Notes under the pieces: generated by a model
Databases searched by the model: none
What the model saw: only the letters and a program-made list of their open reading frames with translations
What the model was told of the DNA's origin: nothing
Shown: positions 1 through 64,000 of the stretch, piece by piece
Numbering within the stretch: position 1 is the first letter of the stretch
Layout: the number at the start of each line of letters is the position of its first letter
Program-made: the position numbers and the translations under genes
Virus record (IMG/VR): IMGVR_UViG_3300031963_000004
Span: 1 to 64,000 of that record
Length of the DNA: 64,000 nucleotides
Direction: 5' to 3' (one strand)

Positions 1-1
1 C

Positions 2-265
2 ACCTGGAACAGATGATATAATATCTTTTACGGTCATTTGGCGAGTTTGTATTTTAGCATCAGCACCGAACTGTTTTGGAGCACCTGAACTTGGTCCTGG
101 TTGCGGCACGCCTTCAGACATAGATTCACCACCGCCATCACCGCCTCCATTGCCATCACCGCTATAACCACTATAATAAGCGTAGCCAGGAAAAAAGTAA
201 CCACCGTAGTGCTTCTTACTTTTTTTGGTTTTCTTTTTTTCTGTTATGAATTCGTAGGCTCTCAT
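2..265 (-). CDS. Hypothetical protein with MRAYEFITE leader (5' part only; runs off window start)
   Basis: Manually translated: MRAYEFITEKKKTKKSKKHYGGYFFPGYAYYSGYSGDGNGGGDGGGESMSEGVPQPG...; its ATG overlaps the TGA of 262..678 (ATGA). Not in the ORF track. Confidence 0.8.
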   Translation of the reverse strand, partial: MRAYEFITEKKKTKKSKKHYGGYFFPGYAYYSGYSGDGNGGGDGGGESMSEGVPQPGPSSGAPKQFGADAKIQTRQMTVKDIISSVPG

Positions 266-678
266 ATATTAAAATATTCTTTACCAATAATTGCACTTGG
301 TGGTATTACACCACTGTATATGTAAGTTTCTTCACCTGTATCATCATCTCTTTGAAAATGCGGATCGGCTCTTAGCAGTTGTTGATTTAACTTATTTTGA
401 TCAATTTTAAAGATTACACCACCTTGATTCATTAATTCTAATATTTGTTTTTCATGTTCAGCATCGGGCTCTATCACACTTGGATCAACAAAACTACTTG
501 CTATATCTGGATAATTACTTAGATACACATAATTTTTATCACTCCAGTCAAACATTCTTAGATTGCCACCAGGCAATAGCCCGCTTTTTAATATACTGGG
601 CTCAAACGCTCTCAATGTCGCATGATATAATGGTTCGTAATCATATGCTATTTCTAAAATAATTTCTGCGGCTCTCAT
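262..678 (-). CDS. Putative ADP-ribosyltransferase-fold protein (Tpt1/KptA-like NAD-binding domain)
   Basis: LYHAT..SILKSGLLP..VYLS..IFKID..YIYSGVIPPSAI follows the LYHGT/GL.P/VHLS/IL.ID/VPP pattern of the Tpt1/KptA ART domain; MRAAEIILE leader. Confidence 0.6.
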   Translation of the reverse strand: MRAAEIILEIAYDYEPLYHATLRAFEPSILKSGLLPGGNLRMFDWSDKNYVYLSNYPDIASSFVDPSVIEPDAEHEKQILELMNQGGVIFKIDQNKLNQQLLRADPHFQRDDDTGEETYIYSGVIPPSAIIGKEYFNI

Positions 679-1592
679 TAGTAATCATTCTCTGCTGAGT
701 GATCTAAATTTAGATACAGTTGCCATTGACGATCTGGAAACTTTGATAGATAAGCATTTAACATGGTATTCCAACTACCTGCCATTCTTTCTTGTATCTG
801 ACTAAGTGTGATTGGATCATCACGCATATCCATTATTTGACCATATTCAAGTTCAAGTTCATCCGTGTCATAACCTTCATCTTTGTATTGGTCAACAATG
901 TCATCTACATCACTATCACTTTTAACTGGATGATCATCTAATGATATACCAAAATGGAACTGATATTTTTCGCCTTGATACTCTGGTTGTTTAGGTATTG
1001 CTATTAATATAGGCGCTATACCATGATAATACTTAAACATGTTATTACCTTTAGTAGCGGCAGTACACCAGCGTGTACCTTGACCATAGTAGCATGATGC
1101 AGGTTCATCTTGTGGTACTATTACTCTCCAACTGTCATCTTCGTATAATGTAAATGCAGTACCTTTATCTTTTAGTTGTTGAGCATCAGGATCAGGATAC
1201 TCATCCATAACGCTCATAAAATCACCAAAGTTACTATACTTGTTAATATCGTTGCGTGGACTAGGTATTTTTTTACGCTGAACAAGTTTATAAAATTTAG
1301 TCAAAGAGTCAAATAGATAACCATCTAATACATCTTCAAGTTTTGTACTAGCATCATTCGCATATGTTCTTGCTATCCATTGCACATATTGTTTGTTAGG
1401 TGTAGGATCTGCTTCTTGAAATCTATCTAATGCAAAGCCTAATAATTCTTCTGGATCAATTTGTTGTATTGGATCGTCGCCGTAAATTCTTTGAACTGTA
1501 CGGTCCCCCAACATTTTTTTATAAATCGCTGCACCTAAGTTTTGTACAGTTTTATTACGATCATATTCAATTAAAAATTCTGTTGCTCTCAT
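678..1592 (-). CDS. PcfJ-like (GxGTxWCT motif) protein
   Basis: ASCYYGQGTRWCTAA motif followed by MFKYY and EKYQFHF; MRATEFLIE leader. Confidence 0.5.
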   Translation of the reverse strand: MRATEFLIEYDRNKTVQNLGAAIYKKMLGDRTVQRIYGDDPIQQIDPEELLGFALDRFQEADPTPNKQYVQWIARTYANDASTKLEDVLDGYLFDSLTKFYKLVQRKKIPSPRNDINKYSNFGDFMSVMDEYPDPDAQQLKDKGTAFTLYEDDSWRVIVPQDEPASCYYGQGTRWCTAATKGNNMFKYYHGIAPILIAIPKQPEYQGEKYQFHFGISLDDHPVKSDSDVDDIVDQYKDEGYDTDELELEYGQIMDMRDDPITLSQIQERMAGSWNTMLNAYLSKFPDRQWQLYLNLDHSAENDY

Positions 1593-1595
1593 AGT

Positions 1596-1955
1596 TTATG
1601 CTACTTCTATAATAGGTACAAAGGCACTTTGATACATGTTCCAATCTTTATCCATAACTGTATAAGCTATGTAACGTTTACTTTCAGTATCTTTAACTCG
1701 AAACTTTATAAAAAGATTATTAGTGTTATCATGTAAAAGAAACATATGTCCTGGAGCTAACTGCTTAAGTTTAGCTTTAGCTTTCGGTAATTTATTTAGT
1801 GTATTTATAACTTCATTAGGTGTCCAATCTCGTTGAGCCATTCTATCAAAAAGATGTTTATCTATTATGATAGTGTAATTTCCAACCTGAATGTTACCTG
1901 CATACTCAAATGGTCTGCGTGATTTTTCTTCGGTTAGAAATTCAGTAGCTCTCAT
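1596..1955 (-). CDS. Hypothetical protein, possible BECR/DUF4258-like RNase fold
   Basis: Start moved to ATG 1955 (MRATEFLTE, ATGA overlap with upstream stop); IDKHLFDRMAQR resembles the H-x2/3-RM-x-QR helix of DUF4258/RelE-like toxins; ends in YTVM strand. Confidence 0.55.
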   Translation of the reverse strand: MRATEFLTEEKSRRPFEYAGNIQVGNYTIIIDKHLFDRMAQRDWTPNEVINTLNKLPKAKAKLKQLAPGHMFLLHDNTNNLFIKFRVKDTESKRYIAYTVMDKDWNMYQSAFVPIIEVA

Positions 1956-2629
1956 AGATTTCTTTCCCATATTACAAAAGGATCGTTTACTATAATAGTA
2001 CCATCTGGACGCTGCATGTAATTGCCACGGTGTAAGTCTAAACTATAGTTATGTTTTTTAGCAAAATTTTTAACTATGTATACGGTTTGTAATAATGCTT
2101 TAGCCTTATCTAAACCGCCTAGATAATCAATAACTTGGTCAGCTTCAAACCATTCGGGTTCATCGTCATTATCAAAACTATCATGTTGAGCCCAGTCAGC
2201 AATTTTTTCCCATGCTTTAAAATAATCGCCTTTACCTGCGTACTTAGCTGCTTGATCTAATAGGTAAATTACCTTACCTACTGAGTCTGGTAACTCTCGT
2301 AGTTCTTCCATTCTGGCTTGAATATATTTTTTACCTTGAAATTCAAAACTTTCAAAGCCACTAAATTTTGGTAAGTGAGGATTATCAGTATTTTTATTAC
2401 AATAGTTGATCCAATTAACAAACATTTTTTGATCTGGACTAAAATCTAAATAATGTCCTTGACGATAACCAAACACAATAAACACTTGACCGTTTGGCTC
2501 AAGATATGCTTGTTTATCTATACCGCCACCTAGATACTTGTAACCTTTGTCCATCAAAGCCTGTCTAATACCGCCGTGAATCTTACCGGCCATTTCTTCA
2601 AGTTCATTATTAAACTCAAAAAATCTCAC
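1952..2629 (-). CDS. Protein-kinase-like protein
   Basis: Gly-rich loop LGGGIDKQAY, NPHLPKF, hinge MEEL, catalytic loop DLHRGNYM and NDPF (DFG equivalent). Confidence 0.7.
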   Translation of the reverse strand: MRFFEFNNELEEMAGKIHGGIRQALMDKGYKYLGGGIDKQAYLEPNGQVFIVFGYRQGHYLDFSPDQKMFVNWINYCNKNTDNPHLPKFSGFESFEFQGKKYIQARMEELRELPDSVGKVIYLLDQAAKYAGKGDYFKAWEKIADWAQHDSFDNDDEPEWFEADQVIDYLGGLDKAKALLQTVYIVKNFAKKHNYSLDLHRGNYMQRPDGTIIVNDPFVIWERNL

Positions 2630-3024
2630 TGGAATATCTCCGGATGTTTCTCACCATATATTTTGATGAACTTACCTGCTAATACATCTGCTTCTTGTTC
2701 AATTGGACTACCAGGATAACTATCACCAGGCTGTATCTGTCCTAACTCACCTTGACGTACATGCACTAATTCATGAAATACTGTGCGTAGTATATCAACT
2801 AAGTTTCTGTTTTTAGCGTAAACCCAAACTTTGTTATCGTCAGTAGTATGACGACCGGTATGATGCCCTTGCTGTGCTTCTTCAGTATCTTTACTGTATT
2901 CAATGTCAGGGATGGTTTCTAGCTTGAGGATTCTCGCAGCCCAATTTACGAAATCGTCTAAGATTTCTTCTTCGTTAGCCACAAGGATATTAGATTTTGA
3001 TTCTGTTATTTCACGAATTTTCAT
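2626..3024 (-). CDS. Zincin-like metallopeptidase
   Basis: HExxH motif (FHELVHVRQ) with downstream third-ligand motif EQEAD; MKIREITE leader. Confidence 0.7.
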   Translation of the reverse strand: MKIREITESKSNILVANEEEILDDFVNWAARILKLETIPDIEYSKDTEEAQQGHHTGRHTTDDNKVWVYAKNRNLVDILRTVFHELVHVRQGELGQIQPGDSYPGSPIEQEADVLAGKFIKIYGEKHPEIFQ

Positions 3025-3031
3025 AATCTAG

Positions 3032-3039
3032 TATTTATC
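3032..3039 (-). promoter_or_regulatory. T4-late-like promoter heading the leader-tagged gene array
   Basis: GATAAATA 7 nt before ATG 3024. Confidence 0.6.
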
Positions 3040-3040
3040 G

Positions 3041-3745
3041 CTAGTTCCGCAACTTAGCGAGTTTGAAAAAGCGTAAAATAGTTAGATATATCCAGCCTAT
3101 ATCTACTTCGTAAGGCTTCTTACTAAGTTTAGGATTTGCTGGATCTAGATGATGATTGTTATGTAGTTCTTCGCCACCGATGATTATGCCCCATGGTGCA
3201 ATGTTTTTACTTTGATCTTTGGTCTCACCGTTACGATAACCCCACCAGTGACCTATACCATTGATTACTCCTGCTGCCCAAAAGGGTATCCACAGCATTT
3301 GTACGCCCCATATTATGGCGCCCATCCAACCAAAGACAATGAGGTTGAACACAAGGAGAATACTAATGCCAAGTCTGCTGTGAGGTGTGTATAACTTACG
3401 CTCAATCCAGTCATTAGGAGTACCGATGCCATAAGTATTAACCATCTCTTTATCTTTGCTTGCGTCATTGTATAATAAAGCTCCCTTAAATAATACATGC
3501 CATATACCGTGTGTGACTGGGCTATGTGGATCACCTTCTAGTTCACAGAATCTATGATGTTTACGATGAACTGCGACCCATTGTTTAGTAACCATACCTG
3601 TTGTTAACCATAACCAAAAACGCATGAAGTGGCTAATGATTGGATTAAACTCTATACCTTTATGTGCTTGACCACGATGTAAGTATAAGGTTACACATAT
3701 GATTGTTATGTGTGTTGTGATTAGTGTATATAAAATTGCTGTCAT
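3041..3745 (-). CDS. Membrane fatty acid (acyl-lipid/acyl-CoA, delta-9 type) desaturase
   Basis: Histidine boxes LHRGQAH, HRKHH and EELHNNHH, NGIGHWWGYRN, and hydrophobic TM segments. Confidence 0.92.
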   Translation of the reverse strand: MTAILYTLITTHITIICVTLYLHRGQAHKGIEFNPIISHFMRFWLWLTTGMVTKQWVAVHRKHHRFCELEGDPHSPVTHGIWHVLFKGALLYNDASKDKEMVNTYGIGTPNDWIERKLYTPHSRLGISILLVFNLIVFGWMGAIIWGVQMLWIPFWAAGVINGIGHWWGYRNGETKDQSKNIAPWGIIIGGEELHNNHHLDPANPKLSKKPYEVDIGWIYLTILRFFKLAKLRN

Positions 3746-3770
3746 AATTGCTCACTTTAACTCTATTTTG

Positions 3771-3837
3771 GGGCACGACTCCCGGAGAGTAGCGCAGCAG
3801 CCGCGCCCTCACGGTCCTAAGGTGAAGTCTTAAGTGC
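3771..3837 (-). ncRNA. Candidate structured cis-regulatory RNA in desaturase leader (family unassigned)
   Basis: 40/60 G+C over 3771-3830 in an AT-rich genome; pairings GCAC..GACUUC/GGAGUC.GUGC, UUCAC/GUGAG, GCGCGG/CUGCGC, ACUC/GAGU. Confidence 0.5.
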
Positions 3838-4006
3838 TTTTGTAACCAGCTATATTTTTTGCTTCTAGTTCTCTTAGGTCATTAGCTACATCACTTACAC
3901 CATGCCAATCTTCAATGGCAATCATAACCTGTAAGTATTCAAGCAATATTTCTTTTTGTGTTTGGAAGTCTGTGTAGTCTTTAATTAGAGTCTTTTTTTG
4001 GCTCAT
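3830..4006 (-). CDS. Small hypothetical protein (58 aa)
   Basis: Manual translation MSQKKTLIKDYTDFQTQKEILLEYLQVMIAIEDWHGVSDVANDLRELEAKNIAGYKST; fills the operon gap; below track cutoff. Confidence 0.7.
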   Translation of the reverse strand: MSQKKTLIKDYTDFQTQKEILLEYLQVMIAIEDWHGVSDVANDLRELEAKNIAGYKST

Positions 4007-4157
4007 CTTTTTTTTCTTCTTTCTTTTGTTCTTGTTGTACTATTGGAGCTGGTTCTTTTTTCTCTGGCATGTATTTGTCAACTGCCCAATTTGCAGTCAT
4101 CCAGCCCATTGCGCTGAAGAAGCCCCACACTATCATATAAGGTATCTCGCCTATCAT
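3981..4157 (-). CDS. Small membrane protein (58 aa)
   Basis: Manual translation MIGEIPYMIVWGFFSAMGWMTANWAVDKYMPEKKEP...; hydrophobic N-terminus, charged tail; ATGA overlap with upstream stop. Confidence 0.7.
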   Translation of the reverse strand: MIGEIPYMIVWGFFSAMGWMTANWAVDKYMPEKKEPAPIVQQEQKKEEKKDEPKKDSN

Positions 4158-4357
4158 TTTTTGTCCCTTTTAGAAACTGCATCTTTTAACATACTTTTGA
4201 GAAGTAAGATAACACGGTTCTTTTCTTTCTCAGTCAAGTATTTAACTAAGATTAACTTGTCATCATAACTTTTTGCGTTATCTAAAAACTCTTCGGGGAC
4301 TGTTAGTTTGGGTTTTTTGAACTTTTTTAGATTCGCTTTGATATCATCGTCGCTCAT
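4154..4357 (-). CDS. Hypothetical protein (67 aa)
   Basis: ORF abutting neighbours in the minus-strand operon. Confidence 0.65.
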   Translation of the reverse strand: MSDDDIKANLKKFKKPKLTVPEEFLDNAKSYDDKLILVKYLTEKEKNRVILLLKSMLKDAVSKRDKK

Positions 4358-4542
4358 TAATTTAATTTCGTCACATTCACTACGCTATCATCACCATACG
4401 CTGCGTTTAATAAGGCTTTAGCCTGTGACAAATCATCAGCAAATACAACTGTTTTGACTGTTAGTGAACCTGACTTACCAGTTTTGATTTTTAAGGTAGC
4501 AGAGTATTTGTTTATTTTATCTAAAAAGTCTTTAGCTTTCAT
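4357..4542 (-). CDS. Hypothetical protein (61 aa)
   Basis: ORF coupled to downstream gene (TAATG overlap); MKAKDFL start resembles the shared leader. Confidence 0.65.
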   Translation of the reverse strand: MKAKDFLDKINKYSATLKIKTGKSGSLTVKTVVFADDLSQAKALLNAAYGDDSVVNVTKLN

Positions 4543-4549
4543 TATTTTA

Positions 4550-4615
4550 TTAATGTTCCCCGTATGGGACTACTGGACGATCATCATCTGGGTTTGGGGT
4601 ATTTGGATCTCTCAT
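4550..4615 (-). CDS. Putative 21-aa micro-ORF (MRDPNTPNPDDDRPVVPYGEH)
   Basis: ATG overlaps the dps stop (ATGA) and the ORF fills the gap to the next gene. Confidence 0.4.
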   Translation of the reverse strand: MRDPNTPNPDDDRPVVPYGEH

Positions 4616-5052
4616 GCTCTATCTACTTTAAGAAAACTACGTAACATCCAACCATGTTTACCATGGGCATCGATACGTTCTGCTATGTAGTTTGCGATAG
4701 CTTGATTTTCTTCGTTTGCTAAGGGAAAAATAGCATTTAATAATTCAATAATTTTTAAGTTATCTTCATATAATTCAGCAAGCATTAATTCAGCACGTGG
4801 TATCTTGACCTGATCTTGAATTATACTTAATTCCATAAATCTTGCTAAACTGCCAGGAGTATATTGGTCAAGAACACGAATAAATTCTGCTGTTCTATCG
4901 ATAGAATTTTCAAATACTTCTGTGTTTAACTCATCTAAGAATTTGTGATATTCTGAAAAATTAGGACCCTCGACATTCCAATGGAAGTTATGTGCTTTTA
5001 AATAAAACACAAAACTACTTGCTAATAATATTTTTAACTGTTCTGCTAACAT
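4612..5052 (-). CDS. dps: Dps / ferritin-like DNA protection protein
   Basis: KAHNFHWNVEGPNFSEYHKFLDEL..IDRTAEFIR and terminal HGKHGWMLRS signature. Confidence 0.9.
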   Translation of the reverse strand: MLAEQLKILLASSFVFYLKAHNFHWNVEGPNFSEYHKFLDELNTEVFENSIDRTAEFIRVLDQYTPGSLARFMELSIIQDQVKIPRAELMLAELYEDNLKIIELLNAIFPLANEENQAIANYIAERIDAHGKHGWMLRSFLKVDRA

Positions 5053-5060
5053 AAATCCTC

Positions 5061-6233
5061 TTAGTGTTTCAATAGTAATGTACTCAACACGCCAGGATCT
5101 CTAGCAGTTAAATCTGGTTCGCCAGGAGTAATAATAACATTGTACTTCATCTGTGGATTCTTTCTACCCTTAGTTTCCCATTCATTGTATGTAAGAATAC
5201 TATTTGCACTGATACCATATTCGCCGGCTAATCTTTGTTTTAGTTCAGGGATCTTGTCAGGTATAACCTGCCATTGGCCTTGTGGACCCTTAACAAGATT
5301 TTTCTTTTCATCCTTAACTAACAAATCATAGAATAAGTTTGTTGGAACAATGCGACTATTTTTTGTTTGTGCTAAACTTGGATCCGCTGCTTTAACTTTC
5401 TTTTCTTGTGAAGTATGTGCACCTTCACTCCAGTTAATCATAAAGTTATTTGGCTTCTGACCTAATACAACATCAGCAACTTTAGTATAAGCATAGAACA
5501 GTACATTTGGATTAGATTGTGCTAGATTATACGCTAATTGAATATATTCTGGGCTAAAGAAGTCACCTGAATCATGCCAGCGAATAGTTACATTATATCC
5601 TGCTTTTTGTCCTTTAGCAACCTCTTTTTTAATCTCATTATCTAGTTGATTGAAGAAACCACTTGGATCATTAAGTAAATATGTTAGCATTCTTGCTCTG
5701 CTTAACCAGGCCGCTTCAAATTGTACAAAGCCACCTTTCATAGCAAAGCAATCTACTTTACAACTACCTGCTCCGGGACATGTGTTTACTATAATTAATT
5801 TACCGGTAGATTCATCTAAAGCAATACCAACTAATGCAGCAAAGCCAACATTAAAGAATTGTTCTTCAGCACCATCACTGTGCTTCATCTTTTCATTTTT
5901 CTTTAATATCTTATCTGGTCTTATTGATAAAGCTTGTTTAATATCTTCTTCTCTATAACGTTTACCCGAAGCATCATAGTATTTTACAACACTACTACGG
6001 TGAACATATGGTAACTTATATTTGTCTGTTTTACCTTTTTCTTGACCTGCAATACGACCCATGTAATCTTGAAATTCTTCATCACCAAACTCTCTTGATG
6101 GTGCAGGTAATTTAGTAGCTTCATCTACTTCTTGCTCTCCTGCTTGTGCTACGAACTCCTCAGGGCTCATAATTTGAACACCCGGTAATGCACCAGGCAT
6201 CTCGCTTTCTAATAGTAAGTCTGTAATTTTCAT
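5061..6233 (-). CDS. Phage Gp88-like protein (Cys-cluster, possible Fe-S)
   Basis: TCPGAGSCKVDCFAMKG (Cx5Cx3C), IRWHDSGDFF, FYAYTK; MKITDLLLE leader. Confidence 0.65.
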   Translation of the reverse strand: MKITDLLLESEMPGALPGVQIMSPEEFVAQAGEQEVDEATKLPAPSREFGDEEFQDYMGRIAGQEKGKTDKYKLPYVHRSSVVKYYDASGKRYREEDIKQALSIRPDKILKKNEKMKHSDGAEEQFFNVGFAALVGIALDESTGKLIIVNTCPGAGSCKVDCFAMKGGFVQFEAAWLSRARMLTYLLNDPSGFFNQLDNEIKKEVAKGQKAGYNVTIRWHDSGDFFSPEYIQLAYNLAQSNPNVLFYAYTKVADVVLGQKPNNFMINWSEGAHTSQEKKVKAADPSLAQTKNSRIVPTNLFYDLLVKDEKKNLVKGPQGQWQVIPDKIPELKQRLAGEYGISANSILTYNEWETKGRKNPQMKYNVIITPGEPDLTARDPGVLSTLLLKH

Positions 6234-8035
6234 TTGTTTGGTGTACCTGTAACTTTATTGTGTATCATAGTCCTAATATCTGCTTTTACATCATCTCCGA
6301 ATGTAGGACTTGTAACTGTATTTAATGCTCTTCCGATAGTAGACAACAAACCTAATCCTTTTCTAACATCCATACCTTGCTTAGGTTCTTGTTGCTGTGG
6401 TTGTTGATCTTTAATATAATATGGATCAGTCTCCTGTTCCTTAACCTTGTACTTATTTTTTAACTCTCTTGTTTTAGCCCAACGCTCATCATCAGGCATA
6501 TCATATGTTGCTTTTAATTCTCTGTAATATTCAGGATCAGGCAATCCAGATTTTTTTCTTAATTCCTGATGACGCCTATGTAGTTTTTCTTGCGTTGATT
6601 CTTTGTCTGTTTCTTCTAAGTTAGCGTTACCTTGTTGAGGCACCATTCTAACGTTAACACCTTTTGGTACAGTGGTGTTAATGGTCATTTCATCACCTAA
6701 TTCTCTACTTGTATCCATCCCTCTTACTAGAGTATTTCCTTGACTATCTGGTCTAATAGATGCAGTTCTTCTATTAAAAGTTTCTTCACCATCTCTATTC
6801 ACGTAATTTTTTGTAGAATACATATAGGAAGGAGAAGATGCAGGAGGATTTTGTTCTAACACTGCCTCATGCTGCTCAATCATCTTACCTTCTAAATATT
6901 GTGCAACTGAGTTTAAGTAATCATTTGCTTTAGTTATTTTAGCCTGTACCCAACCATCAAGACCTTGTATTTCGCTTACATCTCTTATGCAGTGAAATAT
7001 TTTTTCTGCATCTTTGGCTGCTGCAATTAACTGTGACCTAGCCATTTCAACTTCGTGGTCAGATTTCTTAGGCATTAATTCTGGTTTAAATTTAATACCT
7101 TGACCTGGCATTAATAGTAATTCATCTTCGGTTACACGGGCTTCAATCATACCTTGTAGTATTGCACTTTCCGCTACACCTTTACTTCCACGATTTTTCC
7201 ACTTTACACCATGTATATTATCTAATCGTTTGACTTCAGATTTACTCAATGCAGTTAAATCTCTGGCATATTTTTGATTAAATCCTTCTGGATCTTCGCC
7301 AGCACCATACTTATCTGTAGCTTTATGTATTAATCCGGTTTTAGTTCTTGTTACTTCACCTTCCGCCACACCTTGCCCTCTGTCGTAAATACCAGGTGAG
7401 CCTACTTTACTTCTTGGATCTCCATATACTTTGTATACTTGATCGGTAGGTTCATTGCCTTTAGCAGGTCTAACATCAGTGATGATTGAGCCTCTTCCTA
7501 GCGCATAGTTAATCTTATCCTTAGCATCATATTCATCATCAGCGGAAACTAAGACAGTACGTGTATCGTCAGACAGATTGTTGTAATATGTTACAACAAA
7601 TTTTGTGTCTGTACCTTCCGTCACACCTCCACTCGTAGCAGATTTACTCTTGTTCATTTGACCCCCTCTGTTCTGTAAATCCTTAGCAATTTCTTTTTCG
7701 TCAAATGGTCTTCCAATGAATGAAGTAATTTTGTCAAAGAAGTTTTCATCAACTTGTGATTTTAAACCTTGCTTCATTTCTTCTTTTGATTTGCCGTATT
7801 TTTTCATAAACTCTCTATCTTTTAATTCACGTAGGTCCATAATTAGTTGCTTTACACTACCTTCTTTTAAGTTCTTAGGCTTTTTACCAGCTTTCTTCAT
7901 TGAAACGGCAATAGCTGCTTGTTGAGCAGGATTAGCTGCTTCTTCAGCCCTTCTTTTCATTTTACCCATTTTAGAAGGTGCGGGTGCAACTGATCCAGAT
8001 ACTGTTGCGCCCACTGACATTTCGTTTATTTTCAT
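6230..8035 (-). CDS. Modular putative head-internal protein (601 aa) with repeated xVxE motifs
   Basis: Start moved to MKINEMS (ATG 8035); spacers NLKEG, QVDEN, GVTEG, GVAEG, GVAES, RVTED, NLEET separate short domains. Confidence 0.6.
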   Translation of the reverse strand: MKINEMSVGATVSGSVAPAPSKMGKMKRRAEEAANPAQQAAIAVSMKKAGKKPKNLKEGSVKQLIMDLRELKDREFMKKYGKSKEEMKQGLKSQVDENFFDKITSFIGRPFDEKEIAKDLQNRGGQMNKSKSATSGGVTEGTDTKFVVTYYNNLSDDTRTVLVSADDEYDAKDKINYALGRGSIITDVRPAKGNEPTDQVYKVYGDPRSKVGSPGIYDRGQGVAEGEVTRTKTGLIHKATDKYGAGEDPEGFNQKYARDLTALSKSEVKRLDNIHGVKWKNRGSKGVAESAILQGMIEARVTEDELLLMPGQGIKFKPELMPKKSDHEVEMARSQLIAAAKDAEKIFHCIRDVSEIQGLDGWVQAKITKANDYLNSVAQYLEGKMIEQHEAVLEQNPPASSPSYMYSTKNYVNRDGEETFNRRTASIRPDSQGNTLVRGMDTSRELGDEMTINTTVPKGVNVRMVPQQGNANLEETDKESTQEKLHRRHQELRKKSGLPDPEYYRELKATYDMPDDERWAKTRELKNKYKVKEQETDPYYIKDQQPQQQEPKQGMDVRKGLGLLSTIGRALNTVTSPTFGDDVKADIRTMIHNKVTGTPNK

Positions 8036-8046
8036 ATTGTGATCTG

Positions 8047-11000
8047 TTATTCGCTTATCCATCTTGCCTGGAACCAAGACCTGCCATCAAATTGCCCTCT
8101 TTGTAATGCGCCGTTACCAACGTTGACAATGTTTATATAATCAGTTGAACCATTTAGATATATAATTTTTGTTATCTGTTGAACCACTGCATTAAAAGAA
8201 CCAGCCGCAGCCACCAGGTTGTTATTTTTCTTAATCGCTATACTTGCTTCGGTATTTCTATAAATATCATAACAGGCAGTAATTTCCCAGTAACCAGCCT
8301 TCTGTGGCGTAAATGTATAAGTTGAAGTATCGAACCAAGCACTTGGTACATTGACATTAGCACTCACAACGCTGTATCTACACACATCTTCAGTAAAGTC
8401 ACCTGGCAAAGTATAAGTCACACTTGCATACGCTTCAAGAAAATAAAATCTTAAATCTGGGGGCGTAAATGTAAATACCCCGGTAGTATTATCATAAGAA
8501 AAATCACCATAACTACTTGGTACGCCGGGTTCACCAACACTTAAAGATGTTAATGCAATTCCACCTGCACCTAATACACTTGTACCTGAACTGTCATTAA
8601 TACCACCACCACTTGGTAATGTTAAGTTACCGTTGTTGTCAAAAGTCCAAGTATGGTTTTGATTGTTAGTCTTGATATAAATATTACCGTTGTTATTTAC
8701 ATCAATGTGATAGTTATCGTTACCTAAAATTAAACTACCATTTCCGTTAACACCATTTCCTGCTGCTATATGAATGTGCGGGGAATCAAACGCAGTAGTA
8801 GGATATATGTTAATAAACTGACCATAATCAGCAAAGTTGTTACTAGATGCACCTCCTGGAGCCATAGTTATGACACCATTTGGGAAATCACCACTATTAG
8901 GTGCAGGGCTACTTAGTTTAGATCCATCAAATGTAATATTACCTAAATCAGGACCAGCTGAAGCACCGATAACATTTTCAGTCATTGTGAAAGTATTTGT
9001 TGATACAGTTGGACCTGCATTATCTAGTGTTACTGGACTACTTATAGCGTTTACTGTGGCACTAGTAGCAGTTGTTGTTTCAGTATTATAGCCTGGATTA
9101 ACGGACTCAATAATATATTGACCGTAAACACCATTAGTGTTTTCACCGTTGATCGGGAAGTTAATTACTAAACCAGCATAGTTATCATTATTGTTAAAGT
9201 ACAAATATGTACTTGCTGCAATAGTAACCGATGTATCGTTACAATCAATACATTGTGCTTCATAATCATCTTGTGGATAAATTTCTCCATCACTTCCACC
9301 AAAGTTGCGAGTAATTCGTTTTGACCATACTTCACTGCCATCTGTGCCACTTATGCACATAACATATAGTGTATAATCATCATCTTCATAATTAGTAAAG
9401 ATGTAATTACCGTTTGGAGTAGCTGTACCTTTAAAATTACTGTCCCAACTAATATCATCATTAGGATCTACTCTAACTTGCCAAATTATATTACCATTGC
9501 TGCTGTTAATTTTTGTTACGATACCTTCTTCATCTATTGCAATAAGATTGCCATCTGACAGCAAATCAATACTAGTTATTGGATTACCTGTATCATTAGG
9601 TGAATCAACATGTACTGCCCATTGTTGAGTACCGTTTATATCGTACTTAATAACTATACTTCCTTTATTTCCTGCCCAGTAATAGCCACCAGCGTAGGAA
9701 TTTCCATTACTGTCTACTACAACTGTATTAAGTCGTTCGGATTCAGCATCGCCTACGCTCTTGCCCCAAGCGTTACTTCCCAATCTAGCAATATAAGCCT
9801 GTTGATTTAATTGGTAGTTAAAACTTAATGTGTTACCAATTTCTGTACTCCAGTCCTTATCTCCCCATCCCAAACCAACTACATCGCTGATTGCTGTACC
9901 TTGAATATTTGAAGCCCAACCTGCTACGTTGTCACTATTATTGTTTAATGCATCTACATTAAAATCAAATGTTAGATCGTTAACACCATCAACGCCGCCT
10001 AATTGGCTACCTAATACTCGTACATTAACAGGATTGCCCCAACCATAAATACTACCACTCCAGCCATTAGACCTAAGAATAGTATATGTTCCATTTTGGT
10101 TAGTAGACACACTTAACCATAGTCCGTTACTTTGACCATCAGGAGCTGCCCCTACCTCAAAATAGTTTAATCTAATCTGATAGTTTCCACCAATAGTATA
10201 GTAAATACTTTCACCAGGTTGTACATTGCTGGCATTATATTCTGACCAACTTACAACCAACTTGTTTAATCCGCTTCCAGTTAACGGAGTGAAAGATTTT
10301 TGTAACATTTCATTGTAAGTATGGCCCACTAATACTGCGAAGGGTTGATTACCAGCGTCAAGCCCAAACACAGCATCATTTAATACTACAGAGGAATTAC
10401 TACCAGTTTCAATGTCAAACATTGATCCTACAGTGCCGTCAGTTGGATTAATAAACCATGTGAATCCACGATCTTTATCAACATTATTGTCATAGTAATT
10501 ACCAATAGTTACTAAAAAGTTTGTACCATTGACATTTACATGTTCTAAGGAAACTATTTTAGGATATTCACCATTAGTATTTGATGATAGTAAATTCTTG
10601 TTCCACTCAACACTACCGGTGCTATTTAATTTTATTATGCCACCAAATCTTCTACTTTCATTATCATCATAATATGAATAACTCATATAACTGTTGCCAC
10701 CGCTATCCATAGCAACTGCTTCCATATCAACATTATCATTCGTACTATGAATAAATTGATTTATAAAACCATATTGCTGTGGTGTAATGTATGCGGTAGT
10801 TTGAATTGTGCCATCTGGGAACGTTACTGAACCGTCAGTATTTACTTGTAATGTATGACTACCTTCACTGATTGAATTTCCACTGCCACCTCCTAAACCA
10901 CCTACATTCGCTACTGCATTATTAACATAGGTTTCTGTTGCATAACCTGTTAAGCTTGGTATAGTTGGTTTATTGGTTAAATCATTATAATCACCACTAG

Positions 11001-11829
11001 TAGCAACAGTTGATAAAGTTGGGGTACCAGATATATTACCGTATGTTAAAGCACTTGATGTAATATAACCTTGACTTGTTACATATGTTTCAGTTGCATA
11101 ACCACTTAAACTAGGAATATCAGATACATTTGCTTTGTTTGCTAATTGATTTGTTATAGTAGTAGTAAAAGCACTATCATTACCTATAGCATTGGCTAAT
11201 TCATTTAATGTGTCTAATAATGCAGGAGCACTGTTTACTACATTTGCTATTGCATTACTTACGAATGATTCAGTAGCTAAACCAGTAATACTAGGGATAC
11301 TAGGTTTATCACTTAAATTGTTATAACTACCAGTAGTAGCAACAACACTATAAGATGGTAAATCAGATAAATCATTATAACTGCCAGTGGTAGCAACTGT
11401 GCTAAAAGTTGGTTTATTTGCAATATTATCCCAATCACTACCAGGGATCTGTCCTATTGCGTTAGTAACAAAACTTTCTGTAGCATAGCCATTTAAACTT
11501 GGTATGTCTGCCACATTAGCTTTGTTTGCTAATTGATTGTTAATTGTTGAGAAGAAGCTAGGATCTGAATTAATAGAATTTGATAATTCTTGCAATGTGT
11601 TCAATAATGCGGGTGCAGCACCTACTACATTTGATATAGCGTTATTTACAAATGTAGTCGTAGCAAAATCGCTACCATAATATGCTAGGTTAGACCAAGC
11701 AGTTTGTCCGTCACCAAATTTAAATTTGTAAGTATCTGTTTCAATACCTGGTTCACCTAATGCTAAAACTGGATTTGATGTTGTCCAATTTTGTGCTGTA
11801 TCTCGTCTTAATTTAATCTGCGTTGCCAT
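8047..11829 (-). CDS. Tail fibre / receptor-binding protein (1260 aa)
   Basis: Mtd_N-like start (QIKLRRDTAQNWTTSNPVLALGEPGIETDT..KFGDG), YNDL..KP and APALLDTLNELA fibre repeats, beta-propeller-like middle, C1q-like end (FTPQKAGYWEITA). Confidence 0.8.
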   Translation of the reverse strand: MATQIKLRRDTAQNWTTSNPVLALGEPGIETDTYKFKFGDGQTAWSNLAYYGSDFATTTFVNNAISNVVGAAPALLNTLQELSNSINSDPSFFSTINNQLANKANVADIPSLNGYATESFVTNAIGQIPGSDWDNIANKPTFSTVATTGSYNDLSDLPSYSVVATTGSYNNLSDKPSIPSITGLATESFVSNAIANVVNSAPALLDTLNELANAIGNDSAFTTTITNQLANKANVSDIPSLSGYATETYVTSQGYITSSALTYGNISGTPTLSTVATSGDYNDLTNKPTIPSLTGYATETYVNNAVANVGGLGGGSGNSISEGSHTLQVNTDGSVTFPDGTIQTTAYITPQQYGFINQFIHSTNDNVDMEAVAMDSGGNSYMSYSYYDDNESRRFGGIIKLNSTGSVEWNKNLLSSNTNGEYPKIVSLEHVNVNGTNFLVTIGNYYDNNVDKDRGFTWFINPTDGTVGSMFDIETGSNSSVVLNDAVFGLDAGNQPFAVLVGHTYNEMLQKSFTPLTGSGLNKLVVSWSEYNASNVQPGESIYYTIGGNYQIRLNYFEVGAAPDGQSNGLWLSVSTNQNGTYTILRSNGWSGSIYGWGNPVNVRVLGSQLGGVDGVNDLTFDFNVDALNNNSDNVAGWASNIQGTAISDVVGLGWGDKDWSTEIGNTLSFNYQLNQQAYIARLGSNAWGKSVGDAESERLNTVVVDSNGNSYAGGYYWAGNKGSIVIKYDINGTQQWAVHVDSPNDTGNPITSIDLLSDGNLIAIDEEGIVTKINSSNGNIIWQVRVDPNDDISWDSNFKGTATPNGNYIFTNYEDDDYTLYVMCISGTDGSEVWSKRITRNFGGSDGEIYPQDDYEAQCIDCNDTSVTIAASTYLYFNNNDNYAGLVINFPINGENTNGVYGQYIIESVNPGYNTETTTATSATVNAISSPVTLDNAGPTVSTNTFTMTENVIGASAGPDLGNITFDGSKLSSPAPNSGDFPNGVITMAPGGASSNNFADYGQFINIYPTTAFDSPHIHIAAGNGVNGNGSLILGNDNYHIDVNNNGNIYIKTNNQNHTWTFDNNGNLTLPSGGGINDSSGTSVLGAGGIALTSLSVGEPGVPSSYGDFSYDNTTGVFTFTPPDLRFYFLEAYASVTYTLPGDFTEDVCRYSVVSANVNVPSAWFDTSTYTFTPQKAGYWEITACYDIYRNTEASIAIKKNNNLVAAAGSFNAVVQQITKIIYLNGSTDYINIVNVGNGALQRGQFDGRSWFQARWISE

Positions 11830-12914
11830 TATGCACTGCCCCCATCTAATGTAGTTGTAAATTCTGTATCTGCGTCACTACCATCAATAGGTGTTCCGCC
11901 TGAAGCATCGCCTCCGTCTATATTTATGCTCAATAAAAACTTGAGGCTGTCTGCTAATTCTTTTAGTGTGTCGAAATCTGTTGTTACGTTTGCCTTTAAT
12001 GCGTCGATACTTGCAGTAATTTGGTTACTTACATATGTTTCCATTTCCGTACGATGCACATAATTAGCATCATTATTAAAATGACTTACATTTGCAGGCT
12101 TGTTGCTTAAATCGTTATAATTACCAGTTGTAGCAACTGTACTTAATGTAGGAGTACCTTGTATATTTGCATATTCTATTTTTTGCCAACTTAACTCTGA
12201 GCCAGTGTAGTACAAATATGCTGGTAAATTAACAGAAACATCCGGTATCGGTACATCTAAATTAAATATTGATGTAGGTAAAGTAGGTCTACCCGACAAA
12301 TCATTATAACTACCGGTAACCGCAAGATTAGATAAGTTAGGCTTATTTGTTAAATCGTTGTAACTTCCCGTAGTTGCGACATTTGATAAGTTTGCAAATC
12401 TTGAATGAAACTCGGTAGAAGTGACATAATTGTTTATTGTGCTGTTAAATGATGATGTGGTTAAATAAACTTGTAAATTTGGCTTGTTTAGTATTTGTGA
12501 TACACCGCTGTTCGCATTCCAATCACTTGATATAACATCAGGAAATGTTGTCCAACTTAAATTACCGTTACCGGTCGTTGTTAAAATTTGTCCGGTGTTA
12601 CCACCTGTTATTCTAAAATTCGCAGTGTTAGTATAAAACTTACCGTTGATTAAACCACCAACGTTTAAATTACCTTGTATGTTAACTGAACTAGTAGTTG
12701 AGTTATAAGTAAAACCTGTATCACCACCAAACTCCGTTGAAGTTTTTAAAAACTGTACCGAGTTTGTAATTCCACTTGGAGTGTTGTATATATTAACAAC
12801 TTGCTTACCTGAATACGGTACAGGGTCAGCATTATATCTTGCTGCTTCCTCTTTTGAAATATATAAAGGTTGGGCATCGCTAATATAGGTTGCGTTATCT
12901 GGGGCTCTTGCCAT
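11829..12914 (-). CDS. Tail fibre-associated protein (361 aa)
   Basis: VATTGSYNDLTNKP repeats and FDTLKELAD motif shared with the 1260-aa fibre. Confidence 0.7.
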   Translation of the reverse strand: MARAPDNATYISDAQPLYISKEEAARYNADPVPYSGKQVVNIYNTPSGITNSVQFLKTSTEFGGDTGFTYNSTTSSVNIQGNLNVGGLINGKFYTNTANFRITGGNTGQILTTTGNGNLSWTTFPDVISSDWNANSGVSQILNKPNLQVYLTTSSFNSTINNYVTSTEFHSRFANLSNVATTGSYNDLTNKPNLSNLAVTGSYNDLSGRPTLPTSIFNLDVPIPDVSVNLPAYLYYTGSELSWQKIEYANIQGTPTLSTVATTGNYNDLSNKPANVSHFNNDANYVHRTEMETYVSNQITASIDALKANVTTDFDTLKELADSLKFLLSINIDGGDASGGTPIDGSDADTEFTTTLDGGSA

Positions 12915-12925
12915 TTTTTATTATC

Positions 12926-13807
12926 CTAAGGTCTTAATAGTGGCGGTATCCCCGCACGACTAACTTTACTGCCTAATTTTTTAGCATTGTCTTGTATACT
13001 ATATGGAGTAACGTCAACTGTTAATGCTGTTTTAAATCTTGGGTCATTCTTTTGTTTTGGGCTAGGAATATAACCACTAGCTCCTTCTACCATAGATTCA
13101 GGTAAACTCAATTGATTACTATGTAATTCATCTCGTTTGTTTCTTAGCTTCTCAATTATACCTTTACTACGCAATGCCTTAAAGGCTAAGTTTTCAGGAC
13201 TGAACTCACCATGCATGTCTAATCCTGTTTGTCTATATTTTTTAATTGTAGCTAAAACATGATTCATGCTTTCATAATCTGCATGTTTAAGTGCAAGATT
13301 AGCTAGTCTAGCTAGTTTATTAAACTTCAATTTAGCTGAGGCCTGATCAGGATCGGCTTTACGCTTTCTTGGTAATCTAATCCATTTGTCAAAAACAATA
13401 CTGTACTCACCTAAACTGATGACGGGTTGATTTGTGTCTTGAACGTATAATTCAACATCATATCCCCCTATAGTAATATCATGTGTATTGTTATATAGAA
13501 TCTTTTTAGCATCAAATAATTCGCGGTATATAACATCATTCTCTAAAGCATTTATATCCACTAAAATGTGCAAATCTATGTCACTGTGCTTAGTATAGGT
13601 ATAAGCTGCATTACTTCCCGATAATGTTACATCGGAAACATTAAGATGAGGAATACCCAAATGATCTACGAAATCTTCTGCTATAACAAGTAACTGTTTA
13701 CGGACCTCAGGATCCATTCTGTCGCCGTTGAAAATGACTGGATTTAATTCATTGTGAAAGAAAATCGCATCGTGTAGGTTAAACTGTTCTATTTCTCTAA
13801 GGTTCAT
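12926..13807 (-). CDS. Pol-beta superfamily nucleotidyltransferase
   Basis: LSGSNAAYTYTKHSDIDLH (GS..DxD) and third acidic residue in YDVELYVQD. Confidence 0.7.
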   Translation of the reverse strand: MNLREIEQFNLHDAIFFHNELNPVIFNGDRMDPEVRKQLLVIAEDFVDHLGIPHLNVSDVTLSGSNAAYTYTKHSDIDLHILVDINALENDVIYRELFDAKKILYNNTHDITIGGYDVELYVQDTNQPVISLGEYSIVFDKWIRLPRKRKADPDQASAKLKFNKLARLANLALKHADYESMNHVLATIKKYRQTGLDMHGEFSPENLAFKALRSKGIIEKLRNKRDELHSNQLSLPESMVEGASGYIPSPKQKNDPRFKTALTVDVTPYSIQDNAKKLGSKVSRAGIPPLLRP

Positions 13808-13811
13808 AGTG

Positions 13812-13819
13812 TATTTATG
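13812..13819 (-). promoter_or_regulatory. T4-late-like promoter
   Basis: CATAAATA 4 nt before ATG 13807, directly after terminator. Confidence 0.6.
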
Positions 13820-13853
13820 AAAAAAGCTACCAATAGTCGCCCACTGGTAGCTT
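13820..13853 (-). terminator. Rho-independent terminator
   Basis: 9-bp stem AAGCTACCA/TGGTAGCTT followed by a T-run on the minus strand, just upstream of a late-promoter motif. Confidence 0.75.
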
Positions 13854-13872
13854 GGTTTTGAGGTGTGTAATA

Positions 13873-14790
13873 CTATACTGCTTGTTGTACCTGCTGTGGT
13901 TCCGCTTGTGTATCGACAGTAGTAGCAGAGACAGATGCTTTTTCTGCTTCTTTCTTTTGCTGTTCCTGAATGTACATAGGTCCTATGTGATCCATCAAAT
14001 GCTGTTGATTTTCCATACAGAATACATAACTACCGCTATGACGTAACAACACACGCTTGTCTACCCAAACTTTACCGCCCATATCTCGCCAGTTTTCACA
14101 GAAAGTCCAGTCCTCACTATAGTAACGATTTTGACGAACTGCTGTATCAAAATAGGTCTTTAAGTGTTGGTCATATTTTGGATCTAGACCAATATCATTT
14201 TTGTATTGCTTAACTGCAGGGTGAGACTTCATTTTCTCAAATACGTGACGCTTCATTAATAAGAAGCCGGTACCTGCTTTACTAACTTCCTGTAGTCCAT
14301 CTGGTCCTTCTTCTGCACCCTCAAAACCGTTAACCACCCACTTGATAGGCATAGTCTTCATTGGATATAGCCCACCAATTACGTCTTTATCACGGTTTAG
14401 TAAAACTAGTAGATGCCATGGCTCCCAACCAATATCAGCGTCTACAAAGAATAAGTGTGATGATTCTTTTTGCTCTAGGAATTTGGCAGTAAGTGTATTA
14501 CGGGCACGACTGATTAATGATTCATTAACCATAGTCTCCAATGTCCAGTCGATTCCCAACTGTCGAGCAGTATTAGCCCATTTGATGAAACTCATAAATG
14601 TTGATTCAGTTAGCATACCGCCATAGCAGGGCATAGCTATGTGTACTCTTGTAGTACGCAAAAAGTCAACATTAACTTGTACTTGATTTTGTCCGGGCTG
14701 TTGAGCTTCACCCTCTTGAATTTCTTGGACTGCTTCTTGAACTTGTTCTACTGGGACAGTCGCTTCTTCGGTTTGTTTTTTCTTAGACAT
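13873..14790 (-). CDS. GT-A fold glycosyltransferase-like protein
   Basis: HIAMPCYGG, ESLISRARN, LFFVDADI (DxD), SEDWTFC, LRHSG. Confidence 0.75.
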   Translation of the reverse strand: MSKKKQTEEATVPVEQVQEAVQEIQEGEAQQPGQNQVQVNVDFLRTTRVHIAMPCYGGMLTESTFMSFIKWANTARQLGIDWTLETMVNESLISRARNTLTAKFLEQKESSHLFFVDADIGWEPWHLLVLLNRDKDVIGGLYPMKTMPIKWVVNGFEGAEEGPDGLQEVSKAGTGFLLMKRHVFEKMKSHPAVKQYKNDIGLDPKYDQHLKTYFDTAVRQNRYYSEDWTFCENWRDMGGKVWVDKRVLLRHSGSYVFCMENQQHLMDHIGPMYIQEQQKKEAEKASVSATTVDTQAEPQQVQQAV

Positions 14791-14846
14791 TTGATCCTCA
14801 TAAAAATGTATAAACTTATTTACTATGAGGAAAGTGGGTTGAAAAA

Positions 14847-16622
14847 TTAATTTTCTTCCAAATAACTTTCAGATTTTACGTATTGATCGTAGGCCTGTTG
14901 AATTTCTTCATCACTAGCTAATTCAATGTCACTGATGTCCCAGCCTGTAGCTTTAGCAATCTGTTTAATCATAAAGCTACGCTTTGTAAAGTCCATTGGG
15001 TGACGGTCTGACAATTCTTTATTCATATCTTCGTTAGTTTCTTCAGGTTTGCTTGGACCATAGATAATTGTGTTAGGATTAATATTATATTTTGTGATCA
15101 ATAACTCAATAACTTTGTCTAAGTTTTTATTAGGGATGCCCTTAGCTACAGGAAAAGTAACGGTATTCTTTTTATGTTTTCCCTTAACGAATATGTCAAT
15201 TAAATCACCTGGATTTAACACGATACCTTCTGCTAAATCTTGTTGACCTCTTATGGCTTGTAATAAAGCACGGGCTACCACACGATCCTTTTCTTGTTCT
15301 TCGTCACCAAGTTGGGCATAATTAATTTTCATCAATTTGGCTCTCTGAGCAAGTTTGGCATCTAATTTACCTGCTTGACGTAATTTTTCTGTATCCTCAA
15401 ACTGATCTGGGTTCTGTACAAATTTTCTTGCTGTTACGTTCCAACCTTTGTGAATAGCATCTGCAATTTGATCTATATCTGTAACACCTGCATCTATCAT
15501 CTTTTTAGCATACGCAGCACTCATTAAATTTGCTTGCCAACCAAAACTATTGCCTGGCGTACTTCTACCATATCCGTATGCATTGTCTAACGCTTCATCA
15601 CTGATAGCAGCTAATTGTTGAATCGACAACTCTACCGCTTCTGACATATTTTGCTTTCCTTGTGAAATGCAATGTTCTACCCATGGTATGAAAGTATCTT
15701 TGATCCAATCCTGATGTTGTTTGCTCTTGTCTAATGTTGAACTATCTGCGATTCTACCATTAATGGTAACAGGTTCAATGCTATTAACTGCATCTATAAT
15801 TTTTGCCTGTACATCTGGATCACTATCTTTAATAACTCGTTGCAACTGACCCATTGCTTCATCTTGTCTACCCTGCATTGCAAGTATTGCTACTCTTTGC
15901 AATCCACTGTAAGTAGGATCATACATGTTACCAAACATCTTATTGATATCGTCAGCAGTACCTTCAGTAAGTTTGGCTTCATTAATCTTAGCTTTTAATG
16001 CTACTATCTTTTTGTAGATACTTTCTGTTAATTGCAAATTCTTGTCAAAGATAGGCTTCATAAGCTTGCCTGCTTTGCCATACAAGTCATTAAGAATTTG
16101 TGCCTTCATCTTTTCGTCGCCTTTTGCATAAGCTGCACGAATTTGACTAGCATCTGTCATTTCACTTCCTGCTATAGGAAACTGTGCTACGTCAGTTGTC
16201 AATACGTACCCATGTTTAGTCATTGGTTGAAGTTTGTCAGAGTACGGTTGCAAGTAGCCAGGACTACCATCTCTCTTAGGTGCAAAACTGAATCGTGGGT
16301 CACTTCCCATGTCCTTCCCACTTACACCAAATACTAATGCTGTTTGATTAGGATCTATTCCTGCTGCTTCAAATCGTTTAATATATTCATCAGCACCGTA
16401 TGTATTTCTAACACTAATTATATTTTCTTTAGGTATACCCAATGCCATTGCCATCTTAGCTCTATCACCTGCTGAGAAGGGGCTTTTTGGTTGTTCTTGC
16501 TTTTCACTTACTGCTAAGTAGGTATGAGCCAAACCAAAATTACTAGCTAACTGTTTAAAACTAGCAGCATGACCTTTGTGAAAGGGATGGAAACGACCAG
16601 GATAGATAGCAATTACACGCAT
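14847..16622 (-). CDS. HxGH nucleotidyltransferase (cytidylyl/NMN-adenylyltransferase-like) fused to RyR-like and other modules
   Basis: N-terminal YPGRFHPFHKGH; internal AIHKGWN...YAQLGDEEQEKDRVVAR resembles the RyR repeat; multiple xLxE spacers. Confidence 0.7.
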   Translation of the reverse strand: MRVIAIYPGRFHPFHKGHAASFKQLASNFGLAHTYLAVSEKQEQPKSPFSAGDRAKMAMALGIPKENIISVRNTYGADEYIKRFEAAGIDPNQTALVFGVSGKDMGSDPRFSFAPKRDGSPGYLQPYSDKLQPMTKHGYVLTTDVAQFPIAGSEMTDASQIRAAYAKGDEKMKAQILNDLYGKAGKLMKPIFDKNLQLTESIYKKIVALKAKINEAKLTEGTADDINKMFGNMYDPTYSGLQRVAILAMQGRQDEAMGQLQRVIKDSDPDVQAKIIDAVNSIEPVTINGRIADSSTLDKSKQHQDWIKDTFIPWVEHCISQGKQNMSEAVELSIQQLAAISDEALDNAYGYGRSTPGNSFGWQANLMSAAYAKKMIDAGVTDIDQIADAIHKGWNVTARKFVQNPDQFEDTEKLRQAGKLDAKLAQRAKLMKINYAQLGDEEQEKDRVVARALLQAIRGQQDLAEGIVLNPGDLIDIFVKGKHKKNTVTFPVAKGIPNKNLDKVIELLITKYNINPNTIIYGPSKPEETNEDMNKELSDRHPMDFTKRSFMIKQIAKATGWDISDIELASDEEIQQAYDQYVKSESYLEEN

Positions 16623-16972
16623 TAGTAACTTACCTTAACATACTGTATAATACCACTAGTGAATTGATAGATTGCAACTCTTACCCAAACATAGTTACCT
16701 TCTACGTTAGCGTATTTTGTTTCTGTTAACGCATTCGTTCTACCATCAACAATATGTGTATCAAAGAAATCAGCGTCGGTAGGGTCCTGAACTAGTGTAC
16801 CTTGGAACTTAAGTAAACCTTTGAAGTTAGTGAGTTTCCATGTAACTGTATGTACACTTTTACCAGTCAATACAAAACCTGCACCGGGTACTTTTTCCCC
16901 GAGCATGAAGGTTTTATTGACAAGACTGTGGTCTGTTTGTGGAAGTAAAAGTAAACTAGTTGAATAAGACAT
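16622..16972 (-). CDS. Hypothetical protein, probably virion-associated beta-sandwich
   Basis: ORF with GGAG RBS and upstream CATAAATA late motif; beta-strand-rich. Confidence 0.6.
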   Translation of the reverse strand: MSYSTSLLLLPQTDHSLVNKTFMLGEKVPGAGFVLTGKSVHTVTWKLTNFKGLLKFQGTLVQDPTDADFFDTHIVDGRTNALTETKYANVEGNYVWVRVAIYQFTSGIIQYVKVSY

Positions 16973-16994
16973 AAAAACTCCGTTAATAGAGTAT

Positions 16995-17162
16995 TTATGC
17001 TCGTATCACTTCAACTATGATGCTGTCACCGACTAGCTCCTGAGCAACTTGCTCTAGGGCTACTTTAATTTCTTCGCTTGCGATTGTTTGATTGTCTGTT
17101 TGGTTGTCTTTAGCAATCTTGCTGAACTTAACTACTAATACATCTTCTACTATTTTAGCCAT
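16995..17162 (-). CDS. Small hypothetical protein (55 aa)
   Basis: Manual translation MAKIVEDVLVVKFSKIAKDNQTDNQTIASEEIKVALEQVAQELVGDSIIVEVIRA; AGGAG RBS; below track cutoff. Confidence 0.75.
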   Translation of the reverse strand: MAKIVEDVLVVKFSKIAKDNQTDNQTIASEEIKVALEQVAQELVGDSIIVEVIRA

Positions 17163-17195
17163 AATAATCTCCTAAATATATGTATATTTAGTGTG

Positions 17196-17900
17196 TCAGA
17201 CTTTTTGCTGAATTTTATAGATTTTTCCTACGTAATCACCCATACTCAATCTCAGTAAGGTTTCATCCGACTCGTTATCATAATCTACGAAAAAAGCATT
17301 ACTACAATATCTATATCTCCAATAACGAATTTTCTTGTCTGTACCATTTAACCAAGTCTTTAGTGCCGAACAGGGGTAAAAAGTCGTGTTGTGTCTTTGA
17401 AAGAACTCAGCCATTTCATCGTGCATTTCTAAACTAATATTTTTTGCTCTTAGATATAGTCTAAATTTATGCTTTGGATTTTTTCTATATAGTGTATCCG
17501 GATTAGCTAATAAATTTACTCTTGTGTATTTTATTTTTGGATTGTTTAACTTACACAGAGTTTCTAGTTCGGCTAATTTTGACAAATCGTTACTGTACAC
17601 GGATCCTGTCTTATAATCAATTCGTACCATACAGTCAGGTCCATTATTAATAGTTTTCCAAATAGTAAAACTATCTAAAAAAGCCTTGTTACTAGGAAAA
17701 TGAACCTTATTTGCAGAAGTATCAACAGGTATAGAAATAAGAATTGTGTCCCGAACTCTATTTAATAGAACGTTTTCTAACTCTCTAACCGTTTTTGCAT
17801 ATCTAGTACAATGCAGTAACTCGGCAGTAAAACTAGCTTTGTATAGAAACTTATTAAAAAACAAAGTTTGCTTGTCTACTACCTTGAATACCTTATTCAA
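17196..17900 (-). CDS. Hypothetical protein (234 aa)
   Basis: Long ORF overlapping clpA stop; TTG start. Confidence 0.7.
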   Translation of the reverse strand: MNKVFKVVDKQTLFFNKFLYKASFTAELLHCTRYAKTVRELENVLLNRVRDTILISIPVDTSANKVHFPSNKAFLDSFTIWKTINNGPDCMVRIDYKTGSVYSNDLSKLAELETLCKLNNPKIKYTRVNLLANPDTLYRKNPKHKFRLYLRAKNISLEMHDEMAEFFQRHNTTFYPCSALKTWLNGTDKKIRYWRYRYCSNAFFVDYDNESDETLLRLSMGDYVGKIYKIQQKV

Positions 17901-20169
17901 TTGTAATCATCCCATCTGCGCCAACCTTAGCGACTACATTTCTTGTTACATTGAATTCTATTTTATTATCATCTCCCATCACTGCCATAACAGTGCTGTT
18001 CTTGATGTTTTCAAAAAGAATCTTTTTACCTAATGGGACACGAATCAACTCGTCAATTTTTCTTTGCAATGGTCTAGCACCCATTTTCTTATCATACCCA
18101 TGTTCAGCGAGATACTCAACGACTGGTTCTGATAGATTGAGATAAATGCTATGTGTGCTTCTTAAGTTACGGCGCAACTCATCAGCAAACTTAATAACAA
18201 TTTTCTTAATTGCTAGATGGTCAAGTTTGTTAAACTTACACACCATATCTAGACGGTTTCTAAATTCAGGCTTGAAGAATTCTTTCATTGCTCTATCATC
18301 TTCACCTGTCTTTTCTTGTGCACCAAAGCCAATATTATTTCTTTCACTGTCGCTTGCACCTAGATTACTAGTCATAATAACGATACAGTTTTTAGCGTTT
18401 GCCTCTTTACCGTTACTACCTGTAATTCTACCTTCGTCAAGTAATTGCAAAAATACGTCAAATACTTCCGGATGTGCTTTTTCAACTTCATCAAATAATA
18501 AAATTGAGTAAGGGTTTTGTTGAACGTCACTAATTAATTTACCACTGCCTGCGTTACCTTCACCATAACCAACATAGCCTGGAGGCGCACCGATGAATTT
18601 AGCAATAGCATGTTTCTCGCTATATTCACTCATATCATACTTGAGCAATTTCATGTCAAGGTTTTTACTGAGTAATCTAGCCAATTCAGTTTTACCTGTA
18701 CCAGTAGGTCCTAAAAATAGATAACTACCGATTGGTCTATTTTCATTGTTGATGCCAGCAAAGCTTACATAGATTCTTTCTAGAACCTTTTCTACTGTTT
18801 CATCCTGACCATATAGTTTATCTTTGATATTCTGTTCAAGGTTAGTAATTCTGTCACTATTTTCTTTATCATTCAATTTATCTGCTGGTACACCAGTCAT
18901 ACGTTCTACTTGCTCATGGACAAGTTGCTTAGTAATAAAGATACCTTTATTTTCTAACACTCGTTGCTTAGCACAAGCAGCATCAAGCAAATCAATTGAC
19001 TTATCTGGATTCTTACGGTCATGAATATATCGTTTAGCGCAATTAGCTGCTGCTTCAATTGCTTCATCCAAGATTTTTACATCATGGAAGTCATTTAATC
19101 TTTCACTTAAACCCTTAAGAATACGAATAGTTGTGTCATGATTAGGTTCATCGATGCTTACACGATAGAATCTACGCATCAATGCACGGTCTTTTTCAAA
19201 ACTCTCGTAGAATTCTTCCCAGGTTGTACTTGCAATTACTTTTAATGTACCTTTTGTAATTGCAGGCTTAATCATATTAGCAAAATCTACTGCACCATTT
19301 GTAGCACTACCTGCCTTCATTGTATGTGCTTCGTCAATGAACAGAATAGCTTTCTTTTTTGTATTCAATGCTTGGATAACATGTTTAATCTTTTCTTCAA
19401 AGTCACCGCGATACTTTGAACCTGCAAGCAATGATCCAATTTCTAATGAGAATACTTCATGATCTAGTAAGAATTCTGGCACGACACTATCTACAATCAT
19501 TTGTGCAAGACCTTCGGCGATAGCAGTCTTACCAACACCAGGGTCACCAACCATTAATACATTAGATTTAAACTTCTTAGCCAACACATTGATAATATCA
19601 TCAAGTTCATTGCTACGACCAATCAATGGTTCAATCTTGCCTTCTTTGGCTAATTTAGTAAGATTAGTAGTGTGTTCTTCTAATATTTCGTCGGCTTGTG
19701 AATCTGTCAGTCCACCTACATACTCTCCACCCTTATAATGTTTCTGCCAGAAAGGGACGAATTCGTTTTTAACAACTCCGTATTTCAATAAGAAATAGTG
19801 AGCATGACTATTTGTTTCAGCAAGAATACTTAGGTACAGGTCAATTGTAGTTACTGTTTTTCTACCAGTAAATAGAACCTGTGTGACACTTCGGTTAATA
19901 ACTCTTTCTAAACTATTTGTTTTTCTAGGAGTAACTTCTTCACCCTGATCTACGTTAACCTGTATTACTCGCAGACTATCCAAATAATCCGAAATTTCTT
20001 TTGTTAGATTTTCGGTATCTACATTGAATTGTCCTAAACATTTCTGAAATGGCACATGTTTAATCAAAGCCAATAGTAAATGCTCAACAGTACAATACTG
20101 ATGGCTACGATTTTTGGCAAAAGTAATTGCTTGCTCAATAATTGCTTCGATTTCTACAGAGTTGTTCAC
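17893..20169 (-). CDS. clpA: ATP-dependent Clp protease ATP-binding subunit, ClpA-like
   Basis: Clp N-domain, two AAA+ modules (GDPGVGKT/LFIDEAH; GPTGTGKT/LLFDEVEK), IGF loop (NNIGFG), GARPL, no middle domain. Confidence 0.92.
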   Translation of the reverse strand: MNNSVEIEAIIEQAITFAKNRSHQYCTVEHLLLALIKHVPFQKCLGQFNVDTENLTKEISDYLDSLRVIQVNVDQGEEVTPRKTNSLERVINRSVTQVLFTGRKTVTTIDLYLSILAETNSHAHYFLLKYGVVKNEFVPFWQKHYKGGEYVGGLTDSQADEILEEHTTNLTKLAKEGKIEPLIGRSNELDDIINVLAKKFKSNVLMVGDPGVGKTAIAEGLAQMIVDSVVPEFLLDHEVFSLEIGSLLAGSKYRGDFEEKIKHVIQALNTKKKAILFIDEAHTMKAGSATNGAVDFANMIKPAITKGTLKVIASTTWEEFYESFEKDRALMRRFYRVSIDEPNHDTTIRILKGLSERLNDFHDVKILDEAIEAAANCAKRYIHDRKNPDKSIDLLDAACAKQRVLENKGIFITKQLVHEQVERMTGVPADKLNDKENSDRITNLEQNIKDKLYGQDETVEKVLERIYVSFAGINNENRPIGSYLFLGPTGTGKTELARLLSKNLDMKLLKYDMSEYSEKHAIAKFIGAPPGYVGYGEGNAGSGKLISDVQQNPYSILLFDEVEKAHPEVFDVFLQLLDEGRITGSNGKEANAKNCIVIMTSNLGASDSERNNIGFGAQEKTGEDDRAMKEFFKPEFRNRLDMVCKFNKLDHLAIKKIVIKFADELRRNLRSTHSIYLNLSEPVVEYLAEHGYDKKMGARPLQRKIDELIRVPLGKKILFENIKNSTVMAVMGDDNKIEFNVTRNVVAKVGADGMITIE

Positions 20170-20179
20170 TTATTTTTCC

Positions 20180-20989
20180 TTAGTATTTGTTGCGTGTTCT
20201 TAAAATTGCTTCTACCACTTCACTGTCTATACTATCAGGCATTACAGGTTTTAGCAAGATATATTGGTCGCCTGTACGATAATCTCTTGTTAATCCTTGA
20301 TTTGGTATTCGTAAACTAGTATTTGGCTGACTGTATGCTTTAACCGAAACTTCTAACGTTTTACCAGCGAGTGTTTCAAATTTGAAACTAGTTCCTACTA
20401 TTAAATCCAAAACACTAATTTCATGTTCGGAATGTAAATCTAACCCGTCTCGTTGAAATCGACCGTGTTGATGTACACGGAACTCTACAATTAAGATACC
20501 ATCCTGTAATAGATTTTCGTATCGTAATTGCATACCATTATCAACCCCCTTTGGAATATCAATTTTGATTACTTGATTACCGTCTATTGTCTGTAACTGT
20601 AATGTTTGTTCACCGCCATTTAAAACTTGTTCTAGTGTTACCCATACTGTAGTTTTATAAGTGTTTTGCATATGTCTGTGACCAAACATTTGACCGAATA
20701 TATCGTCAATGTTTATGCCGCCACCTGCAGTGAATGTAAATCCACCTGGGAAACCATGCATACCTGGTTGATTAAATCCACCTGGGAAACCTTGAGGGCC
20801 ACGTGGCATGTCATACTCACGCTTTTTTTGTGGGTCACTTAATGTTTCGTATGCTTGTTGTATTTTTTGAAACTGAGCAGTGTCACCACCCTTATCTGGG
20901 TGATGAACACTAGCTAGTTTTCTATAGGCTTGTTTTATTTCTTCGGGTGTTGCATTGCGCTGAACACCTAGTATATTGTAATGATCCAT
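20180..20989 (-). CDS. dnaJ: DnaJ-class molecular chaperone (no Zn finger; CbpA-like)
   Basis: J-domain with HPD (HHPDKGG), G/F-rich linker, C-terminal domain; no CxxCxGxG repeats. Confidence 0.9.
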
Positions 20990-20994
20990 AATTG

Positions 20995-21022
20995 ATTATA
21001 TCATAAAAATGTTAATAATCAA
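20995..21022 (-). promoter_or_regulatory. Sigma70-like promoter (extended -10) for dnaJ
   Basis: TGaTATAAT, 5 nt before ATG; TTGATT 16 nt upstream; CATAAATA late motif at 21024-21031 in tandem. Confidence 0.55.
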
Positions 21023-21035
21023 ATATTTATGGCAA

Positions 21036-21542
21036 TCAACTTGCTCCTGCTACTTTTTCTTTTGTGCGACCATAAGCAGCGATACCCAATACAGCACCCA
21101 TTGCGATGTGGTATAGACCAGCACCTTGTAACGTTAATGGTTGCCATTGACTTGTAACTTGACCACCTTGTAGTGTTTGTAATATACTCCATAAAACTGG
21201 GAATAGAACAAAGTCAGAAGTACATGTTGCCATGTATACCCAACCCATAACTGGACGCCATTTCTTATTGATCCAATCTGTGTTGTCGTTCTTTACAAAG
21301 TCTGCACCTTGTGCAGCATTTTCACCTGCTTGTGTATTATACATTGGTTGTGGTGCTGAAGTTTGTTGTGACATTTGTGGCGCTCCTTGTGTTATTGTTG
21401 TTGGTGTAGGTGCGGGTGCAGCAGCGAATGAACTTGCTGCTGGTGCTGCACTAAAGGACGATTCACTTGCTGCTGGTGTATTATCTCCGCCACCAAATGG
21501 GTTATCTCCGTTAGCTTTTTTTGCGAATAGTGTTGTTGGCAT
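21036..21542 (-). CDS. Holin-like protein (GTA 3TM holin family) with low-complexity N-terminus
   Basis: KWRPVMGWVY..DFVLFPVLW..WQPLTL..MGAVLGIAAYGRTKEK pattern. Confidence 0.6.
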   Translation of the reverse strand: MPTTLFAKKANGDNPFGGGDNTPAASESSFSAAPAASSFAAAPAPTPTTITQGAPQMSQQTSAPQPMYNTQAGENAAQGADFVKNDNTDWINKKWRPVMGWVYMATCTSDFVLFPVLWSILQTLQGGQVTSQWQPLTLQGAGLYHIAMGAVLGIAAYGRTKEKVAGAS

Positions 21543-21557
21543 TTTAGCTCCTTAAAA

Positions 21558-22097
21558 TTATAATCCAGCCAATGATTTGAAATGTTTGATATCCTTGTCT
21601 TGCTCGTCAAATATCTTATGTGGTTGTACACCACTTAATTCTCTCATTTCATTTAGCTCTGTTTCTTTTAATTTTCTGTAATCACTAGGTGACAGAATAA
21701 TTTTTTGTTTTAATACTTCAGGATCAGCTTCGTAATCCTCATCTTCAATCTTAATTGTCCAATCTTTTAACTTAAGTCCAGTTAATGTTTCTAAATCTGT
21801 TAATAATTCAATGATGCGTTCAGGCACTTTAGTTCTACGTGTCATTTCAACAAAGACTACATATTTACCTATATCAATTTCACCATCACTTATTTCAGCA
21901 TCATGTACGAAATCATACCCACGCTCAAACCAATCTACTAAATCGTTAGCAGCTTGTTCACCTCTAACAGTAAATGATACTGTAACTATATCTTCATCCT
22001 TACCTGACTTTGCTGAATACTCGTCTACTGTAACCGTAGAAGAAATAATATTTTCAAAGTCCATATAATCTAGACCTTCGTTAATTATACGATTCAT
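21558..22097 (-). CDS. Hypothetical protein (179 aa)
   Basis: Acidic ORF, coupled to upstream gene. Confidence 0.75.
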   Translation of the reverse strand: MNRIINEGLDYMDFENIISSTVTVDEYSAKSGKDEDIVTVSFTVRGEQAANDLVDWFERGYDFVHDAEISDGEIDIGKYVVFVEMTRRTKVPERIIELLTDLETLTGLKLKDWTIKIEDEDYEADPEVLKQKIILSPSDYRKLKETELNEMRELSGVQPHKIFDEQDKDIKHFKSLAGL

Positions 22098-22714
22098 TAC
22101 ATTGCTCCTGGGGGTGCTGGAGGCATTCCTGGCGCCGGCATCGGTGCTCCCATACCTGGCATAGGCTGCATTTGATCTTGTGGTGCTGATTCCTGTTCAG
22201 ATTCTTTATCATAATCTTTTTCGTAAGCATCATCTAACTCATCCAAATCAATAGTTTGACCTGCTAAGTCAATGCTTCCCTCACGAATGTCATTCATCAA
22301 CTGTTTTGGTATTTCTATATGCACTAACCAAATCTGTTTCTCTGTTGATTTAGGAAAATGACCACCGGGCATAAAGTCACCTGGGGTTTGTATTTCAATA
22401 GGAACTGTAATTTTAGTCTTTTTGAATTTAATATTGCATCCCACAGATATTAATCTCTTCCCTGCTCTAGGATCAGGCATAAGTTTATAAGGATACATAA
22501 AGACGCAGGTTACTGTATATTTCTTAATCTCTGGACCTGATACTAGTTCACCCAAATCCCAGTTCTTGAAAGCATACATGTCTGCTTCGTCTAATACACG
22601 CTCAAAGTCCAACAATGTGGCGATACTAGCGTCACTGGTGAAAATTCCCTTAATATTGTCTATAATACCAGGGTAGTCTATGTGGTCAAAAAAATCGTTA
22701 GCTGGAGTACTCAT
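22097..22714 (-). CDS. Hypothetical protein (205 aa), Pro/Met-rich tail
   Basis: ORF with GATAAATA motif 5 nt before ATG. Confidence 0.75.
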   Translation of the reverse strand: MSTPANDFFDHIDYPGIIDNIKGIFTSDASIATLLDFERVLDEADMYAFKNWDLGELVSGPEIKKYTVTCVFMYPYKLMPDPRAGKRLISVGCNIKFKKTKITVPIEIQTPGDFMPGGHFPKSTEKQIWLVHIEIPKQLMNDIREGSIDLAGQTIDLDELDDAYEKDYDKESEQESAPQDQMQPMPGMGAPMPAPGMPPAPPGAM

Positions 22715-22719
22715 ATCAG

Positions 22720-22727
22720 TATTTATC
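22720..22727 (-). promoter_or_regulatory. T4-late-like promoter
   Basis: GATAAATA 5 nt before ATG 22714. Confidence 0.6.
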
Positions 22728-22884
22728 TTTGGCCTGCAATATGAGTATAATTGAAAAGTTACTGGACAGCTTAATATTTATCAGCATAATCTAGCTTAAA
22801 ACTACGCTATTTTACAGCAAACGCCTTAGGGTAAATAAAAGTGAAGGATGTCTAATCTTTCGTAAAATTATAGGAGATTTCAAC

Positions 22885-23655
22885 TTGAGTAAAAGAAAGA
22901 CCGGAGCACTACGCAACAGTGATCCTAAATTTTCAAATAAAAAAGAGTATCAAACATTCTACACACAGAACTCAAACACAATTCCTTTTGAAACAAATAG
23001 GCCCAAACTCAATAATAGGGTTATCCAATTAGTACCAAAATCAGTCAATCAAGAAAAATATATACTAGCATTACTAGATCCGGAAATAGACATAGTTATA
23101 GCAAGTGGACCAGCTGGCACGGGTAAAACATACCTAGCTATGCAGGCTGCATTGAAAGCTATGCGTGAAGGATCATGTAAGAAAATAATATTATCTAGAC
23201 CGGCTGTAGGCGTTGAAGATGAAAAGCATGGATTTTTACCCGGTGATATTAATCAAAAAATGGAACCATGGACAAGACCATTGCTTGATGTAGTCAAAGA
23301 ATACTACACTGCAAAAGATATAAGTTATATGCTAGACGAACAAATTATTGAAATTGCTCCACTAGCTTTTTGTAGGGGTAGAAACTTTAAACATAGTTGG
23401 GTAATACTAGATGAGGCTCAAAATTGTACTCCTAGTCAATTAAAAATGATTATGACAAGAATCGGAGAAGGAAGCAAGATAATAATAACAGGTGATGTTG
23501 AACAAGCCGATAGAAAAACAAATGATAACGGACTATTGGACTTGCAGAAAAGACTAAAGACTGCACATGTGCCTGGATTAGAAATTTGTAACTTCGAGGT
23601 GAAAGATGTCCAACGACATCAAATCATTGAATACATTTTAAAAATGTATCAATAA
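22885..23655 (+). CDS. phoH: PhoH-like ATPase
   Basis: GPAGTGKT, LSRPAV, RGRNF, ILDEAQN, MTRIGEGSK, TGDVEQAD; TTG start with AGGAG RBS. Confidence 0.93.
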   Translation: MSKRKTGALRNSDPKFSNKKEYQTFYTQNSNTIPFETNRPKLNNRVIQLVPKSVNQEKYILALLDPEIDIVIASGPAGTGKTYLAMQAALKAMREGSCKKIILSRPAVGVEDEKHGFLPGDINQKMEPWTRPLLDVVKEYYTAKDISYMLDEQIIEIAPLAFCRGRNFKHSWVILDEAQNCTPSQLKMIMTRIGEGSKIIITGDVEQADRKTNDNGLLDLQKRLKTAHVPGLEICNFEVKDVQRHQIIEYILKMYQ

Positions 23656-23681
23656 AAAGAGGGGATTAATTCCCCTCTTTT
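23654..23681. terminator. Bidirectional rho-independent terminator
   Basis: AAAAGAGGGGA-TTAAT-TCCCCTCTTTT between convergent genes. Confidence 0.85.
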
Positions 23682-23971
23682 ACTTCTACAAACTCGGCAT
23701 CTTCTACAAGTTTAGGGGATTCCCATCCATTTAATTGGTCAAGGTCTTCAAATAACTTTGGATATATTGGTCTATAATAAGTATCTAATCTATCCCAATC
23801 TTTATCCATTACTTGACCATCAACAAAACATCTTTCAATTTTTCTATATCTAAAATCAAAAATAATATTCGCTGTGGCAAGTGCATTACTATTTAAATTA
23901 TTTCGCACTGATGCCTGTTCATCAACCTTGCCGTTGCGCTGTTTGTAAAATGTAATTAATAAGTATCTCAA
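23666..23971 (-). CDS. Hypothetical protein (~101 aa)
   Basis: Likely TTG start at 23971 overlapping clamp-loader stop (track start 24004 lies inside that gene). Confidence 0.65.
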   Translation of the reverse strand: MRYLLITFYKQRNGKVDEQASVRNNLNSNALATANIIFDFRYRKIERCFVDGQVMDKDWDRLDTYYRPIYPKLFEDLDQLNGWESPKLVEDAEFVEVKEGN

Positions 23972-24891
23972 TTTGTTAACTCCGCTAGAGTTGCTGCTAA
24001 ACATATTTCTGGTATGCCAACTAGTGATAAGTTAGCAAGACCATTTCGTATAATAATGATTGCTCTGTCTTTCTGTTCGTTTGATTCGCCCCATAATGAC
24101 AGATTGTTGTACATCCATTTGTAAGTATCTTCAATTCTAGTTGGATGACTTTGTAGATAGTGCATCAACTGTTGTCTACCCTCTAATACTTTTCCTTGTT
24201 TAAATAATGTAGCTGCGTCAACAAGCAAATCATTTTCACTTACACCTACACTAGCATAGGGCAATAGTTTACCTGTACTACTGTTCACTTGCAATTGATT
24301 TAGACATTTACGTAAATCAGGGTAAGATACACGAACATAGTTGTCTAATTCTTCAATATCAAACTCTACATTTTCACTAAGCAGTACTGTTGCTGCACGT
24401 GCCGTAAATTCCGAATGATCTGTTTTACTAATATGAAATTCGTGACAACGACTTTTTAATGCAGGAATAATCTTGTGCTGATAGTTACAAGTCAGTACGA
24501 ATCTAACAGTTTGATGATATGCTTCCATATCATTACGCAATGCTGCTTGACCTGCAGGGGTCAGATAATCAGCCTCATCTAACAACACAATTTTGTATTT
24601 ACCAAAGGGCATCGTTTGCACAAAGCCGATGATTTTATTTCTAACTACATCAACACTATTTTCACGACTAGCATTGATTTCTAGTACATCATAGGTTTCG
24701 ATTTCAAGTTCGTTGATAAGAACTTTAGCAAGTGTTGTTTTACCTGTACCAGGATCGCCACTTAGTAACAAGTGAGGTATACTACCTTCTTGTACCCAGC
24801 CCTCTACTTGATGCTTTTGTCTTTCATCAGCAAAGACATATTCTTCAAGACTTTTAGGTCTGTATTTTTCTACCCAAAGTTGATTCTTCAT
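23968..24891 (-). CDS. Sliding clamp loader subunit (RFC small subunit / T4 gp44-like)
   Basis: LWVEKYRP, GDPGTGKT, EINAS, LLDEAD, SRC motif (ALKSRC), DLRKCLNQLQ. Confidence 0.92.
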   Translation of the reverse strand: MKNQLWVEKYRPKSLEEYVFADERQKHQVEGWVQEGSIPHLLLSGDPGTGKTTLAKVLINELEIETYDVLEINASRENSVDVVRNKIIGFVQTMPFGKYKIVLLDEADYLTPAGQAALRNDMEAYHQTVRFVLTCNYQHKIIPALKSRCHEFHISKTDHSEFTARAATVLLSENVEFDIEELDNYVRVSYPDLRKCLNQLQVNSSTGKLLPYASVGVSENDLLVDAATLFKQGKVLEGRQQLMHYLQSHPTRIEDTYKWMYNNLSLWGESNEQKDRAIIIIRNGLANLSLVGIPEICLAATLAELTN

Positions 24892-25217
24892 TTTTTCAAC
24901 ATTTCTAATGTGATTATTTTACCCAATGCATCTCCTAAATCTTCTCCGCTAGGTATAATATGCAAAACTTTTCTAGGATAGTTAACTTGTATTGAACTAG
25001 GGTTATAGTCATTCATAGTCATTTCTAAAACATGACCACCTGTTGCAGGGTACAATGTAAAATTTAATGATGATGTTTCAATACTTCTTGTGCTATACAC
25101 TTTGCTGCTACTAATAGCTTGCCCATATTGGGGTTCAACCTCATCTCTTTCTACCTGTGCGCTGTTCCATGCTTCTATAGACCATTGCTTAAATTTTTTC
25201 TTTAACCATTTCTTCAT
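24888..25217 (-). CDS. Hypothetical protein (109 aa)
   Basis: ORF overlapping clamp-loader start (ATGA). Confidence 0.7.
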   Translation of the reverse strand: MKKWLKKKFKQWSIEAWNSAQVERDEVEPQYGQAISSSKVYSTRSIETSSLNFTLYPATGGHVLEMTMNDYNPSSIQVNYPRKVLHIIPSGEDLGDALGKIITLEMLKK

Positions 25218-25579
25218 TAGATGACCTTATTGCTCATAGTTTCGTCTTGTACAGGAGTATCGCTAATTAATAGAATATCATTTGGGTCTACTCTACGAAT
25301 AGTTTTTTCTCCCTGCTCATCTTCTATTTTAATACCTCTGCTCCAACGACCGTGAGCAATTAGGATATATTGACCAATTTTTACTGATTCTTGTTCTGGA
25401 CCTATAGCATATACTTTAGCCCATCTTGGTCTGATACCAGAATTTTTCATATCATCATTTGGAATAATGATGCCACTATGTGTGATTCTTTCATCAAAGA
25501 CCATATCGGATACGATAATGTTATCTCGTATGGCTCTAAGTTCAGTTACTTTATGAGGTTGGTAAGCAAATTCTTCCAT
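25217..25579 (-). CDS. groES: GroES-like co-chaperonin
   Basis: LRAIRDNIIV, THSGIIIP mobile loop, KVYAIGP, VKIGQYIL, DILLI. Confidence 0.8.
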   Translation of the reverse strand: MEEFAYQPHKVTELRAIRDNIIVSDMVFDERITHSGIIIPNDDMKNSGIRPRWAKVYAIGPEQESVKIGQYILIAHGRWSRGIKIEDEQGEKTIRRVDPNDILLISDTPVQDETMSNKVI

Positions 25580-25585
25580 AATTGA

Positions 25586-25614
25586 ATTATATAATTAAAA
25601 AGTTAAATTGTAAA
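25586..25614 (-). promoter_or_regulatory. Sigma70-like promoter for groES-clamp loader operon
   Basis: TTTACA-17 nt-TATAAT, 6 nt before ATG. Confidence 0.7.
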
Positions 25615-25623
25615 GCTTTTTGG

Positions 25624-25980
25624 TTACTGTTTATCAGTATCTTGATCCGCATCTTCTTCAAGTTGTTCGAATTGTCTTTCTAGTTCGGTCAACTCATTTA
25701 AGTCAATGTTTGTTGGTGGGGGCGCAACTGGCTCCATTGGAGCAGCTACTGGTTGTGCAGCAACAGCAGGTGTAATATCATTTATCATTGTTCTGGATAT
25801 AGTTTTGTTGTAAACTCTGTTAATTCTTTCATTACCATTATCTACAACTCTGTTTGATGGATCCAAAACATCACCCCTAGCATTAACGTTCATGTTACCC
25901 ACTGCTCTTACATTTTCATTTTTAGCTGCTAATGATGACATATCTAGTTGTCTGCCCATTGCTGTATATTGTTTGCTCAT
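25624..25980 (-). CDS. Hypothetical protein (118 aa)
   Basis: AGGAG RBS; VRAVGNMNVNARGD motif. Confidence 0.75.
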   Translation of the reverse strand: MSKQYTAMGRQLDMSSLAAKNENVRAVGNMNVNARGDVLDPSNRVVDNGNERINRVYNKTISRTMINDITPAVAAQPVAAPMEPVAPPPTNIDLNELTELERQFEQLEEDADQDTDKQ

Positions 25981-26018
25981 GATGATTCTCCTATTGCTAT
26001 ATTTAATAAGAATATTAT

Positions 26019-26525
26019 TTATTTTAAAAATTCGTCTATGGGCAGATCATAGTAGAGAGAATTTATCTTATGTACTCCTAGTAAATATAAGACAAAGCTA
26101 GCTACACTACTGCCCCTACCCACTCCCCAAACTACTTTATGTTTACGCATTGTGTCTACAAGATATTTTAAGTACCTAAGCAACATGAACATATCTCGTT
26201 CCTGATATAGTATTAACTCTTCTCCGGCACGTTGTAATTCTGCTTGGTCTTTACATTGATCTAGAATAAATTTAGCTATGTCAAAGTCTTTGTATTCTTC
26301 GGGCATAAACCAAACGTTCTGGTTTTGTCTGTCAAATTCTGATATATCTATTTGTGGATCAATGTACTGAATAAGATTTGGTAAATTCTTTATTTCCAAA
26401 TCTTCTGGAAAGATTATATTGTTCTCTACTACTGCGTGTTTAATGGAAACGTTAGCGTCAGACATATACAGTTCGCATACGTCATCCTCAGATAATATTT
26501 GATTGCCATAAATGTCGTTTCGCAT
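26019..26525 (-). CDS. DNA polymerase III alpha (DnaE)-like fragment, 168 aa
   Basis: WGVGRGSSVASFVLYLLGVHKINSLYYDLPIDEFLK matches DnaE [35 protein letters not shown]; ends before the PDxDxD motif. Confidence 0.75.
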   Translation of the reverse strand: MRNDIYGNQILSEDDVCELYMSDANVSIKHAVVENNIIFPEDLEIKNLPNLIQYIDPQIDISEFDRQNQNVWFMPEEYKDFDIAKFILDQCKDQAELQRAGEELILYQERDMFMLLRYLKYLVDTMRKHKVVWGVGRGSSVASFVLYLLGVHKINSLYYDLPIDEFLK

Positions 26526-26531
26526 CTAACA

Positions 26532-26560
26532 ATTATATACTATTTTTTCAAATAGTGCAA
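26532..26560 (-). promoter_or_regulatory. Sigma70-like promoter for DnaE fragment
   Basis: TTGCAC-17 nt-TATAAT, 6 nt before ATG. Confidence 0.75.
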
Positions 26561-26563
26561 TAA

Positions 26564-27178
26564 TCATTTATCCGTTTTTGTATCAAAATTGGCGAAAACA
26601 ACTTCACTAACTGTGTTTGGTGTAGCTTCAATTGGGTCTGTCCATGTAAGATACAACTCTTCCCAACTATATGGACTCTTTTTTAATTTAACTACTTTCT
26701 TAGATTTATTTGGTTTTACTAAGTTAGACATTCTTAACGAATTCTCATGCCACCATCCATTATTTTTAAATGGTCCTGTATTTTCTTCAATACTATGATG
26801 ATATGCGACACCATCACTCATTTTGGATGTGATGGTTATATCAGTTGCTACTAATCTACCCTCAGATATTGAATTTAGTTTAGTCATCAACATAATGCCA
26901 ATGATCTGATCATATGGTTCTTTGGGTAAGGTACATACCTTTATGTCAGCATCGTGATATTTTTGAATGGATTCTGTCTCACTCTCATCAATAAAAATAG
27001 AATTTTCTAAACAAAAATCTAAAAAGTATTTGATTCTTTCCAATGCTATATTTTGTTCTCGTATAGATTCTGTTTCTATATCAAAATCAATAGCAGTATG
27101 GTAAGTGTTTATTGAGAAAGTATTGTGGAAATGTACGCCTGTTTGAAAACTGAAACTTTTGCTAACTCTAGCTGTCAT
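26564..27178 (-). CDS. Hypothetical protein (204 aa)
   Basis: Long ORF coupled to upstream gene (ATGA). Confidence 0.75.
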   Translation of the reverse strand: MTARVSKSFSFQTGVHFHNTFSINTYHTAIDFDIETESIREQNIALERIKYFLDFCLENSIFIDESETESIQKYHDADIKVCTLPKEPYDQIIGIMLMTKLNSISEGRLVATDITITSKMSDGVAYHHSIEENTGPFKNNGWWHENSLRMSNLVKPNKSKKVVKLKKSPYSWEELYLTWTDPIEATPNTVSEVVFANFDTKTDK

Positions 27179-27411
27179 TTTTTGTCTGCGGTAATGTTAA
27201 TTTGGTTGTCTAGCTTGTGTTTGTCGTATAATGCATTCATTCTTTTGTTGTATTCTTCTCGGTAGCCTTCAATTATCATATTCAATTGATTTATCATTGC
27301 TCCGTTCTGACTTCTATATGCAAAATTTAATTTACCTGTTAAGTCAGACATTGTTTTAGACAAGTCTTCCATTGATTTATCGCTAAGATCAGGTAAGAAT
27401 GGGTGTCTCAT
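27175..27411 (-). CDS. Hypothetical helical protein (78 aa)
   Basis: Start moved to MRHPFL (ATG 27411), just after the upstream stop. Confidence 0.7.
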   Translation of the reverse strand: MRHPFLPDLSDKSMEDLSKTMSDLTGKLNFAYRSQNGAMINQLNMIIEGYREEYNKRMNALYDKHKLDNQINITADKK

Positions 27412-27413
27412 AA

Positions 27414-28238
27414 TTAAACAGGTAATAGTGCAACCTTCTTCCATATATTTGTACTGCCATCAAAATTTCCTGTACAAACATAGAAAAAATTATTATCATA
27501 GCACACCGTGCCTGATCTATCTCCCACTGATCCCGTTGCAGTAGGAGTTCTTAAATTAATTTGACTTGCTTTTTGACTTCTATTGACTGGTTCAATGTGA
27601 ACTGTGGTTCCGCAATCTAATGTAGAAAATCTATAATGCAACTGACTGACACCATTTGGTGTTGTTAATTGATTAGTAAATGAGGCATTAGCTGTAGGTG
27701 CTCCTGATAAATTAGAAATATAATTTTCTAAGTTACGCACACTTACGGTCATACCTTGACTAGCATAACCATTAGCATCAATCGTAGTGACCGGCAATGT
27801 TATAACAGCGTTTGCATTAGAAACATTTAACACAAGTTCTACATTACTTTGAGTTCCTGCAGGAGCCCATGCTCCAAACTTAAGTGTTGTATTTCCTGTG
27901 ATTGTACCATATTGAACATCCCCTGCACTTACATTCACTGTTACAGATGAATTTGCTTCGCTGATTGTATTAATGTTGTTACCCAAATTATAGGTACTTG
28001 CTCTAAAGCTTTTTGTTAGGGCATTACTTATTAAAGTATTTGCCATATCATTGTTTACTGTAGTACCTGATAATGCGGATTTTAATACGACTTTATTTTG
28101 TAAATCTGTGATTTCGTTTGCAGCAGAATCAAGATTATTCTTAATATTATTAAAGTTGGTGCGGAACCCGCTAGTATCATTGTTGATACCTGGAACAGGA
28201 AAATTTGTGTTTAAACTGTTTGTGTTAATTGAACTCAT
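27414..28238 (-). CDS. Virion structural protein (baseplate/fibre-associated)
   Basis: Asn/Thr-rich, N-terminal coiled coil, C-terminal TPTATGSVGD..CYDNNFFYVCTG..WKKVAL fibre-type motif; sits in baseplate cluster. Confidence 0.6.
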   Translation of the reverse strand: MSSINTNSLNTNFPVPGINNDTSGFRTNFNNIKNNLDSAANEITDLQNKVVLKSALSGTTVNNDMANTLISNALTKSFRASTYNLGNNINTISEANSSVTVNVSAGDVQYGTITGNTTLKFGAWAPAGTQSNVELVLNVSNANAVITLPVTTIDANGYASQGMTVSVRNLENYISNLSGAPTANASFTNQLTTPNGVSQLHYRFSTLDCGTTVHIEPVNRSQKASQINLRTPTATGSVGDRSGTVCYDNNFFYVCTGNFDGSTNIWKKVALLPV

Positions 28239-28264
28239 AACTATATCCGTCTTTATTTATTTGA

Positions 28265-30688
28265 TTATTTGGGTAGTATTGTTTTTCTTGGGAACAATAC
28301 GTAAAAATCTTTTTGGTCTAATGTTTCTAATTCTGTGCTAGAACTAGGTAAGTTTTGCCATGCAGGAGTTGCCAAATAAGTGTTGTAATCATATGTATTG
28401 CTCTTGTCTACAGTATATCTATCTAATTGAAAGGCAATGTCATTTAATTTATGTGACCATTTTGTATCAATGTTGTTTTTGATAGTTTTTGCTTGTCCTG
28501 GAAGTGTGTAGCATATCACCCAACATTGTACATAACCTGGTATACTACCATTTTCTTGCTGTGATCTCATCCATCTTGGCAACAATCTACTGTCAAAGTT
28601 TTCATCTAGTTTTTCTGCTATTTGTGCCCTCATGTTGATAAAGCTAGCAGGATATACAACAACAGTTGCCCCCGGTGTTAAGCTTGTATGATACTTTACA
28701 TTACTCGTTTTATCTTCACTGTAGCTAGCATATACCTCACCCTCGCTTGCTACCCATGGGCCTCTGTTTAAATCAATAAACTTAGGCCATCTTACTTTCT
28801 TGTCTACACTTTGATTTTTATCATTTGTTTGGTCATCTAATACTTCACTATATACGACCTCGTACATGATGTTGCCTTTATCATCCTTAGCAACAGCGGT
28901 TTTTATTTCACCCAAAATAACATTTCGCCAATAATGGTTTTGTTCAATAGCAGTTACATATTTCTCAATAGAACTAGCGTTTATTCCATACATTTGAACA
29001 AACTTTACTTCACTTGCTTTACCAAAATATCTATCTTTGGGTCTATACAACAAATCAGTAGGTATTATAGTTTCGTCTTTTAATAAAGAGTCTAAAATCT
29101 TTCTATCTTTCAAACTAGGACTTGCCTTAAAATACATTGATTCAGTTGGCTCTTTATAGTATTGATGAACTGTTAATCCAAAAGTTCTTGAATTGTTAAT
29201 TAAAGGGAAATCAGGTGAGTAAGCTTTAATTGTAAAATTAAAACTAGTGTTGTCGCCCTGCCTTAATACTTGTTCCGTAGGTTGATGTACCACACGTCCT
29301 ATTATATCTCCGTTAGGAAGTAACTTTAGATTAGGTGGTAAATTACCTGAAACTAATTCATACAACAATGGAACATCTGCGTTAGCTTTTATATACAAAT
29401 CACTGATAGTAGAATTATTAATGACACCTAAATCATTTGGTGTTTGCCAGTTTACTGTCGTTTTTAAATCTTTAACTACTGGTAAAACAAATGTGTATGT
29501 TTCGCTAGATATACCAGGAGTAAATTGCATTACTGCGATGTTAGCACCAGCTGGTAGAGGACTATCCAGAATCAACTCTAATATTTCTACATCTTCTGTA
29601 TCATTGTCACCGTCAAAATCATAATGTTCAATTCTTCTTACTACACGGTATCCATTATTTTCTTCATATCTAACATCATTTACGTATAACCAAACATTGC
29701 TTGGTAATTCTACAGGTTCATCGTTTCTGTAAAGTTCATAAACAGTTTGACTAGGTACGTCATACAATCTATAATAATTAAAATTAGTCTTAGTTACTCG
29801 TACACTAAAATAAAATTCACTGACACCAGGTGAATTTAATGTAGGTGTACCAGTAATCCATCCACTAAGTGGATCACCGGTTAGCCCTAAAGGTAAATCA
29901 AAAAAGTTATACATTACATCACTATTATCAAAATCTTTACCTAAAATTTTAAAGCTAAAATAGTTACCACTCTTAACCATTGGTATATGAGTATCTTTTA
30001 GATACAATGAATACAAAGGATCCTCAGGTGTGATTTTAAAAGTAGGTGGATAATAATTTTGTACTACGGGTTTTCTGCTTCCAATTGGGAAATTTACATT
30101 ATGATTAATTACAGTAATTTCATATGTAGCAGTGATAGTGCCCAAATCGTTGACAAGTTTAACTGTAAATTTATAATCTTGTTGGGTTGGATTACCGTTC
30201 GGAGTAAGAGGGGGCTGAGCATATCCTCTTATTAACCCTTTATTGTTCATTTCTAATCCAGGTGGCAATTTACCTGAAATTAATGTTACGTCTACAGAAT
30301 TTTCATCAATAGGCTTAGAATACTCTAATTGTTTTTGAACGAATACACTGTCTAATATTGTTAATATATTACCAGATGGAGTTATAAAATTTGGTTTCAA
30401 TCCGCCATATATTAATAAAGTAAAAGTTCTATCTCTTATATTTCCTGAATTGTCTTTTGCACGTACAGTAAATTTATATGTAGTGTCGCTAATGATTGGT
30501 TCTGGAACTCCTGAAAGTAGTCCAAAGTTGCCTAATCCTACCCCATTAGGCAATTTCCCATTTAACAATGAGTAACTCATTCCCGAAGAAGGGAAAACAG
30601 GGTTAGCCTGCAGGATAAAGGAAATTTGTTGATTAGTCGTGTATGAACCCAAACTTCCCTCTGGTGTAACCCATTCAGGTAGTGACAT
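28265..30688 (-). CDS. Baseplate wedge-like protein with Ig-like repeats (807 aa)
   Basis: Repeated L.SG.LP.GL.L...G.I.G.P (He_PIG-like) units; position among baseplate genes. Confidence 0.65.
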   Translation of the reverse strand: MSLPEWVTPEGSLGSYTTNQQISFILQANPVFPSSGMSYSLLNGKLPNGVGLGNFGLLSGVPEPIISDTTYKFTVRAKDNSGNIRDRTFTLLIYGGLKPNFITPSGNILTILDSVFVQKQLEYSKPIDENSVDVTLISGKLPPGLEMNNKGLIRGYAQPPLTPNGNPTQQDYKFTVKLVNDLGTITATYEITVINHNVNFPIGSRKPVVQNYYPPTFKITPEDPLYSLYLKDTHIPMVKSGNYFSFKILGKDFDNSDVMYNFFDLPLGLTGDPLSGWITGTPTLNSPGVSEFYFSVRVTKTNFNYYRLYDVPSQTVYELYRNDEPVELPSNVWLYVNDVRYEENNGYRVVRRIEHYDFDGDNDTEDVEILELILDSPLPAGANIAVMQFTPGISSETYTFVLPVVKDLKTTVNWQTPNDLGVINNSTISDLYIKANADVPLLYELVSGNLPPNLKLLPNGDIIGRVVHQPTEQVLRQGDNTSFNFTIKAYSPDFPLINNSRTFGLTVHQYYKEPTESMYFKASPSLKDRKILDSLLKDETIIPTDLLYRPKDRYFGKASEVKFVQMYGINASSIEKYVTAIEQNHYWRNVILGEIKTAVAKDDKGNIMYEVVYSEVLDDQTNDKNQSVDKKVRWPKFIDLNRGPWVASEGEVYASYSEDKTSNVKYHTSLTPGATVVVYPASFINMRAQIAEKLDENFDSRLLPRWMRSQQENGSIPGYVQCWVICYTLPGQAKTIKNNIDTKWSHKLNDIAFQLDRYTVDKSNTYDYNTYLATPAWQNLPSSSTELETLDQKDFYVLFPRKTILPK

Positions 30689-30692
30689 TAAT

Positions 30693-31310
30693 TTATCCTA
30701 ATAGTTTTAATACTAGTTCGTAGTGATGTTTACGATCTTCTAAACCAATAGTACCGCCATTTATTCGTTTAGTAAGTGTTACAAAATCATCTTTGTCACA
30801 CCATTGATTTAAGTTATTTTGATCCCAAAACCAACCAGCACTGCTTACAGCGCCTTCGGGTGTTTCAAGATATTTTACAGTTTCATCTAAGCTGATACCT
30901 AAGTCTTGTGAAAACCTAGTGTAGTTAGCACGACCAGTTAATTGAATTAACCCACGACCGCAAAACTTGTAGCCATCACCACTTGCTTCATCACCATTGC
31001 TCATGCGATTAGCATAAACACGATTAGCGATCTTTTCAGGCTGTCTCTCGTACTGTTTTGCTATAGCTTCATTTGGAAAATACTTCTTAAATGTATTCAT
31101 CAATCCTTTAGCACTGTAATTTAAATTTTCTTTAACAAAATTAAATTGTCCTGACTCATGCGCTGTTTGTGCTAAAAAGGCTGCTGCACGTTTTTTGTTT
31201 ACGTACATGTCGTAGTATTCTGCTGTTTCATGAAGTGATAGTGCGTACTTCTTTAAAACGTTTTCCTTTGTCTTAGGACATAATTGTTTTAGTAATTCTA
31301 ATGTTATCAT
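30693..31310 (-). CDS. Glycoside hydrolase family 19 lysin
   Basis: AFLAQTAHESG, ENLNYS, IANRVYANRMSNG, GRGLIQLTGRANY, TKRINGG. Confidence 0.9.
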   Translation of the reverse strand: MITLELLKQLCPKTKENVLKKYALSLHETAEYYDMYVNKKRAAAFLAQTAHESGQFNFVKENLNYSAKGLMNTFKKYFPNEAIAKQYERQPEKIANRVYANRMSNGDEASGDGYKFCGRGLIQLTGRANYTRFSQDLGISLDETVKYLETPEGAVSSAGWFWDQNNLNQWCDKDDFVTLTKRINGGTIGLEDRKHHYELVLKLLG

Positions 31311-31319
31311 TGTCGCTCC

Positions 31320-34300
31320 TTATAATTTTCCTACTGCTACTTCGATTGTTCCTTCTATACCGCTAAAGTTTTCTAATGCTTTTCCTATAATACTTCCTAA
31401 TACAGGAAGTTTGCTTGAAGTTGCCATTCCGTTACCTGCACTAACAAGCATATCACCCTTTTCGATGATGCCAGTTACTTTAACAGGTACTCTTCCCTGC
31501 AATGCAATTACAATCGGATATTCGCATTCAATCATGCTATTCATAATGTATGCTGGATTAGTAGATACGACACCTGCAACTTTAGTACTCATGTGTTCCA
31601 AACAAGTAGTTACTTCATTTGCACCACCAAATGAAACAACTGTACCTGGTTCTATATGGTTGTCTCCTGCATAGTATTCAGCTAAGTCAGCAAATGTCGC
31701 TTCCATAGTTGAACCTGCTGTTAGTTTCCACTTACCTGTAATGTTACCAACGATAGTATTACCACCTGCATTCAACCCTCTTGCGTATACTGTACCTGTA
31801 TTCAATAAAAGGTTGTCTGCTATTACATTGGCACTTGATGTTATATCATTGAGAACATTCAACGTTCCAATATTGGCAGTATTAGTTACACTCAAATTAG
31901 CATTGGCGAACATGTTTAGTGCCGTAACACTTTGTACTGCTGAAACATTACCTAATGATATTACATTCGTACCTCTTACAAATCCATTCGCTAATATATT
32001 ATTTGTTGAGTTTATACCGGCTGCTATCAATCCAGCATTAATTACTGTTGCCCCATCAACTACCAATGGTCCAAATACATTTGCAGTATTAGCTAATAAT
32101 TCATCAGTGGTTATTTTTGTATTTGACAGTATTTCATTAGCTGTTAGAGCTTGGTTAACACTTAATTTATGATTAGTGTTTAGTGTTTCACTTGAACTTG
32201 TTAATACGCTATCACCTACTATTATTTCATTAACATACAAGTTTCTAAATCTATCGTCATCAGCACCTAAATCAAATGAATCATCTGCATTAGGAATTAG
32301 TGAGTTATTAAGATAACCAGTTAAGGTCAAGTTTCTACCTGTTATATTACCAAGAACGTTTATGTGTCCGTTAGTTGTTATGCTTCCTGATGTAATATTA
32401 CCGGTAGCAAAAATGTTTCCTGTAACATCAAGTTGTCTTGCTCTTACTAAATTGTTAGAAATTATGTTACCGTTAGCATTAAGTTCTTCTGTATCAATAA
32501 GAGTTCCAACTGTTAGTACCCCTATTAAATTACCATTTGCGGCTTCAAGATTAGCTACAATTCTTGCGTTATTAGCTGCTATGTCACCTGCTAATGTCGT
32601 ATTGATCGCTTTAATATTACCCAAAACGTTTGCGTCATTGGTTACATTTATATTGCCACTTACATTTGCATTGGCATTTACTGTTAAAGTATTTGTTATA
32701 GTTATTGCTGTTCTTATTTCATCTAAGGCTTTTAATTTAGGTACAGAAAGATACCCGGTGTTCGCTTCAAAATTTAAATGGTCGTTAGTTTGAATTCTTA
32801 AATTACCTGCACCGCCTGCATTACCAGATACAAAAGCCATTCTGAATTCACCTGAATAAAATCCTAAATTACTATAGGCAAATTCTGTTACATTACTAAA
32901 ATAAGAAAGAACAGCAGTGTTTACATTACCTACAACATTAGCACCTGTTATATTAGATATTTGTTCTCCGGAACCAATTAAGAAATTTGCTGTTATGGCA
33001 TTATTCACAGTCATGTCTGCTGCGAATACATTTCCTACAACACTAAGGTTAGTTAGGTTACCTAAACTTGTAATGTTAGGTTGTGCGTTTACTGTTACAT
33101 TACCTGCAAAATTAGCAAAATTAGCTACATTAGAGAAGGCTGCAAAGTTTGCATTAGCAACGATACCAGTTACATTTGCACCTGTAATCGCAGATAGGCT
33201 TGCACCATTACCTGTAAATCTAGCAGCAGTAATATTACCTGCCAATAAAGTAGTGAGTTGTGTATTACCTGTTACCGTTAATGTGTTACCATAAATATCA
33301 GCATCAAATGTTGCAGCACCAGCTACGGTTAAATTACCGAGTGATGTATTATTGCCTACAACTAATGATACTAAATTACCAACACTACGTATGTTAGGCT
33401 GAGAACTTGAAGTTAATACACCTGTTATAAAGTTTGCAGTTAATAAGTTTCCACTGTTTATGTTTTGGGCTATCATATTTGCATTCACTGCAAATATGTT
33501 GCCATCAAATGTTAATTTTTCACTAGCAGAAATATTACCTGAACCATTCAGTAATAGTTCGTTCTCATCACCGGGACTCTTATAAGTACCTTCTATATAC
33601 CCACCTTTTACATTACCATTAAATGTATGTGCTGTAACGTTGCCTGCTGCAACTACATTACCTACAGTATTAACATTAACTAATGTACCAACACTAGTAA
33701 TATTAGGTTGTGCATTTGTTCTTAGTGTTCCTGTAATAAAATTTGCTGTAAATGAATTACCACCGTTAATATTTTGTGCGGTAATATTTCCTATAACATT
33801 AAGTGTTGTTTCATCCCAAGTAACTTCAGAACTACCATCCATTACACCTGCTTTGTTGTATAATATTTGTCTGTTGCCTGAATTTTTAGGTGCTGTGTAG
33901 AAATTTGCAATGATAACGTTAGCATTAACATTACCAGTAAATGATGAACCTGTGATGTTGCCTACAACATTTAAACTAGTTAAGTTACCTACACTAGTAA
34001 TATTAGGTTGTGAGTTAGTTGTTAACGTACCTGTTAAACTATTAGTAGCAATAATATTTTGAGTTGAAATCGTAGTGTTAACCGTAATTACAAAAGGAGT
34101 TGTTCCAGTTGTTATGGTTGCTGTATTTCCTGTCGCAGCGCCCAAACCTACTAATAAGCTTGGACCTGTTTGTATGGTAACATTAGCAATATTTGCAGCT
34201 AAAGTCACGTTACCTGTTTGAACATCTTGTGTCAAACCAGATGTGGCCACAACACGCTGCACGCCTGTAGTAGCTACAACTGTGTATAATTCTGTAAAAT

Positions 34301-34388
34301 TATTCTGTGTTTTCTGAAAAGCAGTCCTTACTGGGTCTGCGTTTGCATCATTTGGGTACGAACCGAAGTCAATAATTTCTTGTGCCAT
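31320..34388 (-). CDS. Baseplate-anchored fibre with gp9/gp10-like N-terminus and peptidase G2-like C-terminal chaperone (1022 aa)
   Basis: GSYPNDANADPVRTAFQKTQNNFTELY start; QPNITSVG repeats; C-terminal ADLAEYY..GVVSTNPAYIMN..QGRVPVKV..KGDMLVS..IIGKALE. Confidence 0.75.
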   Translation of the reverse strand: MAQEIIDFGSYPNDANADPVRTAFQKTQNNFTELYTVVATTGVQRVVATSGLTQDVQTGNVTLAANIANVTIQTGPSLLVGLGAATGNTATITTGTTPFVITVNTTISTQNIIATNSLTGTLTTNSQPNITSVGNLTSLNVVGNITGSSFTGNVNANVIIANFYTAPKNSGNRQILYNKAGVMDGSSEVTWDETTLNVIGNITAQNINGGNSFTANFITGTLRTNAQPNITSVGTLVNVNTVGNVVAAGNVTAHTFNGNVKGGYIEGTYKSPGDENELLLNGSGNISASEKLTFDGNIFAVNANMIAQNINSGNLLTANFITGVLTSSSQPNIRSVGNLVSLVVGNNTSLGNLTVAGAATFDADIYGNTLTVTGNTQLTTLLAGNITAARFTGNGASLSAITGANVTGIVANANFAAFSNVANFANFAGNVTVNAQPNITSLGNLTNLSVVGNVFAADMTVNNAITANFLIGSGEQISNITGANVVGNVNTAVLSYFSNVTEFAYSNLGFYSGEFRMAFVSGNAGGAGNLRIQTNDHLNFEANTGYLSVPKLKALDEIRTAITITNTLTVNANANVSGNINVTNDANVLGNIKAINTTLAGDIAANNARIVANLEAANGNLIGVLTVGTLIDTEELNANGNIISNNLVRARQLDVTGNIFATGNITSGSITTNGHINVLGNITGRNLTLTGYLNNSLIPNADDSFDLGADDDRFRNLYVNEIIVGDSVLTSSSETLNTNHKLSVNQALTANEILSNTKITTDELLANTANVFGPLVVDGATVINAGLIAAGINSTNNILANGFVRGTNVISLGNVSAVQSVTALNMFANANLSVTNTANIGTLNVLNDITSSANVIADNLLLNTGTVYARGLNAGGNTIVGNITGKWKLTAGSTMEATFADLAEYYAGDNHIEPGTVVSFGGANEVTTCLEHMSTKVAGVVSTNPAYIMNSMIECEYPIVIALQGRVPVKVTGIIEKGDMLVSAGNGMATSSKLPVLGSIIGKALENFSGIEGTIEVAVGKL

Positions 34389-34407
34389 TTTAAATCACCT
34401 TATAGTG

Positions 34408-34415
34408 TATTTATC
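34408..34415 (-). promoter_or_regulatory. T4-late-like promoter for baseplate operon
   Basis: GATAAATA downstream of terminator, upstream of AAGGTG RBS. Confidence 0.6.
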
Positions 34416-34438
34416 GTATTCCGTATAGTACTTTGCCC

Positions 34439-34472
34439 AAAAAAACAGCCCGAGTAGTTCGGGCTGTATTTT
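34439..34472 (-). terminator. Rho-independent terminator
   Basis: Stem ACAGCCCGA/TCGGGCTGT with T7 tail on minus strand. Confidence 0.85.
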
Positions 34473-34486
34473 CAGAACTTTTGACT

Positions 34487-37400
34487 TCACTTGATACCGC
34501 TGAGTTTCTTCCACTCATATAGAACATCTTTTGACTTTGATTCAGTCACTTTAACACTTGTATGTGGTAGAGTTGTCTGATCACGCTTTTGACGGTTTAA
34601 GCCACCGGTAATAAAGTTAGTCATAAACTCAATGTCTTGCGTAGCCTCATTTGGCTCGTTTTCAAATGATTCTTCAACGTGGTCACAACCGCAGCTACTT
34701 TCGTTCATTCCGCACTCGTTGCACATAGGCTCATCACCTTCTTCTAGGCTACTTGTATCTTTGTACTTTTTACCGTCGATTTCGAATTCTTCGCCAGGTG
34801 GTGTTTGACTTAGCTTTTCTGTAAATTCATTGCCTTCGTCAGCTTGACCATATGCTTCGTCTACTTCTTTCTCTTTTCTATGATCTTCTTCATCAGAGCC
34901 TTTTTCAATCTGGTCTTCTTCCTCGCCTTCATCTTCTTCTCCTTCTGGTTTGTGCATAGTATCGCCTGCATTGTCAACAGGCACTTCATCAGCATAATCT
35001 TCACCAGAGCTTTGCTGAGGTGCTGCACTTAAGCCTGCCATTTTCTTAATTAGTTCTAGCACACTGTCGCCACCATCAATAACTTCAGGCCCGTCAACTG
35101 ATACCATTTCTATGCCACCATTGTCGCTACTATCACTTGTCATAGGAGCACCATATGGTGATGATTGTGATTGTTCTCCGCCACCGAAAATACCACCCAT
35201 TCCAGCGTTCTTTAATAATGCGATTAACTCACCTGCGTCACCCTCAGTAGCAGTAACAGTAACACTATCGTTACCGTCTGAGCTTGTGTTGGTGTTTATA
35301 CTAATGTTCTCGTTGAGTAATGAATCTAAGTCATTAGCCCAACTTTCAAATTGTCTATCCATATCTACGTTTTCTTTCATTGGTTTTTTATCTGACTTGT
35401 TAGGCTTATTAATGTCTATTGCATTTGGATATACTGGATCCATTGGTACCGGCATAGGTACATCTTTTTGACCCTTCTTAGGAGGATCACTACTCCACGT
35501 GCCTGTTAATTCACCTGGCTTATCGCCGCCCTTAATAGAACCTTCTTTCATCTTGCTTGCTTCTTTTACAGTTACTGGATGAGTTTCACCACCGAACTTG
35601 AATACATCTCTTCCTTCATCTTTGGCTTGCTTAGCTGCCCAAGCAAAAGGACCTTCTGCTACTGGTTCTTCTACTACTGGCTGAGGCATCATTGGTGACT
35701 CGCCCATTATTTTATCTTTCTTTGAATACTTGTGTAGGTCTAATGCATCACGTAGTGCTTCACTCATATGACCAGTTGTTTTGTATTCTTCAATGTGTGA
35801 TTGTAACTCCATCAACATTTCTTCAATGCTCATCTGAGTTTCACGCATCATTTGGCTAAAGTTAATACCTTCTTTAACTTTCTTTTTGTTTCTTAATGCG
35901 GCAAAATCTTTTGAATCTAACTTACCTTTTGGTTCAGCAACATCAAGATTCTTTTGACCGCCTTTTAATGCTTCTTTAACATTATCTGGACTTGGCTTCT
36001 TACCTGCTGCTTTCATATGAGCATCATATTCACCTTTGCTTACTTCACGGCTGTTGACTGTATATTTTTCTTCGTCAACTTTCTTAGCGATTTCATGACC
36101 TTTCTTGATAACTTTCTTTGGAAGATCAGTTGCTGGTTTTGAACCGTAGCCTGCTTGTTTCTTAGCAGCAGCCATACCAATCGCATATTTGTTCTTTGCT
36201 CTTTCTGCAATCATTTCTTCAGTAGAATCGATCCAGTCTTTTAATTTTTTCTTTTTGGCAGCAGCTTTGGCAGCTTTTTCTCTTTCCTCTTCTTTTCTCA
36301 ACCATGCTTCTTCGTCGGCTGGAGCAGATTTTGGTTTTTTGTCTGATATTGTATGAACTTTGCCTTTAGCTGATTTTCCAGGTTGACCTTTAATAACCTT
36401 GGATCCTGCGTCACTAGCACCTTGCCATTTTTTAGCATCTTTAGTAGCGTCACTTTCTTGACCGCCGCGACTTTTTACTTCTTTTTCTTCACCTTCTTCA
36501 TCAGTATCGTATGCTTTACCATACTTACCTGTATGTTTTTTGCCCTTAAGGTCAGCCATCTTAGATGCTTCGTACATTAATTCAAGCATTTGTCTCATAT
36601 CAGTTTGATTTACATGAGATTCAGAAATTTCTTTTTTAGGTGTTGTACTAGCTAAAGATTTAATTCTATTGAGTTGCTCTAAATCTTCTTTGAACCAATT
36701 GAGTGGATTCAATTTACTACCTAAGGCTTTGAGATTTTCCCAATTCTTTTCGCCTTGCTCTCTTTCTTTTTCTTGCCAACCTGGACCAGGATATTGACCG
36801 CCTCTATAAGGATGTTTTGTATCCCATTCAATTTCATCTTCACTACGTGTACCTACAACACCTCTTTGATATTTTTTATCAGTTAAATCAGGGCCTGCTT
36901 TAGGTTCTGCTTTAGGTTCTGGTTCTGCGTATCTTGATCTATTTTCAATAGGAGGCAATTCGTTACCTAAAGTTTTATCGTTATCACCTGTACCATCTCT
37001 TTGATACCACTTACTTAACTCAGCTTTATCAACGGGTTCACTTGAATAGCCAGGTCCTGGTCCTTGCGCTGCTTTTAATGCGCTTTGTAATCCAGGACTA
37101 CCTTTTAATCTCTCTCTTGCAGCAGTTGCTTCCCAATCTACATTTGCATATGGGTCTACTTTATTCTGTATCGGTGCCGGCGCACTATCACGCTTAAATG
37201 TTGGGTGATCACGTACAGGAAATACATTATCATCTCTTGTTTGTTCTGTGTCATACGCTGGTTTTTCACCAGGGCCTAAATGCGATGGACGATAATCTGT
37301 ATCGGGAATAACATTAGTTGTATTAGGAACAACATTAGTTGTATTAGGGACAACATTAGTTGTATTAGGGACATCGGACGCAGGGAAATTTTGTTCCCAT

Positions 37401-38134
37401 GGTTCATATGGTCTTTCAGGGTTTGTTGGTGTTACAACTTCATTACCATCTTTATCTTTCGTAAGAAGATACGTTAGGCCGCTACCTGCCAATGCACTTG
37501 CAGCCATAGCCTTTCCTATGTTGCCTGGAGAAGTTTTAATACTTCCAGACTTACTTGCTGCTGGTTCACCTTTTTCTGCCGCCGCCGCCATTTTTTCCGC
37601 TGCTCCGGCTTCTTTCTCTGCTGCTTTGATATAATCAGCAGCCAATGATGAAGTTTTAGGATCAAATGTAGTTGGTACTTCTTTACCTGTAGCAGTACTT
37701 TTAGGTGTTACAACATTCTTAGGTCTGAAATCTGGCCTAGGAGCAGCTGCCGGCTTACCTTTAGAAGCAGAACCTTGCATGCCAGTAAATGTAGTCGGCA
37801 CATCTTTACCTGTAACAGTACTCTTGGGTACAGCTTTTCCATCCTTAGGCTCAAATTTTGGTCTAGCATCAGCAGGATAAGGTTTCGATGGTCTTTCTGC
37901 ATTAGGCTTGACATCAGATGGATATTTTAGTGGTGCGTTATATTTTACATCTTTGGGTTGAGGAGCTTTGTTTTGAGCATATGGACCTTGAGACATTTTT
38001 TCTTGTCTACCAGCGAATCTTTGAGTAGCTGTTCCACCTTTTTCTCCGGCGCCGGCAACTCTAGTAGCACCTTTTTCTATTCTGGTGGCTGCATCAGTAA
38101 CTGCCTCATATATGTTTATGTCTTTGATTTTCAT
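34487..38134 (-). CDS. Large low-complexity putative head-internal/scaffold-like protein (1215 aa)
   Basis: MKIKDINIYE leader; K/E/P/A-rich; many (V/L/I/M)xE-(G/A/S/N) sites; ends EWKKLSGIK. Confidence 0.6.
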   Translation of the reverse strand: MKIKDINIYEAVTDAATRIEKGATRVAGAGEKGGTATQRFAGRQEKMSQGPYAQNKAPQPKDVKYNAPLKYPSDVKPNAERPSKPYPADARPKFEPKDGKAVPKSTVTGKDVPTTFTGMQGSASKGKPAAAPRPDFRPKNVVTPKSTATGKEVPTTFDPKTSSLAADYIKAAEKEAGAAEKMAAAAEKGEPAASKSGSIKTSPGNIGKAMAASALAGSGLTYLLTKDKDGNEVVTPTNPERPYEPWEQNFPASDVPNTTNVVPNTTNVVPNTTNVIPDTDYRPSHLGPGEKPAYDTEQTRDDNVFPVRDHPTFKRDSAPAPIQNKVDPYANVDWEATAARERLKGSPGLQSALKAAQGPGPGYSSEPVDKAELSKWYQRDGTGDNDKTLGNELPPIENRSRYAEPEPKAEPKAGPDLTDKKYQRGVVGTRSEDEIEWDTKHPYRGGQYPGPGWQEKEREQGEKNWENLKALGSKLNPLNWFKEDLEQLNRIKSLASTTPKKEISESHVNQTDMRQMLELMYEASKMADLKGKKHTGKYGKAYDTDEEGEEKEVKSRGGQESDATKDAKKWQGASDAGSKVIKGQPGKSAKGKVHTISDKKPKSAPADEEAWLRKEEEREKAAKAAAKKKKLKDWIDSTEEMIAERAKNKYAIGMAAAKKQAGYGSKPATDLPKKVIKKGHEIAKKVDEEKYTVNSREVSKGEYDAHMKAAGKKPSPDNVKEALKGGQKNLDVAEPKGKLDSKDFAALRNKKKVKEGINFSQMMRETQMSIEEMLMELQSHIEEYKTTGHMSEALRDALDLHKYSKKDKIMGESPMMPQPVVEEPVAEGPFAWAAKQAKDEGRDVFKFGGETHPVTVKEASKMKEGSIKGGDKPGELTGTWSSDPPKKGQKDVPMPVPMDPVYPNAIDINKPNKSDKKPMKENVDMDRQFESWANDLDSLLNENISINTNTSSDGNDSVTVTATEGDAGELIALLKNAGMGGIFGGGEQSQSSPYGAPMTSDSSDNGGIEMVSVDGPEVIDGGDSVLELIKKMAGLSAAPQQSSGEDYADEVPVDNAGDTMHKPEGEEDEGEEEDQIEKGSDEEDHRKEKEVDEAYGQADEGNEFTEKLSQTPPGEEFEIDGKKYKDTSSLEEGDEPMCNECGMNESSCGCDHVEESFENEPNEATQDIEFMTNFITGGLNRQKRDQTTLPHTSVKVTESKSKDVLYEWKKLSGIK
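37310..37372. repeat. 3 x 21-bp in-frame tandem repeat (VPNTTNV)
   Basis: aacattagttgtattagg(a/g)ac x3. Confidence 0.9.
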
Positions 38135-38140
38135 TTTTTA

Positions 38141-38908
38141 TTACCTATAATTAATTAGATATTTAAGGCGTTCTTCAAACACACGATAATCTTCTGCTCC
38201 ATAATATGGATCGGTTGGATCATATTTTTTCACACCTTTTTCTACTGCCTTTGTTGCTGCAATACCACCTGTTAAGTCCGTCGCTACTTTAGCAGGTATC
38301 GTTACTGCTTTCTTCCCGATATTTTTAGCTGTTTGCCCTGCTACAGGAGTAAAAGCTTTTTTAACTGTTCCGGGCAGTACCTTTCCGGCTGCATATCGTG
38401 CTACTTTTGCACCGCCTAAAAATGCAGGGTTTACTAATAAACCACCGACATCACCTACGGTTGATGCAACTGGATACTTATCTCGTAATTCAGCAGATTT
38501 TGCATATTGTTTTTCTTTTTCTTGCTCATATCTTTTAGTCCAGTCATCGGAACCACTGAGTGGTTTATCAAATGCACTTCCTGCTGTCTTTACTGCCGCT
38601 AATGCTTTATCACCATATCCAAACGTTGCAGTATTTAATGCGCCTCTTGCACCTGCTTGCGCTATTTCACCTGCTGTACTTAAAGCCTTACTTGGATCTT
38701 TCTTTGCTGCTTCCCAACCTCTGCCCATCTGAGCAGCAATTTGATCACGTTTGTCTATGATGTCACCTGTAGCCGTAGCAGCTTTTTTACCTAAATCGTA
38801 TATTGCTTTAGGTGCGTGAGCTACTTCTTTTCCCACTTCGGCGCCAAATTCTCTGGTAGCATCCCACCATGATTTTTCAGCCTCAGTTATGATTTCAGTT
38901 ATTTTCAT
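38141..38908 (-). CDS. Putative ejected/internal virion protein (255 aa)
   Basis: MKITEIITEAE leader; Ala/Gly/Lys-rich amphipathic segments such as RGALNTATFGYGD. Confidence 0.55.
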   Translation of the reverse strand: MKITEIITEAEKSWWDATREFGAEVGKEVAHAPKAIYDLGKKAATATGDIIDKRDQIAAQMGRGWEAAKKDPSKALSTAGEIAQAGARGALNTATFGYGDKALAAVKTAGSAFDKPLSGSDDWTKRYEQEKEKQYAKSAELRDKYPVASTVGDVGGLLVNPAFLGGAKVARYAAGKVLPGTVKKAFTPVAGQTAKNIGKKAVTIPAKVATDLTGGIAATKAVEKGVKKYDPTDPYYGAEDYRVFEERLKYLINYR

Positions 38909-39174
38909 TTTTTTATATCATCCCCTGGTCTTGGTTTGAAGAAAGGACCAGCAGCACGATTATCGCCTGCTTTATAGGCTTTTAACTGACGCTGATATGT
39001 TGCTTCATCGTCGGCTTTCTTACTAGGTAATCCAAGTGCTGCTCTTTGTTTCTCCTCAGCATTTGCCATTTCATCATCAGTAGGTTCAGGTCCTGTAAGT
39101 TGAACTCCAGGTTGTCCAGCTACAACTCTTTCAGAGAGAATGTCTAAGTATTTTCTAAAAAATGTGGCGTCCAT
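38905..39174 (-). CDS. Hypothetical protein (89 aa)
   Basis: FRKYLDILSE leader-like start; ATGA overlap. Confidence 0.65.
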   Translation of the reverse strand: MDATFFRKYLDILSERVVAGQPGVQLTGPEPTDDEMANAEEKQRAALGLPSKKADDEATYQRQLKAYKAGDNRAAGPFFKPRPGDDIKK

Positions 39175-39186
39175 TATAATTCTCTT

Positions 39187-39402
39187 TTACTTTTTAATCG
39201 TATCTAATTTTTCTTCGATTCTATCTAACTGAGCTTGTAGCACTGTCAACTTTTCATTGGTAGCCTGTGCTTTAATATTGCTAATTTCTATTTTCTTATC
39301 CAGTTCACCTACAGTAGAGGTTATAGTTAAATAACCACCGCCCCCTAAACTGCAAGCACCTACTACTATCCAAGATAATTGACCCGTGCTAAAATCTAAC
39401 AT
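39187..39402 (-). CDS. Small membrane-anchored coiled-coil protein (71 aa)
   Basis: N-terminal hydrophobic segment, C-terminal heptads (LTVLQAQLDRIEEKLD). Confidence 0.65.
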   Translation of the reverse strand: MLDFSTGQLSWIVVGACSLGGGGYLTITSTVGELDKKIEISNIKAQATNEKLTVLQAQLDRIEEKLDTIKK

Positions 39403-39998
39403 TACTTACTTGCTCCTGTACTTGGCTTTGGAGGACGATTGATTTTAGTCATAGGACTCTTAGTTTGTATGCCCTCTTTGGAATTGTTTTTGATCGTTGG
39501 GGTTTTCTTACCGTCATATGGAATATCTATACTTGGCTTTTTAGGAATCACTTTGTCTAGATATTGATTTGCATAATCCTTACTTGCTTGTTTTGATGTT
39601 GGATTATCTTCCATATTAGGTTCGGTGAGCAAAGTATCAGGTTGATTTGCATAACCTTCTGCTTCACTGTTTAAACCATCTTCGTGATCTTGAGTGAATA
39701 CTCTTACTGCATTGATATTTTTACCTAGTAACTGAGCAATTTGTTGAATCATTGGTTCTGTTGCTGGGTATTTGAATTCTGCTTTGATGATATTGACACT
39801 AGAATTTTGATGATCAGGGAACCCATATGGGTCTTTTTGAATTGGGGTAGACTTAGCATCACTTACAGATACTGGATCGAACTTGTTCAAGTTGTACTTA
39901 AACATGTCCATAAATTTACTGTCGATATCTCCAGCTATCTTTATCGTATAGCGATAAGTTCTTACACTTTCTGTCAAATATTGGCGAAGGCTTTTCAT
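39402..39998 (-). CDS. Hypothetical protein (198 aa) with MKSLRQYLTE leader
   Basis: Late motif GATAAATA at 40018-40025 and AGGA RBS. Confidence 0.75.
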   Translation of the reverse strand: MKSLRQYLTESVRTYRYTIKIAGDIDSKFMDMFKYNLNKFDPVSVSDAKSTPIQKDPYGFPDHQNSSVNIIKAEFKYPATEPMIQQIAQLLGKNINAVRVFTQDHEDGLNSEAEGYANQPDTLLTEPNMEDNPTSKQASKDYANQYLDKVIPKKPSIDIPYDGKKTPTIKNNSKEGIQTKSPMTKINRPPKPSTGASK

Positions 39999-40016
39999 GG
40001 TATAATTCCTATAGTA

Positions 40017-40505
40017 TTATTTATCTTTATCTTGTTTATTTGCTAGCAAAGACTTTAGCAGTTCATTACGGTCTAATACTTGTCCTGACCCTATAGGGGT
40101 TGAAGTTATCTCTTTTGTCCTATCAGCTTCTTTTTGGTCTAATGCCGCTTTCTTTAACTGTAAATCAATCATTTTTAGCTTCTTATTAATTTTAGCTGTT
40201 TTAGCTGTAATTGCATGACCTAACATTGTCCCTGCTGTACCAAAGATTTCAGCGGCAAATCGACTATCGACTTGCATTCCTAGATCCATTAAATCCTTGT
40301 AGCTTTCTGTAGCTAAGCTAGCTAGACTGTCCATTTCAATATCACTGGCTTCTAGACCACGGACTTGTGGTAATGCATTTTCAATTTTTTCTAGATTTGA
40401 ATAAGCTAACGCGGTTACGTCTTCTTGAATTATAGGTTCGGTGAGGGTTTCTTCTTGAACCTCATCTTCAGGTAGATTGAATAATTCTGAAAGTTTCTTT
40501 GTCAT
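40017..40505 (-). CDS. Hypothetical helical/coiled-coil protein (162 aa)
   Basis: AAGGAG RBS and late motif; adjacent to head-completion gene. Confidence 0.7.
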   Translation of the reverse strand: MTKKLSELFNLPEDEVQEETLTEPIIQEDVTALAYSNLEKIENALPQVRGLEASDIEMDSLASLATESYKDLMDLGMQVDSRFAAEIFGTAGTMLGHAITAKTAKINKKLKMIDLQLKKAALDQKEADRTKEITSTPIGSGQVLDRNELLKSLLANKQDKDK

Positions 40506-40528
40506 ACTGCTCCTTACTGTAGCAGTAT

Positions 40529-40969
40529 TTATTTGGATTTTTTACCGTTATAAAACAAATCTGATTCCGTCACCACACGAAACTTAAGTCCCTGACCCTT
40601 ACAGTAAGCATTTGCTGCCAACCATTTTGCTTGATTGATTATAACAGCCATTTTATCTCTAGCACTAGTAACTTTGCTTTCAATAATGCTTTGTTTTTTG
40701 GGTTTAATTTCAACTATCTCAGCATTAACTCTGCCATACTTGTCCTCGTACATGATAAAGAAATCAGGTACATAGATAGTTTGCTTGCCTGTGAGTGGGT
40801 GACGATAGGGTATTCTAATTGATTCGCTAGCCCATTTGATTACGCTAGGATTATTGTCACAAAATGCCATAAAAGTAAACTCCCATCCTGATCTGTATTT
40901 AGGCTTATGATTGCCTACATACTTGTCTGGATTTTTTACTTCATAGATACCCTGTGCATAGTTTGCCAT
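40529..40969 (-). CDS. Head completion nuclease (T4 gp4-like, TnsA-type PD-(D/E)XK)
   Basis: YRSGWE..CDNNPSVIKWASE..YVPDF..EIKPKKQ..NQAKW.AA..FRVVTE. Confidence 0.85.
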   Translation of the reverse strand: MANYAQGIYEVKNPDKYVGNHKPKYRSGWEFTFMAFCDNNPSVIKWASESIRIPYRHPLTGKQTIYVPDFFIMYEDKYGRVNAEIVEIKPKKQSIIESKVTSARDKMAVIINQAKWLAANAYCKGQGLKFRVVTESDLFYNGKKSK

Positions 40970-41331
40970 TATATCACTATGTTTCTTTGAACACTGAAGT
41001 TAGGTTCAGGAACCACACTAACTCCGTATAATGTTGTCTTTGATTTTAAACTATTTAAATAATATGCCATTGAAGCATTTACTTGTAGTTTAGACTTGCC
41101 CTTCATATCATCTAGTAACTGTAACACAGATAATCCAGTGATACTTGATATTCTAAACAACATAATAGTAAAGTTACTTGACACATTTTCACTACCAGTC
41201 ATGTCAAGGAAAAAACTTTTAACGATTTCGTATTCGTTTGCACCAACACTTATTTGACTTTGATAATCTTTATCAAAAGTCTTTGTGATGGTATCTAATT
41301 GAGATTTTGGGGCGTCTACTGTGTTAGCCAT
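40969..41331 (-). CDS. Hypothetical protein (120 aa)
   Basis: Coupled ORF within tail operon. Confidence 0.7.
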   Translation of the reverse strand: MANTVDAPKSQLDTITKTFDKDYQSQISVGANEYEIVKSFFLDMTGSENVSSNFTIMLFRISSITGLSVLQLLDDMKGKSKLQVNASMAYYLNSLKSKTTLYGVSVVPEPNFSVQRNIVI

Positions 41332-41333
41332 GT

Positions 41334-42467
41334 TTATTTGCTACTACCAAAAACTGGGAAATTAAATGTATTGCTACGATTCGGTGTCCCACGCACTGAA
41401 TCATTAACAACACCTCTAATATCATTGTTGATTATTGATCCAATACCACCATTACCTATGATTGTTTGATAAGACATGCCACCTTTTTGAATAGCACCTA
41501 AGATATTACCATTCTTTAGGTCTGATAATATTCCACCTGCTCCATCTGCTAATCCACCTTGACCAATAATTGTTCCATTAGCACCAGGACGCATAATAGG
41601 ACTTGGTGTCTTATCATAATGATCTATTGCAAAATCACTTGCAGGATTATTTTGTGGATCACCATTTGTAATTGCTCTACCATCAATAGCACCTTGATAA
41701 TACTTTACTGTTTCATAGGCAACGCCCATGCTAGCTTCCATAGTACCATTTGTCTGTGCATAATCATAGGTATCATGTTTAAAACTAGTTAACGTTGGAT
41801 TAATTAGTTGGTATAAAACATAATTGTGTTGATTAAACCCATAGATTTTAATTGATCTAAAGAAAGGAGCTTTACTATAACCTAAACTAGCAGCTAGGTT
41901 ATTTTGTTGCTCTAAACTGCTTTCGCCAATGTAGCCCCAATCATAATCGTAACCTAAGGCTTGATCATAAACATTGCGTCTATTATAATCAAAGGCTTTA
42001 CCTTCACCTGTACTACCATAATCAACTGTTGTTTTAGTCGCATCTTTGTAGTAATAGGTGTAATAGTTATACCATAGTTGCCTAATTAAATTAGCATTAT
42101 CATCGTGAAATGTGATGTTTATATCATCATATTGAATTTTAGTCTGAACAATACGTTTGCGATTGTATTGATTCATTTTATGAACATCAAAACTATAGCT
42201 AGGTAATGTGATATTTTTTACTGCCAATCCAATACGTGAATCAGTTGGGAAGGCACCAGTACCGTTACCTATTAATGATAGATTTATATCAAAATAAACA
42301 TGGAAAAGAAATTTATATTTAGGTGCATAAGCATAGCTATCTGACCTAAATGTTTTACTTGCATGTTGATAATCTCTAAGGTAATCGTTACCAAAGAAAC
42401 CTTTGGCAACACCTTTAAGAAAATTGCCGGGTGAATCACCCAGCAAATTTTGAATAAATCCAGACAT
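41334..42467 (-). CDS. Tail-tube-fold baseplate protein (gp48/gp54-like)
   Basis: AVKNITLPSYSF..NQYNRKRIVQTKIQYDDINITFHDD parallels tube-protein motifs; follows tube gene. Confidence 0.65.
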   Translation of the reverse strand: MSGFIQNLLGDSPGNFLKGVAKGFFGNDYLRDYQHASKTFRSDSYAYAPKYKFLFHVYFDINLSLIGNGTGAFPTDSRIGLAVKNITLPSYSFDVHKMNQYNRKRIVQTKIQYDDINITFHDDNANLIRQLWYNYYTYYYKDATKTTVDYGSTGEGKAFDYNRRNVYDQALGYDYDWGYIGESSLEQQNNLAASLGYSKAPFFRSIKIYGFNQHNYVLYQLINPTLTSFKHDTYDYAQTNGTMEASMGVAYETVKYYQGAIDGRAITNGDPQNNPASDFAIDHYDKTPSPIMRPGANGTIIGQGGLADGAGGILSDLKNGNILGAIQKGGMSYQTIIGNGGIGSIINNDIRGVVNDSVRGTPNRSNTFNFPVFGSSK

Positions 42468-42471
42468 CTAA

Positions 42472-43101
42472 TTAGCGACCGATACCTGTTACAGTAGTAC
42501 CACCGAATGCACGACCAACTTGTACACCAAGACCAGATGAAAGTGGGCTTTGAACTGCGTTATCAAAACGAATTGATAACTGTATTGTAGCCATTTCACT
42601 TGTTCCATAGTTTAAGTTGTTGTAGTTGACCGTTTGTAAGAAACATCCATATAATTCCCATGTTTCTAACACGTTAGGTAACAATGTGCCGTTACCACCA
42701 TCAAGTACTTCATAGTTAACTTGGAACTTATAATCTTGCCCTGTAGCTGCGCTAGCTTGCTCAACAAAGTCCATTTGCTTTTGTAATTGTTGACCAACAA
42801 GTTTAGCTACACTTCCTGATGCATCATCACGTAAGTTAATATTAGTTGCCTGCCATTCATGCTTACCTGCAATGTACATTTTAGAGTTATAGATATCAAT
42901 CGGTATTTCAGTGAATGAAACACTTGGACGAGTAATATCCATAACCTGTTTAGTTAATTCTTGTGTTGAACCACCAACACCGAAGTTAATAAACAATGCT
43001 CTAAAACGATATTGTAGCTTGGGCATCAACAGACCTTGTGAGCTAGGAGTATTGTCTGCTCCTACGGTCATGTTAAACAATGATTGTGATGCTGTTGCCA
43101 T
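42472..43101 (-). CDS. Tail tube protein (T4 gp19-like)
   Basis: PKLQYRFR, ITRPSVSF, AGKHEWQ..INLRDD, WELYGCF, LSIRFDNA; immediately downstream of sheath. Confidence 0.85.
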   Translation of the reverse strand: MATASQSLFNMTVGADNTPSSQGLLMPKLQYRFRALFINFGVGGSTQELTKQVMDITRPSVSFTEIPIDIYNSKMYIAGKHEWQATNINLRDDASGSVAKLVGQQLQKQMDFVEQASAATGQDYKFQVNYEVLDGGNGTLLPNVLETWELYGCFLQTVNYNNLNYGTSEMATIQLSIRFDNAVQSPLSSGLGVQVGRAFGGTTVTGIGR

Positions 43102-43121
43102 TTTCTATATCTCCTTAATTG

Positions 43122-43129
43122 TATTTATC
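43122..43129 (-). promoter_or_regulatory. T4-late-like promoter for tail tube
   Basis: GATAAATA then AAGGAG RBS. Confidence 0.65.
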
Positions 43130-43153
43130 TTCCTAAATTGCCCAAACTTTGGA

Positions 43154-46100
43154 TTAAGTAATCTTACCGCCTAGAGCTTGTATTTCACCAGTATTCATAA
43201 TACGTACAGGTATGTATATGAATTCTGCTGCCTTAACTGGTTCAATCGCAATGTCTATCCATAGTTCATTTCTATCTATACGTGCTGGTGTGTTATTTGT
43301 GTTATCGCAAACAACCAAGTAATCGTATAGACCACGCTTAGCTACTAGGTCAACAAACAATGTTTGTACTACGCTAGTAATTTGAGTACGTGTTAGTGCA
43401 TCGTTAGGTTCAAATATGAACGGACGAGCAACAACTTGTAGACGCTCACGAATGTAAGCAACTAAACGTGCTACGTTTGTGCGATCCATCGCACTCATTG
43501 TATCCTTACTGTTCTTGTTACCGTAATTCAATAGTCCAATTCCAGTAAAGAACGCTAATGGATTGATTTGATTTGTGTATAACACATCTCTGATTCCAAC
43601 ACGATTCTTAACTACTTGGAACTCACCTGTCTTAGCATCTAAGTAACCAATGTTAGTAGCGTTATCAATAGTACCTCTACGTGTACCCGCTGCTGCTAAC
43701 CAAGGATAAGCGATTGTGTCATTACGTAAGAATGTACGTAACATCATGTGAGTTGCAGGAACAACTACTGCTGCACCTGTTAGGTCAGTTGCAATTCCAC
43801 TTGGATAGAATATACCCATATACTCATCACGTGTTACTAAACCATCTTCGCCTGTACCTGTTGCCAATGCTGCGTTATTAGCCCAAGCAACAATATCAGT
43901 AGCCGAATCTTTCAATCTCAATGGAGTATCGCCTAAGATATACGCTGTATTATTACGCTCGTTGTTTAATGCTACCATTTCAGGCTGTAACTCAGGATAT
44001 CCTGGTGCCGCTAAGAGATTCATAAATGTATCTTCTTCACGTATCGCCATGCTAGTCATTACAGCTGCCTTCATAGCTTCTACAATCATGTTACGCTGTG
44101 CCTTACGACCCATGTATGCATGACCATTTGGCTTTAATCCGCTTACTGTTACCCATGCATCTTTAATGATTGGTAACACTGCGTCTGGATATTTTTTAGC
44201 TGTAAACCAATTTGTTCTATACTGTTTTACATTATAACCACTACGTCTTGTATTAAACAGTATCATACCTTGTGGGTATAATTCAGGATTAGGACAATCT
44301 AAATCTGTATATCCGCTTAACAATAGTGATTGGGTTGTTGGTAATGGATCCATAGCAGGATCAATATCACCAGTACTACCCCAACGTGCGTCGGCGAATA
44401 ATATACCATCACCTGATGTTTGATCTGTGTTGTCAATCTTTACCCACTGATCAACATTATCAACTTTCTGCCAACGATACAATGCTGGATAATTTTCTAG
44501 GTCTGCTGTGTCTAACCATAGATCACCATATACAACAGGACTTATTGCATCAGTTTGTGTCTTAGGAGGCTCAGCAGCGAATATAACACCATTTGGATCA
44601 GTGTTATTTGTACCAAATGAAGCTGGGTTACCATTTTCATCATACGCAGACATTCTATAACCCTTCCATGTGAAGTCCTTGTTGATTAAAATATCAACTT
44701 GGTCAACAACACTATGGAACCAGTTAGTGTTATTTAATGGAGCAGTTACTGGAGCACCTTCGTTAGCAACATAATTAATTCTTCTCCAATTTGTTGCACC
44801 TAAGAAGTAACCTAAGTTAGGCGCGCCGGAAACATATGCAATACCTATCTTACCACCGCTGTTTCTGATAGCACCTGAACCACCAACGTTTACTGTTACT
44901 CCATTTACGTCATAGTTAATGCCACCAGTGATAGTGCCTGGTTCTAGTTCAACAACTTGAACTGTTAAATCATGTAATGGACTTAGTCCACCTAATTGTG
45001 TGCCAGGAATCGTTAAGCGATCACCTACTTTATATTGTACTCCGCCGTTAACAACTTGGTTAATATAATATAACTTACCTGAAGCTAATATACTGAATGT
45101 CGCATCAGAACCATTAAACACACCTGAAATACGTGTACCACTAGTGTGAGTTGCACCGTTGTTCTGTACACTTGCAGGGAACGCTCTAATTAAACCTTCT
45201 GTAACACCAGGTATAAATCCTGCTGCTGTTAATACGGCTTGATTACTGTTATTACCAGGCACTGATAAAGCAATTTCGCCACCTAGGTCATACCTTAATT
45301 GAATCTGACCTGAGCTTGTGATTGTAGCACTAGTATTAGGAATGTTTGCGGCACTCCAAGCTGTTACAAAGTCTTGTACTGTGCTGCCGGCTATAGTTAC
45401 ATTGTATGGTCCAGAAATATTAGCACTGTTAGGTACGCTCGTCCATACAACTAATCTATCACCAACATTAAATGTTGGATTAGAAACTGCACCAGTTACA
45501 ATTGTTGGTCCTGTAGCTACTCTTTCGTAGAAGTACATAGGACTTCCAGGACTTTCTCTACCGGTTGCGTATTCCCCTATAACTGTTCCAGCTGGAATAG
45601 CTTTGCCACCACTTGGATCTAGTTGATATGTTGCCTCAACAATACTTGAATAAAGTCTTGTATTTTTGTTTACCCATGATTGTAGTGAGTTACTAAATTT
45701 ACTGATAGCAATATTCATACCGTTACCGGCTGAACTTGTTTTTACCCAAACACTTCCTGTTGGTCTTGGACGAACTTGACTCTTAGTCCAAGCAGGTTGT
45801 TCAAATGAATTACCGTGTACGAAACCAGGCTGATAATAATAGATGTTAGGATTGATACCTAAGTAATCTAATAGTGTTTCTCCTGCTGGCTTTTCTGCTG
45901 TAATGCTATCATCATAAACATCAGCAATAAATCTGATATAAGTTTCACCATATGGTGAGCTTAAGTATAAAGCAAGATATTTTTCTTGTTTTACGTCAGC
46001 ACGTAGATATCCTAACCCTAAAGCGTTAATATCATTTGCAATATCAAAAACTGTGTTACCTGTACATGTAACCTGAATAGTATATTCATTGTTATAATCA

Positions 46101-46873
46101 ATTAGGAATGTTGTTCCCTGAATTCTATTAACTTGTTCCTGTGTTAGATCACCAGTAACACCATCGAATACTTTAGGATTTCCTGTACCCACTACTGTAG
46201 GCATAGAATTTAACCATTCTCTTGAACCTAACTTAACCCAAAGATTTGAGCTTGTTTTGAAGAAATATTGACCATCGTTTAATGGATCTTCGTTTGTCTT
46301 GTATCTTGCATCAATAGCGTAGTCTCCGATGTTGCCAATAGCAGTTCTTGGGAAACCACTATCCATATAGTTGTCTAAAGTAATAACTATAGGCGCCTTT
46401 TCAGCAAATTTGCCTGTTGTTGCATTAAACTCGTAAATACCCCAGGTAGTTTTTGTTGTGTCTAACCACCATGTTCCGTCTGCTGGGAATCCGCTTGGGC
46501 GACCTACTTGACCTACTAAGCTTGCTAAGTCTATATCTGCTCTTAGAACCATGCAACGGTTTGTGATACCCATTAATGAGTAAGCAGCAAGTAAGCCGTA
46601 CTCATTAAGTTCGTAACCTTGAATAGGTGTTCCATTAGTTGTCTTATAGAAGAATGGACTACCGAATAGATTGATGAGGTCACGCTGGCTTGTGATTTGA
46701 TATAATTTGTTAGCGTTTGATTTTGTAGTTGCTTCTGCTACGCTTGTTCCTGTTGCGTCTGCTTTATCCTGTGCCGTCGCTAATATAACTAGCGGAACTG
46801 AATTTGAGGCTGCTGGTAGATATTGACTTTGGTCAATAACTGTAACTTGTACGCCTGGAGATACTAATGCCAT
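43154..46873 (-). CDS. Tail sheath protein (T4 gp18-like), enlarged to 1239 aa
   Basis: LVSPGVQVTVIDQS start; C-terminal YPWLAAAGTRRG, LYTNQINP, NVARLVAYI, FIFEPND, YDYLVVCD..NNT, IEPVKAAEFIYIP. Confidence 0.92.
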   Translation of the reverse strand: MALVSPGVQVTVIDQSQYLPAASNSVPLVILATAQDKADATGTSVAEATTKSNANKLYQITSQRDLINLFGSPFFYKTTNGTPIQGYELNEYGLLAAYSLMGITNRCMVLRADIDLASLVGQVGRPSGFPADGTWWLDTTKTTWGIYEFNATTGKFAEKAPIVITLDNYMDSGFPRTAIGNIGDYAIDARYKTNEDPLNDGQYFFKTSSNLWVKLGSREWLNSMPTVVGTGNPKVFDGVTGDLTQEQVNRIQGTTFLIDYNNEYTIQVTCTGNTVFDIANDINALGLGYLRADVKQEKYLALYLSSPYGETYIRFIADVYDDSITAEKPAGETLLDYLGINPNIYYYQPGFVHGNSFEQPAWTKSQVRPRPTGSVWVKTSSAGNGMNIAISKFSNSLQSWVNKNTRLYSSIVEATYQLDPSGGKAIPAGTVIGEYATGRESPGSPMYFYERVATGPTIVTGAVSNPTFNVGDRLVVWTSVPNSANISGPYNVTIAGSTVQDFVTAWSAANIPNTSATITSSGQIQLRYDLGGEIALSVPGNNSNQAVLTAAGFIPGVTEGLIRAFPASVQNNGATHTSGTRISGVFNGSDATFSILASGKLYYINQVVNGGVQYKVGDRLTIPGTQLGGLSPLHDLTVQVVELEPGTITGGINYDVNGVTVNVGGSGAIRNSGGKIGIAYVSGAPNLGYFLGATNWRRINYVANEGAPVTAPLNNTNWFHSVVDQVDILINKDFTWKGYRMSAYDENGNPASFGTNNTDPNGVIFAAEPPKTQTDAISPVVYGDLWLDTADLENYPALYRWQKVDNVDQWVKIDNTDQTSGDGILFADARWGSTGDIDPAMDPLPTTQSLLLSGYTDLDCPNPELYPQGMILFNTRRSGYNVKQYRTNWFTAKKYPDAVLPIIKDAWVTVSGLKPNGHAYMGRKAQRNMIVEAMKAAVMTSMAIREEDTFMNLLAAPGYPELQPEMVALNNERNNTAYILGDTPLRLKDSATDIVAWANNAALATGTGEDGLVTRDEYMGIFYPSGIATDLTGAAVVVPATHMMLRTFLRNDTIAYPWLAAAGTRRGTIDNATNIGYLDAKTGEFQVVKNRVGIRDVLYTNQINPLAFFTGIGLLNYGNKNSKDTMSAMDRTNVARLVAYIRERLQVVARPFIFEPNDALTRTQITSVVQTLFVDLVAKRGLYDYLVVCDNTNNTPARIDRNELWIDIAIEPVKAAEFIYIPVRIMNTGEIQALGGKIT

Positions 46874-46926
46874 TTTAATTTTCCTTTATGTTATGATTTT
46901 GAGGGTTAACTCCCTAGTAATAATAT

Positions 46927-46934
46927 TATTTATG
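46927..46934 (-). promoter_or_regulatory. T4-late-like promoter for tail sheath
   Basis: CATAAATA then a ~50-nt leader with AAGGA RBS. Confidence 0.6.
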
Positions 46935-46988
46935 AAAAAATCTAGAAAAAAAGGATTAGCAACTCTTTATAAAGAGTTAAATATTTTC

Positions 46989-47336
46989 ATGTCTAGACCA
47001 ATATGCGCCGTGTGTAACAAGAACCACTGTGCCCCTAACTATTATAGAAAGGGTGTAAGATATTGGCGTAAACGATGTGAGGACTGTATCCGTAAGGATA
47101 GAAAACAGTTACCCAGTGAACCAAGATGGAAGAAGCTTGGATACAAGAAAAAGATAACGTGTGATTTATGTGGATTTATGCGTCAGTACGATAGTCAATT
47201 AGTAGTATATCACATGGACGGTGATCTTAATAATAATCAACTATCGAACCTTAGAACAATTTGTCTGAATTGTGTTGAAACAGTTAAACGTAGAGAACCT
47301 ATATGGAAGCTTGGAGACTTAGAGGCTGATATTTAA
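46989..47336 (+). CDS. Zn-finger / HNH-like protein (115 aa)
   Basis: Start moved to MSRPICAVC; three CxxC pairs plus HMDGDLNNNQLSNLRTICLNC; the terminal His of typical HNH is absent. Confidence 0.65.
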   Translation: MSRPICAVCNKNHCAPNYYRKGVRYWRKRCEDCIRKDRKQLPSEPRWKKLGYKKKITCDLCGFMRQYDSQLVVYHMDGDLNNNQLSNLRTICLNCVETVKRREPIWKLGDLEADI

Positions 47337-47965
47337 AGGTGTAATATATGCTTCACACAGTCAAACAAATCGTCGATTGTACTGTCATTGTGAATTTCAT
47401 GGTCAAAATCCAAACCAACGCTACTGTATTCACTAGGATGTATCCCTAACTTATTAAGTCTGTCTTTACCTAGTGACCAACCTATATGTCTAGGTCCTTT
47501 ATTAACTGAAATAGCATCGTCATACCAGTCTGGTTTAGGACCACGATGAACTCTGATTGTTATACCACCTAGTCTTTTAATAGCTGAAAGTTCATTAGCG
47601 AAACGTGTATCCGTAATAACAATATCATCTTTGGACTGTCTTAGTTTATTTTCTAAACTAGCTATCCATATATCGTTATGAAAGCTTTGACGACCTACTT
47701 CAGTTCCCCATTGTTGTAATACCCAACGTGGGCTTAGTTTATTCATACCCAGTCGTTCACTCCACCATGGATCTATTTGTTCACGCCACTCTCTGCTGTA
47801 TTTTGTTTTACCTTCAAGTAATTCACGATCCCAACCGAACACATGTGATACAGCATCTTTTAAGCTGCCGGCCCAACTCTCTTTTTTAAATCCATGTTCA
47901 GTGATTAAGTAATCGGCAATGGTATCTTTGCCTGAACCAATAAATCCAGTGACGCTGACTAGCAT
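47333..47965 (-). CDS. Deoxynucleoside monophosphate kinase (T4 gp1-like)
   Basis: VTGFIGSGKDT P-loop, SWAGSLKD, PRWVLQQWGTEVGR, ITDTRFANE, HPSE; AAGGAG RBS before ATG 47965. Confidence 0.9.
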   Translation of the reverse strand: MLVSVTGFIGSGKDTIADYLITEHGFKKESWAGSLKDAVSHVFGWDRELLEGKTKYSREWREQIDPWWSERLGMNKLSPRWVLQQWGTEVGRQSFHNDIWIASLENKLRQSKDDIVITDTRFANELSAIKRLGGITIRVHRGPKPDWYDDAISVNKGPRHIGWSLGKDRLNKLGIHPSEYSSVGLDFDHEIHNDSTIDDLFDCVKHILHL

Positions 47966-48025
47966 TTTATCTCCTTGTAACATCTCTATTTTATTACAAA
48001 AAGATTAAAAGACATAATACTCTGG

Positions 48026-48790
48026 TTAACCTATTACCCAAGTATATGGTTGACTGTGATCCACGTAATTCTTAATGTCAAGTATTAGTTGCTGTTGCAT
48101 AGCAAGACCCTCTGCTTTAAGAGCCGTACCATTAAGTGTAGTTCCACCACCCGGGCCTGCTATACTTGCAAATTTCTCACGTGCTTCACCCAATGTGATT
48201 TTTAACGTAGCAAAAACATAGTCGTTTATCCAAATACCCGATCCTGGATCACGCAATAATGTTTCTTCTGGTTTTTGCATGTCAGCCCAAATCAGTATCT
48301 TTTCCCCTGAACCTTTAGGGTCACGAACCATACGCAATTGCTTTGTGACTGGGTTGAATGTGAAGATTATATATCCACCGAACATACGTGCAGCTAATTC
48401 AATATATCCAGCGTAGAAATCGTATGTTGCTAATCCACCTGCATAGTTATAGTTGAGTAGATATGTGTTCAAGATTGCACTACTGAACGGGTCAAAGCTA
48501 CTTGCTGCTGGACCAGTTTCTAAACCAACTGTACGTCTGAATACCTGTCTAACATTAATGAATTCTTCTGGAAGCGTATAAGTGTCCGTATGCTTTTCCA
48601 GTGTCATCAATGTATAGCTTTCCTCTGTGGAGTTCTGAGCAAGCTGCCTGTATTTCTTTATTGTATAGTTGTAGGCAGCTTCGTAATGCTCAGGGTCTAG
48701 TTCAATATCGACCATTCCGTCACCTAAACGATAACGGATACCATCAAATAATTCTTGCTTTAATTGTTCTAGATTCAGTACTGTAGGCAT
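48026..48790 (-). CDS. Neck protein (T4 gp13-like head-tail adaptor)
   Basis: RLGDGMVDIELD..., W..DYVFATLKITLGEAREKF..PGGGTTLNGTALK pattern. Confidence 0.8.
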   Translation of the reverse strand: MPTVLNLEQLKQELFDGIRYRLGDGMVDIELDPEHYEAAYNYTIKKYRQLAQNSTEESYTLMTLEKHTDTYTLPEEFINVRQVFRRTVGLETGPAASSFDPFSSAILNTYLLNYNYAGGLATYDFYAGYIELAARMFGGYIIFTFNPVTKQLRMVRDPKGSGEKILIWADMQKPEETLLRDPGSGIWINDYVFATLKITLGEAREKFASIAGPGGGTTLNGTALKAEGLAMQQQLILDIKNYVDHSQPYTWVIG

Positions 48791-48794
48791 TCTT

Positions 48795-48827
48795 TGTTCC
48801 AGTTAATATTTCTATTTATCTGGAACA
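48795..48827 (-). promoter_or_regulatory. Late promoter inside an RBS-occluding hairpin upstream of neck gene
   Basis: TGTTCCAG/CTGGAACA inverted repeat around a 17-nt loop; GATAAATA (48813-48820) begins at the last base of the upstream arm; downstream arm ends 4 nt before ATG. Confidence 0.6.
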
Positions 48828-48831
48828 GGAG

Positions 48832-49500
48832 TTAAATGTTCTGGAAAAAAAGGTCAGCTTTAGGCTTACTTGCTGCCATTCTTGCGAACATTTTCATAGA
48901 TTTTGCTTTGATTCTAAATGCGAAAGCCGTACCGGAATTAGTGTATTCAAAACGACCATGCTTTCCCTTAAAACTGTGACTAGGGTCAAATTTTAATTCA
49001 CTAGGTTGATCAGATATAAAGAAAGAATTTTTAGGTGAGTTTTGTTGGTACAGCACTTCTTGCTTTAATTGTGATCTAGCATCCTCATATGTATCTTGAA
49101 TCAATAATTGAATTTCATCGAAATCCATGTAATACAGACCCACATCACTGATAATTTGAAAATTATCATTTGTAGTTATTAATAATAATGCTTGTAATTT
49201 TTGATATATTGGACTATCTTTATAAGGTGTATCGACAATTACTTCTGCGGTCATGCTACCAATACTCCAATCTGTATTAGTATCTTCGTTTTTTGTTTTT
49301 ATTTCTATTCCATAATCCTCAATATCTACTATTGAATTTCCATTAATATTGAGATTTTGAACGATATATTCGTGAATTTTTTTACCAACCAATCCGCTAT
49401 CTTTGGAACTTTTAGCTGGTACTTCAACTCCCCTTAATACTTGGAAAGTTTTTGACGAAACTCTAGGATAATTCAATTTTTCAAATACATTGTTAGACAT
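48832..49500 (-). CDS. MutH/Sau3AI-like PD-(D/E)XK endonuclease
   Basis: SGLVGKKIHEY..VDIEDYGIEIKTK aligns with MutH KGWIG..E..DF..GVELKT; SPIYQKL..LLLI. Confidence 0.55.
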   Translation of the reverse strand: MSNNVFEKLNYPRVSSKTFQVLRGVEVPAKSSKDSGLVGKKIHEYIVQNLNINGNSIVDIEDYGIEIKTKNEDTNTDWSIGSMTAEVIVDTPYKDSPIYQKLQALLLITTNDNFQIISDVGLYYMDFDEIQLLIQDTYEDARSQLKQEVLYQQNSPKNSFFISDQPSELKFDPSHSFKGKHGRFEYTNSGTAFAFRIKAKSMKMFARMAASKPKADLFFQNI

Positions 49501-49949
49501 TATAAATCTCCTTCTTTGCGATTTTCACTGTAATATGGATCAAAGCTTCCACCTGGATATCGTGACTCAAGCTTCTTAACATTCTCTGCAATGACTTCAT
49601 TAGGATCTAGCTGAAGTGCCCTACAGGCATTTACCCAGTACCACATAATGTCCCCTAACTCACGTTTCATATGAAACACGTTTTCATCAGTCAATGCTTT
49701 ACCCTGAAAGATAATTTTCTTAGGGATTTCAATAAACTCACCTGATTCTGCTGCTAGGCCCATACATGCTGTAATAAGTAGTGGGAGATTAACGTCAGGT
49801 CCATGCTTCATTACCCCGTCGAACACTTCATAGTTTGCATCTAGTCTGTCTAGCTCAGACATAAACGTAGTCAAATCATTGCTAGGTTGACTAGTTACTT
49901 TCTCTACAAAGTGTTGGTATTTGTTTAAATCAATATTCATAGTTTCCAT
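49500..49949 (-). CDS. MazG-like nucleotide pyrophosphohydrolase
   Basis: GLAAESGEFIE..KK..KRELGDIMWY..ENVKKLESRYP. Confidence 0.88.
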   Translation of the reverse strand: METMNIDLNKYQHFVEKVTSQPSNDLTTFMSELDRLDANYEVFDGVMKHGPDVNLPLLITACMGLAAESGEFIEIPKKIIFQGKALTDENVFHMKRELGDIMWYWVNACRALQLDPNEVIAENVKKLESRYPGGSFDPYYSENRKEGDL

Positions 49950-50479
49950 TAGTTTCTATAGTATAGTTCGACTCTGCGATTCTGACTCCATGCTTCTTCA
50001 TTTGACCCTAGTGCCTTAGGCTTCTCTGACCCATAAGAATACGCTTCGATTTGACTTTCTCTAGCCCCATATTTAATGAGTTCTACTCTCACTGCATTAG
50101 CTCGTTTTTGTCCTAACGCTAGATTATATTCTCTGCCTCCGCGCTCATCAGTATGACCCTCAACAAACACAAATTCATTTTGATTCTTAGCAAGAAATTC
50201 ACCATGCTTTTTCAAAAGAGGTTGATATTGTTCTTTAACAGTGTATTCATCTAGGTCAAAATATACTGAATAACTTTTAAACAGTGTATTAGGATCCTTT
50301 CTATCTTTCGTTGGAATTTTTATAACTTCTATGTTTGCATCTTCTATTTTAGTTATTGAGGTCTTACTACTCCTGTCACTCCTATTTTCAACAACAGGGG
50401 ATTCCTTTGTGGTTTTGTCTGTAATAGTACTCGTTGAACAAGCACCAAGTAAAAGTAGTATAAAAAAGTGTTTTATCAT
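49949..50479 (-). CDS. pal: Peptidoglycan-associated lipoprotein (Pal, OmpA_C domain)
   Basis: Lipobox LLGA-C; SVYFDLD, EGHTDERGGREYNLALGQKRA, SYGSEKP, AWSQNRRVE. Confidence 0.9.
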   Translation of the reverse strand: MIKHFFILLLLGACSTSTITDKTTKESPVVENRSDRSSKTSITKIEDANIEVIKIPTKDRKDPNTLFKSYSVYFDLDEYTVKEQYQPLLKKHGEFLAKNQNEFVFVEGHTDERGGREYNLALGQKRANAVRVELIKYGARESQIEAYSYGSEKPKALGSNEEAWSQNRRVELYYRN

Positions 50480-50480
50480 A

Positions 50481-51677
50481 TTAAAATGCCTTTAGAATAA
50501 TCATGTTTTCATTAAAACGACCGTTTGGGACTGTCGCAGTTGCTTTAATACCCTCAAAGAATTTACGTGCTGCGGGCTTACTACCCATAATTTCTTTAAG
50601 TTGCTCACCAGGCTTACGCAATGTTTTAATCTCACTTTTACCTGTATCAAAGCCAATGATAGTGTTACCTTTGACAGTAAATGTTTGACTATACTGGTCA
50701 GCGATATAGTGATGTAGTTTGCGCTTTGCAGTATCGTATACCCAAGCTTCACTACTGCCATGCAATTTAGTAGGATGTACGCTGACTAAATCAAGCTTAA
50801 GTGCAGGATCCTTAAACTCTTTGAGGTACTTGAGTTTACTAACAATCTTTTCGACTGGCACTGGCTTGCGCTTGCGAGGTGTCTTGCTTGCTTTTTTGAT
50901 GCTGATATAACTATTGAGGTCACTAATAACTTGCTCAATAGCCTTAATCATGTTTTTCACTTGTACTTTGCCGAACTGACTATAGCCCTCAACAAGTTGT
51001 GGGTCCTTGCCTTCTTGCACTTCATACCATTCGTTAAGTTCTTTCTTCCAAACGTCAAGTATGATAGGGATATGTTGTGGAAGAATGTTGTGCTTTGCAA
51101 GAATATCAATGGGTTTACCTGGCAGATTACCTTTCAGCCCAGCCTGAATAAAATCATCGAACAATCCAATGATTTCACCTGTTGCCTCACGTGCTTTTTC
51201 ACGCATAATTTCTTGCACATTGGGACGATTAGTAGGTTCCTTTTCTACTACTTCTTCCTCTACTTGTGGAGTAAGATTAGATTTGAAAACTGTTTCAGGC
51301 TTATGCACACAGGTCATCAATCTAGTAATTTCATTCTGTAATGACATTTCTTCATGCTCAGTCAATTGCAGCCCACGCAATGTCATACGTGCTAGCCAAC
51401 CATACGTACTTAGTATTTCGCTTTCGGGTGCTTTTGCCATAACCTTAGCATCAGCCTTGCGGTCGTTTAATTCTAGATATTGAATCAGTAAGTCTTTAGC
51501 ATCCTTACGTGCATAAAACCTAGTATACCATGTAAATGCTCTAGCGAGTGCGCTGTTGCGACTATCTGATTCTGGTTGCAAAGCAAAAAACGGCTCGTCA
51601 CCTGCGTATTTTGTATCCCCGTCTTTAGGGTTTAGTGCTTTGATAACTGCATTTTCACTGAGTTTTTTACGGGACAT
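50481..51677 (-). CDS. Hypothetical protein (398 aa)
   Basis: Long ORF with AGGAG RBS and sigma70-like promoter; basic C-terminal domain. Confidence 0.8.
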   Translation of the reverse strand: MSRKKLSENAVIKALNPKDGDTKYAGDEPFFALQPESDSRNSALARAFTWYTRFYARKDAKDLLIQYLELNDRKADAKVMAKAPESEILSTYGWLARMTLRGLQLTEHEEMSLQNEITRLMTCVHKPETVFKSNLTPQVEEEVVEKEPTNRPNVQEIMREKAREATGEIIGLFDDFIQAGLKGNLPGKPIDILAKHNILPQHIPIILDVWKKELNEWYEVQEGKDPQLVEGYSQFGKVQVKNMIKAIEQVISDLNSYISIKKASKTPRKRKPVPVEKIVSKLKYLKEFKDPALKLDLVSVHPTKLHGSSEAWVYDTAKRKLHHYIADQYSQTFTVKGNTIIGFDTGKSEIKTLRKPGEQLKEIMGSKPAARKFFEGIKATATVPNGRFNENMIILKAF

Positions 51678-51706
51678 AACCCACTCCTATCATATTAAGA
51701 AAGATA

Positions 51707-51735
51707 ATTATAACACAACCCGTATTTAAGTGCAA
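51707..51735 (-). promoter_or_regulatory. Sigma70-like promoter for 398aa-pal-mazG-endonuclease operon
   Basis: TTGCAC-17 nt-TATAAT with TG extension. Confidence 0.8.
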
Positions 51736-51746
51736 GCCTAAATTCG

Positions 51747-51754
51747 CATAAATA
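51747..51754 (+). promoter_or_regulatory. T4-late-like promoter
   Basis: CATAAATA upstream of the gp14-like gene, divergent from the sigma70 promoter. Confidence 0.6.
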
Positions 51755-51775
51755 CTGTATTAATGGAATAACAAC

Positions 51776-53404
51776 ATGCCCAAACTGTCGCTATATCGCT
51801 CAGAAAAATCCCATGACTATAAGTTTTTTGACAAGACTATTGCAGAAATGCTAACGGTTGGGGGCACCGACTTGTACATTCACAAATATCTAGGTCCCAA
51901 GGATCAAGGTCCCTCATCCAGCTTCGCCCTACCAAGATATGATCAACTTGATCCGACAAATATTCAAGACCTGTTGTTTTTAGAAAACCGTGATAGAAAG
52001 TATGACAGTAACATTTACAGATTACGTGGGCATTACAATACACAGAACCTAGACTTTGACCTTAGTCAGTTTGGGTTGTTCTTAAACAATGATGTGATTT
52101 TTATTACTACCCATTACAATACAATGATAGAGATATTGGGTAGAAAGTTAATGGTAGGTGATGTATTAGAACTTCCTCATTTGGTTGATTATCATCCATT
52201 GAATGACAAGATACCAACAAGCTTACGTAGATATTACCAAGTAACTGACGCAAACTTTGCCAGTGAAGGTTTTAGTAGCACATGGTATTATCATCTTTGG
52301 AGAGTTAAATGTGAGCCATTGATAGATAGTCAAGAATTTGCAAATATACTTGATAAGCCACAATCTACTGACAACTATTTGGGTGATTGGGATAAACTAA
52401 AAACCTATGTTCCTGGTTATGTCGTAACGTTTGGGGACAAAAATTACACACCAAAGCAAAATGTACCAGCTGGTATTCCTTGCACAGATACAACGTATTG
52501 GCAATTAGATACTGCTGATAGTTTAAAAGATATTATTGGTCGTTACAATAAGAATCTTGAAATTAATCAAGCAATAGATCAAGAGGCATCAAGAATCGTA
52601 CCTAAGAATGGATACGATAGAAAACAACTGTATCTCGTTCCTACAAATGCAGAAGAACAACCAGCTTCACCTCGCAATGTTATTGTTCGCAGAGGAATAC
52701 CTGAAAGAACTACGTTTACTTTAAATTATGTTGATGGTAATGTTCCTATTATAAGACTATCATCAGGTGCAATCAAAGATGTTAATGGATTAGTAAATCA
52801 GGATATTATTTCTGCATTTATGAAGTTAACAATTCAAATAACAGAGATCGAACCAACAGTTGCAGAAGGTGGCTCTCGCAGTTTAGAGCCTGAATTGGCT
52901 TTATCAATTAAGGCTGTTGGTCCAATCACTGTACCATATGGTACAGTAGATAACATTGTTACTGATTCTACTATTGATATTGATAACCCAAGTTTTAATT
53001 CAGATGTATATGCAATTACAGAGGTTCAGGATTTTAGAGCAGATGCAGACCCAAGATTTAAATTTGTTGGGAAAGAATCAGCGAAAGGATTTGGTTATAC
53101 ATCAGGTTATAACTCAGGGGAAGCCGCTGCACCAAACGGTGAACCATTTGGTACTGGCATACAGTTCCCAAGTAATCCAAAAGTCGGGGAGTACTTTTTA
53201 CGTTTAGATTACTTGCCACAACAAATGTTTAGATACGATGGTAATCTATGGGTCAAGATTAGTGAGGTCACTAGAACAGAAACACTATCAAGTAGTACAC
53301 AGTTAGGTGGATTCATCAACAATAGCAATGTAACTCCTACATTAAATGGCCCTATACCAGAATCACAACCTCTATCATCAATATTAGGTATTACACCAGA
53401 TTAA
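51776..53404 (+). CDS. Neck/head-closure protein (T4 gp14-like, extended)
   Basis: LSQFGLFL..IFITTH..GDVLELP..YQVTD..WYYHLWRVKC pattern; precedes gp15-like gene. Confidence 0.65.
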   Translation: MPKLSLYRSEKSHDYKFFDKTIAEMLTVGGTDLYIHKYLGPKDQGPSSSFALPRYDQLDPTNIQDLLFLENRDRKYDSNIYRLRGHYNTQNLDFDLSQFGLFLNNDVIFITTHYNTMIEILGRKLMVGDVLELPHLVDYHPLNDKIPTSLRRYYQVTDANFASEGFSSTWYYHLWRVKCEPLIDSQEFANILDKPQSTDNYLGDWDKLKTYVPGYVVTFGDKNYTPKQNVPAGIPCTDTTYWQLDTADSLKDIIGRYNKNLEINQAIDQEASRIVPKNGYDRKQLYLVPTNAEEQPASPRNVIVRRGIPERTTFTLNYVDGNVPIIRLSSGAIKDVNGLVNQDIISAFMKLTIQITEIEPTVAEGGSRSLEPELALSIKAVGPITVPYGTVDNIVTDSTIDIDNPSFNSDVYAITEVQDFRADADPRFKFVGKESAKGFGYTSGYNSGEAAAPNGEPFGTGIQFPSNPKVGEYFLRLDYLPQQMFRYDGNLWVKISEVTRTETLSSSTQLGGFINNSNVTPTLNGPIPESQPLSSILGITPD

Positions 53405-53412
53405 GGAAATAA

Positions 53413-54783
53413 ATGGCACAATTCTTCTACGATAATCAGATCCGAAGATTTATAATTCAATTTGCAAGAATTTTTAGTAACTGGTACGTTACTAAAGGTA
53501 AAGACCCTGCAGGCAACGACATTGTTGTTCGTGTACCAATTATGTACGGAGATGCTAGCAGACAAGCAGCAACTATCATATCAAATAATAGTGCAAACAG
53601 TTTACCTAGCGCACCACTTATCACATATTATATAACTAGTTTAGAATACGATCAGAGTAGAACACAGGATCCTTACTTCATAGATAAACTTAATGTAAGG
53701 CGTAGAAATTTTAATCAAGACACAGGACAATATGAAACAACACAAGGTGATGCATTTACAATTGAAAGATTGATGCCCGTACCTTATACGCTTCGTATGC
53801 AAGTTGACTTTTGGACTACAAACTATAATCAAAAACTAGAGTTGATAGAACAGTTAGGTGTATTATTCAATCCTAGTATGGAGTTACAAAGTACAGATAA
53901 TTTCATTGATTGGACAAGTTTAAGTGTAGTATATCAAGATGGATTAACATTTAGCAGTCGTACTATACCTGTAGGACAAGGTAATCCAATTGACGTATTG
54001 ACTTGGAAGTTCTATATGCCTATATGGATAAGTAGTGCTGCTAAAGTTAAGAAGTTAGGCATTATACATAAGATTATTGCAAGTATCTTTAAAGGCAATG
54101 CAATTACTGATATGCAAGATGATGATTTATTGTTGGGCACAAGACAAAAAATTGCTCCGTATGGATATAAGTTATTATTATTAGGTAACTCATTACAAAT
54201 ACTACCTGACTATGCTGCGTTTAATCCACGTAACGATACACTAGATTCACCAGAAAATCCTAATACTACATTAGCTTGGAGTGGTTTCTTAAATGCTTAT
54301 GGTAAAGTGAAACCAGGTATCAGTCAAATTTGGTTACAAAACGAACACATGGATACTGATATAGTTGGTACGATAGCATTCAATCCAACTGACGATAGAT
54401 TATTAATTTATGATATTGATCCAGATACATTACCACAAAACACATTAGCACCTGTAGATAGTGTTATTGACCCATATGCTAAGTACCCCGGTAAAGGGTT
54501 ACCTGCTGCTATTAATGGACAACGATACTTATTAGTAAACGAATTAGGTCATGATACCGATAAGGCTGTTAATAGTCCATGGGGCAACGTTGTTGCCAAG
54601 CCAAACGATATTATAGAATACAAAAATGGTGCATGGCAAATATCCTTTGACAGTTCCGTAACGTTTAAAACAGAATATGTCACGAATCTAACTACTTCAG
54701 TGCAGTATAGATTTTCTGATAATAAATGGATGAAGTCATACGAAGGTTGGTATAAGTCAGGAGATTTCTCAATAGTAGTTTAA
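53413..54783 (+). CDS. Tail terminator / sheath stabiliser (T4 gp15-like, extended)
   Basis: FFYDNQIRRFIIQFARIFS, VPIMYG, MPVPY.L..QV..WT..Q..ELIEQL..LFNP. Confidence 0.8.
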   Translation: MAQFFYDNQIRRFIIQFARIFSNWYVTKGKDPAGNDIVVRVPIMYGDASRQAATIISNNSANSLPSAPLITYYITSLEYDQSRTQDPYFIDKLNVRRRNFNQDTGQYETTQGDAFTIERLMPVPYTLRMQVDFWTTNYNQKLELIEQLGVLFNPSMELQSTDNFIDWTSLSVVYQDGLTFSSRTIPVGQGNPIDVLTWKFYMPIWISSAAKVKKLGIIHKIIASIFKGNAITDMQDDDLLLGTRQKIAPYGYKLLLLGNSLQILPDYAAFNPRNDTLDSPENPNTTLAWSGFLNAYGKVKPGISQIWLQNEHMDTDIVGTIAFNPTDDRLLIYDIDPDTLPQNTLAPVDSVIDPYAKYPGKGLPAAINGQRYLLVNELGHDTDKAVNSPWGNVVAKPNDIIEYKNGAWQISFDSSVTFKTEYVTNLTTSVQYRFSDNKWMKSYEGWYKSGDFSIVV

Positions 54784-54800
54784 TAAAGATAAATTACTAT

Positions 54801-55223
54801 ATGAGCAAATCAAGTACAGCAGGCGGAGTTTTCTTCTACGCTGATTCCACAGATCGTTTTTTATTTTTATTACGCAGTGACGATAAAGATGCCACTGTGT
54901 GGGGTATACCTGGTGGTAAGATCGAAAAGAATGAATCATTATTTGAGGGTATTCACAGAGAGTGTATTGAAGAAATAAACTTTTTTCCCACAGAAGCTAA
55001 ATTAATACCTATACAAAAATTTGTCAATAACAACTTTACATATCATACATTTTTTTGTAGAATAAATGAAGAATTCATACCCATACTAAATGAAGAACAT
55101 ATTGGGTATTGTTGGGTAGATGTACATCATTATCCTAAACCATTACATGCTGGTTTATTCAATACAGTAAGTTTTGACATAGTACAAGAAAAGCTAAAAG
55201 AACTTACAAAAAAAGCGACCTAG
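54801..55223 (+). CDS. Nudix hydrolase
   Basis: Nudix box GGKIEKNESLFEGIHRECIEE; LNEEH..Y.W..PKPLH. Confidence 0.85.
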   Translation: MSKSSTAGGVFFYADSTDRFLFLLRSDDKDATVWGIPGGKIEKNESLFEGIHRECIEEINFFPTEAKLIPIQKFVNNNFTYHTFFCRINEEFIPILNEEHIGYCWVDVHHYPKPLHAGLFNTVSFDIVQEKLKELTKKAT

Positions 55224-55234
55224 GTCGCTTTTTT
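55208..55234. terminator. Bidirectional rho-independent terminator
   Basis: Palindrome AAAAAAGCGACCTAGGTCGCTTTTTT between convergent genes. Confidence 0.9.
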
Positions 55235-55253
55235 GTTTAATAATAATTGAATA

Positions 55254-55664
55254 TTATTCGGGCTCAGTTTCATCACCTTCTAAATCAGTATTACCTGTTA
55301 GATCAGTATCAGTACCTGCTTCTTCAACTTGAACAGCATTATCACTTGTGCTTGTGCTGAAGTTCCATGGATAGCTATCGCCACTTACTGTAATCTTTCT
55401 TCCTGCAATTTTAGTGATTTGACCTACTGTACCGTTATCTAACTTTACAGTGATACTCATTTCGCCTGCTGCTAAATCACCAGCTGCTTTAGCAACTAAA
55501 CGACATACTGCTGTGTTGTCACTTGCATCACTGCATAAAAATCTAGCAGCACCCTTTTGTTTTACGATGTAACCAGGTGTGCTTGCTGTACCATTATGAA
55601 ATTGTACTTTCAAATTATCGTCTGCGTTTGCACCGAAAAATCTTTTATTAATTGGGCGTCCCAT
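55254..55664 (-). CDS. Hypothetical protein, probably abundant virion protein (136 aa)
   Basis: Own late motif, strong AAGGAG RBS, structured leader and terminator. Confidence 0.75.
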   Translation of the reverse strand: MGRPINKRFFGANADDNLKVQFHNGTASTPGYIVKQKGAARFLCSDASDNTAVCRLVAKAAGDLAAGEMSITVKLDNGTVGQITKIAGRKITVSGDSYPWNFSTSTSDNAVQVEEAGTDTDLTGNTDLEGDETEPE

Positions 55665-55695
55665 TTGTTTTCTCCTTTATTAAATGGCGTTCTAG

Positions 55696-55753
55696 GCCTA
55701 CGCAGTGGGTAACTGCATAAACTCTCAATTAAGAGTGAACATAACTATTTATC
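55696..55753 (-). promoter_or_regulatory. Late promoter plus two-hairpin 5' leader
   Basis: GATAAATA 55746-55753; hairpins ACUCUU/GAGAGU and an 11-bp GUUUAUGCAGU/ACUGCGUAGGC. Confidence 0.55.
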
Positions 55754-58700
55754 TTATGCACCTAAAGGTCTAGGTGCGCTACTTGTACTTGTACCAGAAG
55801 CGATTCCTGTTCCCATTGTTATCAAATGTTTGTTACCTGTAGCAGAGTTAACAATGTAAACACCAGTTGATCCGCCTACCAGTGTCCAAAAACCAGGACC
55901 AGTTGATCCTCTGTTCTTAATGTTAACATCGTTAACATATAAGTTTCTCCAATAAGCTTCTGCGGTAGAAGTTATAGTGACTGTTAAATCATTAACACCA
56001 TCAGTCCCGCCCAATTGACTACCGTAAATTGTAATAGTGTCATTTGTTACATAACCACTTCCTAAGGAGTGAACTCTGACTTTATAAATTTGATTAGTCA
56101 ATGGTGCTAAGTTTTGATGTGTCCAAACTTCTATCATTGCACCTGTACCAGAACCACTCGTTGTCCCTACAGTACTTGTTGGAGTACCTACTGCTGAACT
56201 ATTATGACGTACATAATAACTAGTTAGAAAATCAATAGTACCTACAGGTGTTCCTGAAATCGTAGTGATGGCACCTACACCTCCGGACGGTCTACCCAAA
56301 CTTTGAGAGTTCGCATCTCCCATTGTAGGCGTTAGATGTCCCACACTGTCTATTTGCATTGTCAAGTATTGTTCGTTAACGAATCCAATACCCATAGCAC
56401 TATCAAATAAGTAAAAACCTGTTCCTGTCTGAGTTTTACCAGTTTGGATAGTAATACCTAACTCATCCGATGAAACATATAGACCTTGCCTTGCACCATG
56501 ATACCCTTCAATGTTTAAAATATCATAGTTTGTAATTTTACCATTAACATCTAATGCGTTTTGACGATTGATTGTTAATCCATTCAATACACCAACACCA
56601 GTAATGTTAGGTTGATTACCATTAGCTTCTAAAATATTTCTAGCAAAGTTTGCTGTATTTGCATTTAGTGACCATGTTGAGTAATTTGCGTTTGGCACTT
56701 CACCTACAACATTAGGTCCTACTAAATGAGTTAAATTAATACCATTTGCTTCAATTAATGTTGTTCTTAATAGTCCTGTTGCTTTGTTGTATGTTAAATT
56801 AGCGTCACCTGCAAATTCGTCAGTGTCATTAAACTGAACATGTGTATCTAATCCACCTGGGGTTACTTCAGGTAACGCTACCCAACCAAGATTACCTGTA
56901 CCATCTGTTTGTAATACGTAATCTGCTGTGCCACCTGGTATTGTAATATTCGCTAATTGAGGTAATGTAATATTACCTTCAATGAATGCATCAGTTTTAC
57001 TTGTGAATGCACCATTAACTTGTAATGATGTTAGATTACCTACACTTGTAATGTTAGGTTGTGCAGCTACTATGACTGTATTTGCTAGATTTGCATTGCC
57101 CGCATTAGCAACAACACCTACAATATTTGCTGCAGGCAAATCTGTTAATCCCTGACCACTGCCATAGAATGCAGTCGCAGTTAATCTACCAGTTGATCTA
57201 TCAAATGTCAAGAATGGACTTGCATCTAATCTATTGTTAGTATTAAATTGAACTTGTGTATTTGATCCACTAGCTGGATCAGGAACGTTCCATGACAATA
57301 CACCTGCACCATTAGTCTTTAATACATAACCATCAGTGCCACCAGTGATAGTTAAGTTAGCTACGGATCCCAAATTAACTTTTTCTGTCGCTGTTAGATT
57401 TGCAGTAGTAACGTTTCCTGTAACAGAAATATTAGCAGCAGAAACATTCGCATCAATTGTGGCTGAACCTGTTAAATCTAAATTAACAGCATATACATTA
57501 GCAACAGCGGTTACATTACCACCTTGTATATTACCTGTAGCTGTTATATTTTCACCAGAGTTTACATTACCAACATTTATATCATCTGCTGTTAGTGTAC
57601 CAGTAGTAATAAAGTTACCACCAGTAATGTTACCAGTAACAATTGTAACACCATTAACTTGTAAGTTACCTAATGTTGCATTGCCCGTTACCGTAGCGTT
57701 ACTTGATACAGTAATATTATTACTTTGTACATTGCCTGTTGTGTTAAAGTTAGCAGCGTTAGCGTTAGCTGAAGCAGTTAATGTAGTTACGCTAGCAGGA
57801 CCTGATGTTATTGATCCTGAAGTTGAGAGATTTCCAACACTTGCATTACCTGTGATTGTTAATCCTTCACCACCTGCAATATTACCGGTAACGTTTAAAT
57901 TGCCCTGACTAGTTAATCTACCTACAGTAGCAGCACCGGATACCGTTAATATGTCTGTGGTATTAATTTCACCACTGGCTGTAATCTTCCCAGAAGAATT
58001 TAGATTTCCTGCTGAGGCGTTACCCGAAACGTTAAGTGTTGTAAGTGTACCTACACCTGTGATATTCGGTTGTGAAGCAGTTGTTAAACTTCCTGCAATT
58101 CTAGTTGCACTTAATGTATTTGATGATCTGTCAAAGGTAAATGAAGACGATCCACTAAAGTTACCATCATCATTAAATTGTACGAACGTGTTGCTGCCAC
58201 CTGGTAATCTTTGTACTACCCAACTTAGATTACCTGTACCATCTGTTTTTAGTACGTAGCCATCAAACCCACCTGATATTTTAATATTTCCTACGCTGCC
58301 TAAATTAGCATTATTGGTAACTGTTAGATTAGCTCCTGAAATATTATTAGAGACAGAAATATTATTACCTGCTGAAATGTTTCCACTTACACTAAATGCA
58401 TCTTCTGTCGAACTCAGTACGGTGTTACCAATATAAATTGTACTATTGGCTAAGTAAATATCTTTCCAACGTTGTGTTGGTGAGCCTAAATCATATGTTA
58501 CGTTTGCACTAGGTAAGAGTGCGCTACCAACAGTACCTAATAATCTTAAATTACCTATGTTAGCATTTTTAGCTACAGTAAGATTTTCTGATACAGAAAC
58601 ATTACCTGTAGCAGCGATGTTACCAGAAGCATTAAGCACGCCTACGTTAGAAATACCACTTACAGTTAATCTACCTGCTGTAGAAATATTAGCTGCTGAT

Positions 58701-61700
58701 AGATTACCAGATGCTATAATTTGGTCTGTGACGTTTATGTTACCTATATCTGCGTTTGCTGTTACAGTTAAGTTTGCGGCAGTAGTAATATTACCTGTAG
58801 CTGATACAACACCAGTAGATACAACATTACCTGCGTTAACTGTTACAGTTACATTGGCATTACCTGTTACTCTTAGATTAGCAGTGTTAGCGTTACCTGT
58901 AACATTTAAAATTCCTGCAGTTGAAATATTACCTGCTGTGAGATTGCCTGTTGATGTAATTATACCGCTTACGGATAAATTACCAGCAGATGCGTTACCA
59001 GCTACAACCAATGTATTGTTACTTGTAATTGATTGACCTGTAATACTATCGGTTGCTAGAACTCTTGTAGTTCCTATATTTCCAACATTAGCATTACCTG
59101 TAACATTAAGTGTAGTATTACTTACAATTGATTGACCTGTAATACTATCGGTTGCTAGAACTCTTGTAGTTCCTATATTGCCAACGTTAGCATTACCTGT
59201 AACAGTTAGTGCATTGTTTACACTTATATTACCAGCAGTAATATTTCCTGTTACCGTTGATGTAGTTACGTTTGATGAAGTACCTACTAAATTACCTAAT
59301 AGAGTACTAGCTCTTACGTTACCTAAACTATTAAAAGTTACAACTTCATTGGTTACTGAGACATTACTACCAAAACTAAATTCTGCGTTACTATCGTCCC
59401 AACCCATAAATGCATCGACAGGGCTTCCGGCATTGTAATAATGTAGTAAACTACCCCTGTCTTTGTTGTCATCAGAGGTTAATGGGCTACCGTCTGCATT
59501 TCCACCTTGTTCAATGATTGGATCTTTGATTCTCATTGTTGTTACATTTGAGAATAAAGTTTGTCCATTAACTGTTAGGTTTCCTGATATAGTAACATTG
59601 GCAACAGCACTTAAATTACCATTGATGACAGTGTTGTTAAGTGTTGAATCGCCGCCTACATACAATGTTCCATTTGTAGATATATTACCTGCTTGCAAAT
59701 TACGATTAACTGTTGCATCAGCATTGATTTGAGCACCATTAGCAACAATTCTTCCTGAGTTGGCGAATATTTCACCGGTTGATTCAATCAAACTTGCTCT
59801 ACTTGTACCCGAAGTGATTATATTCGCAGTCGATTCAATATTACCCAATACAGTAAACTTACGGTTTAAAGTAAGATTACCGTCTACTTGTACATCTTGT
59901 AAAAAAGATTTTTGAGAAACAGTTAAGTTTCCACCTACTTCTGCATTTGCTGTTACAAGTAATCTATTCGTTGTATGTAAACTGTTTACGGTTACATCAG
60001 TAGCAGTTAAACTGATAGTTTGAATGTTGTTAAATGCTCTTAGATTACCTACGTTAGCATTGGCTGTTATAGCTAATGATGCACCTACGATATTACCCAC
60101 TGCTGTTATTTGGCCTGCACTGCGTAAATTACCAACGTTAGCGTTGCTTGTAACGTCTAAGAAACCAGAACTCATTAAATTAGCAGCAGAAACAAAACCT
60201 GCTACTGTAGTATTAGCTAAATTAGCGTTACCACTTACTCTCAACATTCCGCCAATGTTAGCTTGATTGTTTGTTTGTAAGTTATCAAACAATCCTCTAT
60301 TACCAACTGAAAGATTAGTATTTGCTGTTATATTGTTTGCTACAATATTTTTACTAATAGCAACGTTGTTAGAAATATCAATATCGAATGCTGTTAATTT
60401 TTGAGCAGCAGTTATATTACCTGTAGCAGAAATTTCTCTGGCATTTATATCTCTAGAGGTAATATCTCCTGAAGTAATAACATTACCGCCTACTAAATCA
60501 TTAGTAGAAACAATTCTATTTGCTATAATGTTTCCAGAATTAGCATAGATATGAGTATTTGATACAATCATACCTGCTATTAGGTTACCTGTTATATCTG
60601 CTCTACCATCTGTAACTAAGTTAGCACCAGTTACATTACCAGTGGCAATTATTGATTGAGCATTCACATTAGAAAGTATCGAATCACCTAATACTTCTAA
60701 TTTTTCATTTGCTTTTAAATTAGCACCAATTACATTACCACTAGCACTAACCATACCACCCGTAAGTATGTTAGCGCCTGTTATGTTTCCGATAGACAGT
60801 ATCGTGCTTGATGCTCTTAAATTGCCTACATTCGCATTACCTAATACAGTAAGTACATTGGAAGTTTTATCAAAAGTTAAAGCATTGCTTCCGTTAGCCA
60901 AGCCTGCATCACTAAACACTATTGATTTATCGGTACCAGGTAAACTAATGTTACCAGAGATATTTCCACGTAAATTACCGATAAATGTGGAGGCTGTAAC
61001 GTTACCGGTTACATTAATATTACCTACACCTATATTACTTGCAACAGTTAAGCCACCAGTTACACTGACATTAGAAACATTTAAGTTTCCACCTGCTATT
61101 ATATTGCCTGTTGTGTTTAAATTACCTACATTTGCATTCGCACCAACAGTTAATCTGTTAGTGATAGTCACGTTATTACCTGAAACGTTACCTACTGCAA
61201 CAATTTGACCTGTGGTATTTAAATTACCTGATGTGAGATTGCCAGTTGAGACAATAGCGCCGTTAGATGTAACGTTGCCTGCTGTTATATTGCCAATTAC
61301 ACCTATTGTAGAATTAGCAGTTATGTTTGTTGCTACAAGATTACTTGCTACAGACATATTAGCCGTAGCAGAAATGTTTGCTCCTGATATATCCCCGGCA
61401 GTTGCGATTCCAGTATTTGCAATAATACTACCAGCTGTTAACATTCCGGTTACATTTAACTGTCCACTAGCATTAATGCTGTCAGCAGACATATTTCCAC
61501 TTGCAATTACATTACCGTTAGATGATAATGAATTTACAGTAACATTACCTGTTACTGCTAAGCTTATTAGATTACCAACACTTGTAATATTTGGTTGTGC
61601 ATTAGTTAATACAGTACCAGAGAATGTAGCACGGTTAGCGTTAGCGACTGTTCCGGTAACATTGGCACCCGTTATGCTTGCTAAATTAGCACCATTGCCT

Positions 61701-63595
61701 GTAAAGCTTACGGCAGTTATACTGTCTACGTTACCTATGTTACCTGCTCTGAGATTACCTGTAAAATTAGCCGATCCAAATGTAGAAATATTGCCTGTTA
61801 AGGTGGCATTTACAAAACTAGCATTACCGTTTACAGACAATCCTGTTAATTCACCGACACTTGTAATATTAGGTTGTGCATTTGTATATACAGTGCCTGA
61901 TACCAGTGAATTAGACACTTGTCCTGTTATATTTGCACCAGTAATAGAACTTAATCTAGAACCATTACCACTAAAAGTACCTGTAACTACACCGGTATCT
62001 TTATCAAAAATAATTGCGCTTGAACCACCTAAATCGCCATTGTCGTTAAATTGTATACTATTAACTGGTCCGCTTGGTAACGTTTTAACAATTTGAGTTG
62101 GTTCCCATGCAACTGTACCATTGCCTCTTGTTGTTAAAACAAAGTTAGGGCTACCGCCTGTTAATGTTAAATTAGCTGCACTACCTAAATTAACTGGACC
62201 TTCAACTGTTAAACTACTTAGATTACCTAAATTAGTAATGTTGGGCTGATTACTATCAGTTAATGATCCTGATAAACTAGCTGCATTAACAGAGGTAACA
62301 CTTAAATTATTTGCATTGAAGCTACTACCACTAAATGACAAACCTGTTGGTGTAGCAGAAATTGTTTGCTCACCTAAATATATTGTATTACCTGATAGGT
62401 ATATATCTTTCCAACGTTGTGTAGGTGATCCTAAATCATAGGCTATATCTACATTAGGTACAAGCGGTGATCTTACATTGCCTGTTAATGTTAAATCTCT
62501 AGCAGTAACTCTACCATCCGCAGAAATATTATTAATAGATAAATTGTTTGCATCAATATTACCATTAGTATCAATACTTCCGCCTATATTTAAATTACCT
62601 GCAATATTAGCTGAAGTTGTTGCAGTAATACTTGTAAATGCACCTGAGTTAGGGCTAATAGCACCAATACGACCAATGAAGGTATTGCTTGCTTGTACTG
62701 TATTACCTATTACTCTTTGTGTTGATGTAATATTGCCACCAACTTGAAGTTGGTTAGTAATTCTATTGAATGTTAAGTTCGCAGATGATACGAATATACC
62801 AGCACCATCTGTAATTTGAATTTGATTGTTTGCACCTGCTGATGTACCTGCACCTGCTGTAAAGAATGAAACTGTTGCAGTACCAGTATAAGGTGTTATA
62901 TTACCTAAACTAGGAGAGCTAAAATCTACTTGATCGGCAACGACATCAAACTTGTCTGTTCTAAATAGTTCAAATGTTGTTTCATCAATAACTTTAGCGT
63001 AATACTTGCTGGTTCCTCTTTCACCTGACGTAGCGATTGCATTTAGAATATTAGCATCACCCTCTACACCAACAATAGTTAGTGGTACACCAGTTACAAT
63101 AGAACTAGCCTTAGTTAATGTTACAACAGCAGGGTTAGTTTTACTAATTCCTGCAATTTCATAAGATAAAACACCACTGTTTACAAACTGAAGGTTACCT
63201 TGTCCATCTGTCTGTAGTGCATATCCATTAACACCACCATAAATTTTAACATTTTCTATCTTACCCAAATCAACTACAGTATTTGAAGTAGGACCACCCG
63301 CATTTACCCAAGCTCCGTCCTGTACAGCCAATACCTGACCTTCTTGGACATTATCAATATTGAGCGTTGTGTTGGCAGAACCATCAACTTTAGCAAAGTT
63401 GAGTGTACTAACCTCTGTTAAAATTTCGGTTTGTGTTGTTGTATTACCGTCAGCAGGAGGGTGTAATAAAGGATCGTTCCCTATATACAGTTTTCGTTCG
63501 TCAGTTGCGAACCCTACTTCGCCTTCGGCTAATTGGGGCAGGTCTACGTTAGCCCCTGTACGGTGTTGAATCTTAGATACTTGTATGATTGCCAT
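55754..63595 (-). CDS. Giant tail fibre / filament protein (2613 aa)
   Basis: IQHRTG..LPQLAEGEVGFATDERKLYIGND start; FCCH-like ISKTNPAVVT; long Asn/Gly/Thr/Val repeats; QPNITSVG and YDLGSPTQRWKDIYL repeats. Confidence 0.8.
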   Translation of the reverse strand: MAIIQVSKIQHRTGANVDLPQLAEGEVGFATDERKLYIGNDPLLHPPADGNTTTQTEILTEVSTLNFAKVDGSANTTLNIDNVQEGQVLAVQDGAWVNAGGPTSNTVVDLGKIENVKIYGGVNGYALQTDGQGNLQFVNSGVLSYEIAGISKTNPAVVTLTKASSIVTGVPLTIVGVEGDANILNAIATSGERGTSKYYAKVIDETTFELFRTDKFDVVADQVDFSSPSLGNITPYTGTATVSFFTAGAGTSAGANNQIQITDGAGIFVSSANLTFNRITNQLQVGGNITSTQRVIGNTVQASNTFIGRIGAISPNSGAFTSITATTSANIAGNLNIGGSIDTNGNIDANNLSINNISADGRVTARDLTLTGNVRSPLVPNVDIAYDLGSPTQRWKDIYLSGNTIYLGEQTISATPTGLSFSGSSFNANNLSVTSVNAASLSGSLTDSNQPNITNLGNLSSLTVEGPVNLGSAANLTLTGGSPNFVLTTRGNGTVAWEPTQIVKTLPSGPVNSIQFNDNGDLGGSSAIIFDKDTGVVTGTFSGNGSRLSSITGANITGQVSNSLVSGTVYTNAQPNITSVGELTGLSVNGNASFVNATLTGNISTFGSANFTGNLRAGNIGNVDSITAVSFTGNGANLASITGANVTGTVANANRATFSGTVLTNAQPNITSVGNLISLAVTGNVTVNSLSSNGNVIASGNMSADSINASGQLNVTGMLTAGSIIANTGIATAGDISGANISATANMSVASNLVATNITANSTIGVIGNITAGNVTSNGAIVSTGNLTSGNLNTTGQIVAVGNVSGNNVTITNRLTVGANANVGNLNTTGNIIAGGNLNVSNVSVTGGLTVASNIGVGNINVTGNVTASTFIGNLRGNISGNISLPGTDKSIVFSDAGLANGSNALTFDKTSNVLTVLGNANVGNLRASSTILSIGNITGANILTGGMVSASGNVIGANLKANEKLEVLGDSILSNVNAQSIIATGNVTGANLVTDGRADITGNLIAGMIVSNTHIYANSGNIIANRIVSTNDLVGGNVITSGDITSRDINAREISATGNITAAQKLTAFDIDISNNVAISKNIVANNITANTNLSVGNRGLFDNLQTNNQANIGGMLRVSGNANLANTTVAGFVSAANLMSSGFLDVTSNANVGNLRSAGQITAVGNIVGASLAITANANVGNLRAFNNIQTISLTATDVTVNSLHTTNRLLVTANAEVGGNLTVSQKSFLQDVQVDGNLTLNRKFTVLGNIESTANIITSGTSRASLIESTGEIFANSGRIVANGAQINADATVNRNLQAGNISTNGTLYVGGDSTLNNTVINGNLSAVANVTISGNLTVNGQTLFSNVTTMRIKDPIIEQGGNADGSPLTSDDNKDRGSLLHYYNAGSPVDAFMGWDDSNAEFSFGSNVSVTNEVVTFNSLGNVRASTLLGNLVGTSSNVTTSTVTGNITAGNISVNNALTVTGNANVGNIGTTRVLATDSITGQSIVSNTTLNVTGNANVGNIGTTRVLATDSITGQSITSNNTLVVAGNASAGNLSVSGIITSTGNLTAGNISTAGILNVTGNANTANLRVTGNANVTVTVNAGNVVSTGVVSATGNITTAANLTVTANADIGNINVTDQIIASGNLSAANISTAGRLTVSGISNVGVLNASGNIAATGNVSVSENLTVAKNANIGNLRLLGTVGSALLPSANVTYDLGSPTQRWKDIYLANSTIYIGNTVLSSTEDAFSVSGNISAGNNISVSNNISGANLTVTNNANLGSVGNIKISGGFDGYVLKTDGTGNLSWVVQRLPGGSNTFVQFNDDGNFSGSSSFTFDRSSNTLSATRIAGSLTTASQPNITGVGTLTTLNVSGNASAGNLNSSGKITASGEINTTDILTVSGAATVGRLTSQGNLNVTGNIAGGEGLTITGNASVGNLSTSGSITSGPASVTTLTASANANAANFNTTGNVQSNNITVSSNATVTGNATLGNLQVNGVTIVTGNITGGNFITTGTLTADDINVGNVNSGENITATGNIQGGNVTAVANVYAVNLDLTGSATIDANVSAANISVTGNVTTANLTATEKVNLGSVANLTITGGTDGYVLKTNGAGVLSWNVPDPASGSNTQVQFNTNNRLDASPFLTFDRSTGRLTATAFYGSGQGLTDLPAANIVGVVANAGNANLANTVIVAAQPNITSVGNLTSLQVNGAFTSKTDAFIEGNITLPQLANITIPGGTADYVLQTDGTGNLGWVALPEVTPGGLDTHVQFNDTDEFAGDANLTYNKATGLLRTTLIEANGINLTHLVGPNVVGEVPNANYSTWSLNANTANFARNILEANGNQPNITGVGVLNGLTINRQNALDVNGKITNYDILNIEGYHGARQGLYVSSDELGITIQTGKTQTGTGFYLFDSAMGIGFVNEQYLTMQIDSVGHLTPTMGDANSQSLGRPSGGVGAITTISGTPVGTIDFLTSYYVRHNSSAVGTPTSTVGTTSGSGTGAMIEVWTHQNLAPLTNQIYKVRVHSLGSGYVTNDTITIYGSQLGGTDGVNDLTVTITSTAEAYWRNLYVNDVNIKNRGSTGPGFWTLVGGSTGVYIVNSATGNKHLITMGTGIASGTSTSSAPRPLGA
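59028..59203. repeat. Two near-identical 99-bp-period tandem units in giant fibre
   Basis: attgattgacctgtaatactatc... at 59028 and 59127; encodes VTGNANVGNIGTTRVLATDSITGQSI x2. Confidence 0.85.
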
Positions 63596-63625
63596 AGTAT
63601 AATTCTTATGAAAAGATGATTATAC

Positions 63626-63633
63626 TATTTATC
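63626..63633 (-). promoter_or_regulatory. T4-late-like promoter for giant fibre
   Basis: GATAAATA upstream of ATG 63595. Confidence 0.6.
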
Positions 63634-63653
63634 AATCAAATTTTAATTGGAAA

Positions 63654-63998
63654 CTATAGAAATTTTGAATAATATTCGTCTAATTTGCGAAACCAGATAT
63701 CCACATACCCATCAAATTCAGCTCCCTCAACTATAAATTCTAGGTACTGATTGTCTGCTGTACACATAAAAATCACACCCTTACGGATATTAGTCCCGTG
63801 TAACTCATTATGTGCTGTGGCATACGCTGCGGATTGTACAAAGTAATCTTCAATCCACTCACGCTTCTTGACTTTGTTGCTTTGTTTATGATCCATAATA
63901 GCTTCTTGTCCATCATGTATCCCACAAAGATCCGTAGTCCCTGCATAGACCTTAGGGAAATATAATGGTACTTCTACTCCCCAGGCTTCGTTTACCTT
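63654..63998 (-). CDS. PD-(D/E)XK exonuclease (3' part; runs off window end)
   Basis: In-frame upstream of track start: EVPLYFPKVYAGTTDLCGIHDGQEAIMDHKQSNK..YFVQSAAYA. Confidence 0.8.
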   Translation of the reverse strand, partial: KVNEAWGVEVPLYFPKVYAGTTDLCGIHDGQEAIMDHKQSNKVKKREWIEDYFVQSAAYATAHNELHGTNIRKGVIFMCTADNQYLEFIVEGAEFDGYVDIWFRKLDEYYSKFL

Positions 63999-64000
63999 AC

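Follow-up and report, generated by a model that had tools for sequence, protein, structure and literature searches.

The window, a 64,000-nucleotide stretch of DNA from an uncultured freshwater giant phage (positions 1 to 64,000 of IMG/VR record IMGVR_UViG_3300031963_000004), begins with an unbroken row of six tightly coupled genes on the minus strand (2..3024), which share short N-terminal leaders of the MRAxEF[ILV]xE type and are otherwise unrelated. The first in the array, gene F (2626..3024; 132 aa), starts with an eight-residue leader, MKIREITE (3001..3024), and is followed by gene E (1952..2629; 225 aa), whose GTG start lies over the TGA of gene F and whose leader, MRFFEFNNELEE (2594..2629), has diverged; homologues of gene E carry canonical leaders. 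Next come the basic gene D (1596..1955; 119 aa; leader MRATEFLTE at 1929..1955), gene C (678..1592; 304 aa; MRATEFLIE at 1566..1592) and gene B (262..678; 138 aa; MRAAEIILE at 652..678). Gene A (2..265) retains its leader, MRAYEFITE (239..265), and the rest of its 5' part, and is cut by the contig end. Its full-length orthologue of 487 aa, complete only in a sister strain, is basic and Gly/Tyr-rich behind the leader and carries a C-terminal DUF6934 domain. Coupling takes the form of ATGA at the B/A and E/D junctions, GTGA at F/E, TAATG at C/B and a 3-nt spacer at D/C. A preliminary description of this DNA had proposed six coupled genes that share leaders and then diverge, four of them with the same start DNA and several overlapping the upstream TGA. 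All of this was borne out: the starts are as claimed, genes A to D open with ATGAGAGC, the overlaps are the ATGA and GTGA junctions, and with their leaders stripped the cargos of genes A to F show no mutual BLASTP similarity. For gene E, the position of the leader was right, but not a canonical start and sequence.

Pfam gives no match for genes A to F, nor did B, C and E match any solved structure by sequence. For gene B, structural modelling (pLDDT 79.7) followed by Foldseek supports a predicted ADP-ribosyltransferase fold of the Tpt1/KptA/DarT kind, with matches to Tpt1/KptA (E = 6e-5, TM 0.52) and DarT1 (1e-3). This label and that of a Gp88-family gene (by Pfam) are the two that stood among those first given to the cargos; the PcfJ-like label for gene C was dropped, and the others are weak. 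Gene C has no Pfam hit at E <= 0.01, its model (pLDDT 87) has no fold match among solved structures, and a PcfJ-like entry in a viral library is reached only at E = 0.056. It belongs to a family of 405 homologues without a Pfam domain, and the leader stands at the start of 105 of the best 120 of these, down to 38% identity. A single PHROG match at 1e-6 hints that gene E may be protein-kinase-like, the HExxH motif of gene F would fit a peptidase, and gene D might be RNase-like, judging by a single weak match to a PHROG of unknown function. A gene at 12926..13807 is perhaps a nucleotidyltransferase (Pfam match under the curated cut-off). Most of the array cargos are acidic (pI 4.5-5.5).

Further leader candidates occur along the window, all on the minus strand. 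The Gp88-family gene (5061..6233; 390 aa) starts with MKITDLLLE, and a leader is kept in 24 of 24 orthologues examined, mostly as the eight-residue MKxxELxE followed by G. The 255-aa basic protein at 38141..38908 (MKITEIITE) is likewise supported by homologue comparison, since leaders of the MRINEVITE type persist in homologues down to 38% identity. For the 601-aa basic protein at 6230..8035 (MKINEM), the window copy is degenerate, and the assignment holds only through homologues in which a canonical leader immediately precedes the NPAQQAAIA motif. The start of the 1215-aa protein at 34487..38134, MKIKDINIYE, is a candidate leader for which one close relative was found. Two other early proposals fared worse: the leader on 12926..13807 is unsupported, and that on the 198-aa protein at 39402..39998 (MKSLRQYLTE) is doubtful because the N terminus of its homologue in phage PA5oct, gp282, lacks L-x-E. 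To the original list can be added a small gene of 61 aa (4357..4542), with a leader-like MKAKDFLDK start that reads MKAKEFLEK in orthologues. Relatives in cultured phages are scarce: megablast of positions 1..8000 gave no match, and tblastn of the Gp88-like, 1215-aa and 255-aa proteins gave no useful relatives.

The leader extends far beyond this window. Related metagenomic phage DNA, about 2.4 Mb in all, has it on 251 distinct proteins that fall into about 94 families of cargo, and 202 of the 251, like genes A to D, have the MRAxEF[ILV]xE form. The portable N-terminal leader on many unrelated cargos that had been suggested is supported. Nineteen different Pfam families are represented among the cargo clusters, and removing the leader leaves no similarity between them. 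The suggested motif scan of relatives was run on 1.3 Mb of related loci retrieved by protein similarity, with the leader not used as a query. In six frames the strict motif M[RK]..[ED][FILM]..E matched 118 times forward and 10 times in the reversed control, and 89 of the 118 matches open an ORF of 50 codons or more; the window itself has 6 forward and 0 reversed. Leader enrichment is far beyond chance. Many genes of the window have Lys or Arg as their second residue, which lends something to the idea that the shared start was left behind by tandem duplication or arose by chance in AT-rich N termini. The roughly 12-fold excess, its concentration at ORF starts and the different folds and Pfam families of the cargos refute that idea, to which we attach practically no weight.

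A more serious alternative is that the conserved element is nucleic acid, either a context that favours translation initiation or coupling (ATGA overlap, AGA as second codon) or a site at which cassettes are exchanged by recombination. Arg2 is encoded by AGA in 59 of 61 leaders, compared with 54% of Arg codons genome-wide, and 138 of 247 leader genes overlap the preceding stop codon. Elsewhere in the leader, however, positions 3, 5, 6, 7 and 9 vary synonymously with the amino acids fixed: among the 61 leader genes, Ala3 is GCA/GCC/GCT/GCG in 35/14/7/5, Glu5 is GAA/GAG in 49/12, Phe6 is TTT/TTC in 39/22, and position 7 uses mixed Leu, Ile and Val codons. Because codons vary in this way while residues persist, the leader is under selection as a peptide. 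At the DNA level, only ATGAGAGC and scattered bases are conserved, with 8 contiguous bases. The cargo itself can be exchanged, as had been proposed: in a near-identical strain, a different cargo replaces gene B, and the strains are 100% identical elsewhere. In the one pair of strains compared, the tract that was swapped starts inside gene C and not at a leader, which, with the short conserved tract, goes against the proposal that leader DNA serves as a recombination anchor. A nucleic-acid signal is accordingly a quite improbable account of the motif as a whole.

As a peptide, the leader closely resembles the T4 capsid-targeting sequence carried by internal proteins IPII and IPIII, and here the preliminary description was correct: in the T4 record (NC_000866), ipII and ipIII both begin MKTYQEFIAE. 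The consensus from the window has E-F-[IL]-x-E in common with T4 and is one residue shorter. In T4, the first 10 residues are enough for head targeting, residues 4 and 7 serve targeting, residues 8 and 10 serve processing, and the prohead protease gp21 cleaves after L/I-X-E (PMC9026906). The leader matches T4 at residues mapped as functional (F, I/L and the terminal E); its shorter length and the want of a clear counterpart to the T4 targeting residue Tyr4 count against a T4-type reading. L/I-x-E alone is a three-residue motif and carries little information. Similar N termini are found on other T4 head-core proteins (gp24, MAKINELLRE; gp22, MLKEQLIAE; gp21, MNEPQLLIE). In the structure models of B and C the leader is predicted to be disordered.

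The contig to which the window belongs encodes, in locus L339, matches to Portal_T4 (8e-106), Peptidase_S77 (2e-29; 103 bits, the cut-off being 27) and Gp23 (7e-99), so that the same genome holds a T4-type head module and a gp21-family prohead protease. Leader genes and an S77 protease also occur together on two other large contigs. Finding the module depended on the query. T4 and pEa_SNUABM_47 head proteins detected no head module in the first 200 loci and the window, the DNA around a 2613-aa gene held replication genes just past the window's end and no head genes, and a protease-alignment scan led by a PA5oct-like phage was dominated by other lineages; a clade-member query found it. When capsid N termini are aligned, the T4 gp23 cleavage site L63-T64-E65 corresponds to L-A-E in the window's phage, L-V-E in a PA5oct-like phage and L-R-E in pEa_SNUABM_47, and L-x-E is conserved at this position in four jumbo lineages. 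The gp67-position protein, encoded between portal and protease, starts with MKAKELLVE or MRAAELLVE in metagenomic relatives. The leader is absent from every recognisable replication, metabolism or tail gene in the window.

The array was also said to be headed by a late-promoter motif. A motif is indeed present: GATAAATAC (3031..3038, minus strand), an instance of the ATAAATAC motif, stands 8 nt upstream of gene F. It is not the T4 late consensus TATAAATA, which is depleted in the window (3 observed and 10.8 expected). Of the 23 copies of ATAAATA, 14 fall no more than 45 nt upstream of a start codon on the same strand (odds ratio 69, p = 4e-18), among them copies at the head of the array, before tail genes and, in L339, before head genes. 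Since the same motif, ATAAATA(C), precedes the array and many genes of structural operons, it can be regarded as a candidate late-type promoter element. The 8 nt between ATAAATAC and the ATG of gene F would leave almost no 5' untranslated region, which counts against a promoter role, and sigma-70 promoter and terminator scans of positions 1..6500 stayed at chance level.

Taken together, the same T4-like tag on a row of unrelated enzymes suggests that a changeable enzyme kit is probably shipped in the virus particle. We infer, with a probability of roughly 0.6, that the leader, in its MRAxEF[ILV]xE form and MKxxE[IL]xxE variants, is a T4-type capsid-targeting propeptide, with late production, packaging, cleavage and injection of the cargo presumed along with it. 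The array proteins would be made alongside the structural proteins, and the leader would dock them on the prohead's scaffolding core during assembly. The gp21-family serine protease would then cleave after the terminal Glu of [ILV]-x-E, leaving the enzyme free inside the head, and at least part of the cargo would enter the next host with the DNA. With an address this short and self-contained, any gene placed behind the leader would become cargo, which would account for the roughly 94 unrelated families and for the cargo differences between near-identical strains. Among the cargos of related loci are ADP-ribosyltransferase folds, M48 peptidase, GH19, lysozyme, kinase-like, ParB and amidoligase domains (names include ADPrib_exo_Tox, ART-PolyVal, Kinase-PolyVal, ParB_N, peptidase and lysozymes), and these are of the types predicted or known to travel with phage DNA (PMC5512222).

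Evidence from virions is indirect and comes from PA5oct. Its gp333, the gp67-position protein, starts with MKINDIITE, and its annotation reads 'structural protein, ESI-MS/MS'. A homologue of cargo family C is gp279 (hhalign 99.6%, E = 9e-24), a virion protein by mass spectrometry whose N terminus, MKLFEVFTLYE, is only leader-like and has Leu in place of the leader's terminal Glu; gp282 is also a virion protein by mass spectrometry. With 93 of 461 products, the PA5oct virion list is broad and takes in enzymes that have nothing to do with the virion (PMC7318152), so that the two positives, gp333 and gp279, are weak evidence. A leader scan of PA5oct covered 1-50 kb and 78-140 kb; in the first 50 kb the leader was on 0 of 129 features, mostly small genes of unknown function.

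The PA5oct proteins can also be read another way, with the leader as a prohead-core propeptide and the cargos as assembly or core components, or enzymes working inside the head, and not as delivered effectors. The clearest leader-bearing relatives (the gp67-position protein and the structural proteins of PA5oct) have morphogenetic or structural roles, and T4 gp22, gp67, gp68 and gp24 have similar N termini without being injected effectors. About 94 fast-turnover families, many of them enzymes, are nevertheless unlike a conserved assembly pathway, and cargos differ between strains that are otherwise 100% identical; we consider this reading fairly unlikely.

A third possibility is that the leader has nothing to do with capsids and is instead, for example, an inhibitory prosegment that holds toxic enzymes inactive until a protease removes it, a recognition tag for the phage's Clp-type ATPase or the n-region of an export signal, on proteins that work in the producing cell. 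Some cargos have a Tat signal right behind the leader, an arrangement also compatible with direct export from the producing cell without packaging; several are cell-wall hydrolases with a potential role in lysis, and the window encodes a ClpA/B-like ATPase. Most cargos, however, have no Tat or hydrophobic segment behind the leader, and such a signal would leave unexplained the likeness to T4 capsid targeting and head modules as well as the detection of the PA5oct relatives in virions. We judge it unlikely.

If capsid targeting is accepted, a broader and more tentative proposal, to which we give somewhat less than even odds, is that one universal nine-residue tag, derived from T4, serves a whole clade of freshwater giant phages, all uncultured, to load a very large, fast-changing set of separate enzymes of the domain types that are fused into polyvalent proteins in other phages, a Tat-bearing subset being sent to the periplasm. 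For these cargos, removal of the tag would uncover a second address, directing them to the periplasm of the new host. By its sequence the tag would then allow injected effectors and counter-defence proteins to be catalogued directly from metagenomes. Proteins carried in the head act ahead of phage gene expression, which makes them prime candidates for taking over the host and overcoming bacterial defences. Only about ten head-carried proteins are known from T-even phages, three of them inhibitors that act on variants of a single restriction family (PMC12373910); if the tag works like that of T4, hundreds of candidate delivered enzymes are now marked in uncultured phages. It would also mean that loading in the manner of T4 has a long history and is widely shared by giant phages with a T4-type core. 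For laboratory systems, the tag could be a ready tool to package chosen proteins into large phage heads.

Comparison with known systems places the arrays closest to T4. As in the T-even internal proteins (IPI, IPII, IPIII and Alt), a short leader with an E-F-I-x-E core ends in [IL]-x-E, unrelated cargos share the leader alone, and cargo varies between related phages (PMC3012670, PMC12373910). Both have a gp21-family protease with a T4-type portal and capsid protein, and T4 Alt has the ADP-ribosyltransferase fold of one cargo class here. The differences are of length (nine residues and not ten), of arrangement (coupled arrays of six to seven genes, whereas T4 has two small loci) and of scale, with about 94 families that include many enzymes and many acidic proteins, as opposed to some ten small, mostly basic inhibitors reported from T-even phages. 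T4 internal proteins are basic and DNA-binding, and the acidity of most array cargos counts against a T4-type reading. The protease of the window's phage is only 31-36% identical to that of T4, some cargos have an added Tat signal, and the system here is known from sequence alone.

In the giant phages phiKZ, 201phi2-1 and SPN3US, too, many proteins go into the head, where a diverged gp21-like protease trims them after Glu (PMC5694885). Their propeptides, however, are mostly 80-160 residues long, end in S/A/G-x-E and share no portable short tag, whereas the tag here is nine residues and T4-like. Polyvalent proteins contain the same conflict domains (ART-PolyVal, Kinase-PolyVal, ParB_N, metallopeptidase and amidoligase) and are predicted to enter the host along with the DNA (Iyer et al. 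2017, PMC5512222). They join two to fifteen domains in one giant polypeptide, and membership in this class was rejected: the domain types overlap, but the cargos here are mostly separate, small, tagged single-module genes of 60-700 aa. If our reading is correct, a giant polyvalent protein and a row of small genes that each bear a tag may be two answers to one delivery problem. In P1 Dar and the MuF-fused toxins, which belong to lineages unrelated to this phage, anti-host head proteins are, as proposed here, held by a dedicated head-binding part, which in their case is a large domain or a partner protein and not a short cleavable tag.

Six adjacent minus-strand genes at the start of the window carry closely similar leaders at their N termini, and no similarity among the six proteins was found outside the leader. 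These are gene A (2..265; MRAYEFITE), truncated by the contig end, and genes B (262..678; MRAAEIILE), C (678..1592; MRATEFLIE), D (1596..1955; MRATEFLTE), E (1952..2629; MRFFEFNNELEE, with a GTG start) and F (2626..3024; MKIREITE). The DNA of the start is ATGAGAGC in genes A to D, and the junctions between the six genes are ATGA, GTGA or TAATG overlaps, or a 3-nt gap. In a sister strain, gene A encodes 487 aa and is the final gene of the array. The best explanation, to which we assign a probability of roughly 0.6, is a T4-type capsid-targeting propeptide carried by an expanded, variable and enzyme-rich set of cargos, the cargo being the part of each protein behind the leader. A 61-aa gene outside the array (4357..4542, minus strand), missing from the list in the preliminary description, also has a leader-like start, MKAKDFLDK; its orthologues start MKAKEFLEK, with Asp replacing both Glu residues in the window version.

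The phage is an uncultured giant myovirus (G+C ~35-36%), and the window covers the initial 64 kb of the 223-kb IMG/VR contig IMGVR_UViG_3300031963_000004. Its clade is large: IMG/VR contains more than 160 loci homologous to the Gp88-like gene (5061..6233), at 56-75% identity. In 1.3 Mb of related loci, picked by protein similarity with no use of the leader as a criterion, a six-frame search found the strict motif M[RK]..[ED][FILM]..E 118 times and the reversed control motif 10 times; 89 of the 118 matches opened an ORF of 50 codons or more. Across all of IMG/VR, the leader DNA pattern occurs in at least 120 stretches. The combined 2.4 Mb yielded 251 distinct leader proteins in ~94 clusters (alignment coverage of at least 60% required), bearing out the proposal of a portable leader on many unrelated proteins. 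An MRA start is found in 202 of the 251, and the leader gene overlaps the upstream stop as ATGA in 99 of 247 cases and as TAATG in 39.

The T4 internal protein genes ipII and ipIII begin MKTYQEFIAE (T4 record). The window consensus, MRAxEF[ILV]xE, is one residue shorter, and the two sequences have Glu-Phe-[Ile/Leu]-x-Glu in common. Ten N-terminal residues of IPIII are enough for targeting into the head; targeting depends on residues 4 and 7, processing on residues 8 and 10, and gp21 cleaves after L/I-X-E (PMC9026906). Other T4 head-core proteins have comparable starts (gp24, MAKINELLRE; gp22, MLKEQLIAE; gp21, MNEPQLLIE).

The conserved element could be the peptide or the DNA that encodes it. 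At leader codons 3, 5, 6, 7 and 9, synonymous variation is seen while residues stay constant: Ala3 is GCA 35, GCC 14, GCT 7 and GCG 5 times, Glu5 is GAA 49 and GAG 12 times, and Phe6 is TTT 39 and TTC 22 times. Of 61 leaders, 59 use AGA for Arg2, as against 54% of Arg codons genome-wide, a preference that fits the ATGA overlap. Among the 120 best homologues of cargo family C, 105 have the leader at their start, down to 38% identity, and those lacking it are mostly truncated or have a mis-called start; the leader is likewise retained in homologues of gene B and of the 255-aa protein (38141..38908). Because codons vary synonymously and homologues keep the leader, selection must act mainly on the peptide. 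The leader is disordered in both AlphaFold models.

T4-type head and protease machinery is encoded on the window's own contig. A scan with a clade protease sequence recovered its 164-185 kb region (L339), which encodes a portal (Portal_T4, E = 8e-106), a 74-aa protein in the gp67 position that starts MKLFEMFD, a protein in the gp68 position, a protease at L339 10001..10636 (Peptidase_S77, E = 2e-29; 103 bits, cut-off 27), a scaffold that starts MLDAIKPLLES and a capsid protein (Gp23, E = 7e-99). Leader genes and the clade protease occur together on two further large contigs. Immediately upstream of the portal gene lies a 920-aa protein with a Peptidase_M15_4 cell-wall hydrolase domain (L339:4241-7003), at a position where relatives annotate a tape-measure protein. 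The T4 capsid protein has a propeptide of 65 residues (PMC5694885). When capsid-protein N termini are aligned, the T4 cleavage site L63-T64-E65 falls on L-A-E in the window phage and in the related locus L281, on L-V-E in a PA5oct-like phage and on L-R-E in pEa_SNUABM_47. From this alignment, L/I-x-E protease specificity looks conserved across the group.

A head-specific signal predicts leader-free replication, metabolism and tail genes. In the window, the leader was found on none of the recognisable replication and metabolism genes (among them clamp loader, Clp-like ATPase, PhoH, MazG, NUDIX, dNMP kinase, cytidylyltransferase), nor on the tail genes (among them sheath, tube, gp13- and gp15-like genes, fibres). 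The first 50 kb of PA5oct (129 features, mostly small genes without known function) likewise contain none.

Virion data can be taken from PA5oct, a cultured giant phage. Between its portal and protease lies a protein with the start MKINDIITE; the annotation 'structural protein, ESI-MS/MS' is given both to this protein and to the protease. Metagenomic relatives of the MKINDIITE protein start MKAKELLVE or MRAAELLVE. Cargo family C, for which neither a Pfam domain nor a solved-structure match was found, has a homologue in PA5oct gp279 (Foldseek E = 1e-8; hhalign 99.6%, E = 9e-24), a protein that starts MKLFEVFTLYE and has a mass spectrometry record in virions. Support for packaging from these detections is modest, because the virion list spans 93 of 461 products, some of them enzymes (PMC7318152).

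The cargos are diverse. The gene B product has an ADP-ribosyltransferase fold, as had been suggested, its model matching Tpt1/KptA (E = 6e-5, TM 0.52) and DarT1 (1e-3). Gene E gives a weak match to a PHROG of T7-type protein kinases (1e-6), gene F has an HExxH motif, and gene A has DUF6934 at its C-terminal end. A Pfam survey of 79 cargo representatives found cell-wall hydrolases (Glyco_hydro_19, five members; Phage_lysozyme2 with LysM), ADP-ribosyltransferases (ADPrib_exo_Tox, ART-PolyVal), Kinase-PolyVal, Peptidase_M48, ParB_N, Amidoligase_2, NT5C, REGB_T4 and a TAT signal. Several of these domain families take their definition from polyvalent proteins, for which packaging and injection have been predicted (PMC5512222). 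In some cargos (L297:15559-16248, L148:3861-4493 and further members of their cluster, in related loci) a Tat export signal lies directly behind the leader; an M48 peptidase is one example. Loss of the leader would expose this signal, which suggests that the protein is sent on to the periplasm in a second step or else exported straight from the cell that makes it. For the capsid-targeting reading, the principle itself is known from T-even phages, whose diverse internal proteins have only the targeting signal in common (PMC3012670; PMC12373910); what is new is the scale, enzyme content, array organisation, occurrence in a distant giant-phage clade and Tat-signal subset.

Cargo differs between close strains. 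The related strain L297 matches the window at 100% identity up to a position within gene C, after which identity drops progressively across the 3' half of that gene. Gene B is exchanged for a 229-aa M48 peptidase that starts MRAYEFIEEDVSRRDFLRW, with an RR motif that marks a Tat signal; gene A is 86-93% identical. This difference fits the swappable cargo first proposed. The accompanying idea that leader DNA serves as a recombination anchor finds no support here, since in this one strain pair the exchanged tract begins inside a cargo gene. Modules are also shuffled between genes: a 261-aa leader protein in another related locus (L086:14621-15403) is A-like in its N-terminal part (80% identity) and D-like in its C-terminal part (50%). 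The exact 2613-aa protein occurs in 25 blocks of the assembly collection and the exact Gp88-like protein in 37; exact protein C is on only 2 contigs. Several independent assemblies of this phage end in the array interior (window 1..700; contig ends in L298 and L299), which suggests that strain-level heterogeneity breaks assemblies there. Around the gene for the 255-aa leader protein, identity to the close relative L372 is ~85%, against ~92% for the flanking tail genes, which makes this region look like a local divergence hot spot.

A late-promoter motif had been proposed at the array head. The T4 TATAAATA is not enriched in the window, but of 23 occurrences of ATAAATA(C), 14 precede a start codon on the same strand by no more than 45 nt (odds ratio 69, p = 4e-18). 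Sites of this motif include the array head (3031..3038, only 8 nt before the ATG of gene F), operons for tail and fibre proteins and, on L339, the genes for the portal and the gp67-position protein. It is a plausible candidate for a late-type promoter element.

Nearly all window genes lie on the minus strand. No close DNA match was found among cultured phages; PA5oct, Atu_ph07, Phosso and the Rak2/121Q group are distant relatives (35-44% protein identity). An Rfam 'freshwater-2' cis-regulatory RNA motif (55662..55736, minus strand; 62.9 bits, exceeding the gathering score) precedes a 136-aa gene (55254..55664) and, with the source samples, points to fresh water as the likely source. Auxiliary genes encode a fatty-acid desaturase (3041..3745), a ferritin/Dps-like protein (4612..5052), a ClpA/B-like ATPase (17893..19554) and PhoH (23140..23655); the reading frames of the last two extend upstream past the first ATG. 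An unusually G+C-rich 84-nt intergenic stretch (3746..3829), in which no Rfam family was found, is located upstream of the desaturase gene, which immediately follows the capsid gene in relatives L281 and L290. Within the tail-tube block, a gene with a TnsA-like endonuclease N-terminal domain (40529..40969, minus strand; Pfam E = 5e-22) has a PA5oct homologue annotated 'head closure'.

What the first reader, a model, noticed from the sequence alone, without database searches (positions are those of the whole stretch)
3751..3837. GC-rich structured RNA candidate in front of the desaturase, with switch-like alternative pairing
Seen on the minus strand: GCACUUAAGACUUCACCUUAGGACCGUGAGGGCGCGGCUGCUGCGCUACUCUCCGGGAGUCGUGCCCC; 67% GC over 3771-3830 in an AT-rich genome. 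It offers a closing stem GCAC..GACUUC/GGAGUC.GUGC, hairpins UUCAC/GUGAG, GCGCGG/CUGCGC and ACUC/GAGU, and an alternative GGGCGC/GUGCCC helix. GUGAG occurs twice, inside the element and 10 nt before the desaturase AUG, so UUCAC could alternatively pair with the ribosome-binding region. I cannot match it to a riboswitch or ribozyme I know. Inference: a new cis-regulatory motif (thermosensor or ligand sensor) controlling host membrane fluidity, or a small ncRNA.
Basis: partly seen in the sequence, partly recalled or inferred. Interest (0 to 1): 0.7.

Follow-up and report, generated by a model that had tools for sequence, protein, structure and literature searches.

The report
Phage RNA antisense to 23S rRNA
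The GC-rich stretch is a real, previously undescribed structured RNA carried once per genome by many freshwater giant phages; it is not a desaturase switch, and its conserved loops are complementary to a universally conserved part of the large ribosomal RNA.

Summary
The element (window 3750-3829, minus strand) is real. It belongs to a large RNA family found in more than 300 IMG/VR and metagenome contigs. It is absent from Rfam 15, from 50,697 GenBank phage records and, apart from 2 MAG contigs, from 185,579 prokaryote genomes.

Two independent 99-sequence alignments support four helices: 91-92% of cells are paired and the covariation score is 0.54, against at most 0.12 for slid controls. The closing stem, the ACUC/GAGU hairpin, the GGGCGC/GUGCCC helix and the RBS switch are not conserved.

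It is not desaturase-specific. Only 18 of 80 desaturase loci carry it, and in about half of those it lies downstream of the gene. All six large phage records checked hold exactly one copy. It starts at or around the stop codon of varied upstream genes.

Its invariant loops are antisense to 23S rRNA helices 69-71 (E. coli 1902-1978). The 5' loop matches 1910-1933 at 22 of 24 positions, with 0 of 600 shuffles as good. At least three P4-loop classes each match a different stretch of 1930-1979.

Best reading (confidence about 0.4): a phage RNA that base-pairs with 23S domain IV. No transcript or binding data exist.

The parts
3830..3832 (-). UAA stop of the upstream 58-aa ORF (3830..4006), 2 nt before P1
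   Evidence: In the family the upstream ORF stops just before P1 in 60 of 99 elements. It stops at the UAG inside the invariant CCUUAGG in 25 of 99.
3822..3827 (-). P1 5' strand, CUUCAC
   Evidence: Pairs with 3807-3812. All 7 model pairs of P1 show double changes. Coordinates checked.
3813..3821 (-). Block A, CUUAGGACC. It is the apical loop of P1 and nearly invariant in the family.
   Evidence: With its flanks (ACCUUAGGACCGU) it is exactly antisense to E. coli 23S 1919-1931. The duplex is -23.1 kcal/mol against -15.2 +/- 1.9 for shuffled blocks.
3807..3812 (-). P1 3' strand, GUGAGG
3803..3806 (-). P2 5' strand, GCGC
   Evidence: Three of the four P2 pairs covary; 99.5-99.7% of cells are paired.
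3796..3802 (-). Block B, the P2 loop GGCUGCU. With its closing C-G pair it forms the invariant CGGCUGCUG.
   Evidence: Invariant in 98 of 99 sequences. Antisense to 16S 519-527, extending to 11 of 11 with flanks. It can also pair with 23S 1902-1910 (9 bp including 2 G.U, -18 kcal/mol).
3792..3795 (-). P2 3' strand, GCGC
3786..3790 (-). P3 5' strand, ACUCU
   Evidence: Pairs with 3760-3764. All 10 model pairs of P3 show double changes.
3781..3783 (-). P4 5' strand, GGG
   Evidence: Pairs with 3770-3772. All three pairs covary in the metagenome set.
3773..3780 (-). Block C, the P4 apical loop AGUCGUGC (the window's loop class)
   Evidence: 7 of 8 antisense to 23S 1964-1971; the variant AUUCGUGC is exact. 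Other loop classes are antisense to 23S 1930-1938 and 1967-1979. On its own this class is not significant.
3770..3772 (-). P4 3' strand, CCC
3760..3764 (-). P3 3' strand, AGAGU
3750..3757 (-). Invariant single-stranded 3' tail, AAGUGAGC.
   Evidence: Present in 96 of 99 sequences. No significant rRNA complement. Its partner is unknown.
3041..3745 (-). Fatty-acid desaturase gene. Its ATG lies 4 nt after the tail and it has no canonical SD. It is a neighbour, not part of the element.
   Evidence: PF00487 at E = 2.6e-15. Genes that start within 30 nt of the tail are SD-poor: 4% against 33% for background ORFs.

Best explanation
The element is a single-copy, autonomous structured RNA module of a clade of freshwater jumbo phages. 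It is 80-105 nt long and about 80 nt long here.

**Shown**
- It has three hairpin domains (P1, P2 and P3/P4) and an invariant 3' tail.
- It is transcribed in the sense of the flanking genes, directly after or overlapping the stop codon of whatever ORF lies upstream.
- Its conserved unpaired blocks sit in loops. They are antisense to the universally conserved H69-H71 region of 23S rRNA domain IV.

**Inferred**
- The RNA works by base-pairing through these loops with 23S rRNA, either nascent or in free 50S subunits. This would sequester or remodel the H69-H71 face of the subunit interface.
- It would therefore act on host ribosome assembly, subunit joining or recycling, not on the desaturase specifically.

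**In the window**
- It is an intercistronic element between a 58-aa ORF and the SD-less desaturase gene.
- Any effect on the desaturase would be through translation of the junction. It would not be through sensing temperature or a ligand.
For: **A real RNA on this strand**
- 92.0% and 90.7% of cells are paired in two independent 99-sequence sets.
- 24 of 27 pairs show double changes.
- The covariation score is 0.54, against 0.04-0.12 for slid controls, and 0 of 500 shuffles reach it.
- G.U pairs number 134 against 33 A.C pairs.

**Autonomous**
- All six phage records of 144-354 kb hold exactly one copy.
- The neighbours on both sides vary.
- Blocks A-C have no complementary site elsewhere in the 223-kb genome.
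- It is phage-specific.

**Complementarity to rRNA, checked on real E. coli rrnH**
- Every element has 12-15 nt exactly antisense to 23S 1919-1933.
- Long-type elements match 1910-1933 at 22 of 24 positions. Their local score is 36, against a shuffle mean of 20, sd 2.2 and maximum 30 (0 of 600). The sense orientation scores at background level.
- GUUAC, antisense to 1910-1914, occurs in 71 of 93 distinct long-type 5' domains.
- When block C was left free in the search, the P4 loops fell into classes that each match a different stretch of the same region:
  - AUUCGCUAC matches 1930-1937 (about 62 distinct sequences with covarying stems).
  - AUUCGUGC / AGUCGUGC matches 1964-1971.
  - UACGCCAG and the CGCCAUUC-containing loops match 1967-1979.
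- The best antisense match of the 3' domain lies in 23S 1900-1999 in 68 of 201 sequences, against 4 of 201 shuffled.
- Block B can pair with 1902-1910, which adjoins the target of block A.
- The few substitutions in block A are mostly wobble-compatible: A to G opposite U1923, and C to U opposite G1929.

**Feasibility and context**
- A synthetic PNA against H69 blocks translation (Kulik 2017, as cited in PMC12828698).
- These phages carry other translation-related genes: a tmRNA in G000 and bS21 in 2 of 5 relatives.
Against: - There is no transcript or end-mapping evidence; the metatranscriptome contigs do not cover the element.
- No binding data exist.
- The host is unknown, and the rRNA comparison used E. 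coli. That the matched sites are universally conserved rests on general knowledge (the I-CeuI site and the 519R primer site).
- The window's own P4 loop class is only 7 of 8 complementary and is not significant alone (p = 0.42).
- The invariant tail has no rRNA match.
- Block B's best match is to the 16S 530 loop rather than to 23S, and it is only marginal (p about 0.05).
- In mature 50S subunits, positions 1925-1933 and H70 are structured and partly buried, so pairing would need nascent or remodelled rRNA.
- Five phage genomes encode no RNase III, no RluA-type pseudouridine synthase and no L7Ae.
- The complementarity was found after the fact, so some forking-path inflation is likely.
- A relic of captured antisense rDNA cannot be excluded.
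Confidence: 0.4

Rival explanations
1. It is a cis-acting device for translation at gene junctions. The ribosome terminates at the stop codon that abuts or lies inside the element. It is then retained, possibly through rRNA pairing as with the TURBS of eukaryotic viruses, or delivered by the compact fold. It re-initiates on the SD-less gene that starts 4-24 nt after the tail, which in the window is the desaturase.
For: - The upstream ORF stops just before P1 in 60 of 99 elements, and exactly at the UAG inside the invariant CCUUAGG in 25 of 99.
- 45 of 99 elements are followed within 30 nt by an ORF.
- Only 4% of those ORFs have an SD of -4.5 kcal/mol or stronger, against 33% of background ORFs and 81% of genes 60-90 nt away (Mann-Whitney p = 0.009).
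- The window has no promoter or terminator around the element.
Against: - There is only one copy per 144-354 kb genome, although these genomes have hundreds of gene junctions.
- In about half the loci the element is followed by a sigma-70-like promoter plus a strong SD, or by a strong intrinsic terminator, before the next gene.
- Tight spacing on both sides is expected anyway in compact phage genomes.
- The complementarity is mainly to 23S rRNA, not to the small-subunit rRNA.
Confidence: 0.2
2. It is a structured RNA whose invariant loops bind a protein or a small ligand, or form its own tertiary core. The 23S-antisense blocks would be an evolutionary relic or a coincidence, for example an exapted antisense rDNA fragment, and would have no role in pairing with rRNA.
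For: - Variable, covarying helices that frame invariant unpaired blocks are also typical of aptamers and protein-binding RNAs.
- The tail and the main P4 loop class have no significant rRNA complement.
- GGA motifs sit in the loops (UAGGAC, GGGAGU, and CGGAAU in the long type). This recalls CsrA-type sponges, by sequence inspection only.
- The target region is partly buried in mature ribosomes.
Against: - At least three different P4 loop classes each complement a different stretch of the same 80-nt rRNA region. This points to continuing selection for complementarity rather than to a decaying relic.
- P1 base pairs adjoining block A (CUA) and the unpaired GUUAC stay fixed while other pairs covary.
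- The neighbouring genes are too varied for a metabolite riboswitch.
- A promoter often separates the element from the next gene.
Confidence: 0.25
3. One reading: a riboswitch or RNA thermometer in the desaturase leader that switches by alternative pairing of UUCAC with the GUGAG near the start codon.
For: - In the window the tail GUGAG lies 5 nt upstream of the desaturase AUG and could serve as a weak SD (-4.1 kcal/mol).
- The window subtype has a more stable alternative fold: -28.0 against -18.2 kcal/mol for the family structure.
Against: - Only 18 of 80 desaturase loci have the element, and in about half of those it lies downstream of the gene.
- P1 covaries (ACACC/GGUGU, AUCAUC/GAUGAU, CAACG/CGUUG) while the tail stays fixed, so the proposed switch is not conserved.
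- The alternative helices are specific to this subtype.
- The tail-to-AUG distance ranges from 4 nt to more than 700 nt.
Confidence: 0.03
4. It is a 3'-end element: a self-cleaving ribozyme, an RNase processing site, or a structure that blocks exonucleases and stabilises the upstream message or releases a 3'-UTR-derived sRNA.
For: - It always lies at the 3' end of an ORF.
- In several loci a strong terminator follows within about 10 nt, or a weak hairpin with a U-run that overlaps the next promoter.
Against: - It matches no known ribozyme family even at E <= 10.
- Plain stabilisers do not need four invariant loop blocks.
- In 45% of loci an ORF follows directly with no terminator.
Confidence: 0.08

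Closest known systems
snoRNA-type rRNA-binding RNAs of archaea and eukaryotes (C/D and H/ACA guides; the U3/U8 pre-rRNA chaperones)
   Same: A small structured RNA whose conserved unpaired segments are complementary to highly conserved rRNA. Different family members carry different guide segments in the same scaffold position.
   Different: - It has no C/D or H/ACA boxes.
- Five of these phage genomes encode no L7Ae and no RluA-type pseudouridine synthase.
- It is encoded by bacteriophages, and no such RNA is known in bacteria or phages.
- Several loops aim at one rRNA region.
Kissing-loop antisense RNAs of plasmids and phages (RNAI/RNAII, CopA/CopT, and oop and similar RNAs)
   Same: Complementary sequences are displayed in hairpin loops, and there are several loops per RNA.
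   Different: - Those RNAs are cis-encoded opposite their mRNA target.
- Here the apparent target is host rRNA encoded elsewhere.
- No complementary site exists in the phage genome.
TURBS (termination upstream ribosomal binding site) of caliciviruses and influenza B
   Same: A structured viral mRNA element at a stop/start junction, with a loop complementary to rRNA, next to a downstream cistron that lacks its own initiation signal.
   Different: - TURBS pairs with 18S rRNA helix 26 and lies upstream of the stop codon.
- This element pairs mainly with 23S rRNA, lies downstream of the stop, occurs once per genome, and is often followed by a promoter or terminator.
Synthetic anti-H69 peptide nucleic acids (Kulik et al. 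2017, cited in PMC12828698)
   Same: The same target helix of 23S rRNA. They show that antisense binding there can block translation.
   Different: They are artificial oligomers, whereas this would be a natural RNA with additional loops.
Orphan phage and environmental RNA motifs in Rfam (for example freshwater-2, RF02980, present in this same window)
   Same: A covariation-supported motif from freshwater phage metagenomes, with unknown function.
   Different: The sequence and structure differ. freshwater-2 hits only window 55662-55736, and no Rfam model matches this element.

Membership tests
Any Rfam 15 family (4227 models, including the known riboswitches, ribozymes and phage motifs) | A covariance-model score at or above the family's gathering threshold | tested here: not met
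   No gathering hit at the element in the window or in 13 related loci. In E-value mode only chance hits appear, at E of 2.6 to 7.3.
Riboswitch (generic) | A constant position in the 5' leader of functionally related genes | tested here: not met
   The downstream genes are unrelated. In about 45% of loci a promoter or terminator lies between the element and the next gene. The element lies downstream of the desaturase as often as upstream.
Riboswitch (generic) | A conserved expression platform with alternative pairing to the aptamer | tested here: not met
   The proposed UUCAC/GUGAG and GGGCGC/GUGCCC alternatives do not covary and exist only in the window subtype.
Riboswitch (generic) | Specific ligand binding | not testable with these tools
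   This needs in-line probing or ITC.
RNA thermometer (ROSE or fourU type) | The SD or AUG is sequestered in a conserved, weakly paired hairpin | tested here: not met
   The tail and the AU-rich spacer are unpaired in the consensus structure. The outer helix of the window MFE, which uses the tail, is not conserved.
Trans-acting antisense RNA (kissing-loop type) | Loop-displayed complementarity to a defined target, above chance | tested here: met
   - Blocks A and C are antisense to 23S 1910-1979.
- 0 of 600 shuffles reach the observed score.
- The best match falls in 23S 1900-1999 in 68 of 201 sequences, against 4 of 201 shuffled.
- The sense-orientation control is at background.
Trans-acting antisense RNA (kissing-loop type) | A discrete transcript, and physical pairing with the target in vivo | not testable with these tools
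   The metatranscriptome contigs did not cover the element.
C/D box or H/ACA guide RNA | Box motifs (RUGAUGA/CUGA, or ANANNA/ACA) and the partner proteins L7Ae, fibrillarin or Cbf5 | tested here: not met
   The consensus has no such boxes. No L7Ae or PseudoU_synth_2 was found in five phage genomes. Fibrillarin was not searched.
TURBS-like termination-reinitiation element | Complementarity to small-subunit rRNA, a position just upstream of an overlapping or adjacent stop/start, and dependence of the downstream cistron on it | tested here: inconclusive
   Adjacency to the stop codon and SD-poor downstream genes are observed. However, the main complementarity is to 23S rRNA, there is only one copy per genome, and half the loci have no adjacent cistron.
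Self-cleaving ribozymes (hammerhead, twister, twister-sister, pistol, hatchet, HDV-like) | A match to the class's conserved core and architecture | tested here: not met
   No Rfam hit even at E <= 10. No CUGANGA/GAAA core is present, by inspection.
CsrB/RsmZ-type CsrA sponge | Many GGA motifs in hairpin loops, and binding to CsrA | tested here: inconclusive
   There are two or three GGA motifs (UAGGAC, GGGAGU and the CGGAAU bulge). The invariant blocks extend well beyond GGA, and the P2 loop has none. Binding cannot be tested here.
PeSL cassettes of T4-type phages (stem-loop plus early promoter) | A simple stem-loop directly before an early promoter, repeated many times in hyperplastic regions | tested here: not met
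   It is single-copy, has a complex four-helix fold, and has a promoter after it in only about 45% of loci.

The most novel reading that the evidence does not exclude
The RNA is a natural, modular guide that docks on the H69-H71 interface of the large ribosomal subunit. Block A anchors on H69, and the P4 loop is exchanged between phage lineages to address either strand of H70. Because translation of the upstream ORF ends at or inside the element, it would capture the 50S subunit, or the whole ribosome, at the moment of termination or recycling. It would then either hand the ribosome to the SD-less downstream cistron or mark 23S rRNA for remodelling by a phage factor. This would be a prokaryotic counterpart of both TURBS and snoRNA-like rRNA targeting, and the first natural RNA in bacteria or their viruses known to act by pairing with large-subunit rRNA.
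Probability: 0.12. Interest if true: 0.95.

Novelty: categorically new. Interest (0 to 1): 0.85.

Why it matters
**If the pairing is real**
- This would be the first natural RNA of bacteria or phages that targets ribosomal RNA by antisense pairing.
- Its target would be H69-H71. That region forms intersubunit bridges B2a and B3 and contacts A- and P-site tRNAs, release factors and RRF.
- It would open a new way in which giant phages take over or disable host ribosomes, alongside phage tmRNA and bS21.
- It would also give a natural template for anti-ribosomal antisense agents.

**If the pairing is not real**
- The family is still a large, strongly covarying, phage-specific RNA class that is missing from Rfam and from cultured phages. 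Its function needs explaining.

**For the original finding**
- The desaturase is an incidental neighbour.
- There is no evidence for a membrane-fluidity sensor.

Tried and rejected
- **Single-sequence folding.** The MFE z-score is -0.9 and so uninformative. The MFE fold uses a subtype-specific 10-bp helix.
- **RNAalifold on the raw MAFFT alignment.** It recovered only P2 and part of P4, because indels misalign P1 and P3. A hand-specified structure and realignment with Infernal replaced it.
- **Rfam.** Gathering and E-value modes were run on the window and on relatives, with no hit.
- **tRNA, tmRNA or attP-like origin.** No tRNA is present in the window.
- **GenBank phages.** blastn gave no hit.
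- **Transcript evidence.** Four metatranscriptome runs were laid on the window, and none covers the element.
- **Literature.** The invariant strings, and topic searches for phage RNA antisense to rRNA or H69, found no precedent.
- **A target inside the phage genome.** None was found.
- **Derivation of the whole element from antisense 23S 1800-1950.** The global alignment gives z of only 0.6-4.3, driven by block A.
- **The match of the window's P1 5' strand to 16S 1488-1500 (12 of 13).** It is subtype-specific and at chance level, so it was dropped.
- **A snoRNP-like or RNase III partner.** None is encoded in five phage genomes.
- **The 86-aa DsbA-like neighbour as an obligatory partner.** It is absent from the 223 kb of G000.

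Full report
**1. What is at the coordinates**

On the minus strand, window 3829-3750 lies between two genes. Upstream is the UAA stop (3832-3830) of a 58-aa ORF. Downstream is the ATG (3745) of a 234-aa fatty-acid desaturase (PF00487, E = 2.6e-15). The quoted sequence is correct.

Its best 60-mer is 68% GC, against a window mean of 36%. That ties it for the highest in the window, and the other GC-rich stretches were not followed up. Folding the single sequence says nothing: -28.5 kcal/mol, z = -0.9. No promoter-like or terminator-like site flanks it in the window.

**2. It is a member of a large family**

- A 26-nt core has 28 exact matches in IMG/VR.
- Only 2 contigs match among one genome each of 185,579 prokaryote species. 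Both are MAG contigs that are probably phage.
- None of 50,697 GenBank phage records matches.
- Runs holding the window's phage are freshwater or lake metagenomes.
- Rfam 15 has no matching family. The freshwater-2 hit in the same window is a different motif.
- No paper in the library holds the invariant strings or describes such an RNA.

**3. Structure**

I built a covariance model from 48 long-type sequences with a hand-specified structure. It finds exactly one match in every element-bearing locus.

| Measure | Viral set (A3) | Metagenome set (A4) |
|---|---|---|
| Cells paired | 92.0% | 90.7% |
| Pairs with changes on both sides | 24 of 27 | 24 of 27 |
| Covariation score | 0.539 | 0.543 |
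| Same score, slid controls | 0.04-0.10 | 0.04-0.12 |
| Shuffles reaching the score | 0 of 500 | 0 of 500 |

The two sets are independent, with 99 sequences each. G.U pairs (134) far outnumber A.C pairs (33), so the RNA is the gene-sense strand.

The architecture is as follows.
- P1 encloses the near-invariant CCUUAGGAC. Long-type members add a small hairpin, P1a, and an unpaired GUUAC.
- P2 has the invariant loop CGGCUGCUG.
- P3 encloses P4, whose apical loop is conserved within classes.
- An invariant single-stranded tail, AAGUGAGC, follows.

The window coordinates of every part were checked. The window is a short-type member without P1a.

The closing stem, the ACUC/GAGU hairpin, the GGGCGC/GUGCCC helix and the UUCAC-RBS switch do not covary. 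They exist only in this subtype.

**4. Genomic behaviour**

- In 80 loci fetched only by desaturase homology, 18 have the element. It lies upstream of the gene in about 7 and directly downstream in about 10.
- In 80 loci fetched by an 86-aa protein with a weak DsbA match (PF11126, E = 5e-4), 59 have the element.
  - Most of these elements end about 60 nt before that gene.
  - A sigma-70-like promoter (TTGCxx-N17-TATAAT) and an AGGAGA SD lie in between.
- Other neighbours are BPL_N/GATase-like, SNase, radical-SAM, Asn-synthase-like, isocitrate-lyase-like and aminotransferase genes.
- All six phage records of 144-354 kb hold exactly one copy. One of these records is 98% complete.
- The upstream ORF ends just before P1 in 60 of 99 elements. 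It ends exactly at the UAG inside CCUUAGG in 25 of 99.
- 45 of 99 elements are followed within 30 nt by an ORF, and these ORFs are strikingly SD-poor.
  - Only 4% have an SD of -4.5 kcal/mol or stronger.
  - The figure is 33% for background ORFs and 81% for genes that have their own promoter.
- Several loci instead have a strong intrinsic terminator about 10 nt after the tail.

The element is therefore an autonomous single-copy module placed at the 3' end of an ORF. It is not a leader of any particular gene.

**5. The unexpected property**

The comparison used real E. coli rrnH.

- *Block A.*
  - Block A with its flanks is exactly antisense to 23S 1919-1931/33 in every member, over 12-15 nt.
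  - In long-type members the match runs over 1910-1933 at 22 of 24 positions. That stretch is the loop and 3' strand of helix 69 plus the junction to helix 70.
- *Significance.*
  - The local score is 36. Shuffles give a mean of 20, sd 2.2 and maximum 30, so 0 of 600 reach it.
  - The sense orientation scores at background.
  - The block A duplex is -23.1 kcal/mol, against -15.2 +/- 1.9 for shuffled blocks.
- *GUUAC.* It is antisense to 1910-1914 and occurs in 71 of 93 distinct long-type 5' domains.
- *P4 loops.* The metagenome search left the P4 loop free, and the loops fell into classes.
  - AUUCGCUAC occurs in about 62 distinct sequences with covarying stems. It is antisense to 1930-1937, and the variant UUUCGCUAC is exact over 9 nt.
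  - AGUCGUGC, the window's class, is 7 of 8 antisense to 1964-1971. The variant AUUCGUGC is exact.
  - UACGCCAG and the CGCCAUUC-containing loops are antisense to 1967-1979, with 7-9 nt exact.
- *Where the matches fall.* The best antisense match of the 3' domain lies in 23S 1900-1999 in 68 of 201 distinct sequences, against 4 of 201 shuffled.
- *Block B.*
  - It is exactly antisense to the 16S 530 loop (519-527, marginal at p about 0.05).
  - It can alternatively pair with 23S 1902-1910 through 9 bp including two G.U pairs. That site adjoins block A's target.
- *No support.*
  - The tail and the window's own P4 class have no significant rRNA complement on their own.
  - A match of the window's P1 strand to 16S 1488-1500 is subtype-specific and at chance level.
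  - Alignment of the whole element to antisense 23S is not significant beyond block A.
  - The phage genome holds no complementary site for blocks A-C.

**6. Interpretation**

Shown:
- It is a real, new, phage-specific, single-copy structured RNA.
- It is not specific to the desaturase.
- Its conserved loops are complementary to 23S domain IV (H69-H71).

Inferred, with confidence of about 0.4: it acts by pairing with 23S rRNA, either nascent or in free 50S subunits. Three points favour this.
- Different loop classes address different stretches of the same 80-nt region. This argues for continuing selection for complementarity rather than for a decaying relic.
- A synthetic PNA against H69 blocks translation (Kulik 2017, via PMC12828698).
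- These phages carry other ribosome-related genes: a tmRNA in G000 and bS21 in two relatives.

Against it:
- There are no transcript or binding data.
- The target is partly buried in mature 50S subunits.
- No RNase III, RluA-type pseudouridine synthase or L7Ae is encoded.
- The tail is unexplained.
- The complementarity was noticed after the fact.

The main rivals are these.
- A cis-acting termination-reinitiation device (0.2). Stop-codon adjacency and SD-poor downstream genes support it. Single-copy status and the many loci with an intervening promoter or terminator count against it.
- A protein- or ligand-binding RNA in which the rRNA likeness is a relic (0.25).
- A 3'-end processing or stability element (0.08).

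**7. For the window**

The element is intercistronic. The tail's GUGAG lies 5 nt before the desaturase AUG and may act as a weak SD (-4.1 kcal/mol). That is a local accident of where the module sits.

**8. Verdict**

The cis-regulatory interpretation is wrong in its specifics. The family has no counterpart among described RNA classes.

Noticed in passing
window 55662-55736 (minus strand): A freshwater-2 RNA (RF02980, 62.9 bits against a gathering score of 49.9). It lies between the stop of the 2613-aa ORF (55754..63595) and the next gene, whose AAAGGAGA SD and ATG sit at about 55664. It is a different motif from the element studied.
   Followed up: partly
G000 contig 116069-116461 (minus strand; outside the window): ARAGORN calls a permuted (two-piece) tmRNA with the tag ANAANDEVFALAA. 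The FALAA ending resembles proteobacterial tags and may hint at the host.
   Followed up: no
G001:C1:232992-233144 and G002:C1:35424-35582 (related jumbo phages that carry the element): Homologues of ribosomal protein bS21 (PF01165, E = 1e-14 to 9e-17). Two of the five element-bearing genomes searched have one. None was found in the 223 kb of G000.
   Followed up: no
Loci L131, L004, L150, L192, L136, L196, L126, L193, L166 and L202, directly 5' of the element: A conserved micro-ORF of about 25 aa (M-N-x-N-E/D-Y-P-V-Y-P-E-D-D-G-Y-D...N-P-Y/F-S-P-V). It ends at the element, and in L004 it ends at the UAG inside CCUUAGG. Its function is unknown.
   Followed up: no
Family-wide; in the window, the junction at 3743-3757: Genes that start 4-24 nt after the invariant tail have AU-rich spacers and almost never a Shine-Dalgarno sequence: 4%, against 33% for background ORFs and 81% for nearby genes with their own promoter.
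   Followed up: partly
Loci L081-L106, L230-L309 and others, 12-18 nt after the element: A well-conserved sigma-70-like promoter (TTGC[A/T][A/T]-N17-TATAAT) and an AGGAGA SD drive an 86-aa gene with a weak match to T4 DsbA (PF11126, E = 5e-4). No homologue was found in the 223 kb of G000.
   Followed up: partly
window 3981-4157 (minus strand): A 58-aa ORF whose N-terminus (MIGE...WGFFSAMGWMTANWAVDK) is homologous to the small, probably membrane protein that directly precedes the element in many relatives. In the window a further 58-aa ORF (3830-4006) is inserted between the two.
   Followed up: partly
window 4612-5052 and 5061-6233 (minus strand): A ferritin-like gene (PF00210, E = 5e-19) and a protein with a GP88 domain (PF17338) lie just upstream of the small-ORF cluster. 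This region looks rich in auxiliary genes.
   Followed up: no
L228 (CAZHPL010000057.1, Lishizhenia MAG) and L229 (NZ_JBBAKG010000001.1, Haliscomenobacter MAG, 183-kb contig): These are the only two prokaryote-genome contigs that hold the element. They are probably jumbo-phage contigs binned into Bacteroidota MAGs. The phages' sigma-70-like promoters and strong SDs argue against a Bacteroidota host.
   Followed up: no
window 3041-3745 and IMG/VR: The phage desaturase is very widespread.
   Followed up: no

Follow-up and report, generated by a model that had tools for sequence, protein, structure and literature searches.

Relatives of P0001, a bead-on-a-string protein of an uncultivated T4-core jumbo phage, gain, lose, replace, and reorder modules exactly at V-x-E sites; gain and loss had been anticipated by an earlier reading of the sequence of this locus (the original prediction). 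Because these relatives swap domains exactly at the motif, the capsid probably receives several small proteins from this one gene. With moderate confidence, we interpret P0001 as a capsid-targeted polyprotein that would be cut by the head protease of its phage, with its products presumably packaged and injected.

Modules of P0001 and the motif at their junctions

The P0001 CDS occupies 6230..8035 on the minus strand of the window (the whole 64,000-nt stretch of DNA that was analyzed) and encodes 601 aa plus a stop codon, corresponding to a full-length protein of 67 kDa. The ORF call starts at an ATG at 8035; a longer, TTG-started frame extends to 8077 and overlaps the upstream gene. The gene is present in a single copy in the 223-kb record. 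It is not part of the head module but follows a tail-fibre-like gene, and its surroundings are conserved and include genes for Dps, transferases, and a ClpA/B-like ATPase. Downstream, a GP88 gene (Pfam; 5061..6233, minus strand), whose start overlaps the P0001 stop, stays linked to the P0001 gene in the closest relatives, and its product begins with MKITDLLLE/S, the same kind of leader as in the P0001 family (the slash follows the Glu of the motif). The T4 late-promoter consensus TATAAATA had 3 matches versus 10.8 expected, none of them upstream of the P0001 gene. Elsewhere in the window, ORF 262-678 had been suggested to encode an ADP-ribosyltransferase by a look at the sequence alone; it had no match in Pfam, and the assignment was dropped. 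Neither whole P0001 nor any of its eight beads matched a Pfam or PHROG family at an E value of ≤0.001, the model of the whole protein had no Foldseek match in the PDB at the same threshold, matches in the protein atlas were to unnamed viral clusters alone (scores ≤0.8), and the phage collection contained no near-identical DNA.

All modules are given here with their residues and minus-strand coordinates. The chain opens with MKINE (residues 1 to 5; 8021..8035), a shortened family leader that ends in I-x-E. Module A (residues 6 to 97; 7745..8020), common to ~70 of the 119 fetched relatives, ends in QVDE/N and is followed by the rare module B (residues 98 to 140; 7616..7744), which ends in a disordered linker with GGVTE/G. 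Module C (residues 141 to 225; 7361..7615) is a small α/β bead between GVTE/G and GVAE/G, with its strands and helix at residues 144 to 190 in the AF2 model, and module D (residues 226 to 289; 7169..7360) lies between GVAE/G and GVAE/S. Bead E with its entry sites (residues 290 to 394; 6854..7168) is the hallmark module of the family, found at at least 591 IMG/VR loci; it ends in AVLE/Q, and a helical hairpin at residues 327 to 393 is modeled with a pLDDT of >90. The site RVTE/D at E303, which the original prediction had listed on its own, is present, yet it forms one half of a double site, MIE/A-R-VTE/D (E298/E303), that hardly varies and opens this bead; both of its Glu residues are at least 90% conserved. 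Module F (residues 395 to 475; 6611..6853) consists of a disordered linker and then a β bead (residues 423 to 456), ending in NLEE/T; module G (residues 476 to 533; 6437..6610) is a three-helix bead (pLDDT, ~91 to 94) ending in KVKE/Q; and module H (residues 534 to 601; 6233..6436) is a helical bead at the C terminus. The predicted fragments measure 39 to 91 aa, with pI values of 4.8 to 10.4.

The AF2 model of P0001 shows separate beads connected through low-confidence linkers, in which the sites lie. A low-pLDDT linker contains or abuts the predicted scissile bond at E140, E225, E289, E394, and E475, as well as at E5 of the leader, and E303 and E533 lie in coil with a pLDDT of ~56 to 63. Two further motif sites, E70 and E355, are in a confidently folded helix or loop. 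Bead C resembles the T7 Gp2 fold (VIA Z score, 6.6; rmsd, 1.7; 50 of 51 residues; 24% identity), although this match is weak, ties with a ribosomal eL20-type domain, and falls below the specific level of the tool. BLASTP gave no alignment of bead C with T7 Gp2, a phmmer search of bead C against the PDB gave chance-level matches alone, and a jackhmmer search within the family found P0023 as its sole match.

All nine motifs named in the original prediction are found in P0001: NLKE/G (E58), QVDE/N (E97), GVTE/G (E140), GVAE/G (E225), GVAE/S (E289), RVTE/D (E303), AVLE/Q (E394), NLEE/T (E475), and KVKE/Q (E533). They had been described as (V/L)-x-E followed by G/S/N/D; the junction motif is there, but it is narrower, namely, G-[VM]-x-E followed by G/S/A/N. 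The prediction had also set motif frequency against Glu content as a refuting test, and here the outcome differed by pattern. Plain [ILV]xE was barely above expectation in P0001 (12 versus 7.9 ± 2.4 in shuffles, P = 0.075; genome-wide rank P = 0.05), whereas the specific GV[AT]E[GS] was far above it (3 versus 0.004 expected); [VL]xE[GSND], a pattern defined post hoc, occurred 6 times versus 1.4 expected (P = 0.003). Among 83 nonredundant relatives, G[VM]xE[GSAN] occurred 181 times versus 6.9 expected (z = 63), while versions of this pentapeptide in which P1 was D, Q, or K, or P3 was A/T, had no or weak enrichment in this set; G[AT]xE[GSAN] was found 4 times in the P0001 family versus 10 expected and was thus not enriched. 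The real motif signal in P0001 is positional and does not lie in the raw count.

These statistics bear on the alternative that P0001 acts, or is packaged, as one uncleaved 67-kDa multidomain chain of the “polyvalent” type, with G-V-x-E-G as a conserved flexible linker or hinge. Such a chain would fit the near-chance motif count of P0001 taken alone, and shuffled small domains are common in multidomain phage proteins (PMC5512222). However, a pure linker needs no invariant Glu and no hydrophobic P3, and D, Q, and K are not enriched at that position. It would also leave unexplained the Tat signals just past internal sites, the [ILV]xE-ended leader that 85% of members possess, and the recurrence of the motif in the phage's own scaffold, all described below, and we consider this explanation unlikely.

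Module exchange at V-x-E sites

BLAST breakpoints of the 119 relatives fall at E97, E140, E225, E289, ~E394, and E533, so that six of the nine sites proposed to separate distinct blocks do coincide with homology breakpoints; NLKE/G (E58), in contrast, lies inside the conserved module A. The ends of the high-scoring segment pairs peak at offset 0/−1 from the Glu, and a site was found within ≤6 residues in 214 of 418 unique breakpoint zones versus 144 expected (P, ~2e-12), while control motifs were not enriched at these 418 zones.

Individual relatives illustrate replacement and reordering. In P0002, a syntenic orthologue that is ~100% identical elsewhere, bead C is swapped exactly between GGVxE/G and QGVAE/G, and in P0003 both C and D are replaced; in both proteins, the substitute for bead C is an unrelated sequence. 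Conversely, P0023, which is throughout a chain of G[VM]xE/G-bounded beads, carries a bead C that is 99% identical and has the same bounding motifs between unrelated flanks. Module D stands after bead E, with the same flanking motif, in P0018, P0019, and P0022, and in P0097 module G directly follows a second leader type, ahead of F. The family set counts 416 proteins. A Pfam scan of the 83 family members returned DUF6321, DUF3008, DUF6115, DUF5872, a twin-arginine (Tat) signal, and nothing else. Among cultured phages, a tblastn search with the typical short member P0036 gave no match, and the bead E profile found nothing in Vibrio phage 2.275.O or PA5oct, the jumbo phages in culture that are nearest to this one. 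The search for a close relative in culture with proteomics data likewise came up empty.

One could suppose that the motif acts at the level of DNA, as a microhomology that signals recombination and promotes cassette exchange, and that its peptide has no role. The three GVxE[GS] sites of P0001 do share 13 to 14 of 15 bases (GGT GTG RCG GAA GGT), and their codons are GC rich in a genome with 36% GC. Across loci, however, the residues are retained although the codons for Val, Gly, and P2 change freely; the Val codons at the site differ synonymously (GTA, 8; GTT, 8; GTG, 6), which indicates that selection acts on the peptide. Moreover, 15 bases are short for homologous recombination, and a DNA signal would account neither for the N-terminal leaders nor for the Tat signals. 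This idea is extremely improbable.

A different possibility is that processing merely removes a propeptide, i.e., that a long disposable N-terminal targeting or scaffold-like region is chopped and leaves the head, and that a single C-terminal cargo remains, as in SPN3US gp53/gp54. All known SPN3US and phiKZ cleavages remove N-terminal propeptides, some of them at multiple sites (PMC10052503, PMC5694885), and modules A and E are conserved while the C-terminal parts vary among relatives. Against this, the cassettes C and D are folded or conserved and travel from one protein to another at 78 to 99% identity, which is unexpected for disposable spacers, and sites are also present between the C-terminal beads F, G, and H. 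The propeptide explanation is thus, in our judgment, quite improbable.

In five relatives, the Tat signal lies 2 to 4 residues past an internal GV[AD]E. This placement would make most sense if cleavage creates a new N terminus. It is hard to reconcile a Tat-signal cargo with release only in a closed capsid.

Head protease, scaffold, and leader

In the source genome, the genes for portal, core, protease, scaffold, and capsid are arranged as in T4, and the capsid protein matches Gp23 at 4e-100. The candidate protease is a gp21-type serine prohead protease of the Peptidase S77 family encoded at positions 174303-174938 of the genome (G000), outside the 64,000-nt window; its match to PF03420 spans 174342-174803 (2e-30, 102.7 bits). 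Peptidase_S77 was likewise present in all three complete bead-E-bearing relatives (333 to 525 kb). As a positive control for protease specificity, we used the motif load of the gp22-like scaffold, which ranks first of 156 genome ORFs for [ILV]xE (26 versus 11 expected, P = 1e-4). With a small residue at P1', the count was 14 versus 2.6 expected (P = 7e-7), and the scaffold sites include LVAE/G and FVAE/S. The capsid propeptide has four L-x-E sites ahead of the position to which the N terminus of mature T4 gp23* aligns. A complex prediction for the gp21-like protease with P0001 residues 272 to 311 scored 0.00, below the mark, and counts neither way.

T4 gp21 prefers Leu or Ile at P3, and P3 in the P0001 family is mostly Val or Met. 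This residue choice, the place of the gene outside the head module, and the folded sites E70 and E355 were counted against the polyprotein reading, as were the lack of bead E in Vibrio phage 2.275.O and PA5oct and the occurrence of a single copy per genome and not of several genes with a common leader.

The family leader has the consensus MKI-x-Q-I-I-x-E, followed by TTxGS, and [ILVM]xE occurs within residues 2 to 14 in 109 of 128 distinct family N termini (85%) versus a background of 27%. The T4 capsid-targeting sequence (CTS) is MKTYQEFIAE (PMC9026906). An Asp at P1 of the CTS prevents processing in T4. The family leaders resemble this sequence, and other ORFs in the window bear leaders very near it (MRAYEFITE). 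Taken together, the independent modules, the gp21-family protease, and the motif-loaded scaffold and capsid propeptide partly support the original view of one gene yielding several small injected peptides, whereas the near-chance raw motif count does not; cleavage, the protease responsible, packaging, ejection, and the choice of beads that serve as cargo are inferred.

Under the mechanism that we propose, the short leader of the T4 CTS type would bring P0001 to the prohead core, and the gp21-family serine protease would cleave the flexible linkers on the C-terminal side of Glu wherever G-[VM/L/I]-x-E precedes G/S/A/N, releasing ~8 to 10 small proteins of 4 to 10 kDa. The freed beads would be retained in the capsid and pass into the next host together with the DNA, like T4 IPI-III and Alt; alternatively, the freed pieces may be cleared as propeptide. 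Since each bead has its own site, beads behave as cassettes that can be inserted, replaced, and reordered with the rest of the chain undisturbed.

Cleavage might instead take place in the cytoplasm, by another glutamyl endopeptidase of host or phage, in which case the beads would not be injected but would serve the ongoing infection as effectors, inside the cell or exported from it. Export from the producing cell would suit the Tat-signal cargos, and the gene has metabolic and chaperone-like genes nearby instead of the head module. However, the scanned genes neighboring P0001 include no other candidate endopeptidase (the ClpA/B-like protein is an AAA+ unfoldase), the motif is identical to that of the scaffold and capsid propeptide, and the leader looks capsid targeting. 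In addition, the cyanophage cluster T4-GC119 discussed below, one member of which shares bead E, has been detected in virions. Cytoplasmic cleavage is therefore improbable, and we retain processing by the head protease as the preferred interpretation.

Relation to known systems and implications

We rate the P0001 system as a variant of the T4 internal-protein system. In both, the genome has a T4-type head module and a gp21-family protease, a short leader ends in hydrophobic-x-Glu with a cut after the Glu (predicted for P0001), and unrelated cargos stand behind a common leader at a hyperplastic locus. T4 has one cargo per gene and a single cut, whereas the P0001 family has up to ~10 beads per chain and internal sites. 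P0001 also differs from T4 in that P3 is mostly Val/Met and P4 is Gly, and in that its gene is single copy and outside the head gene block. No sequence homology of P0001 or any bead to T4 IPI, IPII, IPIII, or Alt was found, with no Pfam/PHROG match at an E value of ≤0.001.

Giant phages offer a second comparison. To our knowledge, cassette exchange at the cleavage sites of phiKZ, 201phi2-1, or SPN3US has not been described. In these phages, as in the P0001 phage, many head proteins are predicted or known to be cut after Glu at a three-residue motif, and their long propeptides with several sites each are a further likeness to P0001. The phiKZ/SPN3US protease is a diverged MEROPS S80 enzyme (S/A/G-x-E or A-x-E), while that of the P0001 phage belongs to S77, and cleavage there yields one mature product plus propeptide debris, whereas several beads are predicted for P0001. 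Head, inner-body, and ejection proteins of phiKZ, 201phi2-1, and SPN3US are processed by prohead proteases, and the products are ejected into the host (PMC5694885, PMC10052503).

Polyvalent proteins carry many small shuffled domains per polypeptide and are predicted to be codelivered with DNA, with possible processing (Iyer et al. 2017, PMC5512222). P0001 shares with them unrelated domains in variable architectures, its eight modules occurring in different orders and combinations in relatives. In the 83 family members, Pfam detected none of the hallmark domains of that class (zincin-like MPTase, ART, ArdC-N, methylases, nucleases, and others), and processing of P0001, unlike that of the polyvalent class, would take place in trans, by a head protease at a repeated linker motif.

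Among cyanophages, cluster T4-GC119 has a gene length of 276 to 2985 nt, and purified S-SM1 virions yielded 13 peptide counts for it (PMC3037559, Suppl. Table 8). Bead E is present in the S-SM2 and S-SCSM2R members, whereas the virion detection concerns the S-SM1 member. Like the P0001 family, T4-GC119 proteins are mosaics of small domains (DUF6321, DUF5872) of variable length. Neither module A nor the N-terminal portion of bead E is present in the bead-E-bearing members, and the cluster belongs to another phage family (Kyanoviridae, ~170 to 240 kb) and another genome position, between g16 and g17 (e.g., S-SM2 SSM2_109 and Syn9 gp114).

It is conceivable, if doubtful, that the family consists of effector-delivery cassettes, i.e., interchangeable small effector domains behind one capsid-targeting leader that are freed by the head protease. 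Cleavage would then unmask N-terminal signals (Tat) that readdress capsid cargo in the next host, e.g., to the periplasm, and single candidate cargo beads, the Gp2-like bead C being one example, would engage host targets as the DNA enters.

If the polyprotein interpretation is correct, a phage could fill its head with many small proteins by means of a single leader and a single protease motif, and these proteins would be exchangeable in evolution like cartridges, which would explain the strong length variation of the P0001 locus and of the T4-GC119 cluster. The rule of G-[VM]-x-E followed by a small residue would predict the mature proteome and the injected effectors in a large clade of uncultivated aquatic jumbo phages, and dozens of small domains would become candidate early host-takeover or antidefense factors. 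The internal Tat signals would then be a first hint that capsid proteolysis can prime cargo for secondary targeting in the host.

Modular build of P0001

P0001, the bead-on-a-string protein under study, is encoded at 6230-8035 (-), with an ATG start at 8035 that yields 601 aa. A longer, TTG-started frame reaches 8077 and overlaps the upstream tail-fibre-like gene (8047-11829), and we prefer the ATG because it is backed by the N-terminal consensus of the family. That upstream gene, also on the minus strand and 11 bases from the P0001 gene, has a 1,260-aa product that combines an Mtd_N domain with repeated fibre segments. The window covers the first 64 kb of its source, a 223,151-bp IMG/VR virus record estimated to be 63% complete; its GC content is ~36%, almost all genes lie on the minus strand, and the ORFs translate without an alternative genetic code. 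A 2,613-aa ORF (55754-63595, -) lies close to the window's end. Matches to the T4 late-promoter consensus TATAAATA are fewer than expected in the whole window (3 versus 10.8; at least 3 in 100 of 100 shuffles), and late promoters of this phage clade probably follow a different motif.

A word-based search recovered 416 relatives, and BLAST of the best 119 of these 416 against P0001 gave piecewise similarity in blocks A (residues 1-94/97), B (98-140), C (137-226), D (221-289), E (296-394), F (403-487), G (480-537), and H (538-601). Judged by sequence comparison, these blocks are real, independent modules, and their order and combination vary among relatives, with D following E in P0018 and G preceding F in P0097. 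The original prediction held that modules would be gained or lost between V-x-E sites, and the replacements in two relatives bear this out, running from site to site. P0002, a syntenic orthologue with the same GP88 and ferritin neighbours, is nearly identical to P0001 except for bead C, which is swapped for unrelated sequence exactly between GGV-x-E/G and QGVAE/G (the slash marks a putative cut point), and in P0003 both C and D are replaced, between RGVAE/A and VYE/S. In P0023, a 99% identical bead C again sits between G-V-x-E/G motifs, flanked by unrelated sequence, and the entire P0023 protein consists of successive beads with G-[VM]-x-E/G ahead of each. Motifs of the G-[VM]-x-E/G type likewise bound bead D in P0018, P0019, and P0022.

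An AlphaFold2 model of P0001 from an 83-sequence alignment (mean pLDDT, 63.6) predicts folded beads at residues 58-122 (helical), 144-190 (beta-beta-alpha-beta), 255-270, 327-393 (a helical hairpin, pLDDT >90), 423-456 (beta), 481-529 (three helices, pLDDT ~91-94), and 562-596, separated by linkers with pLDDT <50 (123-142, 194-249, 274-290, 395-422, 468-474, and 542-561). Five of the six linkers hold or abut a site (E140, E225, E289, E394, and E475), and two further [ILV]-x-E motifs, at E70 and E355, fall inside confidently modelled structure, which would probably shield them. No bead matched Pfam or PHROGs, and the cargos of the family matched only DUFs in Pfam. The modelled bead C (143-194; gene 7361-7615, -) can be overlaid on T7 Gp2, an RNA-polymerase inhibitor (Z = 6.6, rmsd 1.7 Å, 50 of 51 residues), with a ribosomal eL20-type domain tying and no sequence similarity to Gp2 detectable; we treat a Gp2-like bead C as a lead only.

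Putative cut sites at module boundaries

All nine motifs proposed as prohead-protease sites in P0001 are present, at E58, E97, E140, E225, E289, E303, E394, E475, and E533. The accompanying expectation that such motifs exceed what glutamate content predicts holds poorly for the loose form: [ILV]-x-E occurs 12 times versus 7.9 ± 2.4 in shuffles (P = 0.075), and its excess in a genome-wide scan reaches only P = 0.05. Such counts leave room for P0001 being an uncleaved multidomain protein with the motif as a conserved linker, a reading that we regard as unlikely. The narrower G-V-[AT]-E-[GS] is present 3 times versus 0.004 expected. The decisive evidence is the position of the sites and the comparison among relatives, rather than counts.

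Throughout the family, local alignments most often stop at offset 0/-1, and most often begin at 0/+2, relative to the Glu of the closest [ILVM]-x-E. With breakpoint zones set from homology alone, 214 of 418 nonredundant zones have a site within 6 residues (144 expected; p ~2e-12), and no enrichment is seen for control tripeptides that carry D, K, or Q in third position. In 83 nonredundant members (44.8 kaa), [ILVM]-x-E occurs 1,155 times versus 668 expected, and G-[VM]-x-E-[GSAN] 181 times versus 6.9 (z = 63, a score that overstates independence because the sequences are related); the direction of enrichment is unambiguous despite this relatedness. Pentapeptides with Q or K for E, or A or T for V/M, do not exceed expectation in the same members. 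In nearly every relative, bead E is followed by a short linker, rich in Gly or Gln, that ends in [VM]-x-E plus G/S/A/N, or in NFEE/G; beyond it, the sequences are wholly unrelated. A recombination signal acting at the DNA level would offer another account of the motif. Within P0001, the three G-V-[AT]-E-[GS] sites share 13 to 14 of 15 bases; across loci, the site Val codons vary synonymously (GTA 8, GTT 8, GTG 6, GTC 1), and it is therefore the peptide that is conserved, not the DNA, which leaves this account hardly credible.

A twin-arginine (Tat) signal normally must be N-terminal. Five relatives of four architectures (P0071, P0080, P0100, P0101, and P0117) carry an internal one, an RRGFLKG-type motif with a hydrophobic stretch behind it, at residues 164-304 and 2 to 4 residues past GV[AD]E. 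This placement is the strongest argument that sequence alone provides for cleavage of the bond after Glu. The same signals raise a problem for release solely within the capsid. They could be accommodated if some other protease cut the chain in the cytoplasm, which we consider quite unlikely.

Head protease and N-terminal leaders

The genome has a T4-type head module comprising a portal, an acidic core protein, a Peptidase_S77 (T4 gp21 family; match, 2e-30), a gp22-like coiled-coil scaffold, and a Gp23 capsid protein (match, 4e-100). The last shares 65 to 67% identity with the capsid proteins of Vibrio phage 2.275.O, Pseudomonas phage PA5oct, and Sinorhizobium phage Phosso, so that the phage groups with the T4-core jumbo phages; complete relatives span 333 to 525 kb. 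T4 gp21 cuts after Glu in L/I-x-E, chopping up the scaffold and removing N-terminal propeptides (PMC9026906). When, as an unbiased control, all 156 larger ORFs of the genome were ranked by motif excess, the scaffold came first (26 versus 11, P = 1e-4; with small P1', 14 versus 2.6, P = 7e-7), with sites including LVAE/G, FVAE/S, LLAE/S, and VLTE/S, and the protease itself came third. Four L-x-E sites fall in residues 1-43 of the capsid protein, and alignment with mature T4 gp23* puts the mature N terminus of this protein near LLE34/N or LAE43/S. From the scaffold and capsid sites, we therefore infer that the specificity of this phage's protease matches the P0001 junction motif. Outside the window, a 5,246-aa ORF (132253-147993 of the whole record, -) has 92 [ILV]xE motifs versus 63 expected (P = 4e-4).

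At the N terminus, 109 of 128 distinct family sequences have [ILVM]-x-E in residues 2-14, versus 27% of random windows of the same proteins and 24% of the genome's ORFs. One leader type is MKI-x-Q-I-I-x-E followed by TT-x-GS, shortened to MKINE in P0001, and another is MF-[VI]-NDLFKKK-[LI]-x-E. In shape, these leaders resemble MKTYQEFIAE, the 10-residue capsid-targeting sequence (CTS) of T4, which sends IPI-III, like whatever else it is fused to, into the prohead, after which gp21 removes it (PMC9026906). P0001 could also be a multisite disposable propeptide attached to one real cargo, which we judge very unlikely beside the bead-by-bead exchange among relatives.

Closer CTS likenesses occur on unrelated ORFs of the window than on the P0001 family. 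Tandem ORFs at 1-265, 262-678, 678-1592, and 1596-1970 (all -) have MRAYEFITE, MRAAEIILE, MRATEFLIE, and MRATEFLTE among them as leaders, and a further nine-residue leader, MRAKEFVVE, opens the ORF at 90124-90495 (-) of the whole record; Pfam gave no family for any of them. Together they may encode a set of internal proteins for packaging in the head, much like the T4 IP locus. The 255-aa ORF at 38141-38908 (-; MKITEIITE/A) lies upstream of a gene at 34487-38134 (-; MKIKDINIYE/A) for a 1,215-aa low-complexity protein rich in K, E, A, G, and P, with 11 [ILV]xE[GSAN] motifs versus 4.4; the region 34487-38908 has higher GC (0.40) and strong AT skew. These two products may be further core or inner-head proteins. 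A GP88-family (PF17338) gene (5061-6233, -), which overlaps the P0001 stop codon, has a leader of the P0001-family type, MKITDLLLE/S. Leader-bearing ORFs of the window, GP88 included, show no mutual similarity outside the leader, and the strict leader pattern was observed 6 times among 296 ORFs versus ~0.5 chance matches, a rough estimate.

Virion association and relation to known systems

Bead E occurs in at least 591 IMG/VR loci, mostly as one copy per genome. Near the P0001 gene lie genes for a fatty-acid desaturase (3041-3745, -), a Dps/ferritin (4612-5052, -), a 591-aa cytidylyltransferase-domain protein (14847-16622, -), and a ClpA/B-like double AAA+ protein (17893-20169, -), and all but the desaturase recur beside bead E genes: among 81 loci, Dps/ferritin is found in 57, a phrog_1574 protein in 51, the cytidylyltransferase in 35, and the ClpA/B-like protein in 25, with GP88 confined to the 7 closest. 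Bead E is also present in the cyanophage proteins S-SM2 SSM2_109 and S-SCSM2R ORF117, sited between terminase genes. SSM2_109 belongs to cyanophage gene cluster T4-GC119, itself a mosaic of small domains common to many phages, and the cytidylyltransferase cluster T4-GC190, homologous to the neighbour gene, is an S-SM1 virion protein. For T4-GC119, whose genes range from 276 to 2985 nt in 16 cyanophages, Sullivan et al. 2010 list 13 peptide counts from purified virions of S-SM1 (PMC3037559, Suppl. Table 8). With bead E known from the S-SM2 and S-SCSM2R members, this detection is indirect evidence for bead E proteins in virions.

We favor, as somewhat probable, an explanation in which the leader would bring the P0001 chain to the prohead core, the gp21-like protease would cut after Glu in the linkers, and the beads would be either kept and ejected or cleared. 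In operation, such a system would parallel the CTS-led internal proteins of T4 and the processed head proteins known from phiKZ and SPN3US, without membership by sequence. It differs from these in placing many beads on a single polypeptide that has internal sites, in its motif of G-[VM]-x-E followed by a small residue, and in its documented cassette exchange at the sites. Our literature search found no account of the P0001 family or of such a polyprotein, in which each bead, because it carries its own site, could be freely exchanged as a cassette.
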